From Escherichia coli (GTDB lineage Bacteria; Pseudomonadota; Gammaproteobacteria; Enterobacterales; Enterobacteriaceae): a stretch of 64,000 nucleotides of DNA. How positions within the stretch are numbered: the stretch's first letter is position 1; the number at the start of each line of letters is the position of its first letter. The position numbers were made by a program, and so were the translations under genes. The notes beneath the pieces were generated by a model. The model ran no database searches. It saw only the letters and a list, made by a program, of their open reading frames with translations, and was not told where the DNA came from. Location of the stretch: the NCBI RefSeq assembly GCF_044647545.1, contig NZ_CP172818.1. One strand, 5' to 3'. Below, piece by piece: positions 1 through 64,000 of the stretch.

Positions 1-52
1 AATGTCGCTAGTATTAATTCATTTCAATCGTTGACAGTCTCAGGAAAGAAAC

Positions 53-778
53 ATGGCTACCAATGCAAAACCCGTCTATAAACGCATTCTGCTTAAGTTG
101 AGTGGCGAAGCTCTGCAGGGCACTGAAGGCTTCGGTATTGATGCAAGCATACTGGATCGCATGGCTCAGGAAATCAAAGAACTTGTTGAACTGGGCATTC
201 AGGTTGGTGTGGTGATTGGTGGGGGTAACCTGTTCCGTGGCGCTGGTCTGGCGAAAGCGGGTATGAACCGCGTTGTGGGCGACCACATGGGGATGCTGGC
301 GACCGTAATGAACGGCCTGGCAATGCGTGATGCACTGCACCGCGCCTATGTGAACGCTCGTCTGATGTCCGCTATTCCATTGAATGGCGTGTGCGACAGC
401 TACAGCTGGGCAGAAGCTATCAGCCTGTTGCGCAACAATCGTGTGGTGATCCTCTCCGCCGGTACAGGTAACCCGTTCTTTACCACCGACTCAGCAGCTT
501 GCCTGCGTGGTATCGAAATTGAAGCCGATGTGGTGCTGAAAGCAACCAAAGTTGACGGCGTGTTTACCGCTGATCCGGCGAAAGATCCAACCGCAACCAT
601 GTACGAGCAACTGACTTACAGCGAAGTGCTGGAAAAAGAGCTGAAAGTCATGGACCTGGCGGCCTTCACGCTGGCTCGTGACCATAAATTACCGATTCGT
701 GTTTTCAACATGAACAAACCGGGTGCGCTGCGCCGTGTGGTAATGGGTGAAAAAGAAGGGACTTTAATCACGGAATAA
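53..778 (+). CDS. pyrH: UMP kinase
   Basis: 241-aa ORF; N-terminus [21 protein letters not shown] and amino-acid kinase fold motifs recognised. Confidence 0.95.
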
Positions 779-923
779 TTCCCGTGATGGATAAATAAGG
801 GTAAGATTCCGCGTAAGTATCGCGATCTTACCCGTAATATGTTTAATCAGGGCTATACTTAGCACACTTCCACTGTGTGTGACTGTCTGGTCTGACTGAG
901 ACAAGTTTTCAAGGATTCGTAAC

Positions 924-1481
924 GTGATTAGCGATATCAGAAAAGATGCTGAAGTACGCATGGACAAATGCGTAGAAGCGTTCAAAACCCAAATCAGCAA
1001 AATACGCACGGGTCGTGCTTCTCCCAGCCTGCTGGATGGCATTGTCGTGGAATATTACGGCACGCCGACGCCGCTGCGTCAGCTGGCAAGCGTAACGGTA
1101 GAAGATTCCCGTACTCTGAAAATCAACGTGTTTGATCGTTCAATGTCTCCGGCCGTTGAAAAAGCGATTATGGCGTCCGATCTTGGCCTGAACCCGAACT
1201 CTGCGGGTAGCGACATCCGTGTTCCGCTGCCGCCGCTGACGGAAGAACGTCGTAAAGATCTGACCAAAATCGTTCGTGGTGAAGCAGAACAAGCGCGTGT
1301 TGCAGTACGTAACGTGCGTCGTGACGCGAACGACAAAGTGAAAGCACTGTTGAAAGATAAAGAGATCAGCGAAGACGACGATCGCCGTTCTCAGGACGAT
1401 GTACAGAAACTGACTGATGCTGCAATCAAGAAAATTGAAGCGGCGCTGGCAGACAAAGAAGCAGAACTGATGCAGTTCTGA
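924..1481 (+). CDS. frr: ribosome recycling factor (GTG start)
   Basis: 185-aa [24 protein letters not shown]...; conserved position after pyrH. Confidence 0.95.
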
Positions 1482-1495
1482 TTTCTTGAACGACA

Positions 1496-1548
1496 AAAAC
1501 GCCGCTCAGTAGATCCTTGCGGATCGGCTGGCGGCGTTTTGCTTTTTA
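1496..1548 (+). terminator. putative rho-independent terminator after frr
   Basis: AAAACGCCGC ... GCGGCGTTTT inverted repeat followed by T-run. Confidence 0.5.
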
Positions 1549-1572
1549 TTCTGTCTCAACTCTGGATGTTTC

Positions 1573-2769
1573 ATGAAGCAACTCACCATTCTGGGCTCGA
1601 CCGGCTCGATTGGTTGCAGCACGCTGGACGTGGTGCGCCATAATCCCGAACACTTCCGCGTAGTTGCGCTGGTGGCAGGCAAAAATGTCACTCGCATGGT
1701 AGAACAGTGCCTGGAATTCTCTCCCCGCTATGCCGTAATGGACGATGAAGCGAGTGCGAAACTTCTTAAAACGATGTTACAGCAACAGGGTAGCCGCACC
1801 GAAGTCTTAAGTGGGCAACAAGCCGCTTGCGATATGGCAGCGCTTGAGGATGTTGATCAGGTGATGGCAGCCATTGTTGGCGCTGCTGGGCTGTTACCTA
1901 CGCTTGCTGCGATCCGCGCGGGTAAAACCATTTTGCTGGCCAATAAAGAATCACTGGTTACCTGCGGACGTCTGTTTATGGACGCCGTAAAGCAGAGCAA
2001 AGCGCAATTGTTACCGGTCGATAGCGAACATAACGCCATTTTTCAGAGTTTACCGCAACCTATCCAGCATAATCTGGGATACGCTGACCTTGAGCAAAAT
2101 GGCGTGGTGTCCATTTTACTTACCGGGTCTGGTGGCCCTTTCCGTGAGACGCCATTGCGCGATTTGGCAACAATGACGCCGGATCAAGCCTGCCGTCATC
2201 CGAACTGGTCGATGGGGCGTAAAATTTCTGTCGATTCGGCTACCATGATGAATAAAGGTCTGGAATACATTGAAGCGCGTTGGCTGTTTAACGCCAGCGC
2301 CAGCCAGATGGAAGTGCTGATTCACCCGCAGTCAGTGATTCACTCAATGGTGCGCTATCAGGACGGCAGTGTTCTGGCGCAGCTGGGGGAACCGGATATG
2401 CGTACGCCAATTGCCCACACCATGGCATGGCCGAATCGCGTGAACTCTGGCGTGAAGCCGCTCGATTTTTGCAAACTAAGTGCGTTGACATTTGCCGCAC
2501 CGGATTATGATCGTTATCCATGCCTGAAACTGGCGATGGAGGCGTTCGAACAAGGCCAGGCAGCGACGACAGCATTGAATGCCGCAAACGAAATCACCGT
2601 TGCTGCTTTTCTTGCGCAACAAATCCGCTTTACGGATATCGCCGCGTTGAATTTATCCGTACTGGAAAAAATGGATATGCGCGAACCACAATGTGTGGAC
2701 GATGTGTTATCTGTTGATGCGAACGCGCGTGAAGTCGCCAGAAAAGAGGTGATGCGTCTCGCAAGCTGA
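1573..2769 (+). CDS. dxr: 1-deoxy-D-xylulose 5-phosphate reductoisomerase
   Basis: 398-aa [29 protein letters not shown]-binding N-terminus. Confidence 0.95.
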
Positions 2770-2872
2770 GGATAATCCGGCTACAGAGAGTCGCGCTATT
2801 TGTTAGCGTAGGGCTTCAGTGATATAGTCTGCGCCATCTGATCGTAAGTAGTTGGCTTTATAAGGTCAGGTA

Positions 2873-2899
2873 TGCCGTGGTTTTACACGGCTTTTTTTT
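2873..2899 (+). terminator. putative rho-independent terminator after dxr
   Basis: GCCGTGG-loop-CACGGC hairpin followed by T8. Confidence 0.55.
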
Positions 2900-2954
2900 G
2901 TATAGGCTTCAGTATTCCTGAGTACCGTAAACCCTGTCAGGGAATAAGAAACGC

Positions 2955-3716
2955 GTGATGTTGTCTGCTACTCAACCACTTAGCGAAAAATTGCCAGCGC
3001 ATGGCTGTCGTCATGTTGCGATCATTATGGACGGCAATGGTCGCTGGGCAAAAAAGCAAGGGAAGATTCGTGCCTTTGGGCATAAAGCCGGGGCAAAATC
3101 CGTCCGCCGGGCTGTCTCTTTTGCGGCCAACAACGGTATTGAGGCGTTAACTCTGTATGCCTTTAGTAGTGAAAACTGGAACCGACCAGCGCAGGAAGTC
3201 AGTGCGTTAATGGAACTGTTTGTGTGGGCGCTTGATAGCGAAGTAAAGAGTCTGCACCGACATAACGTGCGTCTGCGTATTATTGGCGATACCAGTCGCT
3301 TTAACTCGCGTTTGCAAGAACGTATTCGTAAATCTGAAGCGCTAACAGCCGGGAATACCGGTCTGACGCTGAATATTGCGGCGAACTACGGTGGACGTTG
3401 GGATATAGTCCAGGGAGTCAGGCAACTGGCTGAAAAGGTGCAGCAAGGAAACCTGCAACCAGATCAGATAGATGAAGAGATGCTAAACCAGCATGTCTGT
3501 ATGCATGAACTGGCCCCTGTAGATTTAGTAATTAGGACTGGGGGAGAGCATCGCATTAGTAACTTTTTGCTTTGGCAAATTGCCTATGCCGAACTTTACT
3601 TTACAGATGTTCTCTGGCCCGATTTCGATGAACAAGACTTTGAAGGGGCGTTAAATGCCTTTGCTAATCGAGAGCGTCGTTTCGGCGGCACCGAGCCCGG
3701 TGATGAAACAGCCTGA
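2955..3716 (+). CDS. ispU: undecaprenyl diphosphate synthase (GTG start)
   Basis: 253-aa ORF; HVAIIMDGNGRWA cis-prenyltransferase motif. Confidence 0.95.
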   Translation: MMLSATQPLSEKLPAHGCRHVAIIMDGNGRWAKKQGKIRAFGHKAGAKSVRRAVSFAANNGIEALTLYAFSSENWNRPAQEVSALMELFVWALDSEVKSLHRHNVRLRIIGDTSRFNSRLQERIRKSEALTAGNTGLTLNIAANYGGRWDIVQGVRQLAEKVQQGNLQPDQIDEEMLNQHVCMHELAPVDLVIRTGGEHRISNFLLWQIAYAELYFTDVLWPDFDEQDFEGALNAFANRERRFGGTEPGDETA

Positions 3717-3728
3717 TGGGGGTCGCTT

Positions 3729-4586
3729 TTGCTGAAGTATCGCCTGATATCTGCTTTTGTGTTAATACCCGTCGTCATCGCGGCGTTGTTTCTGTTGCCG
3801 CCGGTGGGGTTCGCCATTGTAACGCTGGTGGTCTGCATGCTGGCAGCGTGGGAATGGGGACAGCTTAGCGGTTTTACCACTCGTGCGCAGCGAGTATGGT
3901 TGGCGGTGTTATGTGGGTTATTGTTGGCGCTGATGCTTTTTCTGTTGCCGGAATATCACCGAAATATTCATCAACCGCTGGTTGAAATCTCACTTTGGGC
4001 TTCGCTGGGTTGGTGGATTGTCGCGCTATTGCTGGTGCTGTTTTACCCAGGTTCCGCAGCAATCTGGCGTAACTCTAAAACATTGCGCATTATTTTTGGC
4101 GTGCTAACCATTGTTCCCTTCTTCTGGGGCATGCTGGCGTTACGGGCCTGGCACTACGACGAGAATCATTACAGTGGCGCAATATGGCTGCTCTATGTCA
4201 TGATCCTGGTATGGGGCGCTGACTCTGGCGCATATATGTTTGGCAAATTGTTTGGTAAACATAAGCTGGCTCCGAAGGTTTCTCCGGGTAAAACCTGGCA
4301 AGGCTTTATCGGTGGACTCGCGACTGCAGCGGTAATCTCATGGGGTTATGGCATGTGGGCGAATCTCGACGTCGCTCCCGTCACCTTACTCATTTGCTCT
4401 ATTGTCGCAGCGTTAGCCTCAGTGCTCGGCGATCTGACCGAAAGTATGTTTAAGCGTGAAGCAGGAATTAAGGACAGCGGTCATTTAATTCCAGGACACG
4501 GTGGTATTTTAGATCGTATTGATAGCCTGACGGCTGCGGTACCGGTCTTTGCTTGCTTGTTGTTACTGGTATTCAGGACGCTTTAA
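3729..4586 (+). CDS. cdsA: CDP-diglyceride synthase (TTG start)
   Basis: 285-aa polytopic membrane ORF; conserved order uppS-cdsA-rseP. Confidence 0.9.
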
Positions 4587-4597
4587 CGGAAGGTAAT

Positions 4598-5950
4598 ATG
4601 CTGAGTTTTCTCTGGGATTTGGCTTCGTTCATCGTTGCACTGGGTGTACTTATCACCGTGCATGAATTTGGTCATTTCTGGGTTGCCCGGCGTTGTGGTG
4701 TTCGCGTTGAGCGTTTCTCAATAGGGTTTGGTAAGGCGCTCTGGCGGCGAACTGATAAGCTCGGCACCGAATATGTTATCGCCCTGATCCCGTTGGGCGG
4801 TTATGTCAAAATGCTGGATGAGCGCGCAGAACCGGTCGTTCCGGAACTCCGCCACCATGCCTTCAATAATAAATCTGTCGGCCAACGAGCGGCGATTATT
4901 GCCGCAGGTCCGGTTGCAAACTTCATTTTTGCTATCTTTGCCTACTGGCTGGTTTTTATTATTGGTGTGCCTGGTGTACGTCCGGTGGTTGGCGAAATAG
5001 CAGCCAATTCGATAGCTGCGGAAGCACAAATTGCACCAGGTACGGAACTAAAAGCCGTAGATGGTATCGAAACGCCTGATTGGGATGCCGTGCGTTTGCA
5101 GTTGGTCGATAAAATTGGCGATGAAAGCACCACCATTACGGTAGCGCCATTTGGCAGCGACCAACGGCGGGATGTAAAGCTCGATTTACGTCACTGGGCG
5201 TTTGAGCCTGATAAAGAAGATCCGGTAACTTCGCTGGGGATTCGTCCTCGTGGGCCGCAAATTGAACCTGTACTGGAAAATGTGCAGCCAAACTCGGCGG
5301 CAAGCAAGGCAGGTTTGCAAGCAGGCGACAGGATCGTTAAAGTCGATGGTCAGCCCTTAACGCAGTGGGTGACCTTTGTGATGCTTGTCCGGGATAACCC
5401 GGGTAAATCCTTAGCGTTAGAAATCGAAAGGCAGGGGAATCCCTTGTCTTTGACATTAATCCCGGAGAGTAAACCGGGTAATGGTAAAGCGATTGGTTTT
5501 GTCGGTATTGAGCCGAAAGTCATTCCTTTGCCAGATGAGTATAAAGTTGTACGCCAGTATGGACCGTTCAACGCCATTGTCGAAGCCACGGACAAAACGT
5601 GGCAGTTGATGAAGCTGACGGTCAGTATGCTGGGAAAATTGATCACCGGTGATGTGAAACTGAACAACCTCAGTGGGCCGATCTCTATCGCCAAGGGGGC
5701 TGGGATGACAGCGGAACTCGGGGTTGTTTATTACCTGCCGTTTCTTGCGCTTATTAGCGTGAACTTAGGGATAATTAACCTGTTTCCGTTGCCCGTACTT
5801 GACGGGGGGCATCTGCTGTTCCTTGCGATCGAAAAGATCAAGGGCGGACCGGTATCCGAGCGGGTTCAAGACTTTTGTTATCGCATTGGCTCGATTCTGC
5901 TGGTGCTGTTAATGGGGCTTGCACTTTTCAATGATTTCTCTCGGTTATGA
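4598..5950 (+). CDS. rseP: regulated intramembrane proteolysis zinc metalloprotease RseP
   Basis: 450 aa from ATG at 4598 (MLSFLWDL...); HEFGHF zinc motif; PDZ region; track ORF starts 15 codons upstream. Confidence 0.92.
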
Positions 5951-5961
5951 GAGTTAGTTAG

Positions 5962-8412
<2,451 letters not shown>

Positions 8413-8533
8413 GTGTTCTCCACAAAGGAATGTAGTGGTAGTGTAGCGATGACTTTAGGCGATCAATATAAGATCGCCGGGCCACGCAAAGAACTGCACC
8501 TTCCGGTGCAAATGGGATGGTAAGGAGTTTATT

Positions 8534-9019
8534 GTGAAAAAGTGGTTATTAGCGGCAGGTCTCGGTTTAGCACTGGCAACTTCTGCTCAGGCGGCTGACA
8601 AAATTGCAATCGTCAATATGGGCAGCCTGTTCCAGCAGGTAGCGCAGAAAACCGGTGTTTCTAACACGCTGGAAAATGAGTTCAAAGGCCGTGCCAGCGA
8701 ACTGCAGCGTATGGAAACCGATCTGCAGGCTAAAATGAAAAAGCTGCAGTCCATGAAAGCGGGCAGCGATCGCACTAAGCTGGAAAAAGACGTGATGGCT
8801 CAGCGCCAGACTTTTGCTCAGAAAGCGCAGGCTTTTGAGCAGGATCGCGCTCGTCGTTCCAACGAAGAACGTGGCAAACTGGTTACTCGTATCCAGACTG
8901 CTGTGAAATCCGTTGCCAACAGCCAGGATATCGATCTGGTTGTTGATGCAAACGCCGTTGCTTACAACAGCAGCGATGTAAAAGACATCACTGCTGACGT
9001 ACTGAAACAGGTTAAATAA
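8534..9019 (+). CDS. skp: periplasmic chaperone Skp (GTG start)
   Basis: 161-aa ORF with signal peptide [20 protein letters not shown]. Confidence 0.95.
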
Positions 9020-9022
9020 GTA

Positions 9023-10048
9023 ATGCCTTCAATTCGACTGGCTGATTTAGCGCAGCAGTTGGATGCAGAACTACACGGTGATGGCGATATCGTCATCACC
9101 GGCGTTGCGTCCATGCAATCTGCACAAACAGGTCACATTACGTTCATGGTTAACCCAAAATACCGTGAGCATTTAGGCTTGTGCCAGGCGTCCGCGGTTG
9201 TCATGACCCAGGACGATCTTCCTTTCGCGAAAAGTGCCGCGCTGGTAGTGAAGAATCCCTACCTGACTTACGCGCGCATGGCGCAAATTTTAGATACCAC
9301 GCCGCAGCCCGCGCAGAACATTGCACCCAGTGCAGTGATTGACGCGACGGCGAAGCTGGGTAACAACGTCTCAATTGGCGCTAACGCGGTGATTGAGTCC
9401 GGCGTTGAACTGGGCGATAACGTGATTATCGGTGCCGGTTGCTTCGTAGGTAAAAACAGCAAAATCGGTGCAGGTTCGCGTCTCTGGGCGAACGTAACCA
9501 TTTACCATGAGATCCAGATCGGTCAGAATTGCCTGATCCAGTCCGGAACAGTGGTAGGCGCAGACGGCTTTGGTTATGCCAACGATCGTGGTAACTGGGT
9601 GAAGATCCCGCAGATAGGTCGCGTAATTATTGGCGATCGCGTGGAGATCGGCGCATGTACTACCATCGATCGCGGTGCGCTGGATGACACTGTTATTGGC
9701 AATGGTGTGATCATTGATAACCAGTGCCAGATTGCACATAACGTCGTGATTGGCGACAATACGGCAGTTGCCGGTGGCGTCATTATGGCGGGCAGCCTGA
9801 AAATTGGTCGTTACTGCATGATCGGCGGAGCCAGCGTAATCAACGGGCATATGGAAATATGCGACAAAGTGACGGTTACGGGCATGGGTATGGTGATGCG
9901 TCCCATCACTGAACCAGGCGTCTATTCCTCAGGCATTCCGCTGCAACCCAACAAAGTCTGGCGCAAAACCGCTGCACTGGTGATGAACATTGATGACATG
10001 AGCAAGCGTCTGAAATCGCTTGAGCGCAAGGTTAATCAACAAGACTAA
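9023..10048 (+). CDS. lpxD: UDP-3-O-(3-hydroxymyristoyl)glucosamine N-acyltransferase
   Basis: 341-aa ORF; hexapeptide-repeat left-handed beta-helix. Confidence 0.95.
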
Positions 10049-10152
10049 CGTTCCATCTTTTGTTCGCCAAACTTTACGGCCTGTCTCATTCTTACGATTG
10101 CGGCAGGCCGTGTTATTATTGTCGTTTCTTATATTTTGACAGGAAGAGTATC

Positions 10153-10608
10153 TTGACTACTAACACTCATACTCTGCAGATTGAAGAGATTTTAGAACTT
10201 CTGCCGCACCGTTTCCCGTTCTTACTGGTGGATCGCGTGCTGGATTTTGAAGAAGGTCGTTTTCTGCGCGCAGTAAAAAATGTCTCTGTCAATGAGCCAT
10301 TCTTCCAGGGCCATTTCCCTGGAAAACCGATTTTCCCGGGTGTGCTGATTCTGGAAGCAATGGCACAGGCAACAGGTATTCTGGCGTTTAAAAGCGTAGG
10401 AAAACTGGAACCGGGTGAGCTGTACTACTTCGCCGGTATTGACGAAGCGCGCTTTAAGCGCCCGGTCGTGCCTGGCGATCAAATGATCATGGAAGTCACT
10501 TTCGAAAAAACGCGCCGCGGCCTGACCCGTTTTAAAGGGGTTGCTCTGGTCGACGGTAAAGTAGTTTGCGAAGCAACGATGATGTGTGCTCGTAGCCGGG
10601 AGGCCTGA
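10153..10608 (+). CDS. fabZ: 3-hydroxyacyl-ACP dehydratase FabZ (TTG start)
   Basis: 151 aa from TTG at 10153 ([22 protein letters not shown]...); track ORF extends further upstream. Confidence 0.9.
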
Positions 10609-10611
10609 TAC

Positions 10612-11400
10612 GTGATTGATAAATCCGCCTTTGTGCATCCAACCGCCATTGTGGAAGAGGGCGCGTCGATTGGCGCGAACGCTCACATTGGTCCTTTTTG
10701 TATCGTTGGACCCCATGTCGAAATTGGTGAGGGTACCGTACTGAAATCTCACGTTGTCGTGAATGGTCATACTAAAATTGGCCGCGATAATGAGATTTAT
10801 CAGTTCGCCTCCATCGGCGAAGTTAACCAGGATCTGAAATATGCTGGCGAACCGACCCGCGTGGAAATCGGCGATCGTAACCGCATTCGCGAAAGCGTCA
10901 CCATTCATCGTGGCACAGTCCAGGGCGGTGGATTGACGAAGGTGGGCAGCGACAACTTACTGATGATCAATGCGCACATTGCGCACGATTGTACGGTAGG
11001 TAACCGCTGCATCCTCGCCAACAACGCAACGCTGGCGGGTCACGTATCGGTTGACGACTTCGCGATCATCGGCGGCATGACCGCAGTCCATCAGTTCTGC
11101 ATCATTGGTGCGCATGTGATGGTTGGCGGCTGCTCCGGTGTGGCGCAGGACGTCCCTCCTTATGTCATTGCGCAGGGTAACCACGCAACGCCGTTCGGTG
11201 TCAATATCGAAGGGCTGAAGCGCCGCGGATTCAGCCGTGAGGCGATTACCGCTATCCGCAATGCGTATAAGCTGATTTATCGTAGCGGTAAAACGCTCGA
11301 TGAAGTGAAACCGGAAATTGCTGAACTGGCGGAAACATATCCGGAAGTGAAAGCCTTTACCGATTTCTTTGCACGCTCAACGCGCGGTCTGATTCGTTAA
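10612..11400 (+). CDS. lpxA: UDP-N-acetylglucosamine acyltransferase (GTG start)
   Basis: 262-aa hexapeptide-repeat [24 protein letters not shown]. Confidence 0.95.
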
Positions 11401-12548
11401 TGACTGAACAGCGTCCATTAACGATTGCCCTGGTCGCCGGAGAAACCTCCGGCGATATCCTGGGGGCCGGTTTAATCCGTGCTCTGAAAGAACGTGTGCC
11501 CAATGCCCGCTTTGTTGGTGTTGCCGGGCCACGAATGCAAGCCGAAGGCTGCGAAGCCTGGTACGAAATGGAAGAGCTGGCGGTGATGGGCATTGTTGAA
11601 GTGCTCGGGCGTCTGCGCCGCTTACTGCATATTCGTGCCGATCTGACAAAGCGTTTTGGCGAACTGAAGCCAGATGTTTTTGTCGGTATTGATGCGCCTG
11701 ACTTCAATATTACCCTTGAAGGTAACCTTAAAAAGCAGGGGATCAAAACCATTCATTATGTCAGCCCGTCCGTCTGGGCGTGGCGACAGAAACGCGTTTT
11801 CAAAATAGGCAGAGCCACCGATCTGGTGCTCGCATTTCTGCCTTTCGAAAAAGCGTTTTATGACAAATACAACGTACCGTGCCGCTTTATCGGTCATACC
11901 ATGGCTGATGCCATGCCATTAGATCCAGATAAAAATGGTGCCCGTGATGTGCTGGGGATCTCTCACGATGCCCACTGTCTGGCATTGTTGCCGGGCAGCC
12001 GTGGTGCAGAAGTCGAAATGCTTAGCGCCGATTTTCTGAAAACGGCCCAGCTTTTGCGCCAGACATATCCGGATCTCGAAATCGTGGTGCCGCTGGTGAA
12101 TGCCAAACGCCGCGAGCAGTTTGAACGCATCAAAGCTGAAGTTGCGCCAGACCTGTCGGTTCATATGCTGGATGGGTTGGGCCGTGAGGCGATGGTCGCC
12201 AGTGATGCGGCGCTACTGGCGTCGGGTACGGCAGCACTGGAGTGTATGCTGGCTAAATGCCCGATGGTAGTGGGATATCGCATGAAGCCTTTTACCTTCT
12301 GGCTGGCGAAGCGACTGGTGAAAACTGATTATGTCTCTCTACCCAATTTGCTGGCGGGCAGAGAGTTAGTCAAAGAGTTATTGCAGGAAGAGTGTGAGCC
12401 GCAAAAACTGGCTGCGGCGCTGTTACCGCTGTTGGCGAACGGGAAAACCAGCCACGCGATGCACGATACCTTCCGTGAACTGCATCAGCAGATCCGCTGC
12501 AATGCCGATGAGCAGGCGGCACAAGCCGTTCTGGAGTTAGCACAATGA
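11400..12548 (+). CDS. lpxB: lipid-A-disaccharide synthase
   Basis: 382-aa ORF; start overlaps lpxA stop by 1 nt. Confidence 0.95.
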
Positions 12549-13141
12549 TCGAATTTGTTTATCCGCACACGCAGCTGGTTGCGGGTGTGGATGAAGTCGG
12601 ACGCGGGCCGTTAGTTGGCGCGGTCGTCACCGCTGCAGTGATCCTTGACCCGTCGCGCCCGATTGCCGGGCTGAATGATTCCAAAAAGCTGAGCGAAAAA
12701 CGCCGTCTGGCGCTCTGCGAAGAGATCAAAGAGAAAGCGTTGAGCTGGAGTCTGGGCCGCGCGGAACCCCACGAAATCGACGAACTGAATATTTTACACG
12801 CGACCATGCTGGCGATGCAGCGTGCCGTCGCTGGGCTGCATATTGCGCCGGAATATGTGTTGATTGATGGTAACCGCTGCCCGAAATTACCGATGCCTGC
12901 GATGGCTGTGGTGAAAGGCGATAGCCGCGTACCGGAAATCAGTGCCGCGTCTATCCTGGCGAAAGTGACGCGTGACGCCGAAATGGCGGCGCTGGATATT
13001 GTTTTCCCGCAATATGGTTTTGCCCAACACAAAGGGTATCCAACCGCTTTTCATCTGGAAAAACTGGCTGAATATGGCGCGACTGAACATCATCGTCGCA
13101 GCTTTGGGCCTGTCAAACGCGCACTGGGACTTGCGTCCTGA
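12545..13141 (+). CDS. rnhB: ribonuclease HII
   Basis: 198-aa [13 protein letters not shown] catalytic motif; 4-nt overlap with lpxB. Confidence 0.95.
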
Positions 13142-13177
13142 TTCTTGTGTCGAGATTAAGTAAACCGGAATCTGAAG

Positions 13178-16100
13178 ATGTCTGAACCACGTTTCGTACA
13201 CCTGCGGGTGCACAGCGACTACTCGATGATCGATGGCCTGGCCAAAACCGCACCGCTGGTAAAAAAGGCGGCGGCGTTGGGTATGCCAGCACTGGCGATC
13301 ACCGATTTCACCAACCTTTGTGGTCTGGTGAAGTTCTACGGAGCGGGACATGGCGCAGGGATTAAGCCTATCGTCGGGGCAGATTTTAATGTCCAGTGTG
13401 ACCTGCTGGGTGATGAGTTAACCCACCTGACGGTGCTGGCGGCGAACAATACCGGCTATCAGAATCTGACGTTGCTGATCTCAAAAGCGTATCAGCGCGG
13501 GTACGGTGCCGCCGGGCCGATCATCGATCGCGACTGGCTTATCGAATTAAACGAAGGGTTGATCCTTCTTTCCGGCGGGCGCATGGGCGACGTTGGACGC
13601 AGTCTTTTGCGTGGTAACAGCGCGCTGGTAGATGAGTGTGTCGCGTTTTATGAAGAACACTTCCCGGATCGCTATTTTCTCGAGCTGATCCGCACCGGCA
13701 GGCCGGACGAAGAAAGCTATCTGCACGCGGCGGTGGAACTGGCGGAAGCGCGCGGTTTACCCGTCGTGGCGACCAACGACGTGCGCTTTATCGACAGCAG
13801 CGACTTTGACGCACACGAAATCCGCGTCGCGATCCACGACGGCTTTACCCTCGACGATCCTAAACGCCCGCGTAACTATTCGCCGCAGCAATATATGCGT
13901 AGCGAAGAGGAGATGTGTGAGCTGTTTGCCGACATCCCCGAAGCCCTTGCCAACACCGTTGAGATCGCCAAACGCTGTAACGTGACCGTGCGCCTTGGTG
14001 AATACTTCCTGCCGCAGTTCCCGACCGGGGACATGAGCACCGAAGATTATCTGGTCAAGCGTGCAAAAGAAGGCCTGGAAGAGCGTCTGGCCTTTTTATT
14101 CCCTGACGAGGAAGAACGTCTGAAGCGCCGCCCGGAATATGACGAGCGTCTGGAGACTGAACTTCAGGTTATCAACCAGATGGGCTTCCCGGGTTACTTC
14201 CTCATCGTTATGGAATTTATCCAGTGGTCGAAAGATAACGGCGTACCGGTAGGGCCAGGCCGTGGCTCCGGTGCGGGTTCACTGGTGGCCTACGCGCTGA
14301 AAATCACCGACCTCGATCCGCTGGAATTTGACCTGCTGTTCGAACGTTTCCTTAACCCGGAACGTGTCTCCATGCCTGACTTCGACGTTGACTTCTGTAT
14401 GGAGAAACGCGACCAGGTTATCGAACACGTCGCGGACATGTACGGTCGTGATGCGGTATCGCAGATTATCACCTTCGGTACGATGGCGGCGAAAGCGGTG
14501 ATCCGCGACGTAGGCCGCGTACTGGGGCATCCGTACGGCTTTGTCGACCGTATCTCGAAACTGATCCCGCCCGATCCGGGGATGACGCTGGCGAAAGCGT
14601 TTGAAGCCGAGCCGCAGCTGCCGGAAATCTACGAAGCGGATGAAGAAGTTAAGGCGCTGATCGACATGGCGCGCAAACTGGAAGGGGTCACCCGTAACGC
14701 CGGTAAGCACGCCGGTGGGGTGGTTATCGCACCGACCAAAATTACCGATTTTGCGCCGCTTTACTGCGATGAAGAGGGCAAACATCCAGTCACCCAGTTT
14801 GATAAAAGCGACGTTGAATACGCCGGACTGGTGAAGTTCGACTTCCTTGGTTTGCGTACGCTCACCATCATCAACTGGGCGCTGGAGATGATCAACAAGC
14901 GGCGGGCGAAGAATGGCGAGCCGCCGCTGGATATTGCCGCGATCCCGCTGGATGACAAGAAAAGCTTCGACATGCTGCAACGCTCGGAAACCACGGCGGT
15001 ATTCCAGCTTGAATCGCGCGGCATGAAGGACCTGATCAAGCGTCTGCAACCTGACTGCTTCGAAGATATGATCGCACTGGTGGCACTGTTCCGCCCCGGT
15101 CCGTTGCAATCAGGGATGGTGGATAACTTTATCGACCGTAAACATGGTCGCGAAGAGATCTCCTATCCGGACGTGCAGTGGCAGCATGAAAGCCTGAAAC
15201 CGGTACTGGAGCCAACCTACGGCATCATCCTGTATCAGGAACAGGTCATGCAGATTGCCCAGGTGCTTTCTGGTTATACCCTCGGTGGCGCGGATATGCT
15301 GCGTCGTGCGATGGGTAAGAAAAAGCCGGAAGAGATGGCTAAGCAGCGTTCTGTATTTGCTGAAGGTGCAGAAAAGAACGGAATCAACGCCGAACTGGCG
15401 ATGAAAATCTTCGACCTGGTGGAGAAATTCGCGGGTTACGGATTTAACAAATCGCACTCTGCGGCCTATGCTTTGGTGTCATATCAAACGTTATGGCTGA
15501 AAGCGCACTATCCGGCGGAGTTTATGGCGGCGGTAATGACCGCCGATATGGACAACACCGAGAAGGTGGTGGGCCTGGTGGATGAGTGCTGGCGGATGGG
15601 GCTGAAAATCCTACCGCCGGATATAAACTCCGGTCTTTACCATTTCCACGTCAACGACGACGGCGAAATCGTGTATGGTATTGGCGCGATCAAAGGGGTA
15701 GGTGAAGGCCCGATTGAGGCCATCATCGAAGCCCGCAATAAAGGCGGCTACTTCCGCGAACTGTTTGATCTCTGCGCCCGTACCGACACCAAAAAGTTAA
15801 ACCGGCGAGTGCTGGAAAAACTGATCATGTCCGGGGCGTTTGACCGTCTTGGGCCACACCGCGCGGCGCTGATGAACTCGCTGGGCGATGCGTTAAAAGC
15901 GGCAGATCAACACGCGAAAGCGGAAGCTATCGGTCAGGCCGATATGTTCGGCGTGCTGGCCGAAGAGCCGGAACAAATTGAACAATCCTACGCCAGCTGC
16001 CAACCGTGGCCGGAGCAGGTGGTGTTAGATGGGGAACGCGAAACGTTAGGTCTGTACCTCACGGGACACCCTATCAACCAGTATTTAAAAGAGATTGAGC

Positions 16101-16660
16101 GTTATGTCGGAGGCGTAAGGCTGAAAGACATGCACCCGACAGAACGTGGTAAAGTCATCACGGCTGCGGGGCTCGTTGTTGCCGCGCGGGTTATGGTCAC
16201 CAAGCGCGGCAATCGTATCGGTATCTGCACGCTGGATGACCGTTCCGGGCGGCTGGAAGTGATGTTGTTTACTGACGCCCTGGATAAATACCAGCAATTG
16301 CTGGAAAAAGACCGCATACTTATCGTCAGCGGACAGGTCAGCTTTGATGACTTCAGCGGTGGGCTTAAAATGACCGCTCGCGAAGTGATGGATATTGACG
16401 AAGCCCGGGAAAAATATGCTCGCGGGCTTGCTATCTCGCTGACGGACAGGCAAATTGATGACCAGCTTTTAAACCGACTCCGTCAGTCTCTGGAACCCCA
16501 CCGCTCTGGGACAATTCCAGTACATCTCTACTATCAGAGGGCGGATGCACGCGCGCGGTTGCGTTTTGGCGCGACGTGGCGTGTCTCTCCGAGCGATCGT
16601 TTATTAAACGATCTCCGTGGCCTCATTGGTTCGGAGCAGGTGGAACTGGAGTTTGACTAA
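13178..16660 (+). CDS. dnaE: DNA polymerase III alpha subunit
   Basis: 1160-aa ORF; PHP domain N-terminus [20 protein letters not shown]. Confidence 0.97.
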
Positions 16661-16672
16661 TACAGGAATACT

Positions 16673-17632
16673 ATGAGTCTGAATTTCCTTGATTTTGAAC
16701 AGCCGATTGCAGAGCTGGAAGCGAAAATCGATTCTCTGACTGCGGTTAGCCGTCAGGATGAGAAACTGGATATTAATATCGATGAAGAAGTGCATCGTCT
16801 GCGTGAAAAAAGCGTAGAACTGACGCGTAAAATCTTCGCCGATCTCGGTGCATGGCAGATTGCGCAACTGGCACGCCATCCACAGCGTCCTTATACCCTG
16901 GATTACGTTCGCCTGGCATTTGATGAATTTGACGAACTGGCTGGCGACCGCGCGTATGCAGACGATAAAGCTATCGTCGGTGGTATCGCCCGTCTCGATG
17001 GTCGTCCGGTGATGATCATTGGTCATCAAAAAGGTCGTGAAACCAAAGAAAAAATTCGCCGTAACTTTGGTATGCCAGCGCCAGAAGGTTACCGCAAAGC
17101 ACTGCGTCTGATGCAAATGGCTGAACGCTTTAAGATGCCAATCATCACCTTTATCGACACCCCGGGGGCTTATCCGGGCGTGGGCGCAGAAGAACGCGGT
17201 CAGTCTGAAGCCATTGCACGCAACCTGCGTGAAATGTCTCGCCTTAGCGTACCGACTATTTGTACCGTTATCGGTGAAGGTGGTTCTGGCGGCGCGCTGG
17301 CGATTGGCGTGGGCGATAAAGTGAATATGCTGCAATACAGCACCTATTCCGTTATCTCGCCGGAAGGTTGTGCGTCCATTCTGTGGAAGAGCGCCGACAA
17401 AGCGCCGCTGGCGGCTGAAGCGATGGGTATCATCGCTCCGCGTCTGAAAGAGCTGAAACTGATCGACTCCATCATCCCGGAACCGCTGGGCGGCGCTCAC
17501 CGTAACCCGGAAGCGATGGCGGCATCGTTGAAAGCGCAACTGCTGGCGGATCTGGCCGATCTCGACGTGTTAAGCACTGAAGATTTAAAAAATCGTCGTT
17601 ATCAGCGCCTGATGAGCTACGGTTACGCGTAA
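16673..17632 (+). CDS. accA: acetyl-CoA carboxylase carboxyltransferase alpha subunit
   Basis: 319-aa [23 protein letters not shown]. Confidence 0.95.
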
Positions 17633-17652
17633 TTCGCAAAAGTTCTGAAAAA

Positions 17653-17680
17653 GGGTCACTTCGGTGGCCCTTTTTTATCG
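17653..17680 (+). terminator. putative rho-independent terminator after accA
   Basis: GGGTCAC-TTCG-GTGGCCC hairpin (with G-U pair) followed by T6. Confidence 0.55.
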
Positions 17681-17730
17681 CCACGGTTTGAGCAGGCTAT
17701 GATTAAGGAAGGATTTTCCAGGAGGAACAC

Positions 17731-19872
17731 ATGAACATCATTGCCATTATGGGACCGCATGGCGTCTTTTATAAAGATGAGCCCATCAAAGAACTGGAGT
17801 CGGCGCTGGTGGCGCAAGGCTTTCAGATTATCTGGCCACAAAACAGCGTTGATTTGCTGAAATTTATCGAACATAACCCTCGAATTTGCGGCGTGATTTT
17901 TGACTGGGATGAGTACAGTCTCGATTTATGTAGCGATATCAATCAGCTTAATGAATATCTCCCGCTTTATGCCTTCATCAACACCCACTCGACGATGGAT
18001 GTCAGCGTGCAGGATATGCGGATGGCGCTCTGGTTTTTTGAATATGCGCTGGGGCAGGCGGAAGATATCGCCATTCGTATGCGTCAGTACACCGACGAAT
18101 ATCTTGATAACATTACACCGCCGTTCACGAAAGCCTTGTTTACCTACGTCAAAGAGCGGAAGTACACCTTTTGTACGCCGGGTCATATGGGCGGCACCGC
18201 ATATCAAAAAAGCCCGGTTGGCTGTCTGTTTTATGATTTTTTCGGCGGGAATACTCTTAAGGCTGATGTCTCTATTTCGGTTACCGAGCTTGGTTCGTTG
18301 CTCGACCACACCGGGCCACACCTGGAAGCAGAAGAGTACATCGCGCGGACTTTTGACGCGGAACAGAGTTATATCGTTACCAACGGAACATCGACGTCGA
18401 ACAAAATTGTGGGTATGTACGCCGCGCCGTCCGGCAGTACGCTGTTAATTGACCGCAATTGTCATAAATCGCTGGCGCATCTGTTGATGATGAACGATGT
18501 AGTGCCAGTCTGGCTGAAACCGACGCGTAATGCGTTGGGGATTCTTGGTGGGATCCCGCGCCGTGAATTTTCTCGCGACAGTATCGAAGAGAAAGTCGCT
18601 GCCACCACGCAAGCACAATGGCCGGTTCATGCGGTGATCACCAACTCAACCTATGATGGCTTGCTCTACAACACCGACTGGATCAAACAGACGCTGGATG
18701 TCCCCTCGATCCACTTCGATTCCGCCTGGGTGCCGTACACCCATTTTCATCCGATCTACCAGGGTAAAAGTGGTATGAGCGGCGAGCGTGTTGCGGGAAA
18801 AGTGATCTTCGAAACGCAATCGACCCACAAAATGCTGGCGGCGTTATCCCAGGCTTCGCTGATCCACATTAAAGGTGAGTATGACGAAGAGGCGTTTAAC
18901 GAAGCCTTTATGATGCATACCACCACCTCACCCAGTTATCCCATTGTTGCTTCGGTTGAGACGGCGGCGGCGATGCTGCGTGGTAATCCGGGCAAACGGC
19001 TGATTAACCGTTCGGTGGAGCGGGCGCTGCATTTTCGCAAAGAGGTCCAGCGGCTGCGGGAAGAGTCTGACGGCTGGTTTTTCGATATCTGGCAACCGCC
19101 GCAGGTGGATGAAGCCGAATGCTGGCCCGTTGCGCCTGGCGAACAGTGGCACGGCTTTAACGATGCGGATGCCGATCATATGTTTCTCGATCCGGTTAAA
19201 GTCACTATTTTGACACCGGGGATGGACGAGCAGGGCAATATGAGCGAGGAGGGGATCCCGGCGGCGCTGGTAGCAAAATTCCTCGACGAACGAGGGATCG
19301 TAGTAGAGAAAACCGGTCCTTATAACCTGCTGTTTCTCTTTAGTATTGGAATCGATAAAACCAAAGCAATGGGATTATTGCGTGGGTTGACGGAATTTAA
19401 GCGCTCTTACGATCTCAACCTGCGGATCAAAAATATGCTGCCCGATCTCTATGCTGAAGATCCCGATTTCTACCGCAATATGCGCATTCAGGATCTGGCG
19501 CAAGGGATCCATAAGCTGATTCGTAAACACGATCTTCCCGGTTTGATGTTGCGGGCATTTGATACCTTGCCGGAGATGATCATGACGCCACATCAGGCAT
19601 GGCAGAGACAGATTAAAGGTGAAGTAGAAACCATTGCGCTGGAACAACTGGTCGGTAGAGTATCGGCAAATATGATCCTGCCTTATCCACCGGGCGTACC
19701 GCTGTTGATGCCTGGAGAAATGCTGACCAAAGAGAGCCGCACAGTACTCGATTTTCTACTGATGCTTTGTTCCGTAGGGCAACATTACCCCGGTTTTGAA
19801 ACGGATATTCACGGCGCGAAACAGGACGAAGATGGCGTTTACCGCGTACGAGTCCTAAAAATGGCGGGATAA
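17731..19872 (+). CDS. ldcC: lysine decarboxylase 2 (constitutive)
   Basis: 713-aa ORF; PLP-dependent Orn/Lys/Arg decarboxylase family; position after accA. Confidence 0.93.
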   Translation: MNIIAIMGPHGVFYKDEPIKELESALVAQGFQIIWPQNSVDLLKFIEHNPRICGVIFDWDEYSLDLCSDINQLNEYLPLYAFINTHSTMDVSVQDMRMALWFFEYALGQAEDIAIRMRQYTDEYLDNITPPFTKALFTYVKERKYTFCTPGHMGGTAYQKSPVGCLFYDFFGGNTLKADVSISVTELGSLLDHTGPHLEAEEYIARTFDAEQSYIVTNGTSTSNKIVGMYAAPSGSTLLIDRNCHKSLAHLLMMNDVVPVWLKPTRNALGILGGIPRREFSRDSIEEKVAATTQAQWPVHAVITNSTYDGLLYNTDWIKQTLDVPSIHFDSAWVPYTHFHPIYQGKSGMSGERVAGKVIFETQSTHKMLAALSQASLIHIKGEYDEEAFNEAFMMHTTTSPSYPIVASVETAAAMLRGNPGKRLINRSVERALHFRKEVQRLREESDGWFFDIWQPPQVDEAECWPVAPGEQWHGFNDADADHMFLDPVKVTILTPGMDEQGNMSEEGIPAALVAKFLDERGIVVEKTGPYNLLFLFSIGIDKTKAMGLLRGLTEFKRSYDLNLRIKNMLPDLYAEDPDFYRNMRIQDLAQGIHKLIRKHDLPGLMLRAFDTLPEMIMTPHQAWQRQIKGEVETIALEQLVGRVSANMILPYPPGVPLLMPGEMLTKESRTVLDFLLMLCSVGQHYPGFETDIHGAKQDEDGVYRVRVLKMAG

Positions 19873-19928
19873 CTTGCCAGAGCGGCTTCCGGGCGAGTAA
19901 CGTGCTGTTAACAAATAAAGGAGACGTT

Positions 19929-20318
19929 ATGCTGGGTTTAAAACAGGTTCACCATATTGCGATTATTGCGACGGATTATGCGGTGAGCAAAGCTTTCTAC
20001 TGCGATATTCTTGGTTTCACGCTGCAAAGCGAAGTCTATCGCGAAGCGCGCGACTCGTGGAAAGGGGATTTGGCGCTTAATGGGCAATATGTGATTGAGC
20101 TTTTCTCATTTCCGTTCCCGCCGGAGCGCCCCAGCCGACCGGAAGCTTGCGGCCTGCGTCATCTGGCTTTTAGCGTTGATGATATCGATGCGGCAGTGGC
20201 GCACCTTGAAAGCCATAACGTGAAGTGTGAAGCCATCCGTGTCGATCCATACACGCAAAAACGCTTCACGTTCTTTAACGATCCCGACGGGCTGCCGTTG
20301 GAACTGTATGAGCAGTAA
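19929..20318 (+). CDS. yaeR: VOC/glyoxalase-family protein
   Basis: 129 aa from ATG at 19929 (MLGLKQVHHIAII...). Confidence 0.85.
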   Translation: MLGLKQVHHIAIIATDYAVSKAFYCDILGFTLQSEVYREARDSWKGDLALNGQYVIELFSFPFPPERPSRPEACGLRHLAFSVDDIDAAVAHLESHNVKCEAIRVDPYTQKRFTFFNDPDGLPLELYEQ

Positions 20319-20382
20319 GGCTTGTCATCGCCGCATTTGCCCGGTAACGTGCCGGGCATTGCTACTGTAAAATCGCACCATC

Positions 20383-21681
20383 ATGACACTCACGCTCAAT
20401 AGACAACTTCTCTCCTCACGCCAGATTCTGGTGGCCTTTAGCGGCGGGCTTGACTCCACCGTTCTGCTGCATCAGTTGGTGCAGTGGCGGACGGAAAATC
20501 CGGGCGTCACTCTACGCGCTATCCATGTGCATCACGGTTTAAGTGCCAATGCCGATGCCTGGGTTAGGCATTGCGAGAACATCTGCCAACAGTGGCAGGT
20601 GCCGCTGGTGGTCGAGCGCGTGCAACTTGCGCAAGAAGGACTGGGCATTGAGGCCCAGGCGCGGCAGGTGCGTTATCAGGCATTTGCTCGTACCCTGTTA
20701 CCCGGTGAAGTGCTGGTCACCGCGCAACATCTCGACGATCAATGTGAAACCTTTCTGCTGGCGCTAAAACGCGGTAGCGGCCCTGCCGGGCTTTCGGCTA
20801 TGGCGGAAGTCTCGGAGTTTGCCGGAACGCGGCTTATCCGCCCGTTGCTCGCCCGCACGCGGGGAGAACTGGTGCAGTGGGCGCGTCAGTATGATTTACG
20901 CTGGATTGAAGACGAAAGTAATCAGGATGATAGCTACGATCGTAACTTCCTGCGCCTGCGCGTGGTGCCGTTATTGCAGCAGCGTTGGCCGCATTTTGCC
21001 GAAGCAACGGCCCGCAGCGCTGCGCTTTGCGCTGAACAAGAGAGCCTGTTAGATGAACTGCTGGCGGATGATATAGCGCACTGTCAAAAGCCGCAGGGGA
21101 CGCTGCAGATTGCGCCAATGCTGGCGATGAGTGATGCCCGCCGCGCGGCGATTATCCGCCGCTGGCTGGCAGGGCAGAATGCACCGATGCCTTCCCGCGA
21201 CGCGTTGGTGAGGATCTGGCAGGAAGTGGCGCTGGCGCGGGAAGATGCTTCCCCCTGTTTACGTCTGGGCGCGTTTGAAATCCGCCGCTATCAGTCGCAA
21301 CTGTGGTGGATTAAATCCGTTGCCGGGCAAAGCGAAACCATTGTGCCGTGGCAGACGTGGCTACAACCGCTGGAATTACCGGCGGGACTGGGAAGTGTAC
21401 AGCTTACTGCGGGAGGCGATATTCGCCCTCCGCGTGCAGACGAAGCGGTCAGCGTGCGTTTCAAAGCGCCAGGATTGCTGCATATTATCGGGCGCAACGG
21501 CGGACGTAAGCTGAAGAAAATCTGGCAAGAGCTGGGTGTGCCGCCGTGGCTACGTGACACCACGCCACTGCTGTTTTATGGCGAAACGTTGATTGCGGCG
21601 GCAGGGGTATTTGTGACGCAAGAAGGTGTGGCTGAAGGTGAGAATGGCGTCAGTCTTGTCTGGCAGAAAACGCTTAGTTAA
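20383..21681 (+). CDS. tilS: tRNA(Ile)-lysidine synthetase
   Basis: 432-aa ORF; PP-loop SGGLDS motif near N-terminus. Confidence 0.93.
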
Positions 21682-21688
21682 GTGAAAG

Positions 21689-21721
21689 CCGGATAAGACG
21701 CTTCAAACGTCGCATCCGGCG
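21689..21721. repeat. REP-like palindromic unit between convergent tilS and rof
   Basis: GCCGGATAAGACGC ... GTCGCATCCGGC imperfect palindrome. Confidence 0.5.
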
Positions 21722-21729
21722 AAAGTCAA

Positions 21730-21984
21730 TCAGGACTCGCTCACCACCACCGTACCAATTTCCGGGTGGCTAAAGCTGGTAATTTTATCCAGACGTAGCT
21801 CGCGGGTTTCGCCAGCAGCTTCGACGACCAGATATTCCACATTTTTGCGGGAGACTAAATCGCTGGCCTTCCCCTGCAGTTTTTCGCCATCTTTCAGCTC
21901 AAGTGTCAGCATTAAATGATGCTGGCAGGCGAGCTCAAGATTATCGTAATCATCACAATTGATTGGTTGATACGTATCATTCAT
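21730..21984 (-). CDS. rof: Rho-specific transcription termination inhibitor Rof
   Basis: 84 aa from second Met ([23 protein letters not shown]...); track ORF starts 2 codons earlier. Confidence 0.85.
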
Positions 21985-22177
21985 TGACATAATCGCTCAC
22001 CAGTAAGTTTGCCGCAGCGTATGCTGCTTTTTCCCTGACAGCCTCAGAAAGGGCATCGTCGGCAGCCATTTCATTCAGCACTTTCAAAACGCAGCCCAGC
22101 GCGTCCGGAACGTATCCTAAGTCTCCGCTGGCGATTTCCGCGTACCGCTTGCGTATTAACTCACAATATTTTTCCAC
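21977..22177 (-). CDS. yaeP: small conserved protein YaeP (GTG start)
   Basis: 66 aa (M)[21 protein letters not shown]...; 8-nt overlap with rof start. Confidence 0.8.
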
Positions 22178-22342
22178 ATGCCCTCCTGTCAGCACTCTGA
22201 CTTAACCGTGGATGCAAGTCTAAGCCTACGAAGATAAACTCTGTTTCGCAAGGTGACTATACCACACTCATTTCTGCAATATCAGCGCCGCAACTGCACG
22301 TATTCCGTTACAATGGCCTCCTGATTCGAAAGGAGTTTTCTT

Positions 22343-22888
22343 ATGGCGCTTAAAGCGACGATTTATAAAGCGACGGTTAATGTGGCCGATCTCGACCGCA
22401 ACCAGTTTCTCGATGCCTCTCTGACGCTGGCGCGCCATCCTTCAGAAACCCAGGAGCGCATGATGCTGCGCCTGCTGGCGTGGCTGAAATATGCTGATGA
22501 ACGTCTGCAATTTACCCGAGGTTTGTGTGCCGATGATGAGCCGGAAGCGTGGCTGCGTAACGATCACCTGGGCATTGATTTATGGATTGAACTGGGGCTG
22601 CCGGATGAGCGACGGATTAAGAAAGCCTGCACTCAGGCCGCAGAAGTGGCGCTGTTTGCCTATAATAGTCGGGCGGCGCAAATCTGGTGGCAGCAAAATC
22701 AGAGCAAATGTGCGCAGTTTGCCAATCTTTCCGTCTGGTATCTGGACGATGAACAACTGGCGAAAGTGAGCGCCTTTGCCGATCGTACCATGACGCTGCA
22801 GGCAACGATTCAGGATGGTGTTATCTGGTTATCGGATGATAAGAATAATCTGGAAGTGAACTTAACCGTCTGGCAACAACCTTCATGA
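22343..22888 (+). CDS. yaeQ: conserved protein YaeQ
   Basis: 181-aa [25 protein letters not shown]. Confidence 0.9.
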
Positions 22889-23307
22889 TTGTGATTTCCC
22901 GACATGTTGCTATCCCTGATGGCGAGTTTGAGATCACCGCCATTCGTGCGCAGGGCGCGGGCGGGCAGCATGTTAATAAGACCTCAACGGCTATTCATCT
23001 GCGTTTTGACATTCGGGCGTCCAGCCTGCCAGAGTATTACAAAGAGCGTCTGCTCGCCGCCAGCCATCATTTGATCAGCAGTGACGGAGTGATTGTCATT
23101 AAGGCACAGGAATACCGCAGTCAGGAACTGAACCGCGAAGCGGCGCTGGCCCGGCTGGTGGCAGTGATTAAAGATTTAACAACAGAACAAAAAGCCCGAC
23201 GACCTACGCGGCCCACCCGTGCATCGAAAGAGCGCAGGCTGGCATCGAAAGCACAAAAATCAAGCGTGAAGGCGATGCGCGGCAAAGTGCGCAGCGGTCG
23301 GGAATAA
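22885..23307 (+). CDS. arfB: alternative ribosome-rescue factor / peptidyl-tRNA hydrolase ArfB
   Basis: 140-aa ORF with GGQ motif ([20 protein letters not shown]) and basic C-terminal tail. Confidence 0.93.
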
Positions 23308-23320
23308 AAAGAAGGAATGG

Positions 23321-24031
23321 ATGGTGAAAAAAGCGATAGTGACAGCGATGGCTGTAATCAGCCTCTTTACTCTGATGGGATGTAATAATCGGGCCGAAGT
23401 CGATACGCTTTCTCCGGCACAGGCTGCCGAACTGAAACCGATGCCGCAAAGTTGGCGCGGCGTGCTGCCGTGTGCTGATTGCGAAGGAATCGAAACCTCT
23501 CTGTTCCTCGAAAAAGACGGAACCTGGGTGATGAATGAGCGTTATCTGGGGGCTCGTGAAGAACCTTCCTCCTTCGCTTCCTACGGTACATGGGCGCGAA
23601 CCGCTGACAAGCTGGTATTAACCGATAGCAAAGGTGAAAAGTCATATTATCGCGCGAAAGGAGATGCGCTGGAGATGCTCGATCGTGAAGGTAATCCGAT
23701 TGAATCGCAGTTCAACTATACGCTGGAACCGGCACAATCCAGCTTACCCATGACACCGATGACCCTGCGGGGCATGTATTTTTATATGGCTGATGCGGCG
23801 ACCTTCACTGATTGCGCGACCGGAAAACGTTTCATGGTGGCGAATAACGCAGAGCTGGAGCGTGGCTACCTGGCTGCGCGCGGTAACAGTGAAAAACCGG
23901 TGTTACTGTCAGTAGAAGGTCACTTTACGCTTGAGGCTAATCCGGATACCGGTGCGCCGACCAAAGTATTAGCGCCCGATACGGCAGGTAAATTTTACCC
24001 AAACCATGATTGCAGTAGTTTGGGGCTGTAA
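23321..24031 (+). CDS. nlpE: outer membrane lipoprotein NlpE
   Basis: 236-aa ORF with lipobox LMGC and CXXC motif. Confidence 0.93.
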   Translation: MVKKAIVTAMAVISLFTLMGCNNRAEVDTLSPAQAAELKPMPQSWRGVLPCADCEGIETSLFLEKDGTWVMNERYLGAREEPSSFASYGTWARTADKLVLTDSKGEKSYYRAKGDALEMLDREGNPIESQFNYTLEPAQSSLPMTPMTLRGMYFYMADAATFTDCATGKRFMVANNAELERGYLAARGNSEKPVLLSVEGHFTLEANPDTGAPTKVLAPDTAGKFYPNHDCSSLGL

Positions 24032-24063
24032 CCCGTCTTGAGACAGAAACAAATGAAATATTG

Positions 24064-24166
24064 CCTCATGCGCTGCGCTTATCAGGCCTAAAGCATACAA
24101 TGCAATATTTTGAATTAGCACAATTTTGTAGGCCGGATAAGGCGTTCACGCCGCATCCGGCATTTT
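24064..24166. repeat. BIME: two REP palindromic units in opposite orientation
   Basis: ...GCGCTGCGCTTATCAGGCCTA... and ...TAGGCCGGATAAGGCGTTCACGCCGCATCCGGCA... Confidence 0.7.
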
Positions 24167-24186
24167 GCGCACGAGGCTGGCTTTTA

Positions 24187-25011
24187 TCACTGAGTCAGCC
24201 CAACAAAGCGGCCTGCCTTGATATAAATCCCAGGCTTCATGTGCCCAACATACTGTAACTGCGTTTCTGGCTTAAACGCAGAGATATCGCCAGTACGCAT
24301 ATGCATCAGATCGGCAGGGCTAATCCAGCCTGATTGCGCCAGCGTAAGCGGATGCCCGGCTTTGGCAAATGCATCAGTGACAAATTCCGAACAAAACCAC
24401 GACTTTTTGTCTCCTTCGCCAACGTTACTTAACTGTGCTTTCGCCAGGCCGCTGACGCACTGTTGACGAAAATCCTCGGAGAATGGATTTAGTGAGCACA
24501 TCTGGCGAGTCACCATAAATGGAATAAATTCGACAATGCCGCGATAGTTGTAACCGCTATCTTTAATTTTGTTGGCGAACGCGGTGATTTCTGTGGCTTG
24601 TTGCGGGGTAAGATCCGGGACTCGTAAGACGAAAAGCTTATCACTATGCTTTATGGCTTTTTTAAGGGAAACAATCTGGACGCCAGCGCCTGTCGCTTCG
24701 GCAACGTTGTTATCTCCCAAATAGATTGCAACGTGACTCACAGAGGAAGTGCTGAATACGCGGATACCAAATGAGGTTACCCCAAGGCTTGAGGAGAAAA
24801 GCAAATCGCCGGGTTTGAGATCTGGTTCCGTTATTTCTTTTATTGATTGTTCGGTGAAAGAGCTTTGATGCTGGAATTTAACAGCCCATGTTTTCGCCTC
24901 GGCATTTACCACTGTGGCTGATGAGTCTGGCTGGCTGATATCAACGGTACAGGCCGAAAGTACAAGAAAGCAGGGGAGAAGCAGGCGGCAGTACGCCTTT
25001 GGTTTATCCAT
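24187..25011 (-). CDS. yaeF: putative NlpC/P60-type lipoprotein
   Basis: 274 aa from MDKPKAYCRLLLPCFLVLSAC (lipobox); track ORF 3 codons longer. Confidence 0.85.
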   Translation of the reverse strand: MDKPKAYCRLLLPCFLVLSACTVDISQPDSSATVVNAEAKTWAVKFQHQSSFTEQSIKEITEPDLKPGDLLFSSSLGVTSFGIRVFSTSSVSHVAIYLGDNNVAEATGAGVQIVSLKKAIKHSDKLFVLRVPDLTPQQATEITAFANKIKDSGYNYRGIVEFIPFMVTRQMCSLNPFSEDFRQQCVSGLAKAQLSNVGEGDKKSWFCSEFVTDAFAKAGHPLTLAQSGWISPADLMHMRTGDISAFKPETQLQYVGHMKPGIYIKAGRFVGLTQ

Positions 25012-25063
25012 TTTATACAATCCATGTAAAAAAGGGCCCCGAAATTCAGGACCCTTTCTGGCA

Positions 25064-26782
25064 TCAGCCTTTAATCTGTTTCACCAGATAATCGACGATG
25101 TCACCAGTCTTAATTAACTGTTTCTCGCCGTTACGACGATATTTATATTCGATATCATCGTTGTCGAGGTTACGGTCGCCCAGCACAATAGTGTGCGGAA
25201 TACCGATCAGTTCCATATCAGCAAACATCACGCCCGGACGCTCTTTGCGGTCATCCAGCAGCACTTCGATACCTTGTGCGCGCAGTTCGCTGTACAGTTT
25301 CTCAGCAAGTTCCTGTACGCGGAAGGATTTGTGCATGTTCATTGGCAGAATCGCCACCTGGAACGGCGCGATAGCGTCAGGCCATACGATGCCGCGTTCG
25401 TCGTAGTTCTGCTCAATCGCCGCTGCTACCACACGCGTTACACCGATACCGTAGCAACCCATCGTCAGGATTTGGTTACGGCCATCTTCACCCTGTACGG
25501 AGGCTTTCAGTGCTTCGGAGTACTTGGTACCCAGCTGGAAGATGTGACCGACTTCGATACCACGTTTGATCAGCAGCGTACCCTGACCATCCGGGCTTGG
25601 ATCGCCAGCCACCACGTTGCGGATATCAGCAATTTCCGGGGTAGCGACATCGCGATCCCAGTTGATACCGAAGTAGTGTTTACCATCAATGTTAGCACCA
25701 GCAGCAAAATCACTCATCGCAGCAACGGTACGGTCAATCACCACCGGAATCGGCATGTTTACCGGACCCAGTGAACCCGGACCGGCTTTAACCACGGCAC
25801 GAATTTCTTCTTCAGTCGCAAAAGTCAGCGGGCTTGCAACCTGCGGCAGTTTTTCTGCTTTAACTTCGTTCAGCTCGTGGTCACCGCGCACCAGCAGCGC
25901 AACCAGCGGGAAGCTACTGCCTTCAACGGCTTTAACCAGCAGAGTCTTCACCGTTTTCTCAATCGGCAGATTGAACTGTTCAACCAGTTCCGCGATGGTT
26001 TTCGCGTTCGGCGTATCAATCAGCGTCATTTCCTGGGTAGCAGCAGCGCGCGGTTCTTTCGGCGCGATAGCTTCTGCCAGCTCAATGTTCGCTGCATAGT
26101 CAGAGGTGTCGGAGAAGACCACATCGTCTTCACCGCTCTGCGCCAGCACCTGGAATTCATGAGAGGCGCTACCGCCGATAGAACCAGTGTCGGCCTGTAC
26201 GGCGCGGAAATCCAGCCCCATGCGGCTGAAGATTTTGCTGTAGGCCGCATACATTGCATCGTAGGTTTCCTGCAGGGATTCCTGAGAAGTATGGAAAGAG
26301 TAAGCATCTTTCATCAGGAATTCGCGGGAACGCATGACGCCGAAACGCGGACGCACTTCGTCGCGGAACTTGGTCTGGATCTGATAGAAGTTCAGCGGCA
26401 GCTGTTTGTAAGAGCTCAGCTCGTTACGAATCAGGTCAGTGATAACTTCTTCATGAGTTGGGCCGAGTACGAACGGACGGTCACCACGGTCAGCAATACG
26501 CAGCAATTCCGGGCCATACTGTTCCCAACGACCACTCTCTTGCCACAGTTCAGATGGCTGAACCACCGGCATTAACACCTCGATCGCACCGGCGTTGTTC
26601 ATCTCTTCACGCACGATGTTTTCGACTTTTTTCAGAACGCGCACGCCGGTCGGCAGCCAGGTATATAACCCGGAGGCCAGCTTGCGGATCATCCCGGCGC
26701 GCAGCATCAGCTGATGGCTGATCACCTCGGCGTCGGCAGGTGTCTCCTTGAGAGTGGAGAGCAGGTATTGGCTAGTACGCAT
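25064..26782 (-). CDS. proS: prolyl-tRNA synthetase
   Basis: 572 aa from [20 protein letters not shown]; class II aaRS motifs; track ORF includes 18 extra upstream codons. Confidence 0.95.
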
Positions 26783-26892
26783 GTTGTTACGGTTCCAGTT
26801 GGAAGGTAGAACAGGCTCAAGGCGAGCCTGGGACAAAAAAAGTGATTTAGTTTACCAGTGCAAAAGAAATGTCAAAAGAGAAGGGCGTGAAT

Positions 26893-27600
26893 TTAACGCG
26901 GTTCCAGCGCAAAGACTTCAAAACCTGCGTCGGTGACGCGCCAGCGAACATTAAAATCATGCAGCCAGACGGCATAGGTTTTGCCCGTTTCCTCACCTTT
27001 ACGATAGGCCGGGCGCGGGTCCTGCGCCAGTACTTCGCGGATAAACAGCGTTAACTGCGGATAACGCTTCTCCAGCGTCAAAAGCTGCTTTTCGACCTCT
27101 GCGGTAAAACACACCGCCATTTCTGCCGCTGGCGCACTTTGCGCATAGCTGGCACTGGCATCGGGAAGCGATTCGGCAAAGGGGAGATACGGTTTGATAT
27201 CCACTACCGGCGTACCATCGACCAGATCCAGACTGCCGAGCTTCAGAATCACGCTGTCTTTATGGCAAACAACCTCTTTCAGCTCTACCAGCGACATACC
27301 AATTGGGTTAGGGCGAAAAGTGGAGCGCGTAGCGAAAACACCCATTCTGGCATTACCGCCAAGACGAGGCGGACGCACAGTCGGACGCCAGCCGCCTTCC
27401 ATCGTTTGATGAAAGACGAAAAGGATCCATAAATGGCTGAATGCTTCCAGGCCGCGAACGGCGTCGGCCTGGTTGTAGGGTGCAATGAGATGTAGTTCGC
27501 CGTTGGCGCTTTTTACCAGACCTGGCTGGCGCGGAACGGCGAATTTTTCTTTATAGGGCGAGCGAATAACGCCTATTTGCTCGAACTGGAAACTGCTCAT
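26893..27600 (-). CDS. tsaA: tRNA (adenine37-N6)-methyltransferase
   Basis: 235-aa ORF MSSFQFEQIGVIRSPYKEKF. Confidence 0.9.
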   Translation of the reverse strand: MSSFQFEQIGVIRSPYKEKFAVPRQPGLVKSANGELHLIAPYNQADAVRGLEAFSHLWILFVFHQTMEGGWRPTVRPPRLGGNARMGVFATRSTFRPNPIGMSLVELKEVVCHKDSVILKLGSLDLVDGTPVVDIKPYLPFAESLPDASASYAQSAPAAEMAVCFTAEVEKQLLTLEKRYPQLTLFIREVLAQDPRPAYRKGEETGKTYAVWLHDFNVRWRVTDAGFEVFALEPR

Positions 27601-28001
27601 TTCGCCGTGATGTTAAGCGCAGAACCGATACATACAGCCTGACGATAGCAGCCTGGCGTACCGCTGGTGACTTCGCAGCTATGCAGTAATACCGCATTGG
27701 CTTTCATTTTCGAGGCGTTGATTTGCATCCGCTTACGTGCGGTTGGAATGCTCGGCGGAGAGTCCTGATTAGAGGCCTGGCAAGAGTCGCCACTGACTTC
27801 ACCGAGATCGCGGAACGGTTTGCCGACTAATTCTTCTGCATTGGTATAAATTCGGACCGGCGTGGCGCGCGGCGCTTTCGGTTTTGCAGGCTCCGCTTTC
27901 GGCTGGGGTGCAGTGCTTTGAACGGGTTCGACAGGGGATCTGCTTAACATGGAACAGCCGCTTAGCATGAGTGCTACTAAACAGATCGGTAAAGCACGCA
28001 T
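27597..28001 (-). CDS. rcsF: outer membrane lipoprotein RcsF (Rcs phosphorelay sensor)
   Basis: 134-aa ORF; lipobox LSGC; Pro/Lys-rich linker; 4-nt overlap with tsaA. Confidence 0.93.
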   Translation of the reverse strand: MRALPICLVALMLSGCSMLSRSPVEPVQSTAPQPKAEPAKPKAPRATPVRIYTNAEELVGKPFRDLGEVSGDSCQASNQDSPPSIPTARKRMQINASKMKANAVLLHSCEVTSGTPGCYRQAVCIGSALNITAK

Positions 28002-28063
28002 AGTATTTCCTCAATGTATGATCAAAACGTCAATATTGAATCAGGCGCTTGTAAAAATGACAA

Positions 28064-28081
28064 GACGGGCAAGCGCCCGTC
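28064..28081 (-). terminator. hairpin downstream of metQ
   Basis: GACGGGC-AAGC-GCCCGTC perfect 7-bp stem. Confidence 0.45.
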
Positions 28082-28118
28082 CTGAATGATATTACAAATT
28101 GTGGAAACAGCCTAAATA

Positions 28119-28934
28119 TTACCAGCCTTTAACAGCGCCGCCGTTAAACACTTTGTTTGCTGCTTCGTAAACTTCGTCAGACTGATAAGCCTGAACGAAT
28201 TTCTTCACGTTTTCGGCGTCTTTGTTGTCTTCACGCGTTACGATCAGGTTTACGTACGGGGACTCTTTATCTTCGACAAAGATACCGTCTTTCGCTGGAG
28301 TCAGGCCAATCTGGCTGGCATAGGTGGTATTGATAACTGCCAGAGCGATTTGCGCGTCGTCCAGAGAGCGCGGCAGCTGCGGTGCTTCCAGTTCAACAAT
28401 TTTCAGATTTTTTGGGTTCTCAACAACATCAAGAACGGTCGGCAGCAGGCCAACGCCATCTTTCAGTTTGATCAAGCCCACTTTTTGCAGCAGCAGCAGT
28501 GAACGACCAAGGTTAGTTGGGTCGTTTGGCACGGCAACCTGCGAACCATCCTGCAGTTCATCCAGTGATTTGATTTTCTTGGAGTAACCTGCAATCGGAT
28601 AAACAAAAGTGTTGCCTACTGCGACCAGTTTGTAGCCACGATCTTTCAGTTGCTGATCAAGGTACGGTTTATGCTGGAAGGCGTTGGCGTCGATATCGCC
28701 TTTGCTCAATGCTTCGTTTGGCAGAACATAGTCGTTGAAGGTTACCAGCTCAACGTCCAGGCCATATTTGTCTTTCGCAACTTTCTGCGCGACTTCTGCA
28801 ACCTGCTGTTCGGCACCAACAATCACGCCGACTTTAATGTGGTTTGGATCTTTTTCATCCTGACCGCAGCCTACCAGTGCCAGTGATCCAATCAGGGCTC
28901 CCACTGCCGCAAAGGTTTTGAATTTGAACGCCAT
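28119..28934 (-). CDS. metQ: D-methionine ABC transporter substrate-binding lipoprotein
   Basis: 271-aa ORF; lipobox LVGC. Confidence 0.95.
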   Translation of the reverse strand: MAFKFKTFAAVGALIGSLALVGCGQDEKDPNHIKVGVIVGAEQQVAEVAQKVAKDKYGLDVELVTFNDYVLPNEALSKGDIDANAFQHKPYLDQQLKDRGYKLVAVGNTFVYPIAGYSKKIKSLDELQDGSQVAVPNDPTNLGRSLLLLQKVGLIKLKDGVGLLPTVLDVVENPKNLKIVELEAPQLPRSLDDAQIALAVINTTYASQIGLTPAKDGIFVEDKESPYVNLIVTREDNKDAENVKKFVQAYQSDEVYEAANKVFNGGAVKGW

Positions 28935-28973
28935 ACCTTATTCCTTCTTCAATTATTTATGTTGTGTTGAACG

Positions 28974-29627
28974 TTACTTGCGAGTGACAGCCCGGACGAT
29001 GCGGTCGCCTGCGAACTGAATTAAATAAACCAGAATGACCAGCAATACCAGTACCGTATTCATCACCGTCGCGTTGTAGCCGATGTAGCCATACTGATAG
29101 CCAATCTGACCTAAACCACCGGCACCGACTGCACCACCCATCGCGGAATAACCGACCAGGGTAATCAGGGTGATAGTCGCAGCATTCACCAGACCCGGCA
29201 ATGCTTCCGGTAACAGCACTTTACGGACGATCTGCATCGGCGTGGCACCCATTGCGCGGGAAGCTTCAATTAACCCGGTTGGGATCTCCAGCAGAGCGTT
29301 CTCGACCATACGGGCAATAAACGGTGCTGCACCAACGGTTAACGGAACAATCGCTGCCTGCAAACCAATCGATGTACCGACAATAACTCGGGTAAACGGA
29401 ATCATCCATACCAGCAAGATAATGAACGGGATAGAACGGAAAATGTTCACAATCGCAGAAACGGTACGATACAGCTTCGCGTTAGCAATAATTTGCCCCG
29501 GACGCGTGACATAAAGCAGGACGCCAACCGGCAGACCAATCACAAACCCAAAAAATCCGGATACGAAGGTCATTGCCAGCGTTTCCCATACGCCACGAAC
29601 CAGCAGCCACATCATCGGCTCAGACAT
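28974..29627 (-). CDS. metI: D-methionine ABC transporter permease
   Basis: 217-aa hydrophobic ORF. Confidence 0.95.
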
Positions 29628-30651
29628 AACCCAGTACCTCTACTTTTACATGGTGTTCCTGCAGCCAGGCAATGGCGGCTTGCGTATCTTGTTGTGTACC
29701 GTGCATTTCAGTCAGCATGATGCCGAACTTAACGCCACCGGCGTAATCCATCTGCGCACTAATAATGTTGTTGTTGACGTTGAAACGACGCGCGGTTTCA
29801 GAAAGCAGCGGGGCATCAACCGATTGACCGGTAAACTCCAGACGCAGCATTGGCACGCAGTCAGCGAATGGTTCCGCTTGCAGACGTTCTTGATAATCTT
29901 CCGGGATATCCAGATGCAGGGTCGACTGAATAAACTTCTGCGCCAGCGGCGTTTTCGGATGCGAGAACACTTCACTTACCGTGTCCTGCTCGATCAACTC
30001 GCCATTACTGATCACCGCCACGCAATCACAAATGCGCTTCACAACGTCCATTTCGTGGGTGATCAACAGAATCGTCAAACCCAGACGACGATTGATGTCT
30101 TTCAGCAGTTCGAGAATAGAACGTGTCGTTGCCGGGTCCAGCGCGCTGGTGGCTTCATCACACAGCAATACTTTGGGATTGCTGGCTAATGCACGGGCAA
30201 TCGCCACACGTTGTTTCTGCCCACCGGAAAGATTCGACGGGTAGCTATCATGCTTATCGCCAAGACCAACCAATGACAGCAATTCCGTCACGCGACGTTT
30301 GATCTCGTCTTTCGGTGTGTTGTCCAGCTCCAGCGGCAGAGCAACGTTGCCAAAAACAGTACGCGAAGAGAGCAGGTTAAAATGCTGGAAAATCATACCA
30401 ATCTGGCGACGAGCTTTGGTCAACTCGGATTCTGACAGCGTGGTCAGTTCCTGGCCATCGACCAGCACGCTACCCTCGGTTGGGCGCTCCAGCAGGTTTA
30501 CACAACGTATAAGCGTACTCTTACCCGCGCCTGAGGCACCGATAACGCCATAAATTTGTCCAGCTGGCACATGCAGGCTGACGTTGTTCAACGCCTGGAT
30601 GGTGCGGGTGCCCTGGTGGAACACTTTGGTGATATTCGAAAGTTTTATCAT
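29620..30651 (-). CDS. metN: D-methionine ABC transporter ATPase
   Basis: 343-aa ORF; Walker [13 protein letters not shown] signature LSGGQKQR. Confidence 0.95.
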
Positions 30652-30741
30652 TGATTATTTATTATCGTCATTAAGTTAGTCGTGGCATTTCGAATGCCTG
30701 GAACGGGCAACGCCGTCAATGAAATGGATGTTAAGGCATCC

Positions 30742-30757
30742 AGACGTCTAAATCAAT
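30742..30757 (-). promoter_or_regulatory. MetJ operator (tandem met boxes) upstream of metN
   Basis: AGACGTCT followed by AAATCAAT, matching the AGACGTCT met-box consensus. Confidence 0.6.
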
Positions 30758-30838
30758 CAGGTTTATGCGAAGAGCACTTTCTTGCAGGTCGAAACATGCG
30801 ATACTAGCGTCACATGCCTTATTAAGGAGCTATAAAAG

Positions 30839-31411
30839 GTGGCGAAGAGCGTACCCGCAATTTTTCTTGACCGTGATGGCACCATTAATGTCGATCACGG
30901 CTATGTCCATGAGATCGACAACTTTGAATTTATCGACGGTGTTATTGACGCCATGCGCGAGCTAAAAAAAATGGGCTTTGCGCTGGTGGTAGTAACCAAC
31001 CAGTCTGGCATTGCTCGCGGTAAATTTACTGAAGCACAGTTTGAAACGCTGACCGAGTGGATGGACTGGTCGCTGGCGGACCGCGATGTCGATCTGGATG
31101 GTATCTATTATTGCCCGCATCATCCGCAGGGTAGTGTTGAAGAGTTTCGCCAGGTCTGCGACTGCCGCAAACCACATCCGGGGATGCTTTTATCGGCACG
31201 CGATTATTTGCATATTGATATGGCCGCTTCTTATATGGTGGGCGATAAATTAGAAGATATGCAGGCAGCGGCTGCGGCGAACGTGGGAACAAAAGTGCTG
31301 GTGCGTACGGGTAAACCTGTTACGCCTGAAGCAGAAAACGCGGCGGATTGGGTGTTAAATAGCCTGGCAGACCTGCCGCAAGCGATAAAAAAGCAGCAAA
31401 AACCGGCGTAA
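30839..31411 (+). CDS. gmhB: D,D-heptose 1,7-bisphosphate phosphatase (GTG start)
   Basis: 190-aa ORF; HAD motif FLDRDGTIN. Confidence 0.9.
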
Positions 31412-31454
31412 TGATTAAAAGATGAGCGGTTGAAATAAAAATGCATTTTTCCGC

Positions 31455-31482
31455 TTGTCTTCCTGAGCCGACTCCCTATAAT
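31455..31482 (+). promoter_or_regulatory. rrnH P1 promoter
   Basis: -35 TTGTCT, 16-nt spacer, -10 TATAAT; AT-rich UP region upstream. Confidence 0.7.
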
Positions 31483-31564
31483 GCGCCTCCATCGACACGG
31501 CGGATGTGAATCACTTCACACAAACAGCCGGTTCGGTTGAAGAGAAAAATCCTGAAATTCAGGG

Positions 31565-31592
31565 TTGACTCTGAAAGAGGAAAGCGTAATAT
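31565..31592 (+). promoter_or_regulatory. rrnH P2 promoter
   Basis: -35 TTGACT, 16-nt spacer, -10 TAATAT. Confidence 0.7.
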
Positions 31593-31776
31593 ACGCCACC
31601 TCGCGACAGTGAACTGAAAGCCGCGTCGCAACTGCTCTTTAACAATTTATCAGACAATCTGTGTGGGCACTCGAAGATACGGATTCTTAACGTCGCAAGA
31701 CGAAAAATGAATACCAAGTCTCAAGAGTGAACACGTAATTCATTACGAAGTTTAATTCTTTGAGCATCAAACTTTT

Positions 31777-33318
<1,542 letters not shown>

Positions 33319-33386
33319 CCTTAAAGAAGCGTACTTTGCAGTGCTCACACAGATTGTCTGATGAAAATGAGCAGTAAAACCTCTAC

Positions 33387-33463
<77 letters not shown>

Positions 33464-33505
33464 AATTTGCACCGCAAATTTGAAGAGGTTTTAACTACAT
33501 GTTAT

Positions 33506-33581
33506 GGGGCTATAGCTCAGCTGGGAGAGCGCCTGCTTTGCACGCAGGAGGTCTGCGGTTCGATCCCGCATAGCTCCACCA
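33506..33581 (+). tRNA. alaV: tRNA-Ala (TGC)
   Basis: GGGGCTATAGCTCAGCTGGG...CTCCACCA, 76 nt. Confidence 0.95.
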
Positions 33582-33765
33582 TCTCTGTAGTGATTAAATA
33601 AAAAATACTTCAGAGTGTACCTGCAAAGGTTCACTGCGAAGTTTTGCTCTTTAAAAATCTGGATCAAGCTGAAAATTGAAACACTGAATAGCCGAAAGTT
33701 ATTCGTGAGTCTCTCAAATTTTCGCAACACGATGATGAATCGAAAGAAACATCTTCGGGTTGTGA

Positions 33766-36669
<2,904 letters not shown>

Positions 36670-36768
36670 ACAACGCCGAAGGTGTTTTGGCGGAAGAGAC
36701 ATCGACAAGTAAGCTTGATACAGATTAAATCGACAGGTCAGAACAGGACGTGTTGATAAAACAGAATT

Positions 36769-36888
36769 TGCCTGGCGGCCGTAGCGCGGTGGTCCCACCT
36801 GACCCCATGCCGAACTCAGAAGTGAAACGCCGTAGCGCCGATGGTAGTGTGGGGTCTCCCCATGCGAGAGTAGGGAACTGCCAGGCAT
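36769..36888 (+). rRNA. rrfH: 5S ribosomal RNA
   Basis: TGCCTGGCGGCCGTAGCGCGG ... AACTGCCAGGCAT; 120 nt. Confidence 0.97.
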
Positions 36889-36940
36889 CAAATTAAGCAG
36901 TAAGCCGGTCATAAAACCGGTGGTTGTAAAAGAATTCGGT

Positions 36941-37017
36941 GGAGCGGTAGTTCAGTCGGTTAGAATACCTGCCTGTCACGCAGGGGGTCGCGGGTTCGAG
37001 TCCCGTCCGTTCCGCCA
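36941..37017 (+). tRNA. aspU: tRNA-Asp (GTC)
   Basis: GGAGCGGTAGTTCAGTCGGTTAGAATACC...TCCGCCA, 77 nt, distal to 5S. Confidence 0.95.
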
Positions 37018-37028
37018 CTTATTAAGAA

Positions 37029-37057
37029 GCCTCGAGTTAACGCTCGAGGTTTTTTTT
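37029..37057 (+). terminator. rrnH operon rho-independent terminator
   Basis: GCCTCGAG-TTAAC-GCTCGAGG hairpin followed by T8. Confidence 0.8.
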
Positions 37058-37179
37058 CGTCTATATTTCTATTATTGCTTAAATCGCAAAAATCCTCTGC
37101 GTTTTACGCCCTTTTTCCGCAACATTCTAAAGCCCATAATCACTTCAGTTAACGAAAATAGCATTAAAAGAGGCATATT

Positions 37180-37983
37180 ATGGCTATCCCTGCATTTGGT
37201 TTAGGTACTTTCCGTCTGAAAGACGACGTTGTTATTTCATCTGTGAAAACGGCGCTTGAACTTGGTTATCGCGCAATTGATACCGCACAAATCTATGATA
37301 ACGAAGCCGCAGTAGGTCAGGCGATTGCAGAAAGTGGCGTGCCACGTCATGAACTCTACATCACCACTAAAATCTGGATTGAAAATCTCAGCAAAGACAA
37401 ATTGATCCCGAGTCTGAAAGAGAGCCTGCAAAAATTGCGTATCGATTATGTTGATCTGACGCTAATCCACTGGCCGTCACCAAACGATGAAGTCTCTGTT
37501 GAAGAGTTTATGCAGGCGCTGCTGGAAGCCAAAAAACAAGGGCTGACGCGTGAGATCGGTATTTCCAACTTCACGATCCCATTGATGGAAAAGGCGATTG
37601 CTGCTGTTGGCGCTGAAAACATCGCTACTAACCAGATTGAACTCTCACCTTATCTGCAAAACCGTAAAGTGGTCGCCTGGGCTAAACAGCACGGCATCCA
37701 TATTACTTCCTATATGACGCTGGCGTATGGTAAGGCCCTGAAAGATGAGGTTATTGCTCGTATCGCAGCTAAACACAATGCGACTCCGGCACAAGTGATT
37801 CTGGCGTGGGCTATGGGGGAAGGTTACTCCGTAATTCCTTCTTCTACTAAACGTAAAAACCTGGAAAGTAATCTTAAGGCACAAAATTTACAGCTTGATG
37901 CCGAAGATAAAAAAGCGATCGCCGCACTGGATTGCAACGACCGCCTGGTTAGCCCGGAAGGTCTGGCTCCTGAATGGGATTAA
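37180..37983 (+). CDS. dkgB: 2,5-diketo-D-gluconate reductase B (aldo-keto reductase)
   Basis: 267-aa [25 protein letters not shown]. Confidence 0.93.
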
Positions 37984-38894
37984 GCCTCTCTGACAGCTCC
38001 TCCGGGAGCTGTTTTTACATGCTCGCTAAGGAAATCGATAAAAGCCCGGATGCGTGTACTTACCGCACGGTCGCTGTAATATACGGCACTGAATGGCATT
38101 TCCACTGGCAATACTTTATCTGCCATTAACTCCACCAATTCTCCGCGAGCGATTTCTCTGTCGATCATGTAGTCGGACAAACACGCAATCCCGTTGCCAC
38201 TCAGGCAAAGCTGTTTCAGTGTTTCCCCACTATTGGATGACAAACCGTACTTCACCTCATGTAATTGTCCATCACTACAGGCTATCGGCCAGGTATTGAG
38301 GGAAGCGGGTTCAGTGAATCCCAGGCAAATATGTTGCTTTAAATCGTCGATCGTTTCTGGCTTCCCGTAGCGGGAAATATAATCGGGGGAGGCGATAATT
38401 TTTCGATAACTGTTAAATAACGGCCTGGCACGTAAGCTGGAATCCGTTAACGTACCGGCGCGTATCGCGACATCCACTTTTCTTTCGATCAAATTAATAA
38501 TCGTTTCGGAGGAGACTAGCGATAAAGTGACTTCCGGATAGCGTTCACGAAAAGGCTTAATCAACGGCATCAGAAAGTGCAGCACCACTGGAGTTGCGGC
38601 ATCGATCCGTAACAGTCCACGCGGTGTATTACGCGTCTCCATAATTTCTGATTCTGCCGCTGCCATCTCCTGCAAAATTGACTGTACGCGACGAAAATAA
38701 CGCTCGCCTTCTTCCGTCAGGCTAAGTTGTCGCGTGGTCCGATTAAGCAGGCTAACGCCAAGTTTCATCTCCAGCTTTTTCACCGCCCGGCTTACCGCTG
38801 AGTTTGCTTGCCCTAATTGTTCCGCTGCCCGGCTAAAGCTGCCGCTTTCGACGACTGAAACAAAAATGGCGAGTTCTTCCGACGTGGCTTTCAT
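37980..38894 (-). CDS. yafC: LysR-family transcriptional regulator
   Basis: 304-aa ORF with N-terminal HTH; stop codons of dkgB and yafC overlap. Confidence 0.9.
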
Positions 38895-39083
38895 TTTTGC
38901 TCCTGTTGCAAAATAGAAGAGATATTTTGAATTTATTTGTCATTAAACCATCAGGATGCGAGATATGTCATCCGATTTAATGTTCTCAATAATGAGCAAA
39001 TTTCTGACCGGTGTAAGCACTTGCTTACATAGCAATATACAATTGCTCGTTGAAAGAGTGAGCTAAAATCCCTATAACAGTAG

Positions 39084-39935
<852 letters not shown>

Positions 39936-39938
39936 GGT

Positions 39939-40610
39939 ATGTCAGGTCTGCCACAGGGCAGACCAACGTTTGGCCCCCTTTAAAAAAAAAAAGACACCAA
40001 TACAACACAACAAAAAAAAAGCGCTGCGCAAAACGTGAGCGCGGTGGTGGCGTATGACTTATCTGCCCAAATGCTGGATGTCGTGGCACAAGCTGCCGAA
40101 GCCGGGCACCTGAAAAATATCGCCACCCGCCAGGGATATGCCGAAAGTCTGCCATTTGCCGATAACGCATTTGATATTGTTATCAGCCGTTATTCTGCCC
40201 ATCACTGGCATGATGTTGGTGCAGCACTGCGAGAAGTGAATAGGATATTGAAACCTGGCGGTAGGCTGATTGTGATGGACGTAATGTCTCCGGGTCACCC
40301 AGTGCGCGACGTCTGGTTACAGACGGTAGAAGCATTACGCGATACCTCTCACGTACGAAACTACGCCAGCGGTGAGTGGTTGACGTTAATCAATGAAGCC
40401 AATCTGATAGTTGATAATTTAATTACAGATAAGTTACCGCTGGAATTTTCTTCATGGGTCGCGAGAATGCGTACGCCAGAAGCGTTAGTAGACGCTATTC
40501 GCATTTACCAACAGAGCGCATCGACAGAGGTGAGAACGTATTTTGCCTTGCAGAATGACGGCTCTTTCACCAGTGATATCATCATGGTAGAAGCACATAA
40601 AGCGGCATAA
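39939..40610 (+). pseudogene. yafE: truncated/interrupted SAM-dependent methyltransferase
   Basis: ATG at 39939 is in frame with the methyltransferase body (GTG 40035 to stop 40610) but separated by a 48-nt A-rich tract with in-frame TAA (39981-39983); body lacks Gly-rich motif I. Confidence 0.7.
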
Positions 40611-40657
40611 ATAAAAAAGGCACCGGGGGAATCGGTGCCTTTTGATTATCTGATTTG

Positions 40658-42016
40658 TCAGGAATCTGGCATGTTGTTGTTTTTCACAAACAACGTCAGC
40701 TTATCGCCTGGTTGCAGATTCGCAGTGTCGCTGTTCCAGCGCATCACATCTTTGATGTTCACGCCGTGGCGTTTAGCAATGCTTGAAAGCGAATCGCCTT
40801 TGCGCACACGATACGTAATGCTATCGCTGTTGTTTGCCAGTCGCTGTGCGCTACTGCCTGCGCCAATCGTCAAACTTTGGCCTGGCTTCAGCTTAGATCC
40901 GCGCAGTTTGTTCCACTGCTGCAAATCTTTGGTGCTTACGCCGAGACGTGAAGCGATACTTGAAAGCGTGTCGCCAGAGCGTACGGTGTAAACACGGCTG
41001 TTAAGCGGCGTATTGTCGGCAACCAGCGTCGACTGTACAGCAGCAATTTCGCCTGAAGCCAGAGATTCACGCAGTTGATCTGCATGCTTCTTTGGCACCA
41101 TCACGTACTGCGGACCACTTGCGCCCAGCGTGGAGCCTTTCACGCCTGCGTTGAATGTCTTCAGCTTGCTGACGGAAATCCCCGCCATATCTGCAACCTT
41201 CGCCATTTCAACCGGGCTGCTCAGGTGCACACGCGCCAGAGCACGGCTTTCATCGGTCGTTGGCAGACGTACGCCATAACGCTTGCTGTTTTTGAGAATA
41301 TCACTCAATGCCAGCATTTTAGGCACGTACTGCTTCGTTTCCTGCGGCAACGGTAACGACCAGAAGTCCGTGGATTTCCCACGCGCTTTGTTCGTTTTAA
41401 TTGCCTTCATGACCCGACCTTCGCCGCTGTTATAAGCCGCTACGGTCAGAAGCCAGTCGCCGTCAAACATCTTGTTCAGACGCTGCATCATGTTCAGCGC
41501 GGCAGTTGTTGAAGCAACAACATCGCGACGCGCGTCATAATTGCGGGTCTGTTTCAAACCATAATTGCGCCCCGTGCTCGGAATGATCTGCCAGATGCCC
41601 GCGGCATTGGCGCCAGACGTTGCGTGAGGATCAAAAGCGCTCTCCACTATGGGTAGTAGTACCAGTTCCATAGGCATGTTACGTTTTTTAACTTGCCCGG
41701 CTATCCAGTACATATACGGCTCTGCCCGTAAAGTTACATCGTGGAGATAGCTCTTATTGCGTAAATATTTCTGTTTCTGTTCGCGAATCCGGTCGTTTTC
41801 CGGAATTCCCATCTTTAGCTCGTCGCCAATGAAAGCCCACAAGTCACCATCTGGCGCGATAGACGTCCCATCGTCCATCCATCGTGCCTGACTTGTAAAC
41901 TTTGCTGCTTCCCCTTGACCAGCTGCAGAAAGGCTCTGTGCGTGCTGTTGAACGTTGCCGGTGCTCTGGCAACCCACGAGCAGGACAGAGGCGAGTAATA
42001 TCGCTTTTGCCTTCAT
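40658..42016 (-). CDS. mltD: membrane-bound lytic murein transglycosylase D
   Basis: 452-aa ORF; lipobox LVGC; C-terminal LysM repeats. Confidence 0.93.
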   Translation of the reverse strand: MKAKAILLASVLLVGCQSTGNVQQHAQSLSAAGQGEAAKFTSQARWMDDGTSIAPDGDLWAFIGDELKMGIPENDRIREQKQKYLRNKSYLHDVTLRAEPYMYWIAGQVKKRNMPMELVLLPIVESAFDPHATSGANAAGIWQIIPSTGRNYGLKQTRNYDARRDVVASTTAALNMMQRLNKMFDGDWLLTVAAYNSGEGRVMKAIKTNKARGKSTDFWSLPLPQETKQYVPKMLALSDILKNSKRYGVRLPTTDESRALARVHLSSPVEMAKVADMAGISVSKLKTFNAGVKGSTLGASGPQYVMVPKKHADQLRESLASGEIAAVQSTLVADNTPLNSRVYTVRSGDTLSSIASRLGVSTKDLQQWNKLRGSKLKPGQSLTIGAGSSAQRLANNSDSITYRVRKGDSLSSIAKRHGVNIKDVMRWNSDTANLQPGDKLTLFVKNNNMPDS

Positions 42017-42087
42017 GTGTGTGTCAATAGTTGCTTAAAAGACGACCGATCATAACGGCGAACGGAGCCGATGACAAGAAAGTTTTA

Positions 42088-42846
<759 letters not shown>

Positions 42847-42876
42847 TTACCTCTCAGTGTGAAACGGAAGGTTGTG

Positions 42877-43599
42877 ATGAAACCGGCAAGAGTCCCTCAA
42901 ACTGTCGTGGCTCCTGATTGCTGGGGCGATTTGCCCTGGGGAGAGCTTTATCGCAAGGCGCTGGAGCGCCAGCTCAACCCGTGGTTCACTAAAATGTATG
43001 GTTTTCATCTGCTTAAGATTGGCAATTTAAGCGCAGAAATCAATTGCGAAGCGTGCGCGGTTTCTCATCAAGTGAATGTTTCTGCGCAAGGACTGCCCGT
43101 CCAGGTGCAGGCGGACCCACTTCATCTTCCTTTTGCCGATAAATCCGTTGATGTTTGTCTACTGGCACATACATTGCCGTGGTGCACCGATCCGCATCGT
43201 TTATTGCGTGAAGCCGATCGGGTACTGATTGATGATGGCTGGCTGGTGATTAGTGGCTTCAATCCCATAAGTTTAATGGGATTACGCAAACTTGTACCGG
43301 TATTGCGCAAAACCTCGCCCTATAACAGCCGGATGTTTACTCTGATGCGGCAGCTGGACTGGCTCTCTTTGTTGAATTTTGAAGTGCTACACGCCAGCCG
43401 TTTCCACGTTCTCCCGTGGAACAAACACGGTGGAAAACTATTGAATGCGCATATTCCTGCGCTTGGTTGCTTACAACTTATTGTCGCCCGGAAACGGACT
43501 ATTCCTTTAACGCTAAATCCGATGAAACAGAGTAAAAACAAGCCACGAATTCGCCAGGCGGTTGGAGCCACCCGGCAATGTCGTAAACCACAGGCTTAA
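42877..43599 (+). CDS. yafS: putative SAM-dependent methyltransferase
   Basis: 240 aa from [22 protein letters not shown]; track ORF starts 6 codons upstream. Confidence 0.85.
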
Positions 43600-44063
43600 A
43601 CTTCGACTTGATAGCCCGTATCTTCCAGTGTGGGATTCATCGCTGCGGCACGAGCCAGTTCATCGCAACGTTCGTTTTCTGGATGACCGGCATGGCCTTT
43701 AACCCATTCCCATTTGATTTGATGCTGCCCCAGCGCAGCATCAAGACGTTGCCAGAGATCGACATTTTTTACTGGTTTTTTGTCTGCTGTTTTCCAGCCA
43801 CGTTTTTTCCAGTTATGGATCCACTGGGTGATACCCTGGCGGACATACTGGCTGTCGGTACTCAAAATGACTTCGCAATGTTCTTTTAACGCCTCCAGCG
43901 CGACAATAGCGGCCATCAACTCCATACGGTTGTTGGTGGTGCGGGTGTAGCCTGCGCTAAAGGTTTTCTCGCGTCCGCGATAGCGTAAAATAGCGCCGTA
44001 ACCCCCAGGTCCAGGATTACCCAGACACGAACCATCGGTGAAAATTTCTACCTGTTTAAGCAT
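43596..44063 (-). CDS. rnhA: ribonuclease HI
   Basis: 155 aa from [23 protein letters not shown]; track ORF extends 24 codons upstream. Confidence 0.95.
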
Positions 44064-44127
44064 CTCTGGTAGACTTCCTGTAATTGAATCGAACTGTAAA
44101 ACGACAAGTCTGACATAAATGACCGCT

Positions 44128-44859
44128 ATGAGCACTGCAATTACACGCCAGATCGTTCTCGATACCGAAACTACCGGTATGAACCAGATTGGTGCGCACT
44201 ATGAAGGCCACAAGATCATTGAGATTGGTGCCGTTGAAGTGGTGAACCGTCGCCTGACGGGCAATAACTTCCATGTTTATCTCAAACCCGATCGGCTGGT
44301 GGATCCGGAAGCCTTTGGCGTACATGGTATTGCCGATGAATTTTTGCTCGATAAGCCCACGTTTGCAGAGGTAGCCGATGAGTTCATGGACTATATCCGC
44401 GGCGCGGAGCTGGTGATCCATAACGCAGCGTTCGATATCGGCTTTATGGACTACGAGTTTTCGTTGCTTAAGCGCGATATTCCGAAGACCAATACCTTCT
44501 GTAAGGTCACCGATAGCCTTGCGGTGGCGAGGAAAATGTTTCCCGGTAAGCGCAACAGCCTCGATGCGTTATGTGCCCGCTACGAAATAGATAACAGTAA
44601 ACGAACGTTGCACGGGGCATTACTCGATGCCCAGATCCTTGCGGAAGTTTATCTGGCGATGACTGGTGGTCAAACGTCGATGGCTTTTGCGATGGAAGGA
44701 GAGACACAACAGCAACAAGGTGAAACAACAATTCAGCGCATTGTGCGTCAGGCAAGCAAGTTACGCGTTGTTTTTGCGACAGATGAAGAGCTTGCGGCAC
44801 ATGAAGCCCGTCTCGATCTGGTGCAGAAAAAGGGCGGAAGCTGCCTCTGGCGGGCATAA
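44128..44859 (+). CDS. dnaQ: DNA polymerase III epsilon subunit (3'-5' proofreading exonuclease)
   Basis: 243 aa from [17 protein letters not shown] (Exo I motif); divergent from rnhA. Confidence 0.95.
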
Positions 44860-44991
44860 ATACCTGTAAAAGGCGCTAAAATTAGCGACTTGGGCGATTT
44901 TTGCAGCAAACGATTCAAAAGATGAGAAAAACCGTTGACGAAGGGTGAGGCAATCCGTAATATTCGCCTCGTTCCCAACGGAACACAACGC

Positions 44992-45068
44992 GGAGCGGTA
45001 GTTCAGTCGGTTAGAATACCTGCCTGTCACGCAGGGGGTCGCGGGTTCGAGTCCCGTCCGTTCCGCCA
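44992..45068 (+). tRNA. aspV: tRNA-Asp (GTC)
   Basis: Identical in sequence to the aspU copy at 36941-37017. Confidence 0.95.
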
Positions 45069-45097
45069 AATTCACTCATGAAAATGAGTTCAGAGAA

Positions 45098-45127
45098 CCG
45101 CAAGATTTTTAATTTTGCGGTTTTTTG
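45098..45127 (+). terminator. putative terminator after aspV
   Basis: CCGCAA ... TTGCGG hairpin followed by T6. Confidence 0.5.
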
Positions 45128-45393
45128 TATTTGAATCCCGCCATTTCTCTGTTCAATGATTTTACTCTAGCGTAAGTGCGTGATTCTCGCTTGTTGTCTC
45201 ATTCATTAAAATTCAATAATGATATCGAGCCATTCAGCTTAAATATATTTTCAGAGAATAATTTTATATTGATTAAGTGAATGTATATTTCAAATTGATT
45301 TTATTTGTTATTATTTAAGTGGGGTATATAATTAGAGTTCGTTATCAGTGCTAAATATTCTAATCATTATGACAGGCGAGGGAGTGTCCGATT

Positions 45394-46179
45394 ATGAATT
45401 CAAAAAAGGTTTGTTGCATATGTGTGTTATTCTCGCTGCTTGCAGGATGTGCCTCTGAATCTTCTATTGATGAAAAGAAGAAAAAAGCTCAAGTCACACA
45501 AAGTAATATTAATAAAAATACCCCCCTGCAACTGACAGACAAAGATTTATTCGGTAATGAAACCACTCTGGCCGTATCCGAGGAGGATATTCAAGCTGCG
45601 CTTGATGGAAATGAGTTCCGCGTTCCCCTTAATTCTCCTGTAATACTTGTTCAATCCGGCAACCGCGCACCGGAAACCATTATGCAGGAGGAGATGCGAA
45701 AATATTATACTGTTTCCACATTCTCTGGTATCCCGGACAGGCAAAAGCCTCTGACTTGTAACAAAAACAAAGATAAAAATGAGAACGAGGATGTTGCCAG
45801 TGCTGAAAATATGAACTGGATGCAGGCATTGCGTTTTGTGGCTGCGAAAGGGCATCAGAAAGCGATTATTGTTTACCATGATACGTTGCAGACAGGAAAA
45901 TATGACACTGCACTGAAATCAACAGTATGGTCCGATTATAAAAATGAAAAAATTACTAACACAATCTCACTGCGCTATCTGGTGCGATTCACGCTGGTGG
46001 ATGTAACTACAGGTGAGTGGGCTGCCTGGTCGCCGGTGAATTATGAATATAAAGTGCTTCCACCATTGCCCGGCAAGAATGAAGCCAGTACGACTGATAT
46101 GACAGAGCAGCAAATCATGCAACTTAAGCAAAAGACCTATAAAGCGATGGTAAAAGATTTGGTTAACCGCTATCAATAA
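45394..46179 (+). CDS. yafT: putative lipoprotein
   Basis: 261-aa ORF; signal peptide plus lipobox LAGC; AT-rich codon usage. Confidence 0.85.
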
Positions 46180-46328
46180 TAAATTATATCTGCCGCCAGG
46201 AATTTCTGGCGGCAATAATACAGAATTCTTTGCATAAGAAATTTTTTCCTGACAAAGACTGTGCAAAAAAGGACATGGAATCCGGAGTTAAAAACTGTTT
46301 GTTTTAGAATATTTAATTATTTAACTGC

Positions 46329-46796
46329 TTAATCTTCCTTGCGAGAAATATATTCATTATTACATTTCATGCCATTTTTAATATAGGTTGCTCCTGGGAA
46401 AATCCCCGTGTTATTACCGCAGGGGTGATAATTATCATTAACATATCCTGTGACAAAAGGAGCTATTAAAGGTGCTATTACGATAGCTATTAGTAAAAAT
46501 ATAAGAGTTAGCTGTATTGTTATGTCTGTGGCGAAATTGATTACCTTTGTTTTTTTTATTAAGAATGATTTTATTATCGTTAGTAAAATTACATGAATAT
46601 TTAACAAGGAAAACGATATGAAACCGAAGCATAGAATCAACATTCTCCAATCATAAAATATTTCCGTGGAGCCTTTTATTATTGAATATAGAGGTTTAAT
46701 TCCGGTAAAAAACAAAGATGCATTGAATGCAGGGAAAAATAATATGGCTATAAAAAACATCGAAAGAAACTCTTTCAATTTAACATGTAAACGCAT
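46329..46796 (-). CDS. ykfM: putative inner membrane protein
   Basis: 155-aa hydrophobic, AT-rich ORF; start may lie a few codons upstream. Confidence 0.65.
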   Translation of the reverse strand: MRLHVKLKEFLSMFFIAILFFPAFNASLFFTGIKPLYSIIKGSTEIFYDWRMLILCFGFISFSLLNIHVILLTIIKSFLIKKTKVINFATDITIQLTLIFLLIAIVIAPLIAPFVTGYVNDNYHPCGNNTGIFPGATYIKNGMKCNNEYISRKED

Positions 46797-46810
46797 AGTT
46801 AATCCTCATA

Positions 46811-47098
46811 TCACAGGGGGGTGTTAAGAACATACATAAATGGAGTCATGTTTTCCCTTTTCCATTTATCAAGTTCCTGTTGCCGTTTTAGTCCATCTCT
46901 AATTGCATCTTTTAATTTTTCTGATAAATGGTATTGAACATCGATTTCATTTAAAACAACTGTACACACTATCCCCGTAAGTAAAATTGCTCCTCCTACA
47001 AGAATTACTGGAAGGCCAAAACTAAGACAGGCAAAAGAAGCCAGGCTTCCAATAGCGGTTGCAACACCGCCTGCAATCACTGCTTTGGCCACATCCAT
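46811..47098 (-). CDS. yafU: putative small membrane protein
   Basis: 95-aa ORF with a hydrophobic helix; start uncertain. Confidence 0.6.
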   Translation of the reverse strand: MDVAKAVIAGGVATAIGSLASFACLSFGLPVILVGGAILLTGIVCTVVLNEIDVQYHLSEKLKDAIRDGLKRQQELDKWKRENMTPFMYVLNTPL

Positions 47099-47162
47099 TG
47101 AAAAATCACCAAGAAAATTAACCAGATCTCGCTCTGAACTCGTAATAAATTCTATGGTTCTG

Positions 47163-47439
47163 CTGATTTAACCGCAGAAAAGTTCGCCACAGCAATCCGA
47201 AACCACTGGCACGTGGAGAATAAGCTGCACTGGCGTCTGGACGTGGTAATGAATGAAGACGACTGCAAAATCAGCGAAAGAGGAAACGCCGCAGAATTAT
47301 TTTCAGGATACGGCGCATCGCTATTAATATTTTGACGAATGATAAGGTATTTAAGGCAGGGTTAAGACGTAAGATGCGAAAAGCAGCTATGGACAGAAAC
47401 TATCTGGCGTCAGTCCTTGCGGGGAGCGGGCTTTCGTAG
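47163..47439 (+). mobile_element. yafF: H-repeat (ISAs1-family) transposase C-terminal fragment, frameshifted
   Basis: Translation ...[40 protein letters not shown]... then, after a frame change, ...[36 protein letters not shown]. Confidence 0.75.
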
Positions 47440-47477
47440 TCTTCCCCGACTCTCCCCGGCCTTAAATACAACACCAC

Positions 47478-48248
47478 TCACCACAACCTAAACTCATCCG
47501 CATCCCGCCATGCCGGAAACTTTTCTCTATATTCCCGCAATGCCACCATCGACAGCTCCGCATCAATGCGCGTTGCCTGATGCGCGTCGGCAGTAGCGAT
47601 AATCTCGCCCTGTGGATTAATCACCCTGCTGTCACCACGATAATGGCAGCCGTTGCCATCGCTGCCGACGCGATTGCATCCCGCCACATACGCCTGATTC
47701 TCAATCGCGCGGGCTGTCAGCAATGCCTGCCAGTGCAGAGAGCGCGGAGCAGGCCAGTTGGCGACGTACAGGGCGAGGTCATAATCGTTGAGATTGCGCG
47801 ACCACACAGGAAAACGTAAGTCGTAGCACACCAGCGGCAAAATACGCCAGCCGCGCCATTCCACAATCACTCGCGCATTGCCCGCTTTATAATGCAGATG
47901 CTCATCTGCCATGCGGAACAGATGACGCTTATCATAAAAATGTACCGTGCCGCCCGGCTCAACCAGCAAAAAGCGGTTAACCGAACCAGACTCCGTTTGT
48001 AATGCAACACTGCCTGCAATCAGCGCATTGCACTGCTGCGCCTTAGCTGTCATCCAGTTCACTACGTCATTTTGTGCTAGCGACGAAGCTGCCGCTTCCA
48101 TGGCAAAGCCGCTGGTAAACATCTCCGGTAGAACGATCACATCGCGCCCGGTAATACCTTCCAGTTGACGATCAAAATGGCGCAGGTTGGCAGGGCCATC
48201 CATCCACACCAGTGGTTGCTGCAAAAGCGTAATCTTCAAACCAGGCAC
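47478..48248 (-). CDS. yafV: omega-amidase / nitrilase-family hydrolase (GTG start)
   Basis: 256 aa (M)PGLKITLLQQPLVWMDGPANL; CN-hydrolase fold. Confidence 0.88.
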   Translation of the reverse strand: MPGLKITLLQQPLVWMDGPANLRHFDRQLEGITGRDVIVLPEMFTSGFAMEAAASSLAQNDVVNWMTAKAQQCNALIAGSVALQTESGSVNRFLLVEPGGTVHFYDKRHLFRMADEHLHYKAGNARVIVEWRGWRILPLVCYDLRFPVWSRNLNDYDLALYVANWPAPRSLHWQALLTARAIENQAYVAGCNRVGSDGNGCHYRGDSRVINPQGEIIATADAHQATRIDAELSMVALREYREKFPAWRDADEFRLW

Positions 48249-48401
48249 GGTGTACAACTCCTTTATGCGAAGGGTTTTATAACTCTAACACCTTATCAGG
48301 CAGTTGCCTTAGCGCAGAATAAATTGATAACAAATGCTGATATTGGAAATATCTGATTTGCAAATTATCGTGTTATCGCCAGGCTTTAGGAGGTTAATAA
48401 C

Positions 48402-48875
48402 ATGGGCAGGATAAGCTCGGGAGGAATGATGTTTAAGGCAATAACGACAGTCGCCGCTCTGGTCATCGCCACCAGTGCAATGGCGCAGGATGATTTAACC
48501 ATTAGCAGCCTTGCAAAGGGCGAAACCACCAAAGCGGCGTTTAATCAGATGGTGCAAGGGCATAAGCTGCCTGCCTGGGTGATGAAAGGCGGTACTTATA
48601 CCCCTGCACAAACCGTAACGTTGGGAGATGAGACGTATCAGGTGATGAGCGCGTGCAAACCGCATGACTGTGGCTCGCAACGTATCGCTGTGATGTGGTC
48701 CGAGAAATCTAATCAGATGACGGGGCTGTTCTCGACCATTGATGAGAAAACGTCGCAAGAGAAACTCACCTGGTTGAATGTGAACGATGCGCCTTCTATT
48801 GATGGTAAAACGGTGCTGTTCGCGGCGTTGACCGGCAGCCTGGAAAACCATCCGGATGGCTTTAATTTTAAATAA
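48402..48875 (+). CDS. ivy: inhibitor of vertebrate lysozyme
   Basis: 157-aa ORF with signal peptide; CKPHDCG inhibitory loop. Confidence 0.9.
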   Translation: MGRISSGGMMFKAITTVAALVIATSAMAQDDLTISSLAKGETTKAAFNQMVQGHKLPAWVMKGGTYTPAQTVTLGDETYQVMSACKPHDCGSQRIAVMWSEKSNQMTGLFSTIDEKTSQEKLTWLNVNDAPSIDGKTVLFAALTGSLENHPDGFNFK

Positions 48876-48917
48876 TTAGCGGATAAAGAAACGGAGCCTT
48901 TCGGCTCCGTTATTCAA

Positions 48918-51362
48918 TTACGCGGCTTCAACTTTCCGCACTTTCTCCGGCAACTTTACCGGCTTCGTCGCCAGCTCTTCCGGATCAAAGTCATCAACGT
49001 TAATACTGCGCAGACGGCTTTCTTCAGCTTTCACAAGAATAGCGGCTTCATCTTTATCAATCAGCCCCTTCGCCAGCGCGTTATGCGCCAGTTCATCCAG
49101 ACGGGTAAACGGCAGGTTTTTACCCAGCTCTTTACAGATCCGCTGATGAATTGGGTCGGCGGCAATCACATCCACCAGCGCCTCTTCCAGTAAACCAACC
49201 GGGTTATGCTCGCTCGGCGTCAGGTACTGACCGCGACCAATACGTGAACGGGTGGCGTTCGGCACTTGTAAAATCTTCGCCACCTTATGATCCAGCTTAT
49301 CAGAAGGTGCCAGATAATGACGTCCGGTCGGGAAGATCACCACATTCAGCAGCCCGGCAACCACGCGGTTCGGGAAGTTTTGCAGTAAATCGTCCATCGC
49401 CTGCTCTGCCTGATACAGCGCATCCTGTACGCCCCAGTGCACCAGCGGCAGGTCGGCTTCATTACGGCCTTCGTCGTCATAACGCTTCAGAACGGCAGAG
49501 GCGAGGTAAAGCTGGCTTAAAATATCCCCCAGACGTGCCGAGATGCGCTCGCGACGTTTCAGGCTGCCGCCCAGCACCGCCATCGAGACATCAGAAAGCA
49601 GGGCGAGGTTGGCGCTCAGGCGGTTCAGGTGCTGATAGTAGCGTTTAGTGGCATCGCCGGTTGGCGTGCTGCTGGTTAAACCGCGCGTCAGGCCCAGCCA
49701 GAAGCTGCGAACTTTGTTGCTACCGACGTGACCGATATGTTTGAACAGCAGTTTATCGAACGCATTTACGTCATTGTTCTTCGCCGCTTCCATCTCTTCC
49801 AGCACGTACGGATGGCAACGAATCGCTCCTTGTCCGAAGATCATCATGCTGCGGGTCAGAATGTTAGCCCCTTCAACGGTGATGGCAATCGGTGCGCCCT
49901 GGTAAGCACGGGCCAGGAAGTTGCTCTGCCCGAGCATAATGCCTTTGCCACCAGTGATATCCATCGCATCAATAATCGACTGCTGCCCACGGTGGGTACA
50001 GTGATACTTAACGATAGCCGACAGCACGGCAGGTTTTTCACCGAGCATAATGCCGTAGGTAATCAGCGATGCCGCAGCATCCATTACATAAGCGTTTCCG
50101 GCAATACGCGCCAGCGGCTCTTCAATCCCTTCCATCTTACCAATAGAGATTTTGAACTGACGGCGGATGTGCGCATACGCACCCGTTGCCAGCGCTACCG
50201 ATTTCACGCCGCCGGTTGAGTTGGAAGGCAGGGTGATACCGCGGCCTACCGAGAGGCACTCCACCAGCATCCGCCAGCCTTGCCCGGCCATTTTTGGTCC
50301 GCCGATAATGTAATCGATCGGTACGAAGACATCTTTACCGCGCGTCGGTCCGTTCTGGAACGGCACGTTCAGCGGGAAGTGGCGACGACCAATTTCCACG
50401 CCCGGCGTGGTGGTCGGGATCAGCGCACAGGTAATACCTAAATCTTCTGCGCCACCCAGCAGTTTTTCCGGGTCGGAGAGTTTAAACGCCAGACCAAGCA
50501 CGGTCGCAATCGGCGCGAGCGTAATGTAGCGTTTGTTCCAGGTCAGTCGCATCCCCAGCACCTGCTGGCCCTGCCACTCGCCCATGCAAACAATCCCGGT
50601 ATCCGGAATCGCGCCCGCATCGGAACCCGCTTCGGGGCTGGTCAGTGCAAAGCAAGGGATCTCCTGACCACGCGCCAGACGCGGCAGATAGTGATCTTTC
50701 TGCTCGTCAGTGCCGTAATGTTGCAGTAGCTCACCCGGGCCTAATGAGTTTGGCACGCCGACGGTAATCGCCAGGATCCCGCTCACGCCGGAGAGTTTTT
50801 GCAGCACGCGAGACTGGGCATAAGCCGAGAACTCCAGCCCGCCGTACTCTTTTTTGATGATCATCGCGAAGAAGCGATGCTCTTTAAGATACGCCCACAG
50901 CTCCGGCGGCAAATCCGCCAGCTCATGGGTAATCTGGAAATCATTCGCCATCCGGCAGGCTTCTTCTACCGGACCGTCGAGAAACGCTTGCTCTTCAGCG
51001 GTCAGGCGCGGCTGCGGATAGTTATGCAGCTTTTTCCAGTCCGGCTTGCCCTGGAACAAGTCGCCCTCCCACCAGGTGGTGCCCGCATCAATCGCTTCTT
51101 TCTCAGTGCGCGACATCGGCGGCATTACCTTACGGAAACCGCGAAATACCGGCGCGGAAATCATCGACTTACGCATAGGCGCAAAGTTAAATGGCACGAG
51201 GATAATGGCCAGAGGCACCAGTACCCACGCCGACCACAGACCAGCAACGCCGAGTGCGGCTGTCCAGGCGAGCAAAATCAGACTGCTGATAAATAAGCTC
51301 ACGCGGTGATAGAACAACGCGCCGAGCAGGACAACCGTAGCGAGAATACTCAAAATCATCAT
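48918..51362 (-). CDS. fadE: acyl-CoA dehydrogenase
   Basis: 814 aa from [24 protein letters not shown]; track ORF carries 26 extra upstream codons. Confidence 0.93.
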
Positions 51363-51601
51363 AACGAAAAGCCCCTTACTTGTAGGAGGTCTGACCACTT
51401 GTGATGATATGGTTGTAGTGGATGTAAAAACATTTAGCAATGTGTTTACAATATAATTACAACGAAGCTCACATTGTTGCTGTTTTTATCCGCACTTCAG
51501 GTCAAAAAGTCCTGGTCATAGCATCTGCCCGTACTTCTCGCTTTTGGCGGTATCCGGTACACTGCATTTTGTCTATTACATTTATGCTGAAGGATATCCT
51601 C

Positions 51602-52180
51602 ATGTACCAGGATCTTATTCGTAACGAACTGAACGAAGCGGCGGAAACGCTGGCTAATTTTTTAAAAGATGACGCCAATATTCACGCCATTCAGCGCGCG
51701 GCGGTCCTGTTAGCAGACAGCTTTAAAGGCGGTGGCAAAGTGCTTTCTTGCGGCAACGGCGGCTCCCATTGCGACGCTATGCACTTTGCTGAAGAGTTGA
51801 CGGGGCGCTACCGTGAAAACCGTCCGGGCTACCCGGCGATTGCCATTTCTGACGTTAGTCATATTTCCTGCGTCGGTAACGATTTTGGTTTCAATGATAT
51901 TTTCTCCCGTTACGTTGAAGCGGTAGGTCGCGAAGGCGATGTACTGCTGGGGATCTCTACCTCCGGTAACTCTGCAAACGTGATCAAAGCGATCGCAGCG
52001 GCGCGTGAGAAGGGGATGAAAGTGATCACCCTGACCGGTAAAGATGGCGGCAAAATGGCTGGCACGGCGGATATTGAAATTCGCGTTCCGCACTTTGGTT
52101 ATGCCGACCGCATTCAGGAGATCCACATTAAAGTGATCCATATCCTGATCCAGTTAATTGAAAAAGAGATGGTTAAGTAA
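51602..52180 (+). CDS. gmhA: sedoheptulose 7-phosphate isomerase
   Basis: 192 aa from [20 protein letters not shown] domain. Confidence 0.93.
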
Positions 52181-52291
52181 GGTCTTTTCTCCCCAGGGAG
52201 AGGGCCGGGTGAGGGTAACAGCCTGCACCTTTGTACTTTTTAATCAATCTTCGCCGGGGGCCATGCGCTCCCGCTGTTGTGGAGGTTACCC

Positions 52292-53059
52292 ATGTGCGAA
52301 TTGCTCGGGATGAGCGCCAACGTCCCTACTGATATCTGCTTTAGTTTCACCGGGCTTGTACAGCGTGGTGGTGGAACCGGGCCACATAAAGATGGCTGGG
52401 GCATCACCTTTTACGAAGGTAAAGGCTGTCGCACATTTAAAGATCCACAACCCAGCTTTAATTCCCCCATCGCCAAACTTGTCCAGGACTACCCGATAAA
52501 ATCCTGTTCGGTTGTGGCTCATATTCGCCAGGCCAATCGGGGCGAGGTGGCGCTGGAAAATACTCACCCGTTTACCCGCGAGTTATGGGGACGTAACTGG
52601 ACTTATGCCCATAACGGGCAACTGACGGGGTACAAATCACTGGAAACCGGCAACTTCCGCCCGGTCGGTGAAACCGACAGCGAAAAAGCCTTCTGCTGGC
52701 TCCTGCATAAATTAACGCAGCGTTACCCGCGCACACCGGGCAATATGGCGGCAGTGTTTAAATATATCGCCTCACTGGCGGATGAACTGCGGCAGAAGGG
52801 CGTTTTCAACATGCTGCTTTCTGACGGACGCTATGTAATGGCGTATTGCTCGACTAATTTACACTGGATCACCCGCCGCGCGCCGTTTGGCGTGGCAACG
52901 TTGCTGGATCAGGATGTGGAAATCGACTTCAGCTCGCAGACCACACCGAATGATGTGGTCACGGTGATTGCAACACAGCCGCTGACGGGCAATGAAACCT
53001 GGCAAAAGATTATGCCAGGCGAATGGCGCTTATTTTGCCTCGGGGAGCGTGTAGTTTGA
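52292..53059 (+). CDS. yafJ: class II glutamine amidotransferase-like protein
   Basis: 255 aa from [19 protein letters not shown] (Cys at position 2). Confidence 0.88.
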
Positions 53060-53770
53060 TGCCAGCTGTGGCTGCACAACTTCGTGGCTTAACGGCTTGC
53101 TGACCACGTAACGGCCATTGACCACAGAAACGGTCGGTGGCTTACGGGTTTGCTCAAAGTAGTCGTAGCCCGGCTTCAGTTGCTCCCAGAAGTCCTTAAA
53201 GTTGGAATATTTATGGCGCTTCATATTGGCGTCGGTCATGCGGAACGGGTAAATACTCACTTGCACGCTCGGCTGACCAAACACCAGCGCACCAGTAACG
53301 AACTGGAAGATCTCATCAATACCCTGATTGGTCATCGCGTAGCAGCCGATGGAAACACAATCGCCGTGGATCATCAGATATTTCCCTTCATAACCATGCG
53401 CACGGTCATAGGCATTGGGGAATCCAATATTAATCGCTTTGTAGTAACGGCTGTCTGGTTTTAACTGATTACGCTGGACGCTATAAAACCCTTCCGGGCT
53501 TTTGAAATCGCCCTGACGCTGTTTTGGCCCTAAGCCGCCGGAATATTTACAGATTTTATAGCTGTCGAGCAGTTGATATTGCTCGCCCATTTTGACGTAG
53601 AGATCGAGCGTACGTTCTTCCTTGAAGATCTGGATGTAGACAGGGGATCCCATCAACTGCTGCTTATACTCTTTGCTCACTGGCGTGGTCGAGCTACTGC
53701 TGCCCAGCAAACCGGCAAACGAAACGCACGGGATCAACAACATCGCAAGAATTAATGCGATTTTACGCAT
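53030..53770 (-). CDS. yafK: L,D-transpeptidase
   Basis: 246-aa ORF with signal peptide; YkuD-type motif around [12 protein letters not shown]. Confidence 0.88.
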
Positions 53771-53924
53771 ACTGCTTATTCCTTGATAAAACGGTTACAC
53801 ACGCCAGGACGGCAAAATGGATCCCAAATCGGAATAGTCTGGATTTGGAAGGCTCACATTATCACCAAAAGAGTTTTACGCAAGCCTGTCGGCGCAGGGT
53901 TTACAAATTTCATCGGCAGCGGGC

Positions 53925-54203
53925 TTTACCCAAATAGCGCCGCGTGAGTTCCAGTTCTCTCAAATCGTAAAAGTTTATCGGTAAGTTTGTAAATCAGGAT
54001 CCAGTCCGGTTCGACATGAGCATCGCGATAACCTTTCCATGAACCTTGCAGCGGGTGGTCTTTATAAACAGCTGGAAGCAGTAAAGTATTATTGATAAGA
54101 GCGTCATAAGATATTTCAATTTATTCATATCCTTATGACGCTTTTGTGCAAGTTTTACATCCTTTGAAAATTGTCCCGAGTATTCAATATCCCTTTGAAT
54201 CAT
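53925..54203 (-). pseudogene. yafQ: YafQ mRNA-interferase toxin, frameshifted
   Basis: First 36 codons from ATG at 54203 match YafQ; frame breaks near 54094-54096; the +1 frame continues with ...YKDHPLQGSWKGYRDAHVEPDWILIYKL...FERTGTHAALFG to 53925. Confidence 0.8.
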
Positions 54204-54205
54204 AT

Positions 54206-54466
54206 TTAAATTCCTAATTTATCAAATAAATCATCGGCGTCTTTGGCCTTATGAATACCAACGCCAGCTTCGCTGTTTTTGATTGATTGAATAGTTAATT
54301 GATTAGGCTCGCGTAAATCAAACGGCAATGCCTTTTCACGCGCGACCTTTGTGAGGGTTATGCGAACCAGGTCAGAGATGGTCAGCCCCATCCCGGCCAG
54401 TACGTCCGCCGCCTGATTCTTCAGATCTTCATCGATTCGGGCGCGAACAAACGCGTTAGCAGCCAT
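54206..54466 (-). CDS. dinJ: DinJ antitoxin
   Basis: 86-aa ORF MAANAFVRARIDEDLKNQAADVLAGMGLTISD; immediately upstream of yafQ. Confidence 0.92.
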   Translation of the reverse strand: MAANAFVRARIDEDLKNQAADVLAGMGLTISDLVRITLTKVAREKALPFDLREPNQLTIQSIKNSEAGVGIHKAKDADDLFDKLGI

Positions 54467-54482
54467 TGGGATATCTCCTGTG

Positions 54483-54498
54483 CTGTATATTTATTCAG
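54483..54498 (-). promoter_or_regulatory. LexA-like box in dinJ promoter region
   Basis: CTGTATATTTATTCAG, close to CTGT-N8-ACAG. Confidence 0.5.
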
Positions 54499-54675
54499 CT
54501 TGAATTGTAGCTCAAATGAGCAACAGCGACAATCCATGAGTAATTTAATAAACGGATGTTTTTACATAATTAACTGAAATATATTTATTAATTTTATAAT
54601 AATGGTTTATTAAGTTTGTTCAGGTACGGGCCGGGATACACTGCAACATCAATGCATGACCAGCCATTATTGAGA

Positions 54676-55425
54676 ATGTCTTTGCCGTCGATTCCCTCTT
54701 TTGTGTTGTCGGGATTACTGTTGCTTTGCTTGCCGTTTTCTTCATTTGCCAGCGCCACCACATCACATATCTCTTTCAGCTACGCCGCCCGCCAGCGGAT
54801 GCAAAACCGTGCGCGTTTATTAAAACAGTACCAAACCCATCTGAAAAAACAGGCCAGCTATATTGTGGAAGGCAATGCCGAAAGCAGAAGGGCGCTACGC
54901 CAGCACAACCGGGAGCAGATAAAACAGCATCCAGAATGGTTTCCTGCGCCGCTCAAGGCGAGTGACAGACGCTGGCAGGCGCTGGCGGAAAACAACCACT
55001 TTTTAAGCAGCGATCACCTGCATAACATCACCGAAGTGGCGATTCACCGCCTGGAGCAGCAGCTTGGCAAGCCTTATGTCTGGGGCGGCACGCGGCCCGA
55101 TAAAGGCTTCGACTGTAGCGGGTTGGTTTTTTATGCCTACAACAAGATCCTTGAGGCGAAGCTCCCGCGCACAGCCAATGAGATGTATCACTACCATCGG
55201 GCAACGATTGTGGCGAACAACGACCTGCGCCGGGGAGATTTGCTGTTTTTCCATATTCACAGCCGCGAGATAGCCGATCATATGGGGGTGTATCTGGGAG
55301 ACGGTCAGTTTATCGAGTCACCACGTACCGGCGAAACCATTCGGATAAGCCGGTTAGCTGAACCTTTCTGGCAGGATCATTTTTTAGGCGCGCGGCGGAT
55401 TTTGACGGAAGAGACGATTTTGTAG
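54676..55425 (+). CDS. yafL: NlpC/P60-family putative peptidoglycan endopeptidase
   Basis: 249 aa from MSLPSIPSFVLSG; signal peptide; conserved Cys (DCSGLV) and His. Confidence 0.85.
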   Translation: MSLPSIPSFVLSGLLLLCLPFSSFASATTSHISFSYAARQRMQNRARLLKQYQTHLKKQASYIVEGNAESRRALRQHNREQIKQHPEWFPAPLKASDRRWQALAENNHFLSSDHLHNITEVAIHRLEQQLGKPYVWGGTRPDKGFDCSGLVFYAYNKILEAKLPRTANEMYHYHRATIVANNDLRRGDLLFFHIHSREIADHMGVYLGDGQFIESPRTGETIRISRLAEPFWQDHFLGARRILTEETIL

Positions 55426-57182
55426 GCAGGGATCTCCCCCACAACACTCAACGCCCCCATAATCTTCAACTCCAGCTCGTCCGGCACTTCGTTATACGAC
55501 AGCACATGCAGCCCCGGCGCAAACAATCTCGCATAGCGCGCCAGCAAAGGGCGCAACTGCGGTGGCACCAGCAGCACAGGGTCTTTCCCCGCCGCTTTCA
55601 TCTGCTCCTTCACCTGCGGCATCGTACTCTGGAACTGGTTGAGCATATTCGGGTCTACCGGCACGCTGTCGAGCATCACTTTGCCGGCCTGTTGCGCCTG
55701 ATTCACCACGTTGGTCAGCAGATTTTCCAGCTCATTATTCAGCGTATACACCGTCAGCTCCTGCTTGCGAACGAACGGATGGGTAATGCTGCGCCGCAGC
55801 GCCAGGCGCACATCTGCCGCCAGCAGAATATGATCTTTGGTCACCGCACTACTGGCGACCAGCACGGTGGCGATGGTGACGATATCGCGCAGGGAAACGC
55901 CTTCAGTCAGCAGCGCCCGGTACACTTTCAGCAACTGGCTGTAATTCAGCGCCGCGCTCAAATCCTCCGCCAGTCGCGGTGCCATCGACGACAGGCGGTT
56001 ATGCAACTGCGTAATATCGTCATAGTTAAATAAATCAGGAATATAGCTGCGCACAATCTTATTCACATGCGTGGCAATTACGCTGGCGCTGTCGATCACC
56101 TGATACCCCATATTCAGCGCCTTCGCTTTCTGCGCAGGCTGAATCCAGGTGACCGGCATCCCATATGCCGGGTCATTCCCCAGTACGCCGTCAATCTCGC
56201 CGTAGGTTTCGCTGGAGGGCAGGGCCATCAGTTTATCCGCCGGAATATCCGCTTCATCAGCCTTAATGCCGTTGATGAAAATGGCGTACTGGCTGGGCTT
56301 GAGACGGAAGTTTTCCCGAATACGGATCTCCGGCAGCAGCACGCCGTTACCGTCGGATATCACCTGCCGCACGCCGCGAATCCGCTGGGTGAGCGGGTTC
56401 CCCTGCGCTTTGTCCACCAGCGCCACCAGCTTGTAGCCGAGGCTTAAGCTGATGGGCTCGATCAGCGGAATGGTTTCCCAACTGACCTGTTGCTCGCTGG
56501 TTTCGGTGATGGTTCGGGTCAGCGTTTCGAGGCTTTTCTCCTCCGCCTCCGCCGCCTGCGGGCGTTTGCTCATCCGCCAGCCGGTAAAGCCAAGCAGGGC
56601 GCTGAACAGCAAAAATGGCAGATGCGGCATCCCCGGCACCACCGCCAGCACAAACATGATCCCGGTGGCGGTGTAGAGCACCGACGGACTTGCCAGCAGC
56701 TGGTGGCGCACGTCATGGGCGATATCGCCGTTGTCGCTGACGCGGGTGACGATAATTGCCGCCGCGGTGGAGAGCAGCAGGGACGGGATCTGCGCCACCA
56801 GCCCGTCGCCGATAGTCATCAGCACATATTGCTGGAAGGCGGCGTCGGCGCTCAGGTTGTATTTGAAGATCCCGATACAGACGCCGCCGATCAGGTTGAT
56901 CGCCAGAATCATCATCCCGGCGATGGCATCGCCGCGCACAAACTTCGATGCCCCGTCCATTGCGCCGTAGAAATCGGCCTCGCTGGCAACATCTTTACGC
57001 CGGGTTTGTGCCTGCGCCTGGTTGATCAATCCGGCGTTAAGATCGGCGTCAATCGCCATCTGTTTACCGGGCATCGCGTCCAGGGTAAAGCGGGCAGAAA
57101 CCTCGGAAATACGCTCGGCCCCTTTGGTGACGACGATAAAGTTGATTGTCAACAGCGTCAGTAAATCCGAGCGTGAAAGCAT
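55377..57182 (-). pseudogene. lfhA: FlhA-like flagellar export protein remnant (Flag-2 cluster), 5'-truncated
   Basis: About 600-aa ORF with FlhA-family similarity (…FVRGDAIAG…, C-terminal cytoplasmic domain) lacking the N-terminal TM region and a credible start. Confidence 0.8.
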
Positions 57183-57912
57183 TATCGCCGCGCTACACGG
57201 GCAGTCGATTTTTAACGGTGGCGGGCTGTCGCCGTTAAATAAAATCAGCCCGTCTCATCCGTCAAAACCTGCCACCGTGGCAGTGCCGGAAGAGACGGAG
57301 AAAAAAGCGCGCGACGTCAACGAGAAAACGGCGCTGCTGAAGAAGAAATCCGCCACCGAGCTTGGCGAGCTGGCGACCAGTATCAATACCATCGCCCGTG
57401 ATGCGCATATGGAAGCGAATCTGGAGATGGAGATTGTTCCCCAGGGATTACGCGTGCTGATTAAAGACGACCAGAACCGCAATATGTTCGAACGCGGCAG
57501 CGCACAGATTATGCCGTTCTTTAAAACTTTGCTGGTGGAGCTTGCGCCAGTGTTCGACTCGCTCGATAACAAAATTATTATTACCGGGCATACCGATGCG
57601 ATGGCCTACAAAAACAATATCTACAATAACTGGAACCTTTCGGGTGACCGCGCGCTTTCGGCTCGTCGGGCGCTGGAAGAGGCAGGAATGCCGGAAGATA
57701 AAGTGATGCAGGTGAGCGCAATGGCGGACCAGATGCTGCTGGACGCGAAAAATCCGCAAAGCGCGGGCAACCGGCGCATTGAGATTATGGTGCTGACTAA
57801 AAGCGCGTCCGATACGCTGTATCAATACTTTGGTCAGCATGGGGATAAAGTGGTGCAGCCGCTGGTGCAAAAGCTGGATAAGCAGCAGGTGCTTTCACAG
57901 CGAACGCGTTAA
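57157..57912 (+). pseudogene. lafU: MotB/OmpA-like flagellar motor protein remnant (Flag-2 cluster), 5'-truncated
   Basis: C-terminal OmpA-like domain (NWNLSGDRALSARRALEEAG...NRRIEIMVL); no N-terminal TM segment or start codon; 5' boundary approximate. Confidence 0.7.
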
Positions 57913-57948
57913 ATGCTGAATCTTTACGCATTTCTCAAACTCTGAAAT

Positions 57949-57968
57949 CACTGTATACTTTACCAGTG
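57949..57968 (+). promoter_or_regulatory. LexA operator (SOS box) of dinB
   Basis: CACTGTATACTTTACCAGTG about 15 nt upstream of the dinB start. Confidence 0.8.
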
Positions 57969-57982
57969 TTGAGAGGTGAGCA

Positions 57983-59038
57983 ATGCGTAAAATCATTCAT
58001 GTGGATATGGACTGCTTTTTCGCAGCGGTGGAGATGCGCGACAATCCCGCCCTGCGCGATATCCCTATTGCTATTGGCGGCAGCCGCGAACGTCGGGGGG
58101 TGATCAGCACCGCCAATTATCCCGCGCGTAAATTTGGCGTACGCAGCGCTATGCCGACAGGGATGGCGCTCAAATTATGCCCACATCTCACGCTGCTTCC
58201 AGGGCGCTTTGACGCCTACAAAGAAGCCTCAAATCATATCCGCGAAATTTTCTCGCGCTATACCTCGCGCATTGAACCGTTATCACTGGATGAAGCCTAT
58301 CTCGACGTCACCGATAGTGTGCATTGCCACGGTTCTGCGACCCTCATCGCCCAGGAAATCCGTCAGACGATCTTTAACGAGCTGCAACTGACGGCATCTG
58401 CGGGCGTTGCGCCGGTAAAGTTTCTCGCCAAAATTGCTTCCGACATGAATAAACCCAACGGTCAGTTTGTGATTACGCCGGCAGAAGTTCCGGCATTTCT
58501 GCAAACCTTACCGCTGGCAAAAATTCCCGGCGTCGGCAAAGTCTCGGCGGCAAAACTGGAAGCGATGGGGCTGCGGACCTGCGGTGATGTGCAAAAGTGT
58601 GATCTGGTGACTCTGCTCAAACGTTTTGGCAAATTTGGCCGCATTTTGTGGGAGCGTAGTCAGGGGATTGACGAGCGCGACGTTAACAGCGAGCGGTTGC
58701 GAAAATCCGTCGGCGTGGAACGCACGATGGCGGAAGATATTCATCACTGGTCTGAATGTGAAGCGATTATCGAGCTGCTGTATCCTGAACTTGAACGCCG
58801 TCTGGCAAAGGTAAAACCTGATTTACTGATTGCTCGCCAGGGGGTGAAATTAAAGTTCGACGATTTTCAGCAAACTACTCAGGAGCACGTCTGGCCGCGG
58901 CTGAATAAAGCTGATCTGATCGCCACCGCGCGTAAAACCTGGGATGAACGTCGCGGCGGGCGCGGTGTGCGACTGGTGGGGCTGCATGTGACGTTGCTTG
59001 ACCCTCAAATGGAAAGACAACTGGTGCTGGGATTATGA
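57983..59038 (+). CDS. dinB: DNA polymerase IV (Y-family translesion polymerase)
   Basis: 351-aa [25 protein letters not shown]. Confidence 0.95.
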
Positions 59039-59089
59039 TGTATACTATTATGTATATTCTGATGTTCATTATTATGAGGGGATCACTGT

Positions 59090-59383
59090 ATGCATCGAAT
59101 TCTCGCTGAAAAATCGGTCAATATCACTGAGTTACGTAAAAACCCAGCTAAATACTTTATTGATCAACCGGTTGCGGTTCTTTCTAATAATCGCCCCGCA
59201 GGATATCTCTTAAGTGCCAGCGCATTTGAAGCGTTAATGGACATGCTTGCTGAACAAGAGGAGAAAAAACTGGTTAAGGCGCGCTTCCGTCCGAGTGCCG
59301 CAAGATTAGAGGAAATTACACGCCGCGCTGAACAATATCTTAATGATATGACGGATGATGATTTCAATGACTTTAAGGAATAA
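59090..59383 (+). CDS. yafN: YafN antitoxin
   Basis: 97-aa ORF; Phd/YefM-like; precedes yafO. Confidence 0.88.
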   Translation: MHRILAEKSVNITELRKNPAKYFIDQPVAVLSNNRPAGYLLSASAFEALMDMLAEQEEKKLVKARFRPSAARLEEITRRAEQYLNDMTDDDFNDFKE

Positions 59384-59385
59384 GG

Positions 59386-59784
59386 ATGCGGGTATTCAAA
59401 ACAAAACTTATTCGCCTGCAACTTACAGCAGAGGAACTTGATGCGTTAACAGCGGATTTTATTTCCTATAAGCGTGACGGTGTTTTGCCAGATATATTTG
59501 GTCGCGATGCACTCTACGACGACTCGTTTACCTGGCCATTAATCAAATTTGAGCGAGTTGCTCATATTCATCTGGCAAATGTGAATAATCCATTTCCGCC
59601 ACAGTTGCGCCAATTCAGCAGAACGAATGACGAAGCGCATTTGGTATATTGTCAGGGTGCGTTTGATGAGCAAGCATGGTTGCTCATTGCCATTCTGAAA
59701 CCTGAACCTCATAAACTGGCTCGAGATAACAACCAAATGCATAAAATTGGGAAAATGGCAGAAGCGTTTCGCATGCGTTTTTGA
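59386..59784 (+). CDS. yafO: YafO ribosome-dependent mRNA interferase toxin
   Basis: 132-aa ORF MRVFKTKLIRLQLTAEELDALTADF. Confidence 0.88.
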   Translation: MRVFKTKLIRLQLTAEELDALTADFISYKRDGVLPDIFGRDALYDDSFTWPLIKFERVAHIHLANVNNPFPPQLRQFSRTNDEAHLVYCQGAFDEQAWLLIAILKPEPHKLARDNNQMHKIGKMAEAFRMRF

Positions 59785-59793
59785 ATTTATATT

Positions 59794-60246
59794 ATGAATA
59801 ACATACAAATAAGAAACTATCAGCCTGGCGATTTTCAGCAACTATGCGCTATTTTCCTTAGAGCGGTTACGATGACCGCCAGTCAGCATTATTCACCACA
59901 ACAAATTGCCGCCTGGGCGCAGATTGACGAATCTCGCTGGAAGGAGAAACTCGCGAAATCACAAGTGCGGGTTGCAGTTATTAATGCACAACCGGTTGGT
60001 TTTATTACCCGCATTGAACATTATATCGATATGTTATTTGTTGAACCTGAATACACCCGACGCGGGGTTGCCAGCGCTTTGTTAAAACCATTGATTAAGT
60101 CTGAATCCGAACTTACGGTGGACGCCAGCATAACCGCAAAGCCCTTTTTTGAACGTTATGGTTTTCAGACAGTTAAGCAGCAGTGCGTTGAATGCCGGGG
60201 AGAGTGGTTTACTAATTTTTATATGCGATATAAACCGCAACATTAA
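59794..60246 (+). CDS. yafP: GNAT-family N-acetyltransferase
   Basis: 150-aa ORF; acetyl-CoA-binding motif RRGVASALL. Confidence 0.88.
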   Translation: MNNIQIRNYQPGDFQQLCAIFLRAVTMTASQHYSPQQIAAWAQIDESRWKEKLAKSQVRVAVINAQPVGFITRIEHYIDMLFVEPEYTRRGVASALLKPLIKSESELTVDASITAKPFFERYGFQTVKQQCVECRGEWFTNFYMRYKPQH

Positions 60247-60424
60247 ATCCAGCTTGCAATGAAAATAACGCCCGCCTAGTATGTGTGCGTTTTCTTATTC
60301 CACAAACTGCAAGGAGGTAAATCATGACAAATCCTTTATCAATGACTCTTTGCAGACCTTTCCAGGATTAATTCTTTTTTTCTTGCCCTGGATTCGTCTG
60401 CCATTTCCTGATTTTTATTCATAA

Positions 60425-60691
60425 ATGGAATGGTACATGGGCAAATATATTCGTCCCTTATCCGATGCGGTATTTACCATCGCATCTGATGACCTGTGGA
60501 TCGAGAGTTTAGCGATCCAACAATTACACACCACGGCAAATTTACCCAACATGCAACGCGTAGTAGGGATGCCAGATTTACATCCCGGACGCGGCTATCC
60601 GATTGGCGCAGCGTTCTTCTCCGTAGGCCGTTTTTACCCGGCAAGACGTCGCGGTAACGGTGCTGGAAACAGAAACGGGTCGCTACTCTGA
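60425..60691 (+). pseudogene. ykfJ: RtcB-like RNA ligase N-terminal fragment
   Basis: 88-aa ORF with RtcB-type motif GMPDLHPGRGYPIGAAF, then terminates; overlaps prfH. Confidence 0.7.
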
Positions 60692-61160
60692 CACACTGCG
60701 TTCGGCGCTGATTTCTCTGGATGGCGATAACGCATGGGCTCTAAGCGAAAGCTGGTGTGGCACTATCCAGTGGATTTGTCCGAGTCCGTATCGGCCTCAT
60801 CATGGGCGCAAAAACTGGTTTCTGGGCATTGGGCGTTTTACCGCTGATGAGCAGGAACAATCCGACGCGATCCGTTATGAGACGCTGCGTTCGTCGGGGC
60901 CGGGCGGTCAACATGTCAATAAAACCGACTCGGCGGTACGCGCCACGCATCTGGCATCCGGTATTAGCGTGAAGGTTCAGTCAGAGCGCAGTCAGCATGC
61001 TAACAAACGGCTGGCGCGATTACTGATTGCCTGGAAGCTGGAACAACAGCAACAGGAAAATAGCGCGGCGCTGAAATCGCAGCGGCGAATGTTCCATCAT
61101 CAAATTGAACGTGGCAATCCGCGACGGATATTTACCGGGATGGCTTTTGTTGCTGTGTAA
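60660..61160 (+). CDS. prfH: peptide chain release factor homolog RF-H (likely N-terminally truncated)
   Basis: 166-aa ORF with GGQ motif ([20 protein letters not shown]). Confidence 0.85.
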
Positions 61161-61580
61161 TTGAAGAATGAAACTCCCGCCGTTTTCTATATGAAAGCGC
61201 GCGCAAAACGAAAGAATCTCATTTTATCTCTCTTCCCTTTTTTTGATAAATCTTTCTTGTAGAACTTCTGTTGCTTCATCGCGCCGGTTTTTGGCTTAGT
61301 TTGGCCATTCGCCCGTTTTTGATCTTTTTGGCGTCGGGTGGTAACGCCAAACTCACTTTTTCCTCTTAGGCATAATATGGTTTGTCCGCCGGGGGGCTAG
61401 TTTTGGGCGGAAAAGAGAAAAACCCTTTCCAAATTGTTTTTCGACTGCGATCTGGGTCTTTCGGTAACACTTTCCTACATAGGTATTTTTTTTTTATTTT
61501 TAAAAAAAAAAAAAATCAAAAAAAGATAGCCATTGGCTTCAAACAGAAGTCCACGCCCGCAGGCGTGGACATTATCGTAA

Positions 61581-63038
61581 TTACTTCGCCGGAATTTCTT
61601 TCAGCAGTTCAGTCAGCAGTGTCCAGTAATGGCCTACGCTTTCGATGTGAACTTGCTCATCCGGAGAGTGTGGACCGGTGATTGTTGGCCCGATAGAAAC
61701 CATGTCCATTTCCGGATACGGTTTTTTGAACAGACCACATTCCAGGCCCGCGTGGATAATCTGGATGTTCGGCGTCTTGTTGAACAGACGCTGATAGGTT
61801 TCACGTACCAGATGCATCACCGGAGAATTAGCGTCCGGCTGCCAGCCAGGATATGCGCCTTTCGCTTCGGTTTTCGCGCCAGCCAGTTTACCCAGCGAAT
61901 CCAGCATGCTCACCACGTAGTCTTTACCGCTGTCGATCAGTGAACGGATCAGGCAGTGAATTTCTACGTTATTGTCAGTCATGGTCACCACACCGACGTT
62001 CAGGGAGGTTTCGACCACACCTTTTGCAACGTCGGAATTGCGGATCACACCGTTCGGGGTGGCGTTCAGCAGACGAATAAAGGTATCGCGAGATTTCGCA
62101 ATCAGGGCAGCTTTATCGTTCGCAACAGAGTCCAGCAGCAATGCCAGATTTTTCTCTTTCTCTGCCAGCTCGTTTTTCAGGATCTCCTGATAGGTATTCA
62201 CCAGAGATTTCAGTGTATCGACTTTATCAGCTGCGACAGCAATGGTCGCAAAGGCTTCACGCGGGATGGCGTTACGCAGTGTGCCGCCGTTGAAATCAAT
62301 AAGACGCAGGTCCAGTTCTTCTGCATGACCCGCCAGGAAGCGCACCAGCAGTTTGTTGGCATTACCCAGGCCAACGTGGATTTCACCGCCGGAGTGACCG
62401 CCTTTCAGACCTTTTAAGGTTAACTTGAAGGTTTCAAAACCAGCTGGAACCGCTTCACGATCTAAATGCAGGTTGGAGGTGAAGTCGATACCTCCCGCAC
62501 AACCCATGTAGATTTCACCTTCTTCTTCGGAGTCGGTGTTAATCAGAATATCAGCCTGCAACCAGTTGCTCTGTAAGCCAAAAGCACCGTCCATACCGGC
62601 TTCTTCGGTCATGGTCAGCAGCACTTCCAGCGGGCCGTGAACCACGTTTTCGTCAGCCAGAACCGCCAGTGCAGAGGCCATACCAATGCCGTTATCCGCA
62701 CCCAGCGTGGTGCCGCGTGCTTTAACCCATTCGCCATCAATATAAGGCTGGATAGGATCTTTAGTGAAGTCATGCACGGTGTCGTTATTTTTTTGCGGCA
62801 CCATATCGAGGTGGGCCTGCAAGACGACCGGTTTACGATTTTCCATACCTGCGGTAGCAGGTTTACGAATCAGGATATTACCTACCTGATCGCGTTCGAC
62901 ATGGAAACCTTTCTCTTTTGCCCAACCAACAATGTATTCAGCGAGTTGCTCTTCATGATAGGACGGGTGAGGAATAGAACAGATTTTGGCAAAAATATCC
63001 CACAGCGGCTGTGGAGATAATTGAGACAGTTCAGACAC
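61581..63038 (-). CDS. pepD: cytosol nonspecific dipeptidase (aminoacyl-histidine dipeptidase)
   Basis: 485-aa ORF MSELSQLSPQPLWDIFAKICSIPHPSYHEEQ; M20 family. Confidence 0.95.
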   Translation of the reverse strand: MSELSQLSPQPLWDIFAKICSIPHPSYHEEQLAEYIVGWAKEKGFHVERDQVGNILIRKPATAGMENRKPVVLQAHLDMVPQKNNDTVHDFTKDPIQPYIDGEWVKARGTTLGADNGIGMASALAVLADENVVHGPLEVLLTMTEEAGMDGAFGLQSNWLQADILINTDSEEEGEIYMGCAGGIDFTSNLHLDREAVPAGFETFKLTLKGLKGGHSGGEIHVGLGNANKLLVRFLAGHAEELDLRLIDFNGGTLRNAIPREAFATIAVAADKVDTLKSLVNTYQEILKNELAEKEKNLALLLDSVANDKAALIAKSRDTFIRLLNATPNGVIRNSDVAKGVVETSLNVGVVTMTDNNVEIHCLIRSLIDSGKDYVVSMLDSLGKLAGAKTEAKGAYPGWQPDANSPVMHLVRETYQRLFNKTPNIQIIHAGLECGLFKKPYPEMDMVSIGPTITGPHSPDEQVHIESVGHYWTLLTELLKEIPAK

Positions 63039-63298
63039 GTTAAGTCTCCTTGTCGATCACCCGCAAAACAGTATTGCAGGTCACAGGGTTAGCAGAAAAT
63101 GTTGTCAACACAAGACAGGCTTGCGAGATATGTTTGAGAATACCACTTTATCCCGCGTCAGGGAGAGGCAGTGCGTAAAAAGACGCGGACTCATGTGAAA
63201 TACTGGTTTTTAGTGCGCCAGATCTCTATAATCTCGCGCAACCTATTTTCCCCTCGAACACTTTTTAAGCCGTAGATAAACAGGCTGGGACACTTCAC

Positions 63299-63757
63299 AT
63301 GAGCGAAAAATACATCGTCACCTGGGACATGTTGCAGATCCATGCACGTAAACTCGCAAGCCGACTGATGCCTTCTGAACAATGGAAAGGCATTATTGCC
63401 GTAAGCCGTGGCGGTCTGGTACCGGGTGCGTTACTGGCGCGTGAACTGGGTATTCGTCATGTCGATACCGTTTGTATTTCCAGCTACGATCACGACAACC
63501 AGCGCGAGCTTAAAGTGCTGAAACGCGCAGAAGGCGATGGCGAAGGCTTCATCGTTATTGATGACCTGGTAGATACCGGTGGTACTGCGGTTGCGATTCG
63601 TGAAATGTATCCAAAAGCGCACTTTGTCACCATCTTCGCAAAACCGGCTGGTCGTCCGCTGGTTGATGACTATGTTGTTGATATCCCGCAAGATACCTGG
63701 ATTGAACAGCCGTGGGATATGGGCGTCGTATTCGTCCCGCCAATCTCCGGTCGCTAA
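63299..63757 (+). CDS. gpt: xanthine-guanine phosphoribosyltransferase
   Basis: 152-aa [27 protein letters not shown] motif [11 protein letters not shown]. Confidence 0.95.
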
Positions 63758-63848
63758 TCTTTTCAACGCCTGGCATTGCCGGGCGTTGTTCTTTTTAACT
63801 TCAGGCGGGTTACAATAGTTTCCAGTAAGTATTCTGGAGGCTGCATCC

Positions 63849-64000
63849 ATGACACAGGCAAACCTGAGCGAAACCCTGTTCAAACCCCGCTTTAAACATC
63901 CTGAAACCTCGACGCTAGTCCGCCGCTTTAATCACGGCGCACAACCGCCTGTGCAGTCGGCCCTTGATGGTAAAACCATCCCTCACTGGTATCGCATGAT
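63849..64000 (+). CDS. frsA: esterase FrsA, 5' end only (runs off the window)
   Basis: ATG at 63849; [27 protein letters not shown]. Confidence 0.8.

Follow-up and report, generated by a model that had tools for sequence, protein, structure and literature searches.

Start codons and gene junctions of the fabZ–lpxA–lpxB–rnhB segment in the Escherichia coli lipid A gene cluster

The essential lipid-synthesis gene cdsA of E. coli is annotated to start at a TTG codon that is conserved among Gram-negative bacteria. This weak codon has been read as holding expression low: the version in which TTG is replaced by ATG is toxic, and its induced expression is lethal (Hikage et al. 2024, PMC11448367). 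The TTG is not the sole functional start of cdsA, as a CTG at codon 2 suffices at the chromosomal expression level (PMC11448367). GTG and TTG have been reported to give expression 8- to 12-fold below that from ATG (PMC11445065). Multiple starts are also known for ispU, for which N-terminomics detected both MMLSATQ... and MLSATQ... (TRAINSPOTTER, PMC13245402); these tandem-start proteoforms concern ispU alone among the genes considered here. As for gene junctions, two studies describe −4 and −1 as the commonest prokaryotic overlaps and as sites of tight coupling by termination–reinitiation (Huber et al. 2019, PMC6728339; PMC10666635).

Both cdsA and ispU lie in the window analysed here, a stretch of 64,000 nucleotides (assembly GCF_044647545.1, contig NZ_CP172818.1) that covers the pyrH-to-gpt part of the E. 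coli chromosome. We mapped all K-12 coding sequences (CDSs) onto the window to place the starts. The order, CDS lengths, starts and junctions are the same as in the lpxD–fabZ–lpxA–lpxB–rnhB–dnaE string of K-12 (b0179–b0184, NC_000913.3); the window and K-12 genes share 96–99% nucleotide identity and differ by strain-level substitutions only, with nothing structural within positions 10153–13141. This segment carries, all on the plus strand, fabZ (151 aa; 10153–10608, TTG at 10153–10155 and stop TGA at 10606–10608), lpxA (262 aa; 10612–11400, GTG at 10612–10614 and stop TAA at 11398–11400), lpxB (382 aa; 11400–12548, ATG at 11400–11402 and stop TGA at 12546–12548) and rnhB (198 aa; 12545–13141, ATG at 12545–12547). 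The curated K-12 MG1655 CDS limits agree with those of these genes, and the PGAP limits are identical (the annotated strain is 100% identical over 9900–13300). A reading of the window from its sequence alone had placed the fabZ and lpxA starts at TTG 10153 and GTG 10612 and described a 1-nt lpxA/lpxB and a 4-nt lpxB/rnhB overlap, all of which are exact in the sequence and in both annotations. Conservation was sampled within Enterobacterales, where the order bamA–skp–lpxD–fabZ–lpxA–lpxB–rnhB–dnaE recurs in five of six other loci, the exception being an Arsenophonus locus (L090) without rnhB.

The starts and overlaps are part of the existing annotation, have experimental backing and are unremarkable in a bacterial operon, and we hold with high confidence that the whole is best explained as the well-characterised lpxD–fabZ–lpxA–lpxB–rnhB–dnaE string with known start codons, probably coupled overlaps and proposed translation set-points. 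As a discovery the finding matters little, because these features already stand in curated K-12, in the NCBI pipeline and in published profiling. What the comparison usefully adds is that the TTG, the GTG, their 3-nt intergenic spacing and the surroundings of the fabZ start have stayed fixed throughout Enterobacteriaceae, in which neutral sites are saturated.

Initiation at fabZ and lpxA

Around the fabZ N terminus, the choice of start codon is limited to TTG 10060, TTG 10153 and downstream CTG, ATT and GTG codons. The original fabZ and lpxA papers are said to include N-terminal sequencing. A Shine–Dalgarno (SD) box, ACAGGAAGAGTAT, occupies 10139–10151 on the plus strand, with its AGGAAG core at 10141–10146, 6 nt before the TTG; translation of fabZ begins at a UUG 6 bases past this core, after a 104-nt non-coding spacer. 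The calculated anti-SD duplex is just −4.3 kcal/mol at fabZ, which counts against a strong ribosome-binding site there. At the fabZ–lpxA junction (10598–10614, plus strand), a GGGAGG element within fabZ (10598–10603) is followed by the fabZ TGA (10606–10608), a 3-nt spacer and the lpxA GTG (10612–10614). GGGAGG lies 8 nt before the GTG and anti-SD pairing reaches −10.3 kcal/mol, and lpxA initiates through this strong SD at the GUG 3 bases past the fabZ stop.

Translation-initiation profiling, named as a check in the sequence-only reading, is already published and places initiation at both annotated codons. Retapamulin-arrested ribosomes give an INRI-seq peak in five of five replicates at K-12 position 202101 (the fabZ TTG) and likewise at 202560 (the lpxA GTG), with in vivo Ribo-RET values of 239.6 and 120.9, respectively (Table S2, PMC9825163). 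The second check, N-terminal proteomics, has peptides that confirm the frr, ispU and gmhB starts; N-terminal peptides of FabZ (b0180) and LpxA (b0181) are absent from the TRAINSPOTTER tables, one N-terminomics set. The solved structure of E. coli FabZ (6N3P) begins with MTTNTH and represents the 151-aa form, and the 262-residue LpxA structure (1LXA) matches residues 1–262.

In tblastn alignments beginning at residue 1, the fabZ start codon is TTG in 77 of 77 Enterobacteriaceae; the lpxA start is GTG in 80 of 80, and the fabZ–lpxA spacer measures 3 nt in 77 of 77. Both codons also occur in Pectobacterium, Yersinia, Sodalis and Leminorella. The fabZ SD box is near-invariant in the 77 Enterobacteriaceae, with a single exception (ACAGGACCAGTAT in locus L029), and is also retained in Pectobacterium, Yersinia, Sodalis, Leminorella and Photorhabdus. 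Over the same Enterobacteriaceae species, only 8 of 412 four-fold sites (1.9%) are invariant. The persistence of the weak starts against this saturated background supports their maintenance by selection within Enterobacteriaceae and, with the other frozen features, selection on FabZ and LpxA translation set-points, which would bear on work on LpxC, FabZ and lipid A balance. By contrast, the Morganellaceae Photorhabdus and Arsenophonus use ATG in both fabZ and lpxA, which shows that the requirement for weak codons is not universal.

Anti-SD pairing is stronger in the non-ATG genes of the window (mean −7.7 versus −5.0 kcal/mol, P = 0.003). The pairing of a weak start codon with a strong ribosome-binding site could act as a hard-wired translation set-point; the need for one, we propose, arises from the competition of FabZ with LpxA for a shared acyl-ACP substrate. 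We infer this dosage rationale with cdsA as its precedent. The two genes differ in profiling: the peak at the fabZ TTG is strong, whereas that at the cdsA TTG is weak in vivo and absent in vitro.

Overlapping junctions of lpxB and rnhB

The lpxA/lpxB junction reads TAATG (11398–11402, plus strand), with A11400 shared between the two genes, and the lpxB/rnhB junction reads ATGA (12545–12548, plus strand). In Enterobacteriaceae, the lpxA/lpxB overlap is −1 in 53 of 80 loci and 0 in 21 of 80. The lpxB/rnhB overlap is −4 in 74 of the 78 scored loci, the four other values coming from tblastn alignments that fall short of residue 1 (L020 is a misalignment); it is −4 in Yersinia as well. In other Enterobacterales, gaps of 2–23 nt replace overlaps.

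Anti-SD pairing is weak upstream of lpxB (−2.4 kcal/mol), which is SD-poor together with arfB (−1.5 kcal/mol), and moderate at rnhB (GGAG, −5.9 kcal/mol). At the lpxB start, every INRI-seq replicate has a value of 0, as does Ribo-RET, in agreement with either coupling or low sensitivity; the lpxD, arfB and dnaE starts are similarly without an initiation-profiling signal (INRI-seq Table S2), and the rnhB start has a marginal value of about 5 in the INRI-seq/Ribo-RET table. Most likely, the AUGs of lpxB and rnhB, which overlap the upstream stops as UAAUG and AUGA, are served mainly by ribosomes that reinitiate after terminating on the upstream gene. The locus resembles the coupled pairs treated in the two overlap studies (Huber et al. 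2019, PMC6728339; PMC10666635) in its co-directional −4 and −1 overlaps, and lpxB resembles them further in its weak SD and lack of an independent initiation signal. It differs from those pairs in that rnhB retains a moderate SD.

Non-ATG starts across the window

Beyond fabZ and lpxA, the sequence-only reading listed GTG starts for frr, ispU, skp, gmhB, yafD and yafV and a TTG start for cdsA, each of which matches K-12. On the plus strand, the frr GTG (924–926) and the gmhB GTG (30839–30841) are supported by K-12 mapping, an N-terminal peptide (TRAINSPOTTER) and both INRI-seq and Ribo-RET signal. The skp GTG (8534–8536) and the yafD GTG (39135–39137) map to K-12 starts and are positive in both profiling data sets, yafD in five of five INRI-seq replicates; across 74 species, skp starts with GTG in 71 and TTG in three, and never with ATG. 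The annotated cdsA TTG (3729–3731, plus strand) maps to K-12 and is weakly positive in Ribo-RET and negative in INRI-seq. The tandem ispU starts, GTG 2955 and ATG 2958 (2955–2960, plus strand), are called differently by K-12 (GTG) and PGAP (ATG), a disagreement explained by the production of both N termini. On the minus strand, the yafV GTG (48246–48248) rests on K-12 mapping and is without signal in INRI-seq Table S2, in which the Ribo-RET column is zero for every minus-strand gene and thus uninformative for yafV, pepD, proS, rnhA and fadE. Two further minus-strand GTG starts were missing from the earlier list: yaeP (22175–22177; K-12 annotation and mapping) and pepD (63036–63038; K-12 mapping).

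In K-12, approximately 17% of genes have non-ATG starts and approximately 3% start with TTG. Against these expectations, non-ATG starts in the window (11 of 56 genes, P = 0.35) are not significantly enriched, and TTG starts number 2 of 56 (P = 0.50). Within the window, the run from pyrH to rnhB holds six non-ATG starts among 13 genes, and its nominal binomial P of 0.014 could be taken to mean that selection, as opposed to chance, has gathered weak starts in this envelope-biogenesis cluster. The family-wide retention of the non-ATG codons of skp, fabZ and lpxA and the deliberately low expression argued for cdsA (PMC11448367) would fit such a reading. However, the grouping was picked after inspection of the data, P rises to 0.15 after correction for scanning the window, the window as a whole shows no excess, and Morganellaceae have ATG in fabZ and lpxA; we thus regard selection on the run as a whole as unlikely.

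Alternative readings of the fabZ start region

Two potential RNA structures lie near or at the fabZ start. In the lpxD–fabZ spacer, a conserved hairpin, ACGGCCUG...CAGGCCGU, is followed by a U-rich tract (10076–10111, plus strand). Its outer stem CGGCCUG/CAGGCCG pairs in 47 of 47 aligned species, with one position U–A or U–G; in a covariation test over these 47 species the stem was invariant, with zero compensatory changes, a result that is neutral either way. The hairpin scored as terminator-like in a scan, and the region folds better than shuffled sequences (z = −2.97). At the start itself, AGAGUAU (10145–10151) may pair with AUACUCU (10169–10175, fabZ codons 6–8), giving a possible hairpin at 10145–10175 on the plus strand that would hold the start codon in its loop. 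Neither arm varies across 78 Enterobacteriaceae sequences, 5–7 bp of the pairing persist in six other Enterobacterales, the local minimum free energy is −5.5 kcal/mol, and the invariant four-fold sites of fabZ, three in all, fall at codons 5, 7 and 8.

On this basis, a conserved cis-acting RNA element might be built from the UUG, the unchanging box ACAGGAAGAGUAU and codons 5–8 with their synonymous invariance, as a hairpin with the start codon in its loop that, together with the spacer hairpin, would tune FabZ against LpxA and LpxC; we consider this improbable. A 10-mer in this element, CUCAUACUCU, is perfectly complementary to the region where acpP translation initiates, and an interaction of the two in trans is conceivable. 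An Rfam scan of the whole window returned only the rrnH rRNAs, tRNAs and StyR-44, and no known RNA family in the lipid A cluster. The 104-bp lpxD–fabZ spacer has been employed as a native promoter (PMC5785501). In a sigma-70 and terminator scan over 8400–13300, counts equalled those in shuffled sequence, and the spacer held no plus-strand promoter match.

The simpler account, initiation at the annotated TTG of fabZ, could be supplemented by initiation at the nearby near-cognate codons CTG 10174 and ATT 10180 and 10189, serving as back-up or yielding N-terminal proteoforms as in cdsA and ispU. Such in-frame CTG and ATT codons are present after the TTG and were remarked on by the authors of the cdsA study, in which the codon 2 CTG fully replaces TTG at the chromosomal level (PMC11448367), and the two N termini of ispU offer a precedent for multiple starts. 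We judge this possibility very unlikely, as neither fabZ nor lpxA nor cdsA has an entry among the non-annotated starts of INRI-seq Table S3, the TRAINSPOTTER lists hold no alternative FabZ N terminus, and the unchanged TTG in 77 species argues that it is the codon in use.

A 182-aa FabZ starting at TTG 10060, with the annotated TTG as an internal leucine, is effectively refuted, and the 31-codon in-frame extension of the longest fabZ ORF (10060–10152, plus strand) is non-coding. The frame is open from 10060, and public FabZ entries of 171, 174, 182 and 196 aa treat the TTG as internal Leu (P0002, 182 aa; P0007, 171 aa, 2370 members; P0026 from Yersinia, 196 aa), but no SD precedes 10060, an in-frame upstream start is missing in 46 of 77 species, and the lpxD–fabZ spacer varies from 99 to 240 nt across species by increments not divisible by three. 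Furthermore, the translated extensions are unrelated across species, apart from (D/N)RKSIL, which is the SD box in translation, the invariant hairpin sits inside the stretch, and residues 1–27 of the long ORF are left unaligned by every solved FabZ homologue. The strong initiation peak lies instead at the annotated TTG in Ribo-RET and in INRI-seq, the latter using transcripts that begin at −30 and thus being blind to TTG 10060.

The over-extended fabZ frame illustrates the practical value of this comparison as an annotation check, as callers that take the longest ORF or prefer ATG over-extend at least 15 of the 56 window genes. The sequence-only reading had rightly predicted misplaced starts for fabZ, rseP, proS, fadE and rnhA, which by K-12 mapping gain 31, 15, 18, 26 and 24 excess codons, respectively; its list passed over gmhA (+54) and yafL (+20), just as its start list had passed over yaeP and pepD. 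The annotated starts of rseP, rnhA and fadE, along with those of frr, skp, gmhB and yafD, were identified by INRI-seq (PMC9825163). Smaller over-extensions affect yaeR (+9), yafS (+6), yaeP (+6) and yafJ (+5), and yafV, dnaQ and yaeF are each over-extended by three codons.

Start codons and junctions of the lipid A cluster

The segment from 9900 to 13300, which covers lpxD, fabZ, lpxA, lpxB, rnhB and dnaE, is matched by megablast in 5,423 of 5,426 complete E. coli genomes, many at 100% identity. Both the curated record of K-12 MG1655 and the PGAP annotation of a strain with identical sequence show the window extending from pyrH to gpt. Read directly on the plus strand, fabZ starts with TTG at 10153 and stops with TGA at 10606–10608, and lpxA runs from a GTG at 10612, three bases past the fabZ stop, to a TAA at 11398–11400. 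lpxB (ATG 11400, TGA 12546–12548) has one base in common with lpxA, and rnhB (ATG 12545, end 13141) overlaps lpxB by four bases. The CDS limits of these four genes are identical in the PGAP and K-12 annotations, and the two non-ATG starts and two overlaps described in the sequence-only reading are exact in the sequence and in both annotations.

We aligned every K-12 CDS to the window with BLAST to obtain the start codons. This mapping upheld the GTG starts that had been listed for frr, ispU, skp, gmhB, yafD and yafV and the TTG of cdsA. The longest-frame calls said to be mis-placed do lie upstream of the annotated starts, by 31 (fabZ), 15 (rseP), 18 (proS), 26 (fadE) and 24 (rnhA) codons. All entries in these lists were correct, and the lists were incomplete: GTG also starts yaeP and pepD, and the longest frames of gmhA, yafL, yaeR and several other genes are over-extended, the three named by 54, 20 and 9 codons, respectively.

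Non-ATG codons start 11 of the 56 window genes, against ~17% expected (binomial P = 0.35), and TTG starts two of the 56 (P = 0.50). The run from pyrH to rnhB contains six non-ATG genes among 13 (nominal P = 0.014), which becomes P = 0.15 once the selection of this run is taken into account. The non-ATG pattern in the window does not exceed chance. In the K-12 annotation, the non-ATG share is ~17%. Across bacteria generally, GTG and TTG account for ~12% and ~8% of starts (PMC11445065). Observation and interpretation in the earlier reading are both correct, and the non-ATG starts and overlaps of the cluster are already known and ordinary; our sole addition is the demonstration of selection maintaining the weak starts, together with a modest, unproven hint that the fabZ start carries an RNA element.

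Initiation data and the fabZ extension

Translation-initiation profiling and N-terminal proteomics had been proposed as checks, and published profiling peaks at the annotated fabZ and lpxA starts (PMC9825163). For each annotated start in K-12, INRI-seq Table S2 gives retapamulin-arrested ribosome peaks both in vitro and in vivo, the in vivo column being the Ribo-RET of Meydan 2019 (PMC9825163). The fabZ start (K-12 202101) scores 27–56 in five of five INRI-seq replicates and 239.6 in vivo, and the lpxA start (K-12 202560) scores 11–21 in all five, with an in vivo value of 120.9; both assays are positive for frr, skp, gmhB, yafD, rseP and gmhA, and the in vitro assay is positive for rnhA and fadE (PMC9825163). 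The proteomic check was partly borne out: TRAINSPOTTER N-terminal peptides were detected for the GTG-started frr, gmhB and ispU, and the same tables hold no FabZ or LpxA peptides (PMC13245402). ispU has two N-termini, MMLSATQ... from the GTG and MLSATQ... from the next codon, ATG (PMC13245402), and the occurrence of both accounts for K-12 GTG 2955 versus PGAP ATG 2958. Mutagenesis of cdsA found its TTG functional but not unique: codon 2, CTG, is by itself enough for growth when expression is at the chromosomal level, and an ATG start is lethal on induction (PMC11448367).

INRI-seq transcripts begin at −30 and are thus uninformative on the far-upstream fabZ TTG at 10060. We rejected the resulting 31-codon extension as coding on five lines of evidence. 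No Shine–Dalgarno (SD)-like sequence precedes TTG 10060; ahead of the conserved TTG, 46 of 77 species lack any in-frame start, and the lpxD–fabZ spacer varies between 99 and 240 nt across species, with length differences not divisible by three; the translated extensions are unrelated among species, except for (D/N)RKSIL, the translation of the invariant ribosome-binding box; no solved FabZ structure aligns to the extension, E. coli 6N3P starting MTTNTH; and LpxA structures have 262 residues, in line with the GTG start. The predicted fabZ mis-call does occur in public data, where FabZ entries of 171 (2,370 member sequences), 174, 182 and 196 amino acids read through the TTG, those of 196 being named Yersinia enterocolitica. 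In the Y. enterocolitica entries, the reading frame is called from an upstream ATG and continues across the conserved SD box and the TTG. Such over-extended FabZ calls (171–196 amino acids) include one fetched locus (L086, 3001–3591) and the public protein entries P0002, P0005, P0007 and P0026.

Conservation, translation and RNA elements

One LpxA scan of species-representative genomes yielded 80 Enterobacteriaceae loci (LpxA identity 88–97%). The fabZ start is TTG in 77/77 loci, with a 3-nt gap to lpxA in all 77, and lpxA starts with GTG in 80/80. At the lpxA/lpxB junction, the offset is −1 in 53 and 0 in 21 of the 80 loci, and at the lpxB/rnhB junction it is −4 in 74. The first base of a start codon could mutate to give ATG, and in a neutral control over the same species invariance is limited to 8 of 412 four-fold degenerate sites (1.9%); therefore, selection holds this base in fabZ and lpxA. 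The skp start is GTG in 71 of 74 loci, TTG in three and ATG in none. Among six further loci from other families, retrieved via FabZ homologues, Pectobacterium, Yersinia, Sodalis and Leminorella have fabZ TTG and lpxA GTG, and the Morganellaceae (Photorhabdus, L087; Arsenophonus, L090; gene starts at locus positions 3001 and 3457/3470) have ATG for both. Relative to the ancestral TTG position, where Photorhabdus has a TAG, the Morganellaceae fabZ ATG is displaced one codon downstream. The comparison indicates that the weak start codons are old and maintained, and not obligatory. In Morganellaceae, the fabZ and lpxA start codons changed jointly.

Most likely, fabZ is initiated independently at UUG behind an invariant AGGAAG, and lpxA at GUG behind GGGAGG, directly past the fabZ stop. 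For lpxB, anti-SD pairing is near nil (−2.4 kcal/mol) and neither INRI-seq nor Ribo-RET shows initiation, and rnhB has a marginal signal in both. The −4 and −1 overlaps are standard termination–reinitiation geometry (PMC6728339, PMC10666635). Because of these weak signals and this geometry, lpxB, and partly rnhB, are most likely translated by termination–reinitiation coupling. Anti-SD pairing in the window is stronger for non-ATG than for ATG genes (−7.7 versus −5.0 kcal/mol, P = 0.003), a known compensation. R-3-hydroxymyristoyl-ACP is a substrate common to FabZ and LpxA, and from this biochemistry and the cdsA precedent we infer a possible dosage rationale for the weak starts. The K-12 starts of lpxD, lpxB, arfB and dnaE (window 9023, 11400, 22885 and 13178) give zero signal in both assays; SD pairing is weak for all four (−1.5 to −3.5 kcal/mol), and those of lpxD, lpxB and arfB abut or overlap an upstream stop codon. 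Their silence fits coupling-dependent translation.

Around the fabZ start, the ribosome-binding box has as its 3′ half AGAGUAU (10145–10151), a sequence complementary to AUACUCU (10169–10175, codons 6–8). Both arms are invariant at synonymous positions in 78 Enterobacteriaceae sequences, 5–7 bp are kept in six other Enterobacterales, and all three invariant four-fold sites of fabZ fall in codons 5, 7 and 8. The two arms could form a small hairpin whose loop holds the start codon (predicted −5.5 kcal/mol); the invariance of both arms precludes a covariation test. The reverse complement of the 10-mer CUCAUACUCU (10166–10175) matches exactly the initiation region of acpP, AGAGUAUGAG (INRI-seq Table S5). 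Within the lpxD–fabZ spacer, a hairpin (ACGGCCUG...CAGGCCGU, 10076–10111) followed by a U-rich tract has an outer stem paired in 47/47 aligned Enterobacteriaceae, a variable loop and inner stem, and no Rfam match; it looks like a terminator/attenuator or an mRNA-stabilising hairpin. In the first 25 codons of lpxD (9023–9100), third positions are often 100% conserved across ~68 species, versus 0.68 gene-wide, which suggests an RNA-level constraint at the skp–lpxD junction.

Strain differences from K-12 and the rrnH operon

The toxin gene of the dinJ–yafQ pair, yafQ (53994–54203, minus strand), is frameshifted near codon 36 and ends at 69 codons, versus 92 in K-12, and is probably inactivated in this strain. 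In yafE, an A-rich insertion of ~50 nt relative to K-12 (~39990–40039) breaks the K-12-type 5′ end after 14 codons; a GTG ORF resumes at 40035, and in a related strain the PGAP annotation has a longer methyltransferase gene. The pyrH–frr spacer (779–923) is 145 nt long versus 291 nt in K-12, which thus carries a 146-nt insertion. K-12 rayT (yafM) is unmatched in the window (~55400–57950), and a 601-residue minus-strand ORF (55377–57182) corresponds to the flhA-like lfhA, a pseudogene in K-12. The rrnH operon (31777–37014) contains 16S, tRNA-Ile, tRNA-Ala, 23S, 5S and tRNA-Asp, with an Rfam StyR-44 match (33649–33758) directly upstream of the 23S rRNA (33766–36669).

Follow-up and report, generated by a model that had tools for sequence, protein, structure and literature searches.

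The gene rof of Escherichia coli begins inside a smaller gene, yaeP, on the same strand, and the arrangement raises two questions: which of two in-frame ATG codons starts rof, and whether rof is translated by ribosomes that have just finished yaeP. We considered both in a window of 64,000 nucleotides from contig NZ_CP172818.1 (assembly GCF_044647545.1), "the window" meaning the whole stretch of DNA that was analyzed. A sequence-only reading of this window had proposed that yaeP, a tiny conserved gene of 66 codons with a GTG start, ends 8 nt inside rof and that the two are translationally coupled. An 801-nt query around the junction is 100% identical to several complete genomes, and the locus is found in 5424 of 5426 complete E. 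coli genomes. Both gene names stand: the product of yaeP matches Pfam family PF06786 (UPF0253) at an E value of 7.5e-34 (116.3 bits against a cut-off of 27, residues 1 to 65 of 66), and that of rof matches PF07073 (Rof/YaeO, Rho-binding antiterminator) at 4e-29 (101 bits against a cut-off of 27.6, residues 9 to 83). The features discussed below are collected in Table 1.

Table 1. Positions of the yaeP-rof features in the window
Feature	Position	Strand	Description	Basis
yaeP CDS	21977..22177	-	GTG start at 22177..22175, 66 sense codons, TGA stop at 21979..21977; UPF0253/YaeP family	ORF and translation
rof CDS from the upstream ATG	21730..21990	-	86 aa (PGAP); the K-12 annotation begins at 21984 and gives 84 aa	ORF, Pfam, and annotations
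ATG1, upstream candidate rof start	21988..21990	-	Overlap with yaeP of 14 nt (21977..21990)	
ATG2, rof start in the K-12 annotation	21982..21984	-	Overlap with yaeP of 8 nt (21977..21984), ATGAATGA	
yaeP Shine-Dalgarno AGGAGG	22182..22187	-	4 nt upstream of the GTG	Read from sequence
SD-like GGUGA in yaeP codons 59-61	21997..22001	-	Ahead of ATG1 by 6 nt and of ATG2 by 12 nt	
Nearly invariant 30-nt block TTACTGGTGAGCGATTATGTCAATGAATGA	21977..22006	-	Takes in the rof translation initiation region with ATG1 and ATG2 and the stop codon of yaeP	
Candidate promoter-like site of yaeP-rof	22256..22285	-	-35 CTGATA, 18-nt spacer, TG-extended -10 TATAGT	Consensus scan
REP-type palindrome in the tilS-rof gap	21688..21720	.	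GCCGGATAAGACGC...GCGTCGCATCCGGC (plus strand)	Read from sequence

On the minus strand, the junction reads CTG GTG AGC GAT TAT GTC AAT GAA TGA in the yaeP frame and TGA GCG ATT ATG TCA ATG AAT GAT in the rof frame. ATG1 is the first start codon past the in-frame TGA at 21999..21997, and the yaeP UGA lies 11 nt downstream of ATG1 and 5 nt downstream of ATG2. Each ATG is annotated as the rof start in one source or another: the RefSeq entry for K-12 gives an 84-aa product and an 8-nt overlap, and PGAP, in a genome 100% identical to the window across the 801-nt query, gives an 86-aa product and a 14-nt overlap. The overlap is therefore real and its length annotation-dependent, so that the earlier reading was exact in its coordinates, GTG start, codon number, and shared strand, whereas its figure of 8 nt holds only for ATG2 and becomes 14 nt with ATG1. 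There is no intergenic space between the two genes. A YaeP-Rof fusion produced by frameshifting is not possible, since the rof-frame TGA stands two codons before ATG1. A weak terminator-like match inside yaeP (22109..22095) was set aside because its codons vary freely. The junction also carries a tandem ATGA-ATGA (21977..21984, minus strand), the second ATG of which (21980..21978) has a 4-nt overlap with the stop of yaeP and sets a third frame; the resulting ORF varies between 14 and 50 codons in length, its sequence is not conserved, and it was rejected as a gene, although its ATG could act as a decoy for re-initiating ribosomes.

The status of the two genes as an operon is taken from the literature (Said et al. 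2024, PMC11018626; mBio 2022, PMC9765468). Between yaeP and yaeQ, about 66 nt of the intergenic sequence (22285..22220, minus strand) are nearly invariant among 78 distinct Enterobacteriaceae sequences, whereas the flanks of this block vary. It consists, in order, of CTGATA, 18 nt, a TG-extended TATAGT, and CACCTTGCGAAACAGAGTTTATCTTCGTAGGCTTAG, the last 36 nt being 22255..22220, and it is probably the yaeP-rof promoter together with a conserved leader or operator. At the other end, the REP palindrome occupies the 48-nt gap that separates the convergent genes tilS and rof and probably marks where the operon ends on its 3' side; Said et al. 2024 (PMC11018626) describe REP elements on both sides of the locus. 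A scan of the operon against Rfam returned nothing at the gathering score, and at an E value of up to 1 it returned weak matches to naRNA4 (a REP-derived family) on both strands and spurious microRNA matches, all at the REP element. The predicted fold of the yaeP-rof 5' untranslated region is not significant (z = -0.90). Elsewhere in the window, a complete rRNA operon (31777..37014; 16S, two tRNAs, 23S, 5S, and tRNA) presents an ordinary E. coli rrn context, with a StyR-44 match directly before the 23S gene, and an additional tRNA lies at 44992..45065.

That yaeP encodes a small conserved protein was part of the original proposal, and it is borne out. Across 79 Enterobacteriaceae sequences, codons 2 to 57 have a pN/pS of 0.128 in the annotated frame, against 1.30 and 4.35 in the other two; the start is GTG in 77 and ATG in 2 of these sequences, and the stop is TGA in all 79. 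The product matches a crystal structure (PDB 5H1N, E = 1.4e-38) and has a listed abundance of 94.5 ppm (table in PMC9841429). From the in-frame pN/pS, the structure, and the abundance, it follows that YaeP is a genuine translated protein, and the objection that yaeP might not be translated fails. It has also been detected in Salmonella by mass spectrometry. The reading of yaeP as a leader ORF or an annotation artifact can appeal to its small size, its GTG start, and its lack of a known function or an overexpression phenotype, but it conflicts with the in-frame constraint, the Pfam match, the solved structure, the proteomic detection, and the existence of homologues without rof in Vibrio, in Utexia (Orbaceae, L086), and in a metagenome lineage (L090); we consider it extremely improbable and effectively refuted. 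The family is small (36 clusters at 50% identity among 1.84 billion proteins), and our literature search found no paper on PDB 5H1N or on UPF0253.

The Shine-Dalgarno (SD) sequence of yaeP forms an anti-SD duplex of -10.8 kcal/mol and does not vary when 78 distinct sequences of this upstream region are aligned; it is listed as AGGAGG with an aligned spacing of 12 in Table 2 of PMC9841429. A longer, 72-aa version starting at a GTG at 22195 was rejected: that GTG is not conserved, whereas every sequence has GTG or ATG at the 66-aa start, preceded by the invariant SD. The start is an AUGUG site (22175..22179, minus strand) in which an out-of-frame AUG stands 2 nt ahead of the GUG; the A of this AUG varies among species, and Table 2 of PMC9841429 lists the site as not ambiguous. 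Within the gene, codons 43 to 49 (about 22031..22051, minus strand) form a second patch of lowered synonymous variation (CTT, GTC, and GAA without exception, in 60 of 60, 71 of 71, and 79 of 79 sequences, and AGG, a rare Arg codon, in 64 of 76), containing an SD-like CAGGGAA (-5.1 kcal/mol) and a possible small hairpin, with no start codon after it. Where yaeP occurs apart from rof, it is solitary in Utexia (L086) and lineage L090, and in Vibrio alfacsensis (L085, 2001..2398) the next gene is a DUF4250 gene whose start shares 1 nt with the yaeP stop (TAATG), an arrangement that ties YaeP to a different small protein in that lineage.

The translation of rof retains all of the Rho-contacting residues C10, Y13, D14, and E17 (84-aa numbering), rof has a pN/pS of 0.144, and the protein is 98 to 99% identical to PDB chains 1SG5, 8W8D, and 8PTM. 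The deposited chains themselves differ in length, 1SG5 having 86 aa and 8W8D having 84 aa, and two cryo-EM studies used the 84-aa form. Codon 40 (86-aa numbering; 21872..21874) encodes Gly in the window and Ala in K-12 and in all E. coli PDB chains, KLQGKASD versus KLQAKASD, a strain polymorphism.

To place the junction in a comparative frame, we took the best 80 species loci returned, all of them Enterobacteriaceae, and analyzed 79 sequences by codon; more distant lineages were covered by a few look-ups (Serratia L084, L087, L092/L093, Vibrio, Utexia, and L090). In all 80 of these Enterobacteriaceae loci, rof lies directly downstream of yaeP in the same register and without indels at the junction. 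The out-of-frame overlap is also kept in Serratia (L084) and in two other lineages (L087 and L092/L093), so that it is fixed in Enterobacteriaceae and in at least three more lineages of Enterobacterales, confirming its conservation in other enterobacteria. Synonymous divergence in the rest of yaeP amounts to about 0.5 differences per site, and an overlap fixed across the loci in spite of such divergence is not due to chance. The constraint is sharply localized. Codons 58 to 66 of yaeP show no synonymous variation in the 79 sequences save for two instances of AAC at codon 65, whereas the Ala, Tyr, and Asn codons among codons 50 to 57 vary freely (entropy, 0.4 to 1.8 bits). In windows of five codons, pS is 0.00 at codons 58 to 60, compared with a gene mean of 0.53, and outside the adjacent windows that share codons with this block, every window of yaeP and rof gives 0.11 or more. 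From ATG1 onward, part of the invariance is what dual coding alone would lead one to expect. Codons 58 to 62, however, lie upstream of both rof ATGs, so that dual coding cannot account for their invariance.

Two further features of these alignments are recorded here for completeness. Codons 7 to 9 of rof (TAT CAA CC, 21965..21972, minus strand) are invariant at synonymous sites in the 79 Enterobacteriaceae sequences; Serratia L084 keeps TAT CAA, and the Tyr codon 7 is TAC in L087 (TAC CAG) and L092 (TAC CAA). This segment may mark where the ribosome footprint ends downstream, or it may pair with UGGUG as the 3' side of a hairpin; no covariation was found. In L092/L093 (2001..2449), a divergent lineage, the YaeP C terminus seems to be frameshifted (…ANLFTGERSCQ), and one of the two contigs has a truncated yaeQ. 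This lineage still has GGTGAG-N5-ATG, and its rof is intact, with a 10-nt overlap, ATGTCAATAA.

The sequence upstream of the two ATGs helps to choose between them. GGUGA is complementary to the 3' end of 16S rRNA, and its duplex of -7.6 kcal/mol ranks in the top 2.6% of 10-mers in the window; for comparison, the corresponding energies are -8.2 kcal/mol for the AAGGAG of yaeQ and -1.5 kcal/mol for arfB, which has no SD-like sequence. Counting initiation as SD led when at least 5 nt of anti-SD complementarity lies 5 to 10 nt upstream of the start, ATG1 is SD led (GGUGA, 6-nt spacer) and ATG2 is not (12-nt spacer). Only the 6-nt spacing of ATG1 falls in the working range of SD elements, and the 12 nt of ATG2 does not. 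GGUGA is invariant in 83 of 83 loci even though it occupies synonymous sites of yaeP. ATG1 is kept in all 79 analyzed sequences and in Serratia L084, L087, and L092, and ATG2 is kept in 77 of the 79. It is ACG in the two exceptions, L013 and L021, a change that AAC in place of AAT at yaeP codon 65 brings about, and among the more distant look-ups it is ATA in L092. L013, L021, and L092 all encode an intact Rof, and over at least the first 30 codons of their rof no ATG, GTG, or TTG other than ATG1 occurs.

Taken with the spacing of GGUGA, the universal retention of ATG1 makes it most likely the main or ancestral rof start on comparative grounds. The loss of ATG2 in three lineages in which ATG1 is the sole possible start indicates that rof probably begins at 21990 (86 aa, 14-nt overlap) and would not be SD-less; we conclude that the description of rof as lacking an SD is true for ATG2 only. 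ATG1 is a functional start in the family and probably in E. coli as well, where ATG2 is a possible second start. The other way of reading the junction is that rof starts only at ATG2, without an SD, and is made purely by ribosomes that, having terminated at the UGA of yaeP, move 5 nt backwards, giving the 8-nt overlap. The RefSeq annotation of K-12 (84 aa) agrees with this, as does the account of Said et al. 2024 (PMC11018626), in which rof is without an SD and the overlap measures 8 nt; of the in-frame rof ATGs, ATG2 is closest to the yaeP stop, no SD-like sequence is found 5 to 9 nt ahead of it, and its initiation signal in vitro is slightly above that of ATG1 (8 to 13 versus 7.9) in INRI-seq. 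We nevertheless regard exclusive use of ATG2 as rather unlikely: it is missing from the three lineages in which Rof is intact and only ATG1 can serve, ATG1 with its GGUGA-N6 is invariant at synonymous sites of yaeP, PGAP chooses ATG1, and, in INRI-seq, ATG2 initiates in vitro without upstream termination, so that its use is not purely a matter of re-initiation. One of the conditions under which the original reading would be refuted, that rof starts elsewhere, is thus realized in part; the comparative data favor an ATG 6 nt upstream, yet the overlap persists, at 14 nt, and is not removed.

The INRI-seq data deserve a closer description, as they bear both on the start and on coupling. In this approach (PMC9825163), retapamulin is applied in a cell-free system to synthetic fragments, and the rof fragment begins inside yaeP and excludes the yaeP start. 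The table of that study gives ATG2 peaks of 8.2 to 12.8 in five replicates and an extra in-frame start site at -6, corresponding to ATG1, with a peak of 7.9 in four of the five; the in vivo Ribo-RET column, for growing cells, has 0 at ATG1 and ATG2 alike, and values for other genes in the same table are about 56 to 83 for nlpE and about 500 to 1100 for yaeR. Initiation on a fragment without the yaeP start implies that the rof start region can load ribosomes alone, weakly, and at both ATGs, from which it follows that coupling is not obligatory and that ATG2 may be used. The combined INRI-seq and Ribo-RET pattern may reflect coupling-assisted expression of rof, and it is compatible with either start codon. 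Neither rof nor yaeP is present in the TRAINSPOTTER start-site supplements.

How, then, might translation of yaeP lead to that of rof? We consider it likely that yaeP and rof form a two-gene operon in which the ribosome-binding region of rof lies inside the last nine codons of yaeP and rof is translated by re-initiation, with ATG1 as the main start. A ribosome ending yaeP would stop at the UGA (21979..21977) with the rof starts 5 to 11 nt and GGUGA 18 to 22 nt behind it; after release, the small subunit would re-engage through anti-SD contact with GGUGA and start at ATG1 or ATG2, and the output of Rof would follow that of YaeP but stay below it. Geometry, conservation, SD-like complementarity, and weak autonomous initiation in vitro are observed, whereas we infer that re-initiation takes place and that E. 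coli prefers ATG1. As in coupled pairs generally, the genes share a strand, yaeP stops within or beside the region where rof initiates, and the arrangement is conserved (all 80 Enterobacteriaceae loci plus L084, L087, and L092/L093). Geometry and its conservation thus fit translational coupling, as the literature also proposes, and coupling from yaeP to rof is plausible from the sequence. The weakness of rof initiation alone in vitro (RPF of about 8 to 13, against 56 for nlpE and 500 to 1100 for yaeR) counts for coupling, as does the absence of a rof signal from the Ribo-RET column. Since the conserved GGUGA stands 6 nt before ATG1, independent initiation of rof is possible as well, and a mixed mechanism, with termination-linked re-initiation and anti-SD contact both contributing, is the most likely for rof translation.

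Several alternatives can be set against this mixed mechanism. There may be no functional coupling at all, rof being translated from its own SD (GGUGA) and ATG1 while the overlap is compact packing, kept because changes would hit two frames and a ribosome-binding site. The SD-like element has good spacing and energy; initiation occurs in vitro, in INRI-seq, on a fragment without yaeP translation; rof expressed by itself from a vector promoter shows activity and toxicity (PMC11018626 and PMC9765468); and yaeP and rof are unlinked in Vibrio. Against such independence, de novo initiation is weak in vitro and, in the Ribo-RET column of the same table, undetected in vivo, with a listed YaeP abundance of 94.5 ppm; the yaeP stop falls inside the initiation footprint, so that a terminating ribosome necessarily covers the rof start region; and the geometry of the overlap has not drifted in 83 loci. 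An uncoupled rof seems rather unlikely to us. A distinct route to coupling is unmasking, in which a hairpin (UGGUGAG/CUUAUCA and AUUAU/AUGAU) would hide the SD and ATG1 until a ribosome at the end of yaeP melted it. This hairpin is the minimum-free-energy fold in many species, the mean unpaired probabilities (0.20 for the SD, 0.41 for ATG1, and 0.79 for ATG2) match such masking, its pairing is possible in 89% of cells, and it would account for the invariant TAT CAA at rof codons 7 and 8. Its stability, however, is no better than that of shuffled sequence (z = -0.48), no pair has changed on both sides, two variable columns disrupt it (in 40 and in 31 of 60 sequences), and RNAalifold does not recover it (covariation term, -0.18). 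The conserved block, being invariant, gives no covariation evidence. We rank the unmasking hairpin low and consider it unlikely.

Under yet another proposal, the overlap would be frozen to hold a fixed ratio of YaeP to Rof, YaeP being a partner of Rof (a buffer, an antagonist, or a cofactor acting on Rof or Rho) in a module resembling a toxin-antitoxin system and directed at Rho-dependent termination. The positive basis for such a partnership is the conserved linkage of the genes in Enterobacterales and nothing beyond it, and we regard it as quite unlikely. As in type II toxin-antitoxin operons, a small upstream gene overlaps a gene that is toxic when overproduced; in contrast to them, a yaeP-rof plasmid keeps the Rof phenotype, YaeP alone is inert (PMC9765468), and yaeP and rof are unlinked in Vibrio. 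The plasmid results argue, indirectly, against YaeP neutralizing Rof.

Classical translationally coupled pairs are of the ATGA and TAATG types, examples being trpE-trpD and trpB-trpA. Like these, and like yaeQ-arfB, the yaeP-rof pair lies on one strand with the stop within a few nucleotides of the start and is conserved; it differs in distance, the yaeP stop coming 5 or 11 nt after the rof start where the classical pairs have 1 or 4 nt, so that the ribosome must move backwards. The yaeQ/arfB overlap in the window is a classic 4-nt ATGA (22885..22888, plus strand). Unlike arfB (-1.5 kcal/mol), rof has an SD-like element. The 4-nt yaeQ-arfB overlap and the lack of an SD in arfB are already given in Fig. 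1e of Said et al. 2024 (PMC11018626).

The yaeP-rof overlap has a published history of its own. In Said et al. 2024 (Nat Commun 15:3186, PMC11018626), rof is said to lack an SD and to overlap yaeP by 8 nt, rof is reported always to overlap a yaeP ahead of it in Enterobacteriaceae, and the two genes are placed on different chromosomes in Vibrio cholerae; the same paper describes yaeP and rof as co-expressed, as does the mBio 2022 study (PMC9765468). Expression of the operon is reported for stationary-phase or slowly growing cells. According to the source data of Said et al., the blot behind Fig. 3d has plasmids with rof, yaeP+rof, and yaeP(delta ATG)+rof in lanes 2 to 4, rof[84aa] and rof[86aa] in lanes 10 and 11, and FLAG versions in lanes 13 and 14. 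The mBio 2022 study examined the two genes jointly, on the view that their overlap pointed to an influence of yaeP on the expression of rof; rof alone explained the antitermination phenotype, and yaeP alone had no effect (PMC9765468). The observation made from the sequence is therefore a re-discovery, the overlap and the coupling idea having been published in both papers: the genes, the overlap, and the proposal that yaeP translation modulates rof are the same. What differs is that the published account gives 8 nt and no SD, whereas the present comparison points to an ATG 6 nt upstream (14 nt) with a conserved GGUGA 6 nt before it. As a whole, the proposal describes a correct, ordinary, and published feature, and its coupling interpretation, drawn from sequence, is a reasonable one shared with the literature. 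Relative to that literature, the sole useful addition is that the upstream ATG, with an embedded conserved SD-like element, is favored by comparison, which would make the overlap 14 nt rather than 8 nt.

The practical value of the result lies in annotation: the K-12 start of rof and the statement that it has no SD are probably wrong or incomplete. [quoted passage not shown] The overlap with yaeP, already described, is the only regulatory feature known at the rof locus, and since Rof turns off Rho, an essential termination factor, and is toxic if overproduced, how its synthesis is limited is a genuine question.

Follow-up and report, generated by a model that had tools for sequence, protein, structure and literature searches.

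The nlpE-yaeF intergenic region

In the window, by which we mean the whole 64,000-nt stretch of Escherichia coli DNA that was analysed, the genes nlpE and yaeF are convergent and their two stop codons are separated by a spacer of 155 bp (24032-24186). Both coding sequences were located from the open reading frame list and from the RefSeq annotation of E. coli FDAARGOS_497, a genome that is 100% identical to the window across this region. In that annotation tilS, rof, yaeP, yaeQ, arfB and nlpE lie on one side of the spacer and yaeF and proS on the other; the gene identities nlpE, yaeF, tilS and rof given in a preliminary description of this DNA are therefore correct. Transfer of the FDAARGOS_497 annotation is good only for positions 5-47161 of the window (99.9% identity); the remainder diverges. 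The RefSeq records inspected (MG1655 and others) contain no annotated REP features for the nlpE-yaeF region.

The features referred to below, with the evidence for each where it is specific to that feature, are the following:

20383-21681, + strand: tilS coding sequence
21688-21720, - strand: single y-like REP GCCGGATGCGACGTTTGAAGCGTCTTATCCGGC between tilS and rof (fold, REP head and profile)
21730-21990, - strand: rof coding sequence
23321-24031, + strand: nlpE coding sequence
24029-24031, + strand: nlpE stop codon, TAA
about 24038-24062, + strand: left terminal ('A'-type) motif TTGAGACAGAAACAAATGAAATATT (alignment; the nhmmer alignment begins at 24038)
24063-24091, + strand: decayed short z-type (z1) REP in iREP orientation, GCCTCATGCGCTGCGCTTATCAGGCCTAA (consensus match)
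24092-24127, no strand assigned: L linker of BIME-1, 36 nt (aligns with L of four other loci and of dozens more)
24103-24115, - strand: IHF-consensus-like core ATTCAAAATATTG within L (1 mismatch to WATCAANNNNTTR)
24128-24161, - strand: y REP (perfect match to the consensus)
24162 to about 24180, + strand: truncated right terminal ('B'-type) motif ATTTTGCGCACGAGGCTGG (alignment and profile)
24187-24189, - strand: yaeF stop codon (TCA on the + strand)
24187-25011, - strand: yaeF coding sequence

The spacer contains two inverted REP units

The preliminary description had placed two imperfect palindromes of REP type, in opposite orientation, between the convergent genes. The consensus matches, a profile of independent copies (see below) and the orientation of the units all confirmed this: in the REP/BIME consensus scan the y unit showed 0 mismatches and the z unit 3, with 0 matches in shuffled sequences.

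The y REP (24128-24161, - strand) is identical at 34 of 34 positions to GCCGGATGCGGCGTGAACGCCTTATCCGGCCTAC, the consensus that has been published for the annotated REPs of E. coli (PMC12306157), which was matched 0 times in 100 dinucleotide shuffles. Read on the + strand, it consists of GTAG (24128-24131) followed by an imperfect palindrome (24132-24161). On both strands the hairpin folds with about -21 kcal/mol (z values near -4.2 and -4.8); its stem has 7+4 bp and contains 2x2 internal loops. Internal mismatches of this kind are typical of REPs, for which an imperfect palindrome with an internal mismatch and a conserved GTAG at its foot have been described as required (PMC3333891). No difference was found between this unit, which is also extragenic, and the y type of REP, or palindromic unit.

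The left unit (24063-24091, + strand) matches the short z REP GCCTGATGCGCTACGCTTATCAGGCCTAC, printed elsewhere as GCCTGATGCGCTACGCTTATCAGGCCTACG (PMC11208160), at 26 of 29 positions; the 3 mismatches compare with 0 matches in the shuffles. Its stem is broken because of a G to C change, and its fold (-6.8 kcal/mol, z 0.08) is no better than that of shuffled sequence. In addition, its tail reads CTAA where CTAC is expected, so that the IS621 target ATCAGGCCTAC reads ATCAGGCCTAA and is spoiled in the window. Judged by its sequence, this unit is a clearly homologous but decayed member of the REP family; an intact z1 is present at the nlpE-yaeF locus in other strains.

The two units are mutually inverted, with their CTAC/GTAG ends pointing inwards, and are joined by the L linker, which is covered at high posterior probability in the profile alignment. 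Matches to the IHF-type core (WATCAANNNNTTR, 1 mismatch) occur 59 times in the window against 55 expected, which is not above chance; since the core matches at chance frequency, it is family membership only that points to IHF binding at L. Among the papers searched, none mentions nlpE, yaeF and IHF together. The fold of the whole spacer, in which pairing of z with y could give a long hairpin, was unremarkable (z -1.4).

On both sides the similarity to other copies extends beyond the REPs. The left terminal motif, which in the family has the form GAGACTGATGACAAACGCAAAA, is present with changes at 24038-24062: copies at other loci read TTGAGACTGATGACAAACGCAAAATT and the window TTGAGACAGAAACAAATGAAATATT. 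On the right, the window has preserved no more of ..GAACAAAGCGCACTTTGTCAGCAATCTG than its GCGCAC core; the block shared by other loci includes ..GAACAAAGCGCAC.., of which the window retains only TTTTGCGCAC, followed by unrelated sequence. The range first proposed for the element, 24061-24180, was thus close. Its left limit has to be moved about 23 nt outwards, to the start of the mosaic at about 24038, and its last part, 24162-24180, is a partial flanking motif and not REP.

The element belongs to the BIME-1 class

Two units that score as REPs and point in opposite directions within one spacer make the element a BIME. BIME-1 elements have been described as one y and one z1 unit with a long, well-conserved linker L, often carrying an IHF site (PMC3333891, PMC1187871), and BIME-2 elements as y and z2 units with short linkers, arranged in tandem (PMC3333891, PMC6379681). 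In the REPtron sequence the long z unit is the one named z2; the short unit of the window is therefore z1, and the element a BIME-1.

A profile HMM was made from four BIME-1 copies at other loci, with the window excluded. Its match in the window covers 24038-24220 and scores 123.8 bits (E=8.1e-38). Nearly the whole 155-bp spacer is one BIME-1 mosaic. The composite of z1, L, y and flanks aligns with the copies at uspB/pitA, chbG/katE, fdhE/yiiF and fbaA/mscS, and the block common to these copies reaches past the REPs into the flanks on both sides. Identity to BIME-1 copies from other Escherichia and Pseudocitrobacter genomes was about 83-88% over 103-135 nt. Matching places are dispersed over the genomes, the median per genome being at least 37-40.

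These results identify the content of the nlpE-yaeF spacer, with a probability of about 0.9, as one copy of the E. coli BIME-1 element (also named RIB or RIP), old and partly decayed. The copy shares with the class the inverted y and short z units (the latter decayed), the conserved L with an IHF-type core, the left terminal motif in altered form and the core of the right one, its single occurrence (about 140 bp), its position where transcription units end, and its presence or absence according to the isolate, a variation already described for BIME-1 (PMC1187871). It departs from the class in the mismatch of the z stem, in CTAA for CTAC, in the truncation of the right terminal motif and in lacking a flanking hairpin duplication that was found at many other copies (see below). 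BIME-1 at this locus is an already known, ordinary kind of element and adds no new biology; descriptions of the family go back to the 1980s and 1990s, and it is among the bacterial repeat families known longest.

A single REP lies between tilS and rof

The preliminary description had also mentioned a single REP-like unit at 21689-21721. The unit is real, although its stem occupies 21688-21720, one base away. It matches the REP head exactly, folds with -18 to -21 kcal/mol and is recognized by the y part of the BIME-1 profile at 21683-21720 (E=0.0024). The palindrome is kept, whereas the GTAG/CTAC tetranucleotide of the y type is lost, the tail reading CTTTC and not CTAC. The unit is a genuine, separate single REP without the GTAG tail.

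Within the tilS-rof spacer (21682-21729) this REP begins 6 nt after the tilS stop codon and ends 9 nt before that of rof. According to work cited in PMC12306157, REPs located at most 15 nt from a stop codon lower the translation of the gene upstream. Both gaps are inside this distance, a geometry with which the unit might dampen upstream translation.

The nlpE-yaeF spacer is highly polymorphic among E. coli strains

The expectation that such elements are frequent sites of length polymorphism between strains was borne out at one locus and not at the other. Comparison of 5,426 complete E. coli genomes showed that the nlpE-yaeF spacer varies in length and has at least seven structural alleles, whereas the tilS-rof unit was fixed, with no length change, in 5414 of the 5426. 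The allele counts given here are approximate, as they were obtained with coverage thresholds on short queries; the categories overlap slightly and sum to more than 5,426.

The window-type z1-L-y allele was found in 1228 genomes, and in the allele with an intact z1 (GCCTGATG...CCTAC) the spacer measures 154 bp. A K-12-type allele (1918 genomes) carries only the tail of z1, then L, y, a short linker, a long z2 and a truncated y, giving a spacer of 199 bp as compared with 155 bp in the window. This arrangement is an atypical BIME, a chimera of BIME-1 and BIME-2: it occupies the same locus and has the L linker and the y REP in common with the window copy, but has lost most of the short z and gained the short linker, the long z2 and the truncated y. 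In a 173-bp allele (127 genomes) z1 is followed by half of L, z2 and a truncated y. The REPs are missing altogether from 527 genomes (about 10%), in which a 30-bp spacer contains only the hairpin AAAGCCGGAGcattCTCCGGCTTT; this allele bears a weak resemblance to the filled alleles at the right edge only (GGCTTT[C/T]A).

Two insertion sequences were found within the REPs of this spacer. IS621 is inserted at ATCAGGC-CT-AC in z1, flanked at each end by the CT core, in at most 884 genomes and probably in about 600 at nlpE-yaeF; the count of 884 is an upper bound, since an IS621 located in a similar z REP elsewhere can reach 80% coverage. The site is exactly the natural target, ATCAGGCCTAC, reported for this bridge-RNA recombinase in REPs (PMC11208160). 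IS1397, known to insert into REPs (PMC1525189), was found inside the loop of the y REP in 208 genomes, as expected of this insertion sequence.

In the O111:H8 strain 1074-2, at the equivalent of window positions 24081-24092, the z1 tail reads ATCAGTATCTAC where others have ATCAGGCCTAC, and the bases substituted there agree with those at the IS621 right end (..ACAGTATCT). The sequence of this allele suggests the scar of an imprecise IS621 loss through the shared CAG. None of the loci fetched from Escherichia and Pseudocitrobacter genomes was the nlpE-yaeF locus, and they provided no outgroup copy.

The rayT REPtron is absent from its usual site in the window

At 55430-55448 of the window, yafL is joined to the remnant of lfhA (flhA-like): rayT (tnpA_REP) and its flanking BIMEs are gone, and GTAGGC is left. 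The absence of rayT was judged at this single canonical yafL-lfhA site, within the 64-kb window. The closest complete genome also lacks the REPtron, but contains a 97-bp filler. Published states of REPtron loss are those in which the BIMEs are kept or hicAB is found in place of the REPtron (PMC3333891); the state of the yafL-lfhA junction in the window differs from both.

Like the REPIN/RAYT systems, the nlpE-yaeF element is an inverted REP doublet with a spacer; its y unit has preserved both features needed for RayT binding, GTAG and the mismatch in the stem. It differs from them in that rayT and its flanking BIMEs are missing at the single canonical site, and mobility of the element is not expected.

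The wider window was also compared with complete genomes. From the tRNA-Asp gene downstream of dnaQ (about 45.1 kb; 45165 onward), the window is collinear with FDAARGOS_497 only to 47161. Beyond this point it is without most of the type VI secretion island of FDAARGOS_497 and continues with fadE ... lfhA ... dinB ... pepD. No complete genome in the collection matched positions 45000-64000 of the window in one piece.

Alternative interpretations of the element

Convergent genes are a place where terminators are expected, and ATTTTG follows the y hairpin on the + strand, so that the palindromes could be regarded as ordinary gene-specific intrinsic terminators, or as chance inverted repeats, outside the REP family. 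We give this interpretation practically no weight: the consensus and profile scores already refute it (y 34/34 with 0 shuffle matches; composite against the BIME-1 profile, E=8e-38) and the element recurs tens of times per genome. The sequence 3' of the y hairpin offers only ATTTTG, and a promoter and terminator scan called nothing in the nlpE-yaeF spacer (24032-24186, both strands) or in the tilS-rof spacer. The hairpin of the REP-less allele appears to be the real gene-specific terminator-like structure at this locus. Assignment to BIME-2 or to the atypical BIMEs, that is, to the gyrase-binding class with y and long z (z2) units, short linkers and usually a tandem arrangement, could draw on the K-12 allele of the same spacer, with its y, short linker, long z and truncated y. 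The copy in the window has a z of the short type, the 36-nt L as linker and a single occurrence, and a search of the window for GCCTGATGCGACGCTGGCGCGTCTTATCAGGCCTAC-type units or tandem units found none; a BIME-2 is accordingly very improbable here. Only slightly better placed, and still improbable, is a small RNA gene, either an naRNA4-like nucleoid-associated RNA or an ES036-like sRNA. Transcription has been reported for about 80% of REPs (PMC4550694), and Rfam matches were obtained to naRNA4 over the y REP (24131-24201, 43.3 bits, E=1e-5) and to ES036 over the z tail and L (24084-24127, - strand, 25.9 bits, E=0.04). Both scores are under the gathering thresholds (59.5 and 37.6, respectively), no promoter-like site was seen in or beside the spacer, and the matches merely restate REP membership, because those families are REP/BIME-derived. 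One further Rfam match, to a miRNA, was dismissed as spurious.

A different kind of alternative is that the BIME-1 copy is a functionless selfish remnant, a decaying and immobile MITE-like copy persisting neutrally in the shared 3' region. The presence/absence and interruption polymorphism, the lineage-specific mutations in the z stem and in CTAC, the truncated right terminus and the absence of rayT and its BIMEs from yafL-lfhA in the window strain all favour such a remnant; the y unit, still a perfect consensus copy, and the well-kept L do not. We consider it a serious contender, with somewhat less than an even chance of being right. It is compatible with the assignment to BIME-1, as the two differ in how much function they grant the element and not in what the element is.

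Possible mode of action

As a BIME-1, the element could act at several levels. At the DNA level, L may offer a site for IHF binding and bending between the convergent transcription units, by analogy with the family, whose L linkers often include an IHF site (PMC3333891). At the RNA level, transcripts from either of the convergent genes would run into the element, and the y hairpin, located 25 nt beyond the yaeF stop codon and about 100 nt beyond that of nlpE, might serve as a barrier to 3' exonucleases and as a pause or attenuation site, as for other REPs. At the genome level, the two REPs, which in other strains receive REP-specific insertion sequences, would also lend themselves to deletion and recombination, and the spacer may be hypervariable for these reasons. 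The y unit might also be recognized by RayT, given that it retains GTAG and the stem mismatch. The copy itself is old and partly decayed, in a lineage without the rayT REPtron at its usual site. Any function of the element would be dispensable, because about 10% of the genomes are REP-less and many others are IS-interrupted.

Direct repeats of a hairpin bracket many BIME-1 copies elsewhere

Three of the four comparison loci carry a local hairpin as a direct repeat, with one copy on each side of the mosaic. At fbaA-mscS, the difference between genomes with and without the element is exactly 167 bp, and the latter have a single copy of the repeat.

A scan of species-representative genomes for the L+y pattern yielded 89 stretches, of which 64 were left after removal of tandem arrays and orthologous loci. 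A flanking hairpin duplication was present at 23 of these 64 independent BIME-1 loci, as compared with 0.5% of mismatched (permuted) flank pairs. The loci with a duplication belong to E. coli, other Escherichia and Pseudocitrobacter; the locus of the window is not among them, and the duplication was looked for and found to be absent around its nlpE-yaeF copy. The duplicated repeats range from 12 to 34 nt (median 22 nt), and 21 of the 23 fold as hairpins. They abut the conserved BIME-1 termini GAGACTGATGAC and GTCAGCAATCTG; usually an A-rich stretch precedes the repeat on the left and a T-rich stretch follows it on the right. No description of this duplication was found in the papers searched.

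Exact BIME-1 L+y matches were also obtained on contigs of 261-807 bp in assemblies labelled Desulfosporosinus, Bacillus coahuilensis, Methylobacterium and Alkalicoccobacillus, and on contigs of 1.9-3.9 kb of a Collinsella MAG. The matches in these non-enterobacterial assemblies are most likely due to enterobacterial contamination.

The duplication looks like the product of insertion at a bidirectional terminator hairpin, in which the whole hairpin is duplicated, that is, a target duplication with the size of a structure. As a tentative model, which we hold to be possible rather than probable, BIME-1 elements would be about 152 bp long and MITE-like, bounded by imperfect terminal inverted repeats of 12 nt (GAGACTGATGAC ... 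GTCAGCAATCTG), and would insert at the foot of terminator hairpins and duplicate the hairpin (12-34 bp, the length being set by the target structure and not by the enzyme). The copy in the window would then be an old insertion of this kind, now without its duplicated hairpin and right terminus, and its lineage would have lost rayT as well.

If this model is true and has not already been described, it would give REP doublets an insertion signature that is concrete and can be tested, and the duplicated terminator hairpins, if new, could bear on how these doublets spread. With at least seven structural forms across E. coli, the nlpE-yaeF spacer is a compact typing locus, some forms of which record visits by two REP-specific insertion sequences. 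The same forms constitute a natural allele series for the effect of a BIME-1 on the convergent genes yaeF and nlpE, the latter coding for an envelope-stress sensor.

Follow-up and report, generated by a model that had tools for sequence, protein, structure and literature searches.

The MetJ operator of the metNIQ promoter in a non-K-12 Escherichia coli strain: three head-to-tail met boxes between metN and gmhB

Introduction

The methionine repressor MetJ binds as ribbon-helix-helix dimers, one dimer per met box, with cooperativity between dimers and S-adenosylmethionine (SAM) as the co-repressor. The metN operator of Escherichia coli was reportedly first noted in 2002, in the metD papers of Merlin et al. 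and Gal et al. The closest described system to the locus studied here is the K-12 metN (metD/abc) operator of Augustus & Spicer (2011, BMC Genomics 12:558), whose Table S1 (PMC3228920) lists for b0199/metN the site agacgtctggatgccttaacatcc, with 3 boxes, 20.45 bits, and a position 74 nt before the start codon. The operators of metA, metB/metJ, metC, metE/metR, metF, metK, and mmuP likewise consist of tandem unspaced 8-bp repeats of the AGACGTCT type. According to the published table, these E. coli MetJ operators contain 2–4 boxes, and, like the metN site, they are located near or overlap the promoter and confer SAM-dependent repression. The metN operator serves a transporter operon, whereas metA, metB/metJ and the other operators are compared here as biosynthetic ones. 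MetJ itself is distributed among the Enterobacterales, Pasteurellales, Vibrionales, Aeromonadales, and Alteromonadales (PMC3228920, PMC4239095), and metNIQ is included in the conserved core MetJ regulon.

A second precedent concerns divergent gene pairs. The metC/exbB region resembles metN/gmhB in that a MetJ operator lies between two divergent genes and regulation is confined to the met gene. The non-regulation of exbB was measured directly, whereas that of gmhB is deduced from the promoter geometry and from its absence from the list of genes changed in a metJ deletion. In this study, the box array, its significance, and its lineage-limited conservation were computed, while the transcription start position and in vivo repression by MetJ are taken from published experiments.

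Results

Organization of the metN/gmhB locus

The window (the whole 64-kb stretch of DNA analysed here) is from a non-K-12 E. coli strain. A segment of 701 bases around the metN/gmhB site has exact (100%) matches in many E. coli chromosomes; of 5426 complete genomes of the species, 5424 contain it, annotated as metN and gmhB. According to the ORF list and the RefSeq annotation, metN (29620–30651), metI (28974–29627), and metQ (28119–28934) are encoded on the minus strand and constitute the regulated operon metN-metI-metQ (28119–30651), all three genes of which are derepressed in a metJ deletion. On the plus strand, the gmhB ORF (30839–31411) begins with GTG. With the metN start at 30651 and the gmhB start at 30839, the interval 30652–30838 is the exact 187-bp divergent intergenic region, as the first-pass annotation of this DNA had described it.

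The gene order in K-12 MG1655 is proS, trmO, rcsF, metQ, metI, and metN on one strand, with gmhB and rrsH on the opposite strand; K-12 coordinates are obtained by adding 191994 to those of the window. Two bases of the intergenic region, 30689 and 30701, are not the same as in K-12, and neither lies in the operator or the promoter. The divergent metN/gmhB arrangement is old, and the Enterobacterales, Vibrionaceae, Orbaceae, and Pasteurellaceae have it in common. On the far side of gmhB, the rrnH operon (16S, tRNAs, 23S, 5S, tRNA; 31777–37014, plus strand) starts approximately 370 bp past the gene, and an Rfam match to StyR-44 is located at 33649–33758, immediately upstream of the 23S gene. Most of the draft Enterobacterales contigs in our comparative set (loci L002–L021) stop 0.8–1.4 kb upstream of metN, as would be expected if assemblies break at the rRNA operon.

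A single three-box MetJ operator in the window

Octamers were scored with the published MetJ information matrix (Augustus & Spicer 2011), which was built from 832 half-boxes. The published definition of an operator requires at least two directly adjacent 8-bp boxes resembling AGACGTCT, each scoring at least a quarter of the consensus score (3.1 bits) and together scoring at least the consensus score (12.58 bits). The first-pass annotation had proposed that tandem met boxes place metNIQ under methionine-repressor control, and had suggested a MetJ motif scan and a comparison with the characterised metN promoter as checks. The scan returned one threshold-passing operator in the whole 64-kb window, at 30726–30749. 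Read on the metN strand (30749 to 30726), it consists of three tandem 8-bp boxes, AGACGTCT GGATGCCT TAACATCC. Box 1 (30742–30749) is the perfect consensus and scores 12.58 bits; box 2 (30734–30741; AGGCATCC on the plus strand) and box 3 (30726–30733; GGATGTTA on the plus strand) are individually weak, with 4.22 and 3.63 bits, respectively. Each box thus passes the per-box threshold, and the sum of 20.43 bits exceeds the total threshold.

The significance resides in the array. Although the AGACGTCT copy at 30742–30749 is the only perfect one in the window, a lone perfect octamer is not significant (0.59 copies expected; at least one copy in 50 of 100 shuffles). When the whole window was shuffled 500 times with its dinucleotides preserved, one shuffle gave a site of at least 20.43 bits, and about 6e-6 such sites are expected in the 187-bp region. 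The comparison with the characterised site was equally clear, in that the 24-bp operator of the window is letter for letter the b0199/metN entry of Table S1 in PMC3228920. The locus, sequence, box number, score, and 74-nt distance are the same as in K-12; nothing of substance differs, and the site is the same element in a non-K-12 strain. We therefore identify it, with a probability of about 0.95, as the known MetJ operator of the E. coli metNIQ (metD) promoter, composed of three head-to-tail boxes. The dyad of boxes 2 and 3 can also be drawn as a terminator-like hairpin (TGGATGCCTTAACATCCA, 30742 to 30725, minus strand). Transcription from the metN promoter begins downstream of this hairpin, which therefore does not enter the transcript and is no terminator.

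MetJ-dependent expression of metNIQ

Published experiments show that MetJ represses the downstream gene in vivo. A fusion of the 400-bp metN upstream region to lacZ gave a repression ratio of 0.05 (wild type versus metJ deletion), corresponding to 20-fold repression by MetJ. RNA-seq of a metJ deletion gave log2 fold changes of 3.98 for metN, 3.80 for metI, and 3.61 for metQ (PMC12977542 Table S1), so that the published derepression of metN is about 16-fold. The absence of MetJ-dependent regulation of metN had been named in advance as the observation that would refute an operator here; both the fusion and the RNA-seq data show the dependence, and with the identical published site they bear out the proposed repressor control of the transporter operon. 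Our literature search gave no relevant result on a named metN promoter or on a MetJ ChIP-exo study. A gel-shift panel has been published (PMC3228920, Figure S1), and the search turned up no footprint of the metN operator.

The operator occupies the spacer and −10 hexamer of the metN promoter

The alignment of Enterobacterales sequences predicted a promoter with TTGATT, a 17-bp spacer, TAACAT, and transcription beginning near 30720. A metN transcription start at K-12 222714 (minus strand; 83 reads, 69-nt UTR) was reported by Kim et al. 2012 (Table S1), and the sequence upstream of it is identical in the window. The start is an A at 30720, which gives a 69-nt 5′ UTR from 30720 to 30652. Relative to this published start, the −10 hexamer TAACAT (30728–30733) occupies −13 to −8, and the hexamer TTGATT (30751–30756), located 17 bp upstream of TAACAT at −36 to −31, is assigned as the −35 from its position. 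The pair matches the consensus at 8 of 12 positions, and a simple promoter scan did not list it because this match is below the cutoff. K. pneumoniae metN has the same promoter layout. The −35 hexamer reads TTGACT in Yersinia, Pectobacterium, Photorhabdus, Hafnia, and Acerihabitans; its TTG is invariant in the 19 species aligned, as are five of the six positions of TAACAT, the sixth (30731) being 95% conserved.

Boxes 1, 2, and 3 lie at −29 to −22, −21 to −14, and −13 to −6, respectively, and the first six bases of box 3 are the −10 hexamer. Since the metN start is at 30720 and the boxes span −29 to −6, the operator fills the promoter spacer and the −10 hexamer, and thus overlaps the promoter of a methionine-related gene. 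In this respect the metN site is unlike the other E. coli operators listed above, as one perfect and two weak boxes double as spacer and −10. The promoter geometry points to repression by steric occlusion of RNA polymerase.

Several further signals were considered in the leader. A promoter offered by the scanner, ATGCCA-16-GATAAT (30688 to 30661, minus strand), is unsupported by the published start and is kept only in the closest Enterobacteriaceae, and it was rejected. The idea that the 69-nt 5′ UTR holds a conserved RNA structure, for example of the riboswitch kind, was likewise rejected (z-score −0.84, a 4-bp stem only, no compensatory changes), and an Rfam scan of the whole window found no RNA family in the metN/gmhB intergenic region. 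A block of the UTR, GGCAnnnGAAAATGCCACGGCTAAC (30675–30698, minus strand), is conserved in the Enterobacteriaceae and not in Yersinia, Pectobacterium, or Photorhabdus; only a 4-bp stem without compensatory changes is possible in it, and the K-12 difference at 30689 falls in its loop. The metN gene has no recognisable Shine-Dalgarno sequence, and the 20 nt before its ATG are A/U-rich (GACGATAATAAATAATCA; region 30652–30672, minus strand), with the GATAATAAATAA part conserved across the Enterobacteriaceae, which suggests an unstructured, A/U-rich translation initiation region. Kim et al. 2012 also listed a weaker internal start (14 reads) at K-12 221629 (window 29635, minus strand), at the 3′ end of metN and 8 nt upstream of metI, suggesting that some metIQ transcription is independent of the MetJ-controlled promoter. 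A weak plus-strand Cappable-seq start (score 2.0) at K-12 222667 (window 30673) is antisense to the metN 5′ UTR and may represent pervasive low-level initiation.

Conservation of the operator follows the distribution of MetJ

We compared 80 metN loci, one genome per species with MetN, and applied the same matrix to the 400 bp in front of each metN gene. A threshold-passing operator was present at all 21 loci of the Enterobacterales, in the same orientation and 61–103 nt from the ATG. Among the other MetJ-bearing lineages, it was found at 15 of 17 loci: Vibrionales (10/11), Orbaceae, Psychromonas, a gammaproteobacterial MAG, and Aeromonas (4/4), and Pasteurellaceae (1/2). None of the 42 loci of Bacteroidota, Halomonadaceae and relatives, Firmicutes, and one alphaproteobacterium had an operator in the 400 bp scanned. 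As MetJ is confined to five gammaproteobacterial orders, these 42 loci serve as a natural negative control. Two loci, L035 (Rodentibacter) and L053 (Salinivibrio), belong to MetJ-bearing orders, yet have no threshold-passing array within 400 bp of metN; the missing operator at the Rodentibacter locus agrees with the reported operator loss in the Pasteurellales.

The MetN proteins of the Bacteroidota (Pedobacter, Flavobacterium, and others; L023, L034, L037, L039–L041, L043, L045, and L046) show 62–72% identity to E. coli MetN. They are closer to it than the gammaproteobacterial homologs from Halomonadaceae, which are only 55–59% identical, and this hints at inter-phylum transfer of metNIQ. Met boxes are absent from the 400 bp upstream of metN at all of those Bacteroidota loci.

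The 19 Enterobacterales metN/gmhB intergenic regions were aligned, and conservation was expressed as mean identity to the E. coli base. The 31 bp from 30756 to 30726 form a conserved block with sharp edges, with 57–61% identity in the flanks (mean identity 0.61 upstream, 30838–30758; 0.57 downstream, 30725–30652). Mean identities within the boxes are 0.96 (box 1), 0.89 (box 2), and 0.99 (box 3). The substitutions between species, A/C at position 3 of box 1 and G/A and T/C at positions 1 and 4 of box 2, are all tolerated or preferred by the MetJ matrix. The conservation of box 3 cannot be separated from that of the −10 hexamer it contains. The terminal CC of this box (30727–30726), outside the hexamer, is invariant in 19/19 species.

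The octamer upstream of box 1

The octamer adjoining box 1 on the side away from metN (AAATCAAT on the plus strand at 30750–30757; ATTGATTT on the metN strand) scores −9.93 bits, matches 3 of 8 consensus positions, and falls short of a quarter of the consensus score. Position 6 is an A, which corresponds to a T at position 3 of the opposite strand, and this base has zero occurrences there in the 832 half-boxes. At −37 to −30, it contains the −35 hexamer TTGATT, whose sole variable position changes from T to C (TTGACT), toward TTGACA and not toward the met-box consensus. The octamer is the metN −35 region and not a MetJ site.

The alternative that survives best is a four-dimer operator, in which a fourth MetJ dimer would sit cooperatively on the degenerate ATTGATTT (30757 to 30750) and cover the −35. 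The established cooperativity of MetJ lets poor boxes be occupied beside good ones, the 3′ half ATTT of the octamer sums to +3.05 bits on the published matrix, and T30750, the T of the T/A step where the boxes join, does not vary among the 19 species even though it belongs to neither the −35 hexamer nor box 1. Set against this, the 5′ half ATTG scores about −13 bits, leaving the whole box far below the 3.1-bit threshold, and the published annotation has three boxes. We consider a fourth dimer unlikely. A fourth dimer at 30750–30757 over the −35 combined with a subtle coupling of gmhB, a gene of the LPS heptose pathway, to methionine/SAM status is a slightly less likely proposal again; neither element has been reported.

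The gmhB promoter lies outside the MetJ-controlled unit

On the plus strand, a second block (30792–30806, CATGCGATACTA) is conserved with 0.91 identity in the 19 Enterobacterales and contains the extended −10 TGcGATACT (30797–30805). The gmhB transcription start determined by Cappable-seq (K-12 222806, score 31.4) corresponds to 30812, seven bases downstream of the hexamer, and it gives a 27-nt leader with an AAGGAG Shine-Dalgarno sequence at 30824–30829. The block at 30792–30812 therefore appears to be the gmhB promoter, outside the MetJ-controlled unit. The metN and gmhB starts are 92 bp apart and point in opposite directions.

The location of gmhB on the common intergenic region, noted in the first-pass annotation, is correct, but sharing the region does not make gmhB a MetJ target. 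A bidirectional operator, through which MetJ would control gmhB as well as metN, has in its favor the common 187-bp region and the retention of the arrangement across the four families and orders named above (Enterobacterales, Vibrionaceae, Orbaceae, and Pasteurellaceae). However, gmhB has a promoter of its own with a conserved extended −10, and the operator is outside its core promoter because it lies at −86 to −63 from the gmhB start. Furthermore, gmhB is found neither in the set of 38 genes that change when metJ is deleted (PMC12977542 Table S1) nor in the published met-box table, and our literature search gave no relevant link between MetJ and gmhB. The MetJ-bound region of metC, next to which exbB is unregulated in vivo, provides a precedent. 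Control of gmhB through this operator is accordingly improbable, more so than a fourth dimer.

Direction of the array and the plain-promoter reading

The first-pass annotation had placed the tandem boxes at 30742–30757, that is, as a two-box operator of AGACGTCT and AAATCAAT extending away from metN. Its perfect AGACGTCT at 30742–30749 stands, whereas AAATCAAT at 30750–30757 does not, and the second repeat was sought on the wrong side: the true partners are AGGCATCC (30734–30741) and GGATGTTA (30726–30733), toward metN. In favor of that reading, the two octamers abut in register and AAATCAAT shows high conservation, with 0.93 identity. This conservation is accounted for by the −35 hexamer, TTGAyT across species, at −36 to −31; the strongly negative score, the base never seen in a half-box, and the direction of the T-to-C change argue in the same sense, and the published site takes the other two octamers. 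A two-box operator on this side is highly improbable. Least credible of all, to the point of being negligible, is that the conserved block is a plain promoter with an incidental met-box resemblance: hexamers do lie inside or beside it, but its spacer, a part not normally conserved in promoters, holds a perfect box and a second box at 0.89–0.96 identity, the CC beyond the −10 is invariant, the array is found only in MetJ-bearing lineages, and MetJ-dependent expression has been shown experimentally.

Discussion

The three-box element between metN and gmhB has been described before. It is a genuine operator of an ordinary kind, with strong statistical support, conservation across related lineages, and experimental validation.

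We propose the following scheme for its action. When methionine is plentiful, SAM would accumulate and serve as the co-repressor. Three MetJ dimers, a number read from the boxes in the DNA, would then bind one per box, with cooperativity between neighbours. Bound MetJ would keep RNA polymerase off the −10 and spacer DNA, so that transcription of the methionine ABC importer is turned off. When methionine and SAM drop, MetJ would leave the operator and metNIQ would be transcribed.

The value of the present analysis lies in the correct annotation of the region: three boxes toward metN, a −35 region at 30750–30757, and a separate gmhB promoter without MetJ control. The metN operator, with its repressor sites embedded in the promoter spacer and the −10, is a textbook example of such an arrangement, and it is how E. 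coli and its relatives turn off their high-affinity methionine importer when SAM is plentiful.

Follow-up and report, generated by a model that had tools for sequence, protein, structure and literature searches.

A 48-nt A-rich tract interrupts the 5' part of yafE in the window (the whole 64,000-nt stretch of DNA that was analysed). Judged from allele alignments, this tract appears to be a garbled remnant of the 5' end of yafE itself and not an insertion: it is an ordered subsequence of a 220-bp ancestral segment that K-12 lacks, so the 48 nt are not foreign. The tract is likely to be an artefact of sequence reconstruction, namely a consensus built for an FDAARGOS_497-like strain on a K-12 template, a template-guided origin to which the overall pattern points. 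This reading follows from the subsequence relation, the combination of a K-12 structure with FDAARGOS-type SNPs, the recurrence of the same defect elsewhere in the window and the uniqueness of the tract. The real strain probably carries a full-length yafE encoding 256 aa. Most likely, then, the tract is an artefact; at best it would be what is left of a dead gene, and it does not represent a novel genetic element.

Table 1. Features of the yafD-yafE locus and of the other anomalous sites in the window; one row gives a comparison locus from another strain.
Feature	Position	Strand	Remarks
yafD (endonuclease/exonuclease/phosphatase family), 266 aa, intact	39135..39935	+	ORF; annotated CDS counterpart in K-12 and FDAARGOS_497
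14-codon ORF MSGLPQGRPTFGPL, ending in a stop	39939..39983	+	start codon is the K-12 yafE start
Hairpin 3' of the yafD stop	39945..39964	+	perfect 8-bp stem, 4-nt loop
A-rich tract, 48 nt	39975..40022	+	apparent base-dropped remnant of the ancestral yafE 5' segment
GCTGCGC, right copy of the direct repeat bounding the K-12-type 220-bp deletion	40023..40029	+	
yafE 3' 191 codons, GTG start	40035..40610	+	191-aa ORF
ISAs1 transposase remnant, 259 nt	47162..47420	+	in place of the FDAARGOS_497 23.5-kb T6SS island
FDAARGOS-specific intergenic hairpin element, ~98 nt, K-12-absent	55427..55445	+	few scattered bases left
rtcB-prfH deletion junction, 1,019 bp	60635..60643	+	ACCCGGCA/ACCCGACA microhomology
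Second garbled region, prfH-pepD	61174..61523	+	same signature as the yafE tract
Flanking repeats in Z1323PEC0010	190-205 and 413-424 of the extracted locus (NZ_CP148282.1)		perfect 12-nt GTTTGGCGCTGC

The yafD gene showed zero differences from FDAARGOS_497 in the alignment. Its stop codon TAA (39933-39935) is followed by an ATG (39939-39941) that adjoins the yafD-proximal hairpin, composed of GGTCTGCC (39945-39952), the loop ACAG and GGCAGACC (39957-39964), with the 8-bp stem seen in the minimum free energy (MFE) fold. The hairpin is kept in all three alleles compared (full-length, K-12 and window), and in K-12 it provides a surrogate N-terminus, MSGLPQGRPTFG. The window frame that opens at ATG 39939 reads MSGLPQGRPTFG, then PL, and is closed by an in-frame TAA (39981-39983) at the start of an A11 run (39982-39992); the tract contains a further homopolymer, A9, at 40012-40020. 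Exact homology restarts at GCTGCGC, beyond which a GTG (40035), in frame with ATG 39939 and 96 nt from it, opens an ORF corresponding to residues 67-256 of FDAARGOS_497 YafE, with 100% identity apart from the GTG start, which is read as Met and is Val66 in the full-length protein. Runs of A or T of at least 8 bases number eight across the 64 kb, and the three longest (A14, A11 and T10), as well as A9, all lie in the tract or in an anomalous region at 61.5 kb. The sequence-only reading had described the ATG and its MSGLPQGRPTFG frame, the hairpin, the 48 nt at 39975-40022 with their in-frame TAA and A11 and A9 runs, and the frame from GTG 40035 to 40610, and all of these were recovered here. 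Downstream of yafE, a weak, sub-threshold Rfam match to sroD on the minus strand (40614-40703; 27.7 bits, below the gathering score of 50, E = 0.0097) overlaps, in the yafE-mltD interval, a GC-rich hairpin and a T-run, and probably reflects a shared terminator.

Two natural alleles of yafE were found in E. coli: a full-length allele (771 nt, 256 aa) and a K-12-type allele. A 601-nt query over the tract junction matched 5,424 of the 5,426 complete E. coli genomes, never in one piece. The full-length allele, exemplified by FDAARGOS_497 (NZ_CP033850.1; protein WP_000211702.1), encodes a class I SAM-dependent methyltransferase with motif I (VLDMGCGAG, residues 48-56) at the beginning of its Methyltransf_11 domain (residues 49-145, E = 1.5e-26). 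The three-allele alignment showed that the K-12 allele is a 220-bp deletion between short direct repeats of the GCGCTGC type, bordered by ...TTTGGCGCTGCCC on the left and ...TTTGTCGCTGCGC on the right. The segment missing from K-12 comprises the intergenic end, RBS, ATG and first codons of full-length yafE, and through its loss the ATG beside the yafD-proximal hairpin is fused to ancestral codon 61. The exact K-12-type junction is present in 1,330 of the 5,426 complete genomes. Strain Z1323PEC0010 (NZ_CP148282.1), which has full-length yafE, carries identical 12-nt copies of the direct repeat, GTTTGGCGCTGC, on the two sides of the segment, so that the origin of the 220-bp deletion is plain to see; this allele is a plausible precursor state for the K-12-type deletion. 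Z1323PEC0010 was also the source of the sole 90.7% junction match, a candidate third natural allele that was rejected because it is the full-length allele with a longer direct repeat.

The yafE annotation of K-12 covers 624 nt or 207 codons (WP_000016007.1), and K-12 yafE DNA equals the window minus exactly the 48 nt of the tract. The expectation, in the sequence-only reading, that removing the 48 nt would restore the K-12 207-codon frame was therefore borne out, and the yafD-yafE alignment confirmed that reference K-12 has no such tract. The further suggestion that the gene is 5'-truncated and without its Gly-rich motif also held, with VLDMGCGAG present in full-length YafE and the window ORF beginning at the equivalent of residue 66. 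It is a solid conclusion that the annotated 207-aa YafE of K-12 is an N-terminally truncated fusion without the SAM-binding motif, and equally solid that it arose via deletion between short direct repeats, which are perfect over 12 nt in some full-length alleles. Inactivation by another route was seen in a Logan contig of SRR30949806 (489-1258), where a full-length yafE carries a frameshift in motif I (GGCTGCGGGCAAGGC vs GGCTGCGGAGCAGGGC in FDAARGOS_497) that splits the gene into ORFs of 65 aa and 191 aa; this is an independent natural inactivation of yafE. It was the one public contig found with an exact match to the 191-aa protein and was considered as a carrier of the tract, but was rejected because its 5' region is full-length and frameshifted.

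Alignment with the 220-bp segment showed that every base of the 48-mer recurs, in the same order, within the first 74 nt of that segment, a perfect ordered subsequence. None of the subsequence controls equalled the tract (0 of 20,000 mono-shuffles, 0 of 20,000 run-preserving shuffles and 0 of 20,000 shuffled targets). With hyphens for missing bases, the embedding in the 74 nt is -C--CCCTTT--AA--AAA-AA-AAAAG-ACA-C-CAAT-ACAACACAA-C--A--A--A--A---A-AAAAGC. The 26 missing bases, distributed over 17 micro-gaps, are all non-A, while the 30 A's are all retained (P = 1.6e-8), and the tract contains no substitution relative to the ancestral 74 nt. The 146 nt that follow are absent entirely, and this gap stops exactly at the K-12 right border; the region thereby amounts to 18 deletions (17 micro-gaps and one 146-nt gap), with 172 of the 220 nt lost. 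The A11 and A9 runs are the A's of AATCAAACAATAAAA and ACCATGACCACGTAGAAAA after removal of the other bases, and ancestral AAGGACAGCGCAATG appears in the window as AGACACCAATA, with the RBS degraded and the ATG destroyed by loss of its G. At both larger garbled sites (the yafE tract and 61174-61523), G is lost early and preferentially. An insertion of 48 nt into a K-12-type yafE, as the sequence-only reading had implied, is not upheld by these data: full-length homologs show that the tract derives from ancestral sequence, an outcome that the same reading had named as evidence against itself.

That reading had also proposed a database search for the 48-mer, which returned no carrier among 5,426 complete E. 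coli genomes; the tract core was likewise absent from 100,044 GTDB species representatives and from JGI metagenomes, where 19-mer matches fell only in unrelated DNA and are attributed to chance. No second copy was found elsewhere in the window, and a literature search on yafE and yafD returned only unrelated peptide-sequence matches.

The sequence around the tract is that of FDAARGOS_497. In a seven-genome panel, the window differed from FDAARGOS_497 by 0.02% over 23 kb, with one private SNP; about 40 kb around yafE are essentially identical, and about 10 differences were counted in the ~60 kb around the tract. Among the 1,334 SNPs that separate K-12 from FDAARGOS_497, the window carries the FDAARGOS allele at 1,327. 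At the 0.02% background, ~0.015 mutational events would be expected in 74 nt, whereas 18 were seen. The structure is K-12-like wherever FDAARGOS_497 has extra DNA, with K-12 deletion junctions at two sites and base-dropped sequence at the rest. All seven of the larger structural discrepancies from FDAARGOS_497 coincide with K-12/FDAARGOS indel sites: six lie in DNA absent from K-12 (yafE 5' end, T6SS island, 62-nt and 98-nt intergenic elements, rtcB-prfH and prfH-pepD), and the seventh, at 824, lies at the border of a K-12-specific REP. The exceptions away from such indel sites are a 1-nt gap in an rrn spacer and a T7/T8 difference in run length. Where K-12 has extra DNA (REP/BIME clusters and rayT), the window follows FDAARGOS_497 and lacks it.

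The absence of rayT, a REP-associated tyrosine transposase, and of several K-12 REP/BIME clusters at 55426-55448, shared with FDAARGOS_497, is natural between-lineage variation in repeat content. Other origins for the window as a whole were considered and rejected. A divergent Escherichia or Shigella lineage had been suggested by a best match of 98.2% over 16 kb, a misleading ranking since island-sized indels distorted it, and the difference from FDAARGOS_497 is 0.02%. A recoded or engineered K-12 genome does not fit, as the window departs from K-12 through natural alleles of the FDAARGOS type, some of them non-synonymous. Recombination with a K-12-like donor would bring K-12 SNPs beside the junctions, and none has been imported.

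The same signature recurs in the second garbled region, where ~810 nt of FDAARGOS_497 DNA are cut to ~350 nt by ~85 micro-gaps. The source DNA contains a metal-dependent hydrolase gene and a small hypothetical ORF, and is present in relatives and absent from K-12. Base retention across this region declines from 0.92 to ~0.2 from left to right, ending in T10 (61486-61495) and A14 (61502-61515), after which identity abruptly returns to perfect; the right-hand 55 FDAARGOS-specific nt at this site are perfect. The K-12-specific bases GAAAC, absent in FDAARGOS_497, occur at 61165-61175, where K-12/FDAARGOS homology ends. At the ISAs1 remnant, the left junction is identical to that of K-12 and the flanks are of the FDAARGOS type. 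The remnant has 94-95% identity to the K-12 one and at most 97.3% to any of ~16,700 ISAs1 copies, none of them an exact match, and it contains a 3-nt insertion and a 1-nt deletion vs two aligned copies (the K-12 remnant and ISAs1 of strain 120899). A remnant in place of the island was found in K-12-type genomes only, the best of which is 95.4% identical. The rtcB-prfH ACCCGGCA junction is identical to the K-12 ykfJ/prfH pseudogene junction, with FDAARGOS-type SNPs a few bases away on both sides.

The smaller sites are more varied. About 80 of the 98 nt of the FDAARGOS-specific hairpin element are lost, the kept bases standing mostly at its right edge, while the 62-nt FDAARGOS-specific repeat element at 52.2 kb (52194-52207) retains 58 of its 62 nt, with TTT and G lost. 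GGGG is lost at 824, the REP deletion border, vs FDAARGOS_497. The rrn spacer between tRNA-Ala and 23S (33692-33699) has a T-to-C change and a 1-nt deletion in a small hairpin, an allele without an exact match among the 37,890 rrn copies of 5,424 complete E. coli genomes (97.6% at best). The run at 46550-46557 is T8 in the window and T7 in FDAARGOS_497, the sole homopolymer-length difference in otherwise identical sequence.

The source organism belongs to the FDAARGOS_497 lineage of E. coli, and its sequence appears to have been built on a K-12-like template, through some form of reference guidance, polishing or pileup consensus. A procedure of this kind would adopt the SNPs and deletions of the sample and would poorly recover DNA absent from the template. 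At yafE, the template would have the natural 220-bp deletion, and the extra 220 bp of the sample would have been recovered as a thinning trail: bases would be lost progressively from the left anchor, A's surviving as the locally dominant base, and past 74 nt nothing would be recovered up to the right border of the template. The window shows the combination characteristic of a template-guided artefact, with sample SNPs on a template structure and damage only in segments that the template lacks. The three alleles align cleanly, the window has both K-12 deletion borders, and the same left-to-right decay into homopolymers is seen at the second garbled site. Moreover, the damage tracks K-12-absent segments, which a natural process in an FDAARGOS_497-like clone could not know, and this favors an artefact over a natural event. 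The ISAs1 remnant and the rrn spacer allele, neither with a natural match, fit a consensus over non-identical repeats.

Nevertheless, several observations stand against a template-guided artefact. No nameable algorithm predicts this exact output, and the early loss of G is unaccounted for. By reasoning, three simple procedures were rejected: (i) projecting the FDAARGOS row onto the columns of K-12 gives 0 extra nt at yafE, not 48; (ii) removal of ambiguous bases where alleles disagree does not give 48 nt with all A's; and (iii) a naive per-column majority pileup would yield a smoothed 220-nt insert without dropouts. The left-to-right direction is not universal, as shown by the element at 55427-55445 and by the right-hand 55 nt of the second garbled site, and the 62-nt element at 52.2 kb was nearly all recovered. 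Finally, deletions between short repeats (yafE and rtcB-prfH) could in principle recur naturally.

This last point bears on the reading that the sequence is real and that a sub-lineage of FDAARGOS_497 lost yafE through a 146-bp deletion together with a burst of small deletions across the neighbouring 74 nt, leaving a functionless natural scar, which we consider improbable. The retained bases are all ancestral and in order, as deletional decay predicts, and a deletion bias is known in bacterial pseudogenes. The yafE and rtcB-prfH deletions both sit between short direct repeats, possible promoters of recurrent loss, and the K-12-type yafE deletion is already common in nature, as its count among complete genomes shows. 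Yet 18 independent deletions without a substitution in 220 bp are not credible beside ~10 differences per 60 kb, and neither the number nor the spectrum of mutations matches flanks that diverge by 0.02%. No mutational mechanism is known that would spare A so strictly. Natural decay would moreover require that the other sites independently decayed or were deleted in much the same way, yet the damaged sites mirror DNA that K-12 lacks; at one of them, an ISAs1-mediated T6SS deletion would have produced the K-12 junction within FDAARGOS flanks. No related complete genome shows any of these changes.

It is rather unlikely that the window was computed or altered, instead of being derived from reads, whether by a generative sequence model, by projection from a graph or an alignment or by deliberate perturbation, in such a way that it tracks one strain and breaks down or jumps at strain-variable segments. 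In favor of such an origin, the window shows lossy copying that runs down into homopolymers and locks again onto conserved DNA, a hybrid of K-12 structure with the SNPs of another strain, and repeat and rrn-spacer alleles without any natural match. However, the window agrees with one strain at 1,327 of 1,334 discriminating SNPs over 64 kb, which is hard to square with free generation. Projection in particular predicts no extra nucleotides at yafE where 48 are present, and it could not supply the ISAs1 remnant, which is absent from FDAARGOS_497 at that locus. That the window faithfully represents a real, otherwise clonal genome on which an undescribed E. coli process has acted by deletion only, shredding the 5' end of yafE and the hydrolase region through dozens of deletions of 1-4 nt with A spared and G lost first, is very unlikely; if it existed, it might act through aberrant gap repair or template-switching synthesis.

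We give almost no credence to the tract as a genuine insertion or functional element (small mobile or foreign DNA, or an A-rich regulatory or slippage tract for yafE): relative to K-12 it looks like a clean in-frame addition of 48 nt flanked by GC/GC, and runs of A9-A11 can support transcriptional slippage, but the statistics firmly establish that it derives from the ancestral 5' sequence, it has no copies in the window, E. coli genomes, GTDB representatives or metagenomes, it lacks the marks of an insertion (unrelated sequence, other copies, terminal repeats and target-site duplication), no Rfam match, promoter-like or terminator-like site was found within it, the TAA is made of a T and the first two A's of A11, so slippage inside the run cannot remove it, and the downstream ORF is without motif I, so nothing functional is left downstream for it to regulate.

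Taken literally, yafE in the window would be classed, from its sequence, as a pseudogene without a start codon, RBS or SAM-binding motif I and with an early TAA in the K-12 frame. The Gly-rich motif I (E/DxGxGxG) of a functional methyltransferase lies outside an ORF that starts at the equivalent of residue 66, and by this evidence the 191-aa ORF could not be a working methyltransferase. Neither is there an intact start with an RBS, since the frame of the K-12 surrogate ATG ends after 14 codons. The locus corresponds to neither natural allele: a K-12-type allele has the direct junction ACGTTTGGCGCTGCGCAAAAC and an open 207-codon frame, where the window has 48 nt between the borders, and a full-length allele has a contiguous 220-bp 5' segment, of which the window has 48 of the 220 nt.

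The biological importance of the tract is low, yafE being an uncharacterised methyltransferase gene that is truncated in about one quarter of complete E. coli genomes. The practical consequence concerns the window, which carries several reconstruction scars (39975-40022, 47162-47420, 55427-55445, 60635-60643 and 61174-61523, as well as smaller ones). Any other finding from this window calls for suspicion if it depends on homopolymers, unusual low-complexity DNA, gene truncations or deletions like those of K-12.

Compared with K-12-type yafE, the window has the same borders (left ACGTTTGG-C, right GCTGCGCAAAAC) and the same surrogate ATG, and has likewise lost residues 1-60 including motif I. 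In K-12, however, the borders are joined directly and the 207-codon frame is open, whereas the window has 48 extra nt and a TAA, and its 3' part carries FDAARGOS-type and not K-12-type SNPs. With full-length YafE the window shares the 3' 191 codons, bar the start codon, and all tract bases come from the 5' region of the full-length allele, but the RBS, ATG, N-terminal 65 residues and motif I are missing. Deletional decay of pseudogenes likewise leaves a shortened non-coding remnant of the 5' end of a gene; in natural decay, in contrast, substitutions accumulate alongside occasional deletions over a long time, while the window has 18 deletions and no substitution against a clone-level background. 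Reference-guided and template-polished assemblies are subject to reference bias and collapsed insertions. The window resembles them, as far as general knowledge of such pipelines allows the comparison, in its sample SNPs on a template structure, its lost or partly recovered insertions, its template bases at homology breakpoints and the chimeric consensus carried by its repeats and rrn copies, and differs from them in keeping every A and in losing G early, neither of which this likeness explains.

Follow-up and report, generated by a model that had tools for sequence, protein, structure and literature searches.

In a stretch of 64,000 nucleotides of Escherichia coli DNA (hereafter the window), a short AT-rich islet lies directly downstream of the tRNA gene aspV, which raises the question of what this islet is and where it came from. 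An earlier note, made from the letters of the window, had read it as a decayed horizontally acquired island, recognizable by its tRNA gene, its composition and a transposase remnant. The four gene identifications on which that reading was built (yafT, ykfM, yafU and an H-repeat/ISAs1 fragment) were all correct, each lying where it had been placed or close by (Table 1). The proposed switch to AT-rich sequence after aspV was also borne out. Immediately past the tRNA gene the GC fraction drops to 0.30-0.43, and the islet as a whole (45069-47477) has a GC content of 37.7%, compared with a whole-window mean of 50.9% (standard deviation 3.2%, 2.4-kb windows), making it the lowest of all 2.4-kb stretches of the window.

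Table 1. Features of the aspV-yafV interval, in window coordinates.
Feature	Position	Strand	Description
aspV	44992..45068	+	tRNA-Asp(GTC), called by ARAGORN; fixed left anchor of the variable segment
AT-rich spacer	45069..45393	+	30.5% GC
Hairpin and T-run 3′ of aspV	~45096-45126		island-specific; read by eye
Promoter-like site	45305-45332		5′ of yafT
yafT	45394..46179	+	261-aa lipoprotein; ORF with lipobox LLAGC; Pfam PF25851 (precomputed tables)
GC-rich hairpin	46190..46215		terminator-like, between the convergent yafT and ykfM
ykfM	46329..46796	-	155-aa multi-pass membrane protein
yafU remnant	46811..47161	-	final 116 codons and stop of a predicted Tme-family T6SS effector gene (302/304 aa)
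Deletion junction	47157..47161		5-bp microhomology GTTCT, common to the effector gene and ISEc1
yafF	47157..~47447	+	3′ ~290 nt of an ISAs1-family element (ISEc1/H-repeat) with the IS end; frameshifted
yafV	47478..48248	-	2-oxoglutaramate amidase; right anchor; its final three codons belong to the variable segment

Comparison of the window with an empty-site genome placed the variable segment at ~45070-47489. Empty-site and island-bearing genomes first diverge one base past the CCA end of aspV, with the empty-site allele carrying a different terminator hairpin 3′ of the tRNA gene, while the right edge falls at the very end of yafV, where the window encodes ...EFRLW* and the empty site ...EFTFR*. 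Among 5,426 complete E. coli genomes, on which all population counts are based, 757 (14%) have the empty site (aspV, 98 bp, yafV) and 2,944 carry yafT, ykfM and the 3′ part of yafU. In this comparison with other genomes, which had been suggested as a check, the segment is accessory DNA.

The origin of the islet became apparent from strain NB4833, in which a ~32.6-kb subtype-i1 T6SS cluster occupies the interval between aspV and yafV. Its gene order is aspV, yafT, ykfM, a gene for a 304-aa protein, hcp, vasL, tssM, tssA, vasI, clpV, tssL, tssK, tssJ, tagH, tssG, tssF, tssE, tssC, tssB, hcp, vgrG, rhs, an rhs immunity gene, ISEc1 and yafV. Missing from the K-12-type allele are 30,164 bp of this arrangement; the deletion begins at codon ~187 of the 304-aa gene and ends at ISEc1 transposase codon ~286. 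Both ends of the cluster are collinear with the islet, which matches NB4833 from the left up to 47161 and on the right from 47157. Unlike the cluster, it lacks VgrG, Rhs and every T6SS core gene, as well as three quarters of ISEc1; no T6SS core gene (tssA-M, hcp, vgrG) was found between aspV and yafV in the window, so that the locus is a remnant and not a system. In the intact island the core has a GC content of 52-64% and only the cargo ends are AT-rich. It is these AT-rich cargo ends that survive in the remnant.

These observations make it very probable, in our view, that the islet represents the K-12-type allele at the aspV-yafV hotspot, consisting of the two ends of a ~32.6-kb subtype-i1 T6SS island with the interior deleted, and that the copy in the window was most probably imposed by a K-12 assembly template. 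The idea of a decayed acquired island thus holds insofar as the islet is an accessory remnant of something far larger; it fails insofar as the classic form of tRNA, integrase and att site was meant, as no integrase is annotated and no direct repeat of the aspV 3′ end was found.

The islet might instead be ordinary, vertically inherited core DNA whose low GC content reflects its membrane and lipoprotein coding content. Such an origin would fit the pS values of yafT and ykfM relative to K-12 (0.09-0.11), which equal those of the flanking dnaQ and rnhA, and the fact that the same locus is occupied in Salmonella. However, the segment is missing, with a clean alternative spacer in its place, from the 14% of genomes with an empty site, and the cargo differs between strains: an O157-like strain has alternative cargo between yafT and hcp, and a B2 strain has none there. 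Moreover, two of the four features are truncated genes, and in relatives the parts they lack are separated by 30 kb. This explanation, to which we give almost no credence, is already refuted by the empty-site and intact-island genomes.

The islet also corresponds to a well-known locus, yafT-ykfM-yafU-yafF of K-12, and its biology is ordinary and largely known. In K-12 MG1655 (yafT b0217, ykfM b4586, yafU b0218 and yafF b4503, the last two pseudogenes) the genes, their order, their strands and the junction are the same as in the window, with 95.6% identity over the islet and 97.4% over 12 kb. Relative to MG1655, ykfM of the window is shorter by 4 codons, the yafU stump stops 2 codons sooner, and yafF contains a frameshift together with a 3-nt insertion. 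The K-12 junction is present in 370 of the 5,426 genomes; being shared by K-12 and these genomes, it is real in nature. The deletion would have arisen by illegitimate, slippage-type recombination rather than by transposition. Adjacent deletion mediated by the IS was ruled out, as the IS is truncated internally and no deletion end lies at an IS terminus.

The larger island has been described before. The E. coli aspV subtype-i1 T6SS has been named "T6SS/1" of ECC-1470, or the E. coli T6SS-2 phylogenetic cluster (PMC5422975), and a 37-kb aspV island is present in EHEC EDL933 (PMC5363993). The assignment of yafT to a T6SS cluster and the presence of an adjacent rhs element are likewise already in the literature. 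In Salmonella enterica, the T6SS island at the SPI-6 locus is associated with aspV (PMC2907695), and a Salmonella contig had the same order and chromosomal position: dnaQ, YafT, DUF1240, a 307-aa effector homologue, Hcp, VasL and TssM. In contrast to the islet, the cluster on this contig is intact, and it contains extra DUF1240 and small ORFs.

We also considered site-specific entry of an integrase-mediated island at the 3′ end of aspV followed by decay, with the ISAs1 fragment as a relic of mobility. The tRNA-adjoining position, the atypical composition and the presence or absence of the segment among genomes would all be expected of such an island. However, the direct repeat of the aspV 3′ end that had been proposed as a boundary marker was found neither in the islet (25-mer with ≤3 mismatches, 15-mer with ≤2) nor in the intact 32.6-kb island of NB4833. 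In the window the only matches to this end were aspV itself and the identical aspU (36941-37017), and other short repeats look like chance. No integrase is present among the islet ORFs or annotated across the intact island, and the yafT-T6SS module occupies another chromosomal site in Lelliottia. Furthermore, the right end of the island lacks the 98-bp spacer of the empty site, which makes the two alleles look like a replacement and not an insertion. The IS, finally, is part of the T6SS cluster, at its Rhs end. Entry through an integrase is therefore quite improbable, and the deleted T6SS island remains the preferred reading.

As had been noted from the sequence, a frameshifted ISAs1-family transposase fragment is indeed present, with two ORFs (47213-47335 and 47332-47439). 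It runs from transposase codon ~286 to a stop at 47437-47439, and differs from all other examined copies by a 1-nt deletion and a 3-nt insertion that split it. What is left of the element is the last ~93 codons of the 378-aa transposase and the 3′ end, with the frame broken; a complete ISAs1 element is absent. The fragment is 94-97% identical to ISAs1 copies, the matching records being annotated as "ISAs1 family transposase", and its best identity to any copy in the 5,426 genomes is 97.4%. Judged by its place in the intact cluster, the remnant is not the mobility gene of the island but the ISEc1/H-repeat found after the T6SS-linked Rhs effector.

At the other side of the junction lies the yafU stump, whose longest ORF (46811-47098) encodes 95 aa and which shares 100% identity with the corresponding 3′ end of the intact L013 gene. 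When this exact 95-aa ORF was looked up, it was recovered only in effector genes that were frameshifted or disrupted by IS1 and lay within islands, and the junction of the window was absent. Searches of Pfam, NCBIfam and PDB sequences with the 304-aa protein yielded no usable match. A published study lists a Tme domain at residues 122-277 of the full-length homologue of yafU, WP_000908057.1 (PMC7046647), with Hcp upstream and YkfM 9 bp downstream (PMC7046647 Supplementary Data 5). The same list includes the Tme-positive i1-T6SS E. coli strains E24377A, 55989 and SE11. Linkage to Hcp is a recurrent feature of the effector gene: Hcp lies immediately upstream in both E. coli and Salmonella, and next to the gene in Rahnella. 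In the window this linkage has been lost. The effector-DUF1240 module lies beside Hcp at the same locus in Salmonella, and in Rahnella it is found as an orphan module. These arrangements suggest that the 304-aa product would be a Tme-family membrane-disrupting effector, predicted to be loaded via the adjacent Hcp.

The Tme1/Tmi1 and Tme2/Tmi2 pairs of Vibrio parahaemolyticus are membrane-disrupting T6SS effectors with DUF1240-like immunity proteins (PMC7046647), and the homologue of yafU resembles these effectors in its DxxK motif, transmembrane helix and flanking D. In both the stump and the full-length protein, DVAK is followed by a hydrophobic stretch (the transmembrane helix) and NEID, so that all three elements are retained. 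The stump has lost the N-terminal 186-187 residues, including residues 122-187 of the Tme domain. In contrast to the Vibrio pairs, the effector in the window is truncated inside its Tme domain and only the immunity gene is intact; yafU would thus be a C-terminal stump that is not deliverable.

The gene ykfM lies 9-14 bp downstream of the Tme gene, and its product has three transmembrane helices by Phobius (PMC7046647 Supplementary Data 5). YkfM is 51% identical to the same-position Salmonella protein, which carries PF06836. A direct hmmscan of YkfM against the Pfam DUF1240 HMM produced no match, and the 51%-identical Salmonella protein scores just 11 bits; NCBIfam and PDB sequence searches with YkfM likewise gave no usable match. 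However, hhalign of YkfM against DUF1240 proteins (one above the PF06836 gathering score and three just below it) returned a probability of 98.7% with E=3e-16 over 141 columns that contain the YHxC...G.F.G..YVK..C motif. YkfM is accordingly predicted to be the cognate inner-membrane Tmi (DUF1240-like) immunity protein. It would now be orphaned and, if active at all, could provide orphan immunity against E. coli armed with Tme.

Immunity genes retained without an effector have been reviewed for E. coli (PMC6730261), and ykfM resembles them in remaining while the effector is disabled. It differs from the usual case in that the entire secretion apparatus, and not the effector alone, is gone from this locus. 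In E. fergusonii, small ORFs resembling immunity genes come after yafT, and the ~7 kb of flanking sequence examined contained no T6SS genes. One explanation for the retention of ykfM would be that the matching Tme effector is encoded within the aspV T6SS of about half of all E. coli genomes. However, K-12 YkfM and the K-12 yafU stump are identical at the protein level to alleles of T6SS-positive strains, so that the deletion is recent and retention need not mean selection. We also considered pN/pS (0.16-0.31) as a sign of selection after T6SS loss and found it uninformative, because the SNPs of the window come from a T6SS-positive clone and the K-12 alleles are identical to T6SS-positive ones. 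It is conceivable, and somewhat less than an even prospect, that ykfM is a working orphan immunity gene kept by T6SS-less K-12-type E. coli as a shield against former kin, with yafT kept beside it as an uncharacterised outer-membrane accessory of the subtype-i1 T6SS or as a second protective factor. The sole published phenotype of ykfM is that of a Tn5 mutant killed more readily by nalidixic acid, mitomycin C and peroxide (PMC2824699); it bears no relation to T6SS.

The remaining gene, yafT, adjoins Hcp-VasL-TssM in E. coli, Salmonella, Hafnia and Lelliottia, and its product is 64-76% identical across enterobacterial genera (yafT pN/pS 0.16-0.21). Judged by this recurrent position, yafT is the conserved terminal gene of T6SS clusters of the subtype-i1 kind, and it would encode a conserved accessory lipoprotein of the system. 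Pfam, NCBIfam and PDB sequence searches with YafT gave no usable match, and they do not support its RefSeq label "aminopeptidase". An AlphaFold model of YafT (mean pLDDT 63) was matched by Foldseek to FlgT, GNA1162, LptE, PelC and CsgG lipoproteins (E 1e-4 to 1e-2, TM-scores 0.2-0.6), which hints at an outer-membrane lipoprotein fold and carries no functional assignment. In K-12 the yafT locus lies within a transcriptionally silent protein-occupancy domain (PMC4191405), and the AT-rich remnant may be nucleoid-silenced there.

Finally, we asked whether the sampled strain itself has the deletion. Up to 47161 and again from 47421, the window matches T6SS-positive genomes at 99.9-100% identity, and its flanks carry the SNPs of the T6SS-positive strain 500010 (NZ_CM129041.1) on K-12 architecture. 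Wherever strain 500010 has additional DNA (39975-40020, 55427-55445, 60642 and 61165-61524), the window contains junk or K-12 junctions, among them a 739-nt segment that is progressively thinned and the exact ykfJ/rtcB junction of K-12. Ns and K-12-like coordinates are also found in CP092815.1, a sister consensus record. From these signs the window is very probably a K-12-templated consensus of a T6SS-positive strain, with the architecture at 47157-47420 probably inherited from the template, so that the sampled strain may not have the deletion.

A true deletion could have come about by recurrence at GTTCT on a 500010-like background, or as an old allele whose flanks were overwritten by T6SS-positive donors. 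The window has no Ns and the junction reads through cleanly, and branch migration stalling at the heterology might convert flanks up to the junction. However, the junction occurs on this background in 0 of the 5,426 complete genomes (best match 96.5%), the close relatives examined are all T6SS-positive, and the changes in the IS fragment are found in no real ISAs1 copy. Because decimated sequence and K-12 junctions also appear at the four other sites where relatives have extra DNA, independent recurrence and recombination up to the heterology boundary were set aside; a genuine deletion in this strain is unlikely. Under the templated reading, any feature of this record that depends on K-12-specific architecture should be distrusted, including the islet junction, the ykfJ/prfH region, 39975-40020, 55427-55445 and 61165-61524.

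For the biology of K-12, the comparison provides testable identities for four poorly characterised loci: yafU as a Tme stump, ykfM as a Tmi-type immunity gene, yafF as the H-repeat tail of a lost T6SS-linked Rhs and yafT as a terminal T6SS gene. It also predicts that K-12, the standard prey strain of T6SS work, carries one piece of T6SS defence, which could bias competition assays with Tme-positive E. coli attackers.

A GC profile of the window fell to 0.30-0.43 directly after the tRNA-Asp(GTC) gene aspV (44992-45068, ARAGORN) and returned to at least 0.50 at ~47200-47400. The AT-rich switch described in the earlier note was borne out: the islet at 45069-47477 contained 37.7% GC, against a window mean of 50.9% (sd 3.2%, segments of equal size), the lowest value among all 2.4-kb segments of the 64-kb window. 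Its gene content was also as claimed, comprising yafT, ykfM, yafU and a frameshifted C-terminal fragment of an ISAs1 transposase (yafF), and the gene order in the window (rrnH, aspU, dkgB, yafC, yafD, mltD, gloB, yafS, rnhA, dnaQ, aspV, islet, yafV, ivy, fadE) is the E. coli neighbourhood. An identical 77-nt copy of the tRNA gene, aspU (36941-37017), lies 8 kb from aspV in direct orientation, 3' of the rRNA operon; variable DNA adjoins aspV only. A perfect 12-nt inverted repeat (46190-46215, TGCCGCCAGGAA/TTTCTGGCGGCA), probably a bidirectional terminator, separates the convergent yafT and ykfM.

Coordinates of islet genes and of anomalous stretches in the window
Feature	Position	Strand	Description	Counterpart
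yafT	45394-46179	+	261 aa, lipobox LLAGC	
ykfM	46329-46796	-	155 aa	
yafU remnant	46811-47161	-	in-frame reading throughout; 95-aa ORF starts at 47098	
yafF, frameshifted ISAs1 transposase C-terminus	47213-47335 and 47332-47439	+	two short ORFs	
low-complexity insert	39975-40020		46 nt, CCCCCTTTAAAAAAAAAAAGACACCAATACAACACAACAAAAAAAAA, at K-12 yafD/yafE junction	strain 500010: 170 nt (yafE 5' region)
garbled stretch	55427-55445		10-20 nt	strain 500010: 87 nt; K-12: 892-nt rayT (REP-associated transposase) region
K-12 exact ykfJ/rtcB deletion junction	60642 (within 60610-60670)		GTTTTTACCCGGCA joined to AGACGTCGCGG	strain 500010: 1,019 nt more, intact RtcB gene
decimated copy	61165-61524		425 matches, 8 mismatches, 472 dropped bases	strain 500010: 739-nt segment

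When window 44900-47600 was searched by megablast in a set of 5,426 complete E. coli genomes, several alleles of the aspV-yafV locus emerged. In strain NB4833 the interval spans ~32.6 kb and holds an intact island in the order yafT, ykfM, a 304-aa hypothetical gene, hcp, vasL, tssM, tssA, vasI, clpV, tssL, tssK, tssJ, tagH, tssG, tssF, tssE, tssC, tssB, another hcp, vgrG, a gene for an Rhs core protein, one small ORF, a complete ISEc1 (ISAs1 family) and yafV. The window is collinear with this island from aspV up to 47161, within the 304-aa gene, and the match resumes at 47157, within the ISEc1 transposase; the two matches overlap by GTTCT (5-bp microhomology), and the allele is a 30,164-bp deletion relative to NB4833. 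Sequence is missing from the interior of both truncated genes, and neither breakpoint falls at an IS terminus; we infer that the deletion arose by illegitimate recombination rather than by transposition. Exactly the same junction is present in K-12 MG1655. The genome comparison suggested in the earlier note showed that the islet varies in presence: 370 of the 5,426 genomes carry the K-12-type junction and 757 have an empty site (aspV, 98 bp, then yafV); yafT and ykfM together with the 3' portion of the 304-aa gene occur in 2,944. In strain 500010, the closest complete relative of the window, the right end of the T6SS island (L014 13029-16926) has, in place of VgrG, Rhs and ISEc1, fragments of IS256 and IS3 plus a group II intron (ltrA); here the locus has decayed by a different route.

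The islet had been read as a decayed, tRNA-linked island of the classic kind. That it is the remnant of a larger island, intact in NB4833, stood; integration at the tRNA gene did not, as no integrase is annotated in the intact island and a search for a direct repeat of the aspV 3' end found none in either the islet or the intact island. The empty-site spacer is unrelated to either end of the island, and the YafV C-terminus reads ...DEFRLW in island-bearing alleles versus ...DEFTFR at the empty site (window 47478-47490 versus 3268-3280 of the empty-site genome L001), the alleles differing even in the final three codons of yafV. This difference places the boundary of the variable segment inside the yafV 3' end. 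The pattern resembles the replacement of one allele by another at a recombination hotspot, not an insertion at an att site. As a whole the intact island is not AT-rich: its core is 52-64% GC, and low GC is confined to its two ends, yafT-ykfM-effector (36-40% GC) and Rhs tip/immunity (35%). The AT-richness of the islet is the signature of surviving cargo ends.

Against every K-12-type genome, the islet in this particular record shows only 95.6-96.1% identity. Window 40022-47161 is 100% identical to genomes with an intact effector gene and T6SS (L013, L011 and strain 500010), and from 47421 onward the window is again 99.9% identical to strain 500010; identity stops exactly where the T6SS-positive relatives cease to be collinear with K-12. 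No ISAs1 copy in the 5,426 genomes exceeds 97.4% identity with the intervening 260 bp, the ISAs1 fragment, and these contain an insertion, a deletion and substitutions absent from every copy examined. A comparison of the entire window to both K-12 and strain 500010 revealed no K-12-only insertions in the window, and wherever strain 500010 has extra DNA the window has nothing or thinned-out sequence. The yafD/yafE insert aligns to the yafE 5' region of strain 500010 only as a copy with many dropped bases, and looks like a consensus artefact, and the decimated segment is reduced to ~290 nt, becoming progressively thinner towards the middle. A public 'complete' record, CP092815.1 (4.67 Mb, L024 231213-247983), has K-12-like coordinates, many Ns and the same structure as the window; outside the Ns it shows strain-500010-like SNPs on a K-12 architecture and a K-12-like yafF fragment, and it is probably a sister reference-guided consensus. 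It is likely, judging from these alignments, that the window is a consensus in which reads of a strain-500010-like, T6SS-positive strain were placed on a K-12 template. If so, the template would be the source of its junction and odd IS fragment, and the island is probably present in the real strain. The record as such calls for caution. For the 370 genuine genomes the account of the K-12-type islet holds.

At the left end, yafT belongs to PF25851 in precomputed tables, is 64-76% identical across enterobacterial genera and adjoins Hcp-VasL-TssM in Salmonella, Hafnia and Lelliottia, the Lelliottia cluster lying at another chromosomal site. Its AlphaFold model (pLDDT 63, modest confidence) weakly matches outer-membrane lipoproteins of the FlgT, LptE, PelC and CsgG kind, and in K-12 the locus lies within a transcriptionally silent protein-occupancy domain (PMC4191405). 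In E. fergusonii (L038 7001-10990) several small immunity-like ORFs come after yafT, among them CDI_Immunity_Comp and NGO_1070-like proteins, and the ~7 kb examined contains no T6SS genes; the arrangement may be an independent second remnant of yafT plus orphan immunity genes. At the right end, the transposase remnant is indeed a frameshifted ISAs1 fragment: yafF comprises the final ~93 codons and the 3' end of the ISEc1 located after the T6SS-linked Rhs.

Between yafT and hcp, K-12-like strains have a Tme/Tmi pair, an O157-like strain (L009 10776-12125) encodes a DUF1311 protein and a 198-aa protein alongside a frameshifted ORF, and in a B2 strain (L010 10283-10623) hcp directly adjoins yafT. 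Cargo that differs or is absent among strains marks this gap as a variable slot for Hcp-linked cargo. The 304-aa protein had no Pfam, NCBIfam or PDB sequence match and few relatives, in E. coli, Salmonella (62% identity) and Rahnella (39%). The Salmonella homologue is flanked by Hcp and a DUF1240 protein within a T6SS cluster adjoining YafT and dnaQ, and the Rahnella homologue forms an orphan effector-DUF1240 module next to an hcp gene. Fridman et al. [quoted passage not shown] In their Supplementary Data 5 the NB4833 protein (WP_000908057.1) is entered with a Tme domain spanning residues 122-277, with Hcp encoded upstream and, 9 bp downstream, WP_001236649.1 or WP_001236645.1 (YkfM); the latter is the K-12 YkfM sequence, and YkfM entries have three predicted transmembrane helices. 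This listing, together with a DVAK...NEID motif in both the full-length protein and the yafU stump of the window, identifies yafU as the last 116 codons of a predicted Tme effector (residues 187-302 of a 302-aa allele, 188-304 of the 304-aa protein), lacking the N-terminal region as well as the initial third of the predicted toxin domain.

YkfM shares 51% identity (E=1e-48) with the protein at the equivalent position in Salmonella. Compared directly with the Pfam DUF1240 model it fell below detection; a YkfM-family profile matched a profile of PF06836-matching proteins with 98.7% probability (E=3e-16), the latter built from four proteins, one above the Pfam gathering score and three just below. 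Homology and gene position together make a well-supported prediction that ykfM is an orphaned Tmi-type immunity gene.

The T6SS at aspV in E. coli is well documented (PMC5363993, PMC2808357, PMC5422975), and reviews describe K-12 as lacking a T6SS (PMC6730261). A ykfM::Tn5 mutant dies more readily under some stresses (PMC2824699). We found no literature naming yafU, ykfM and yafF as T6SS remnants; all elements for doing so are already published, and little here is new. Overall, the observation was confirmed and its interpretation, partly supported, is sharpened: by sequence comparison the locus is the interval between aspV and yafV known from K-12, and represents both ends of a subtype-i1 T6SS island whose interior was deleted, together with a predicted orphaned Tmi-type immunity gene. 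It may also be that ykfM, and perhaps yafT, still protects T6SS-less E. coli from Tme-armed relatives.

Follow-up and report, generated by a model that had tools for sequence, protein, structure and literature searches.

The window analyzed here, a stretch of 64,000 nucleotides from Escherichia coli, carries the dinJ-yafQ toxin-antitoxin locus on its minus strand, where yafQ lies directly downstream of, and in the same orientation as, dinJ, between dpaA and yafL. Over 621 nt, the locus is 98.2% identical to dinJ-yafQ of strain K-12, which speaks for homology, not chance, and bears out the identification of a DinJ-YafQ pair made earlier from the letters of the DNA (the sequence-only reading). 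The features of the locus are the following:

54532-54504, minus strand: sigma-70 promoter-like site, TTGTCG-17 nt-TACAAT (9/12 in a consensus scan; invariant in six alleles)
54498-54483, minus strand: LexA-type box CTGAATAAATATACAG (CTG-N10-CAG), in the gap between promoter and dinJ (pattern match; identical to K-12)
54479-54475, minus strand: Shine-Dalgarno sequence AGGAG of dinJ (read from the sequence; conserved in six aligned alleles)
54466-54206, minus strand: dinJ, intact ORF of 86 aa, its stop 2 nt before the ATG of yafQ
54203-53926, minus strand: yafQ pseudogene, native ATG at 54203-54201 and native TAA at 53928-53926; 278 nt versus 279 nt in the reference
54203 to 53994, minus strand: encoded ORF of 69 aa; MIQRDIEYSGQFSKDVKLAQKRHKDMNKLKYLMTLL, YafQ residues 1-36, then 33 out-of-frame residues; stop TGA at 53996-53994
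54100..54101, minus strand: site of the 1-nt deletion, 54101 being C and 54100 the surviving T (nucleotide alignment and coordinate mapping)
53926..54120, minus strand: untranslatable remnant frame with YafQ residues 37-92, including all catalytic ones; open from a TAA at 54123-54121

The antitoxin gene had been described as intact from 54206 to 54466, and the minus strand indeed encodes an uninterrupted DinJ there. This protein (WP_000729708.1) scores 83.7 bits on the RelB/DinJ model TIGR02384 (cutoff 45.65), which it covers with residues 1-84 of 86, and it differs from DinJ of K-12 only by I68V, D69G, and V70I (83/86 residues, 96.5% identity). Judged by the matches listed above, the upstream promoter-like site and the LexA-type box of the K-12 dinJ operon appear conserved in the window. 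LexA is described as binding the dinJ promoter, and DinJ is reported to repress its own locus and also cspE, which affects RpoS (PMC4996492). By analogy, autorepression by DinJ is likely in the strain from which the window stems, and toxin-independent repression of cspE, affecting RpoS, possibly takes place in its lineage.

The lesion in yafQ and the product that remains

The window was aligned with the alleles of K-12 MG1655, E7-1N7, O157:H7 strain 1130, 2013C-3513, and 19-5. Relative to all five, it lacks one nucleotide: K-12 reads GACGC-TT-CTTATC where the window reads GACGC-T-CTTATC, which means that codon 35 has lost one of its two T and that CTT-CTT (codons 35-36) has become CT-CTT. The nucleotide alignment to a reference yafQ, which the sequence-only reading had itself proposed, thus found TT in the reference and a single T in the window, and not the same sequence and frame in both. 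On the minus strand, the first 36 codons from the ATG at 54203 specify the N-terminus of YafQ and are followed by 33 unrelated codons and a stop, exactly as had been read before. The frame does break, but not at 54094-54096, where the break had been located; the lesion lies 4-6 nt upstream, with the surviving T at 54100. The earlier placement was a few bases too far downstream because CTC-TTA still reads Leu-Leu, which is also why the product is native up to residue 36. Likewise, a shift by one base does restore the C-terminal half of YafQ (the -1 frame reads ...INNTLLLPAVYKDHPLQGSWKGYRDAHVEPDWILIYKLTDKLLRFERTGTHAALFG*), but its TAA occupies 53928-53926, and the gene therefore ends at 53926 instead of 53925. 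A single missing base had correctly been held responsible; its context, however, is no short T/A run but the TT dinucleotide of a tandem CTTCTT (a homopolymer of five or more is found nowhere in yafQ), and what is missing is a T of the coding (minus) strand, where the plus strand would show an A, and not a T on the plus strand as had been stated.

The 33-residue out-of-frame tail (SIILYCFQLFIKTTRCKVHGKVIAMLMSNRTGS) is unrelated to YafQ and has a hydrophobic start. When the TT was restored by adding a T, a sequence of 280 nt resulted that encodes 92 aa plus a stop and differs from K-12 YafQ by two changes, Y12F and P42L. Compared with the nearest intact alleles, yafQ of the window shows one further change, which is synonymous, and decay beyond the deletion is not visible; this fits a young allele and is no proof of non-function. 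In strain SMS-3-5, a RefSeq feature of equal length (278 nt) is flagged "frameshifted." The locus also does not have the make-up of a phase-variable (contingency) locus, as the indel lies outside any simple-sequence repeat or long homopolymer, and the allele is fixed, being identical in 159 genomes.

The repaired 92-aa protein scores 115.3 bits on TIGR00053 (YafQ family; cutoff 87.25), a family that we take to lie within the RelE/StbE superfamily TIGR02385, and over its full length, it can be aligned with the K-12 YafQ chains of known structure (4ML2, 4ML0, 4Q2U, and 4MMG). The encoded 69-aa product reaches 27.0 bits on the same model and covers profile positions 1-35 alone. The DNA is yafQ by descent; its encoded product is not a member of the TIGR00053 family. 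With the repaired YafQ above the family cutoff and the encoded product below it, the pairing of an inactivated toxin with an intact antitoxin, as suggested previously, appears well supported.

Mutagenesis has shown that the activity of YafQ needs Y47, H50, D61, H63, D67, H87, and F91 (PMC4652777). All seven are situated downstream of residue 36 and encoded in the -1 frame only, and the translated 69-aa product lacks each of them (H50, H63, D67, H87, and F91 as well as D61 and Y47). The four-stranded β-sheet of the RNase fold is also encoded beyond residue 36. Among the 64 codons of the remnant frame, there is no ATG, GTG, or TTG, the only conceivable starts being ATT, ATA, ATC, and CTG; correspondingly, the list of ORFs of the window holds none of at least 25 aa that terminates at 53926.

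The frameshift could, in principle, serve as an expression throttle if programmed recoding, by -1 ribosomal frameshifting or by transcriptional slippage, yielded low amounts of active YafQ. The downstream YafQ frame is fully open and shows no more damage, and the truncated ORF has A-AAG at two places, codons 48 and 57, where tRNA-Lys could pair anew once it has slipped by -1; at codon 48, this would give rise to a 92-aa hybrid retaining H50 to F91. However, the 69-codon ORF contains no X XXY YYZ heptamer, as would be expected for a programmed -1 frameshift, nor is there a homopolymer of five or more on which the polymerase could slip, and any slip must come after the TAA at 54123-54121. Even the best hybrid has unrelated residues 37-47 and has lost Y47, and the exchange Y47A abolishes toxicity (PMC4652777). 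Moreover, the nearest intact alleles, apart from the one synonymous change, differ in the extra T only, as would be expected of a simple mutation, and unrelated yafQ lesions in three other lineages (see below) argue for plain loss of function. As the heptamer is missing and Y47 is lost in the best hybrid, recoding is very unlikely. With the catalytic residues past the break, and with neither an internal start, nor a heptamer, nor a homopolymer present, we infer from the sequence, together with the published mutagenesis of K-12 YafQ, that the toxin of this allele would be dead.

Distribution and history of the deletion allele

To trace the allele, 80-bp probes were used. Centered on the deletion, a probe of this length drops below 99% identity upon any single difference, whereas a 99-bp probe is non-discriminating because a lone gap still leaves it at 99.0% identity. 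Of 5,426 complete E. coli genomes, 159 contain an exact match to the 80-mer across the deletion. Many complete genomes match the whole 621-bp locus at 100% identity, among them SMS-3-5, ST648, IMT16316, MS6198, and ECONIH1 (at least 87 genomes, according to the ranking of matches). The carriers were isolated on several continents from human, dog, poultry/chicken, cattle, wild bird, pangolin, dolphin, and wastewater. In all six carriers that were inspected, PGAP/RefSeq annotates yafQ as a "frameshifted" pseudogene, and the same DinJ (WP_000729708.1) is encoded next to it; these six genomes and the window constitute the direct check for an intact dinJ in carriers of the deletion.

A sequencing or assembly error had been left open by the sequence-only reading; yafQ of the source strain would then be intact and the loss of the T an artefact, of which a single-base indel is a classic sign. 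However, the 159 genomes sharing the exact 80-mer were sequenced independently, in many laboratories and from diverse hosts, the deletion sits in a TT dinucleotide and not in a homopolymer, and ST648-type genomes, all of which have the deletion, match the window at 99.9% identity over 8 kb. The caveat is thereby removed, the chance of an artefact being next to nil. The same 8 kb of identity places the window in the ST648-type lineage. ST648 and SMS-3-5 presumably belong to phylogroup F. Within the F/G/B2 lineage, dinJ-yafQ was found to be carried by F alone (PMC6896753), with which the placement of the window in phylogroup F fits. Within the E. coli genome collection, 12 matches to the dinJ-yafQ locus fell on plasmid-labelled records. 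If these are true plasmid copies, an orphan DinJ on the chromosome could be of use as an anti-addiction factor against plasmid-borne YafQ.

The extent of identity around the deletion differs between carriers:

53418..54674: smallest shared haplotype around the deletion, 1,257 bp, in which SMS-3-5 and ECCNB12-2 show no difference from the window
SMS-3-5 and ECCNB12-2: identical to the window at 53418-54674 only; outside, 7-14 differences per 500 bp
2016C-3878 and MRY15-117: near-identical to the window at ~50.9-55.4 kb, the nearest single differences being at 52209 and 55447; 2-4% divergence rightward
WB61 and CLSC36: essentially identical to the window over 10 kb

The 7-14 differences from SMS-3-5 and ECCNB12-2 in the 500-bp bins that adjoin the shared haplotype correspond to a divergence of 1.5-3%. 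At 53900-54400, the window and the nearest intact alleles, those of E7-1N7 and AF57, are four to five positions apart, the indel included. F-type dinJ-yafQ alleles amount to roughly 176 genomes, of which 159 have the dead allele and about 17 an intact one. The possibility that the window is SMS-3-5 itself was ruled out, as the flanks are 98.3-98.8% identical and the strains differ in rayT and in Flag-2.

The surroundings of the locus show several peculiarities of their own. At 55427-55443, the window has 17 bp in place of a 785-bp segment of K-12 and SMS-3-5 that carries rayT (REP-associated tyrosine transposase), and the ORF of an lfhA remnant (55377-57182) therefore runs into the 3′ end of yafL (54616-55425); rayT is also absent from WB61, CLSC36, and E7-1N7. 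At 55377-57912, there is a deletion scar of the Flag-2 (lateral flagella) cluster as in K-12, with a truncated lfhA/flhA-like ORF (601 aa) abutting lafU; the cluster is intact in SMS-3-5, ECCNB12-2, and E7-1N7. At 56900-57400, WB61 deviates from the window by 38 differences per 500 bp, a sign that the tract may have been imported or that the junction is another one. Further on, dinB (57983-59038) is followed by yafN (~59090-59383) and yafO (59386-59784), an apparently intact toxin-antitoxin pair. As this SOS-linked pair is only 5 kb away, decay seems specific to yafQ and not a general trait of the modules in the region. Between yafP (59794-60246) and pepD (61581-63038), an ORF of 166 aa with a GTG start (60660-61160) contains a GGQ motif, which is typical of peptide-chain-release-factor-like proteins; the ORF presumably resembles prfH. 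On the other side, a 2.4-kb segment next to a tRNA-Asp gene (45075-47490), which is absent in SMS-3-5, contains small membrane-protein-like ORFs and a lipoprotein-like ORF of 261 aa (45394-46179), which we take to resemble YafT of K-12.

Carriers of the deletion come in three structures: Flag-2 intact with rayT, Flag-2 deleted with rayT, and Flag-2 deleted without rayT. The codon-35 deletion thus appears to have a single origin and to reside now in at least three flank or structural backgrounds, within nested identical blocks ranging from 1.26 kb to more than 10 kb. Such nesting indicates recombination around, or together with, the presumably dead allele. The simplest reading of the sequences is one mutational origin and subsequent recombination, by which either the flanks were overwritten or the allele was moved to new backgrounds.

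Recurrent lesions in yafQ and the retained antitoxin

The deletion in the window is one of four lesions encountered in yafQ:

Codon 35, 1-nt deletion (window): 36 native and 33 unrelated residues; 159 genomes (exact 80-mer)
O157:H7 type, 2-bp deletion in codons 7-8: 22-aa product; 297 genomes (exact 80-mer)
19-5 type, 9-bp deletion and Lys-to-stop exchange: premature stop; ~217 genomes (diagnostic 80-90% identity band)
2013C-3513 type, 6-bp deletion removing the ATG: consequence uncertain; annotated by PGAP as 95 aa with ATT as start, in overlap with dinJ; 119 genomes (exact 80-mer)

In positions of the respective fetched locus, the three lesioned genes other than that of the window lie at 518-794 (O157:H7 strain 1130), 518-787 (19-5), and 503-790 (2013C-3513). 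Their consequences were verified by translation, and dinJ is intact in each. The count of 217 is approximate because it derives from an identity band together with a single example that was inspected; the cross-bands of two probes agreed, at 118 and 296. Together, the four lesions amount to ~792 of ~3,339 locus-bearing genomes (~24%); when only the three unambiguous knock-outs are considered, the share is ~20%.

DinJ was full-length (86 aa) in 14 of 14 sequences, that is, the window and 13 fetched loci. Variation among these 14 alleles was confined to residues 68-70 and, in O157, residue 86:

54257-54265: DinJ codons 68-70, which read IDV in K-12, otherwise VDV or VGV, and VGI in the dead-toxin allele

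These residues fall in the C-terminal, toxin-binding half of DinJ, and V70I is specific to the dead-toxin allele. Judged from the sequences of these alleles, E. coli appears to lose the function of YafQ first, recurrently, and to keep DinJ.

The other lesions bear on whether the 69-aa product might have retained a non-toxic function, for example as a co-repressor binding DinJ or by binding the ribosome without cleavage. Its residues 1-36 are native, and the α1/α2 helices of YafQ contact 16S rRNA (PMC4652777); furthermore, translational coupling to dinJ persists with the 2-nt spacing, and the allele is widespread. However, the tail of 33 residues is unrelated to YafQ, and in other lineages, YafQ is cut after 22 residues or has lost its start codon, so that no common N-terminal fragment is kept across the dead alleles. 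The 69-aa fragment also lacks the β-sheet core of the microbial RNase fold (PMC4652777), and stable folding is therefore unlikely. Taken together, a retained function of the fragment stands only a slim chance.

Interpretation and comparison with known systems

We therefore consider it highly probable that the window carries an inherited yafQ pseudogene of single origin, with a dead toxin, a retained DinJ, and flanks shuffled by recombination. The missing T in codon 35 would shift the frame and cause the ribosome to synthesize a 69-aa peptide that keeps roughly the N-terminal third of YafQ, by estimate the region of α1 and α2. Devoid of the β-sheet and of every residue required for ribosome-dependent mRNA cleavage, this peptide could not be expected to act as a toxin. 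dinJ, being translated first from the common promoter, would be unaffected, and DinJ would still be made as an antitoxin and repressor, without a cognate toxin in cis. The module would lose its capacity for addiction and growth arrest. The deletion allele would have arisen once and would now mark ST648-type and related lineages, its flanks having been shuffled by recombination.

Whether toxin-dead, antitoxin-live alleles of dinJ-yafQ are favored, and not merely tolerated, is another matter, and we regard the idea as doubtful. The occurrence of an allele of one origin in divergent backgrounds of the F lineage, in blocks of 1.26 kb, ~3-4.5 kb, and >10 kb, is compatible with homologous recombination having put dead alleles in the place of live ones. 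Addiction would be escaped in such a replacement because DinJ is never lost. If it were true, DinJ would be kept for a toxin-independent task (regulation of cspE/RpoS or plasmid anti-addiction), and YafQ would be a net cost.

As a functional YafQ would be missing, phenotypes ascribed to DinJ-YafQ (persistence, biofilm tolerance, growth in the cold) should not be assumed for ST648-type strains. A survey of 2023 in mBio accepted toxin hits of at least 30 aa (PMC10790755). By this minimum, the 69-aa remnant would score as YafQ, and the survey may therefore overstate functional YafQ in phylogroup F.

The yafQ frameshift of the window as such is ordinary and already known, being flagged as a pseudogene in RefSeq, and nonsense and deletion mutations are an established route by which chromosomal toxin-antitoxin systems of E. 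coli decay (PMC7167474). The literature searched dealt with the decay and distribution of toxin-antitoxin systems in general; it contained no account of these yafQ lesions, though an earlier description is possible, nor were the pattern of single origin and recombination and the tally of independent lesions found there. The latter two are modest population-genetic observations. With four independent lesions and the antitoxin retained, dinJ-yafQ illustrates neatly how a chromosomal module decays in nature, toxin first; this is not new as a concept, and the locus is useful material for asking whether orphan antitoxins are selected.

One of the closest known systems is the type II pair DinJ-YafQ of K-12 (b0226/b0225; 4Q2U, 4ML0, 4ML2), which is orthologous and occupies the same site between dpaA (yafK) and yafL. 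It shares with the window the promoter region, the LexA-type box, the Shine-Dalgarno sequence, and the 2-nt spacing between dinJ and yafQ; the window differs by the loss of one T in codon 35, which leaves 36 native residues and would render it toxin-dead. The yafQ pseudogene of SMS-3-5 (ECSMS35_RS01180, "frameshifted") and the corresponding ST648-type feature agree with the window at every base of the locus (621/621), deletion included, with WP_000729708.1 as the DinJ protein here too. In contrast to this identity, the flanks diverge by 1.5-3% between SMS-3-5 and the window, from which rayT and most of the Flag-2 cluster are missing. A parallel from another family, as far as the reviewed account of it goes, is the decay of ccdO157 (Mine et al, 2009; reviewed in PMC7167474), where, in some lineages, toxin-inactivating mutations in a type II module at a conserved chromosomal position likewise leave the antitoxin to persist; the toxin is a gyrase poison there and a RelE-like RNase here.
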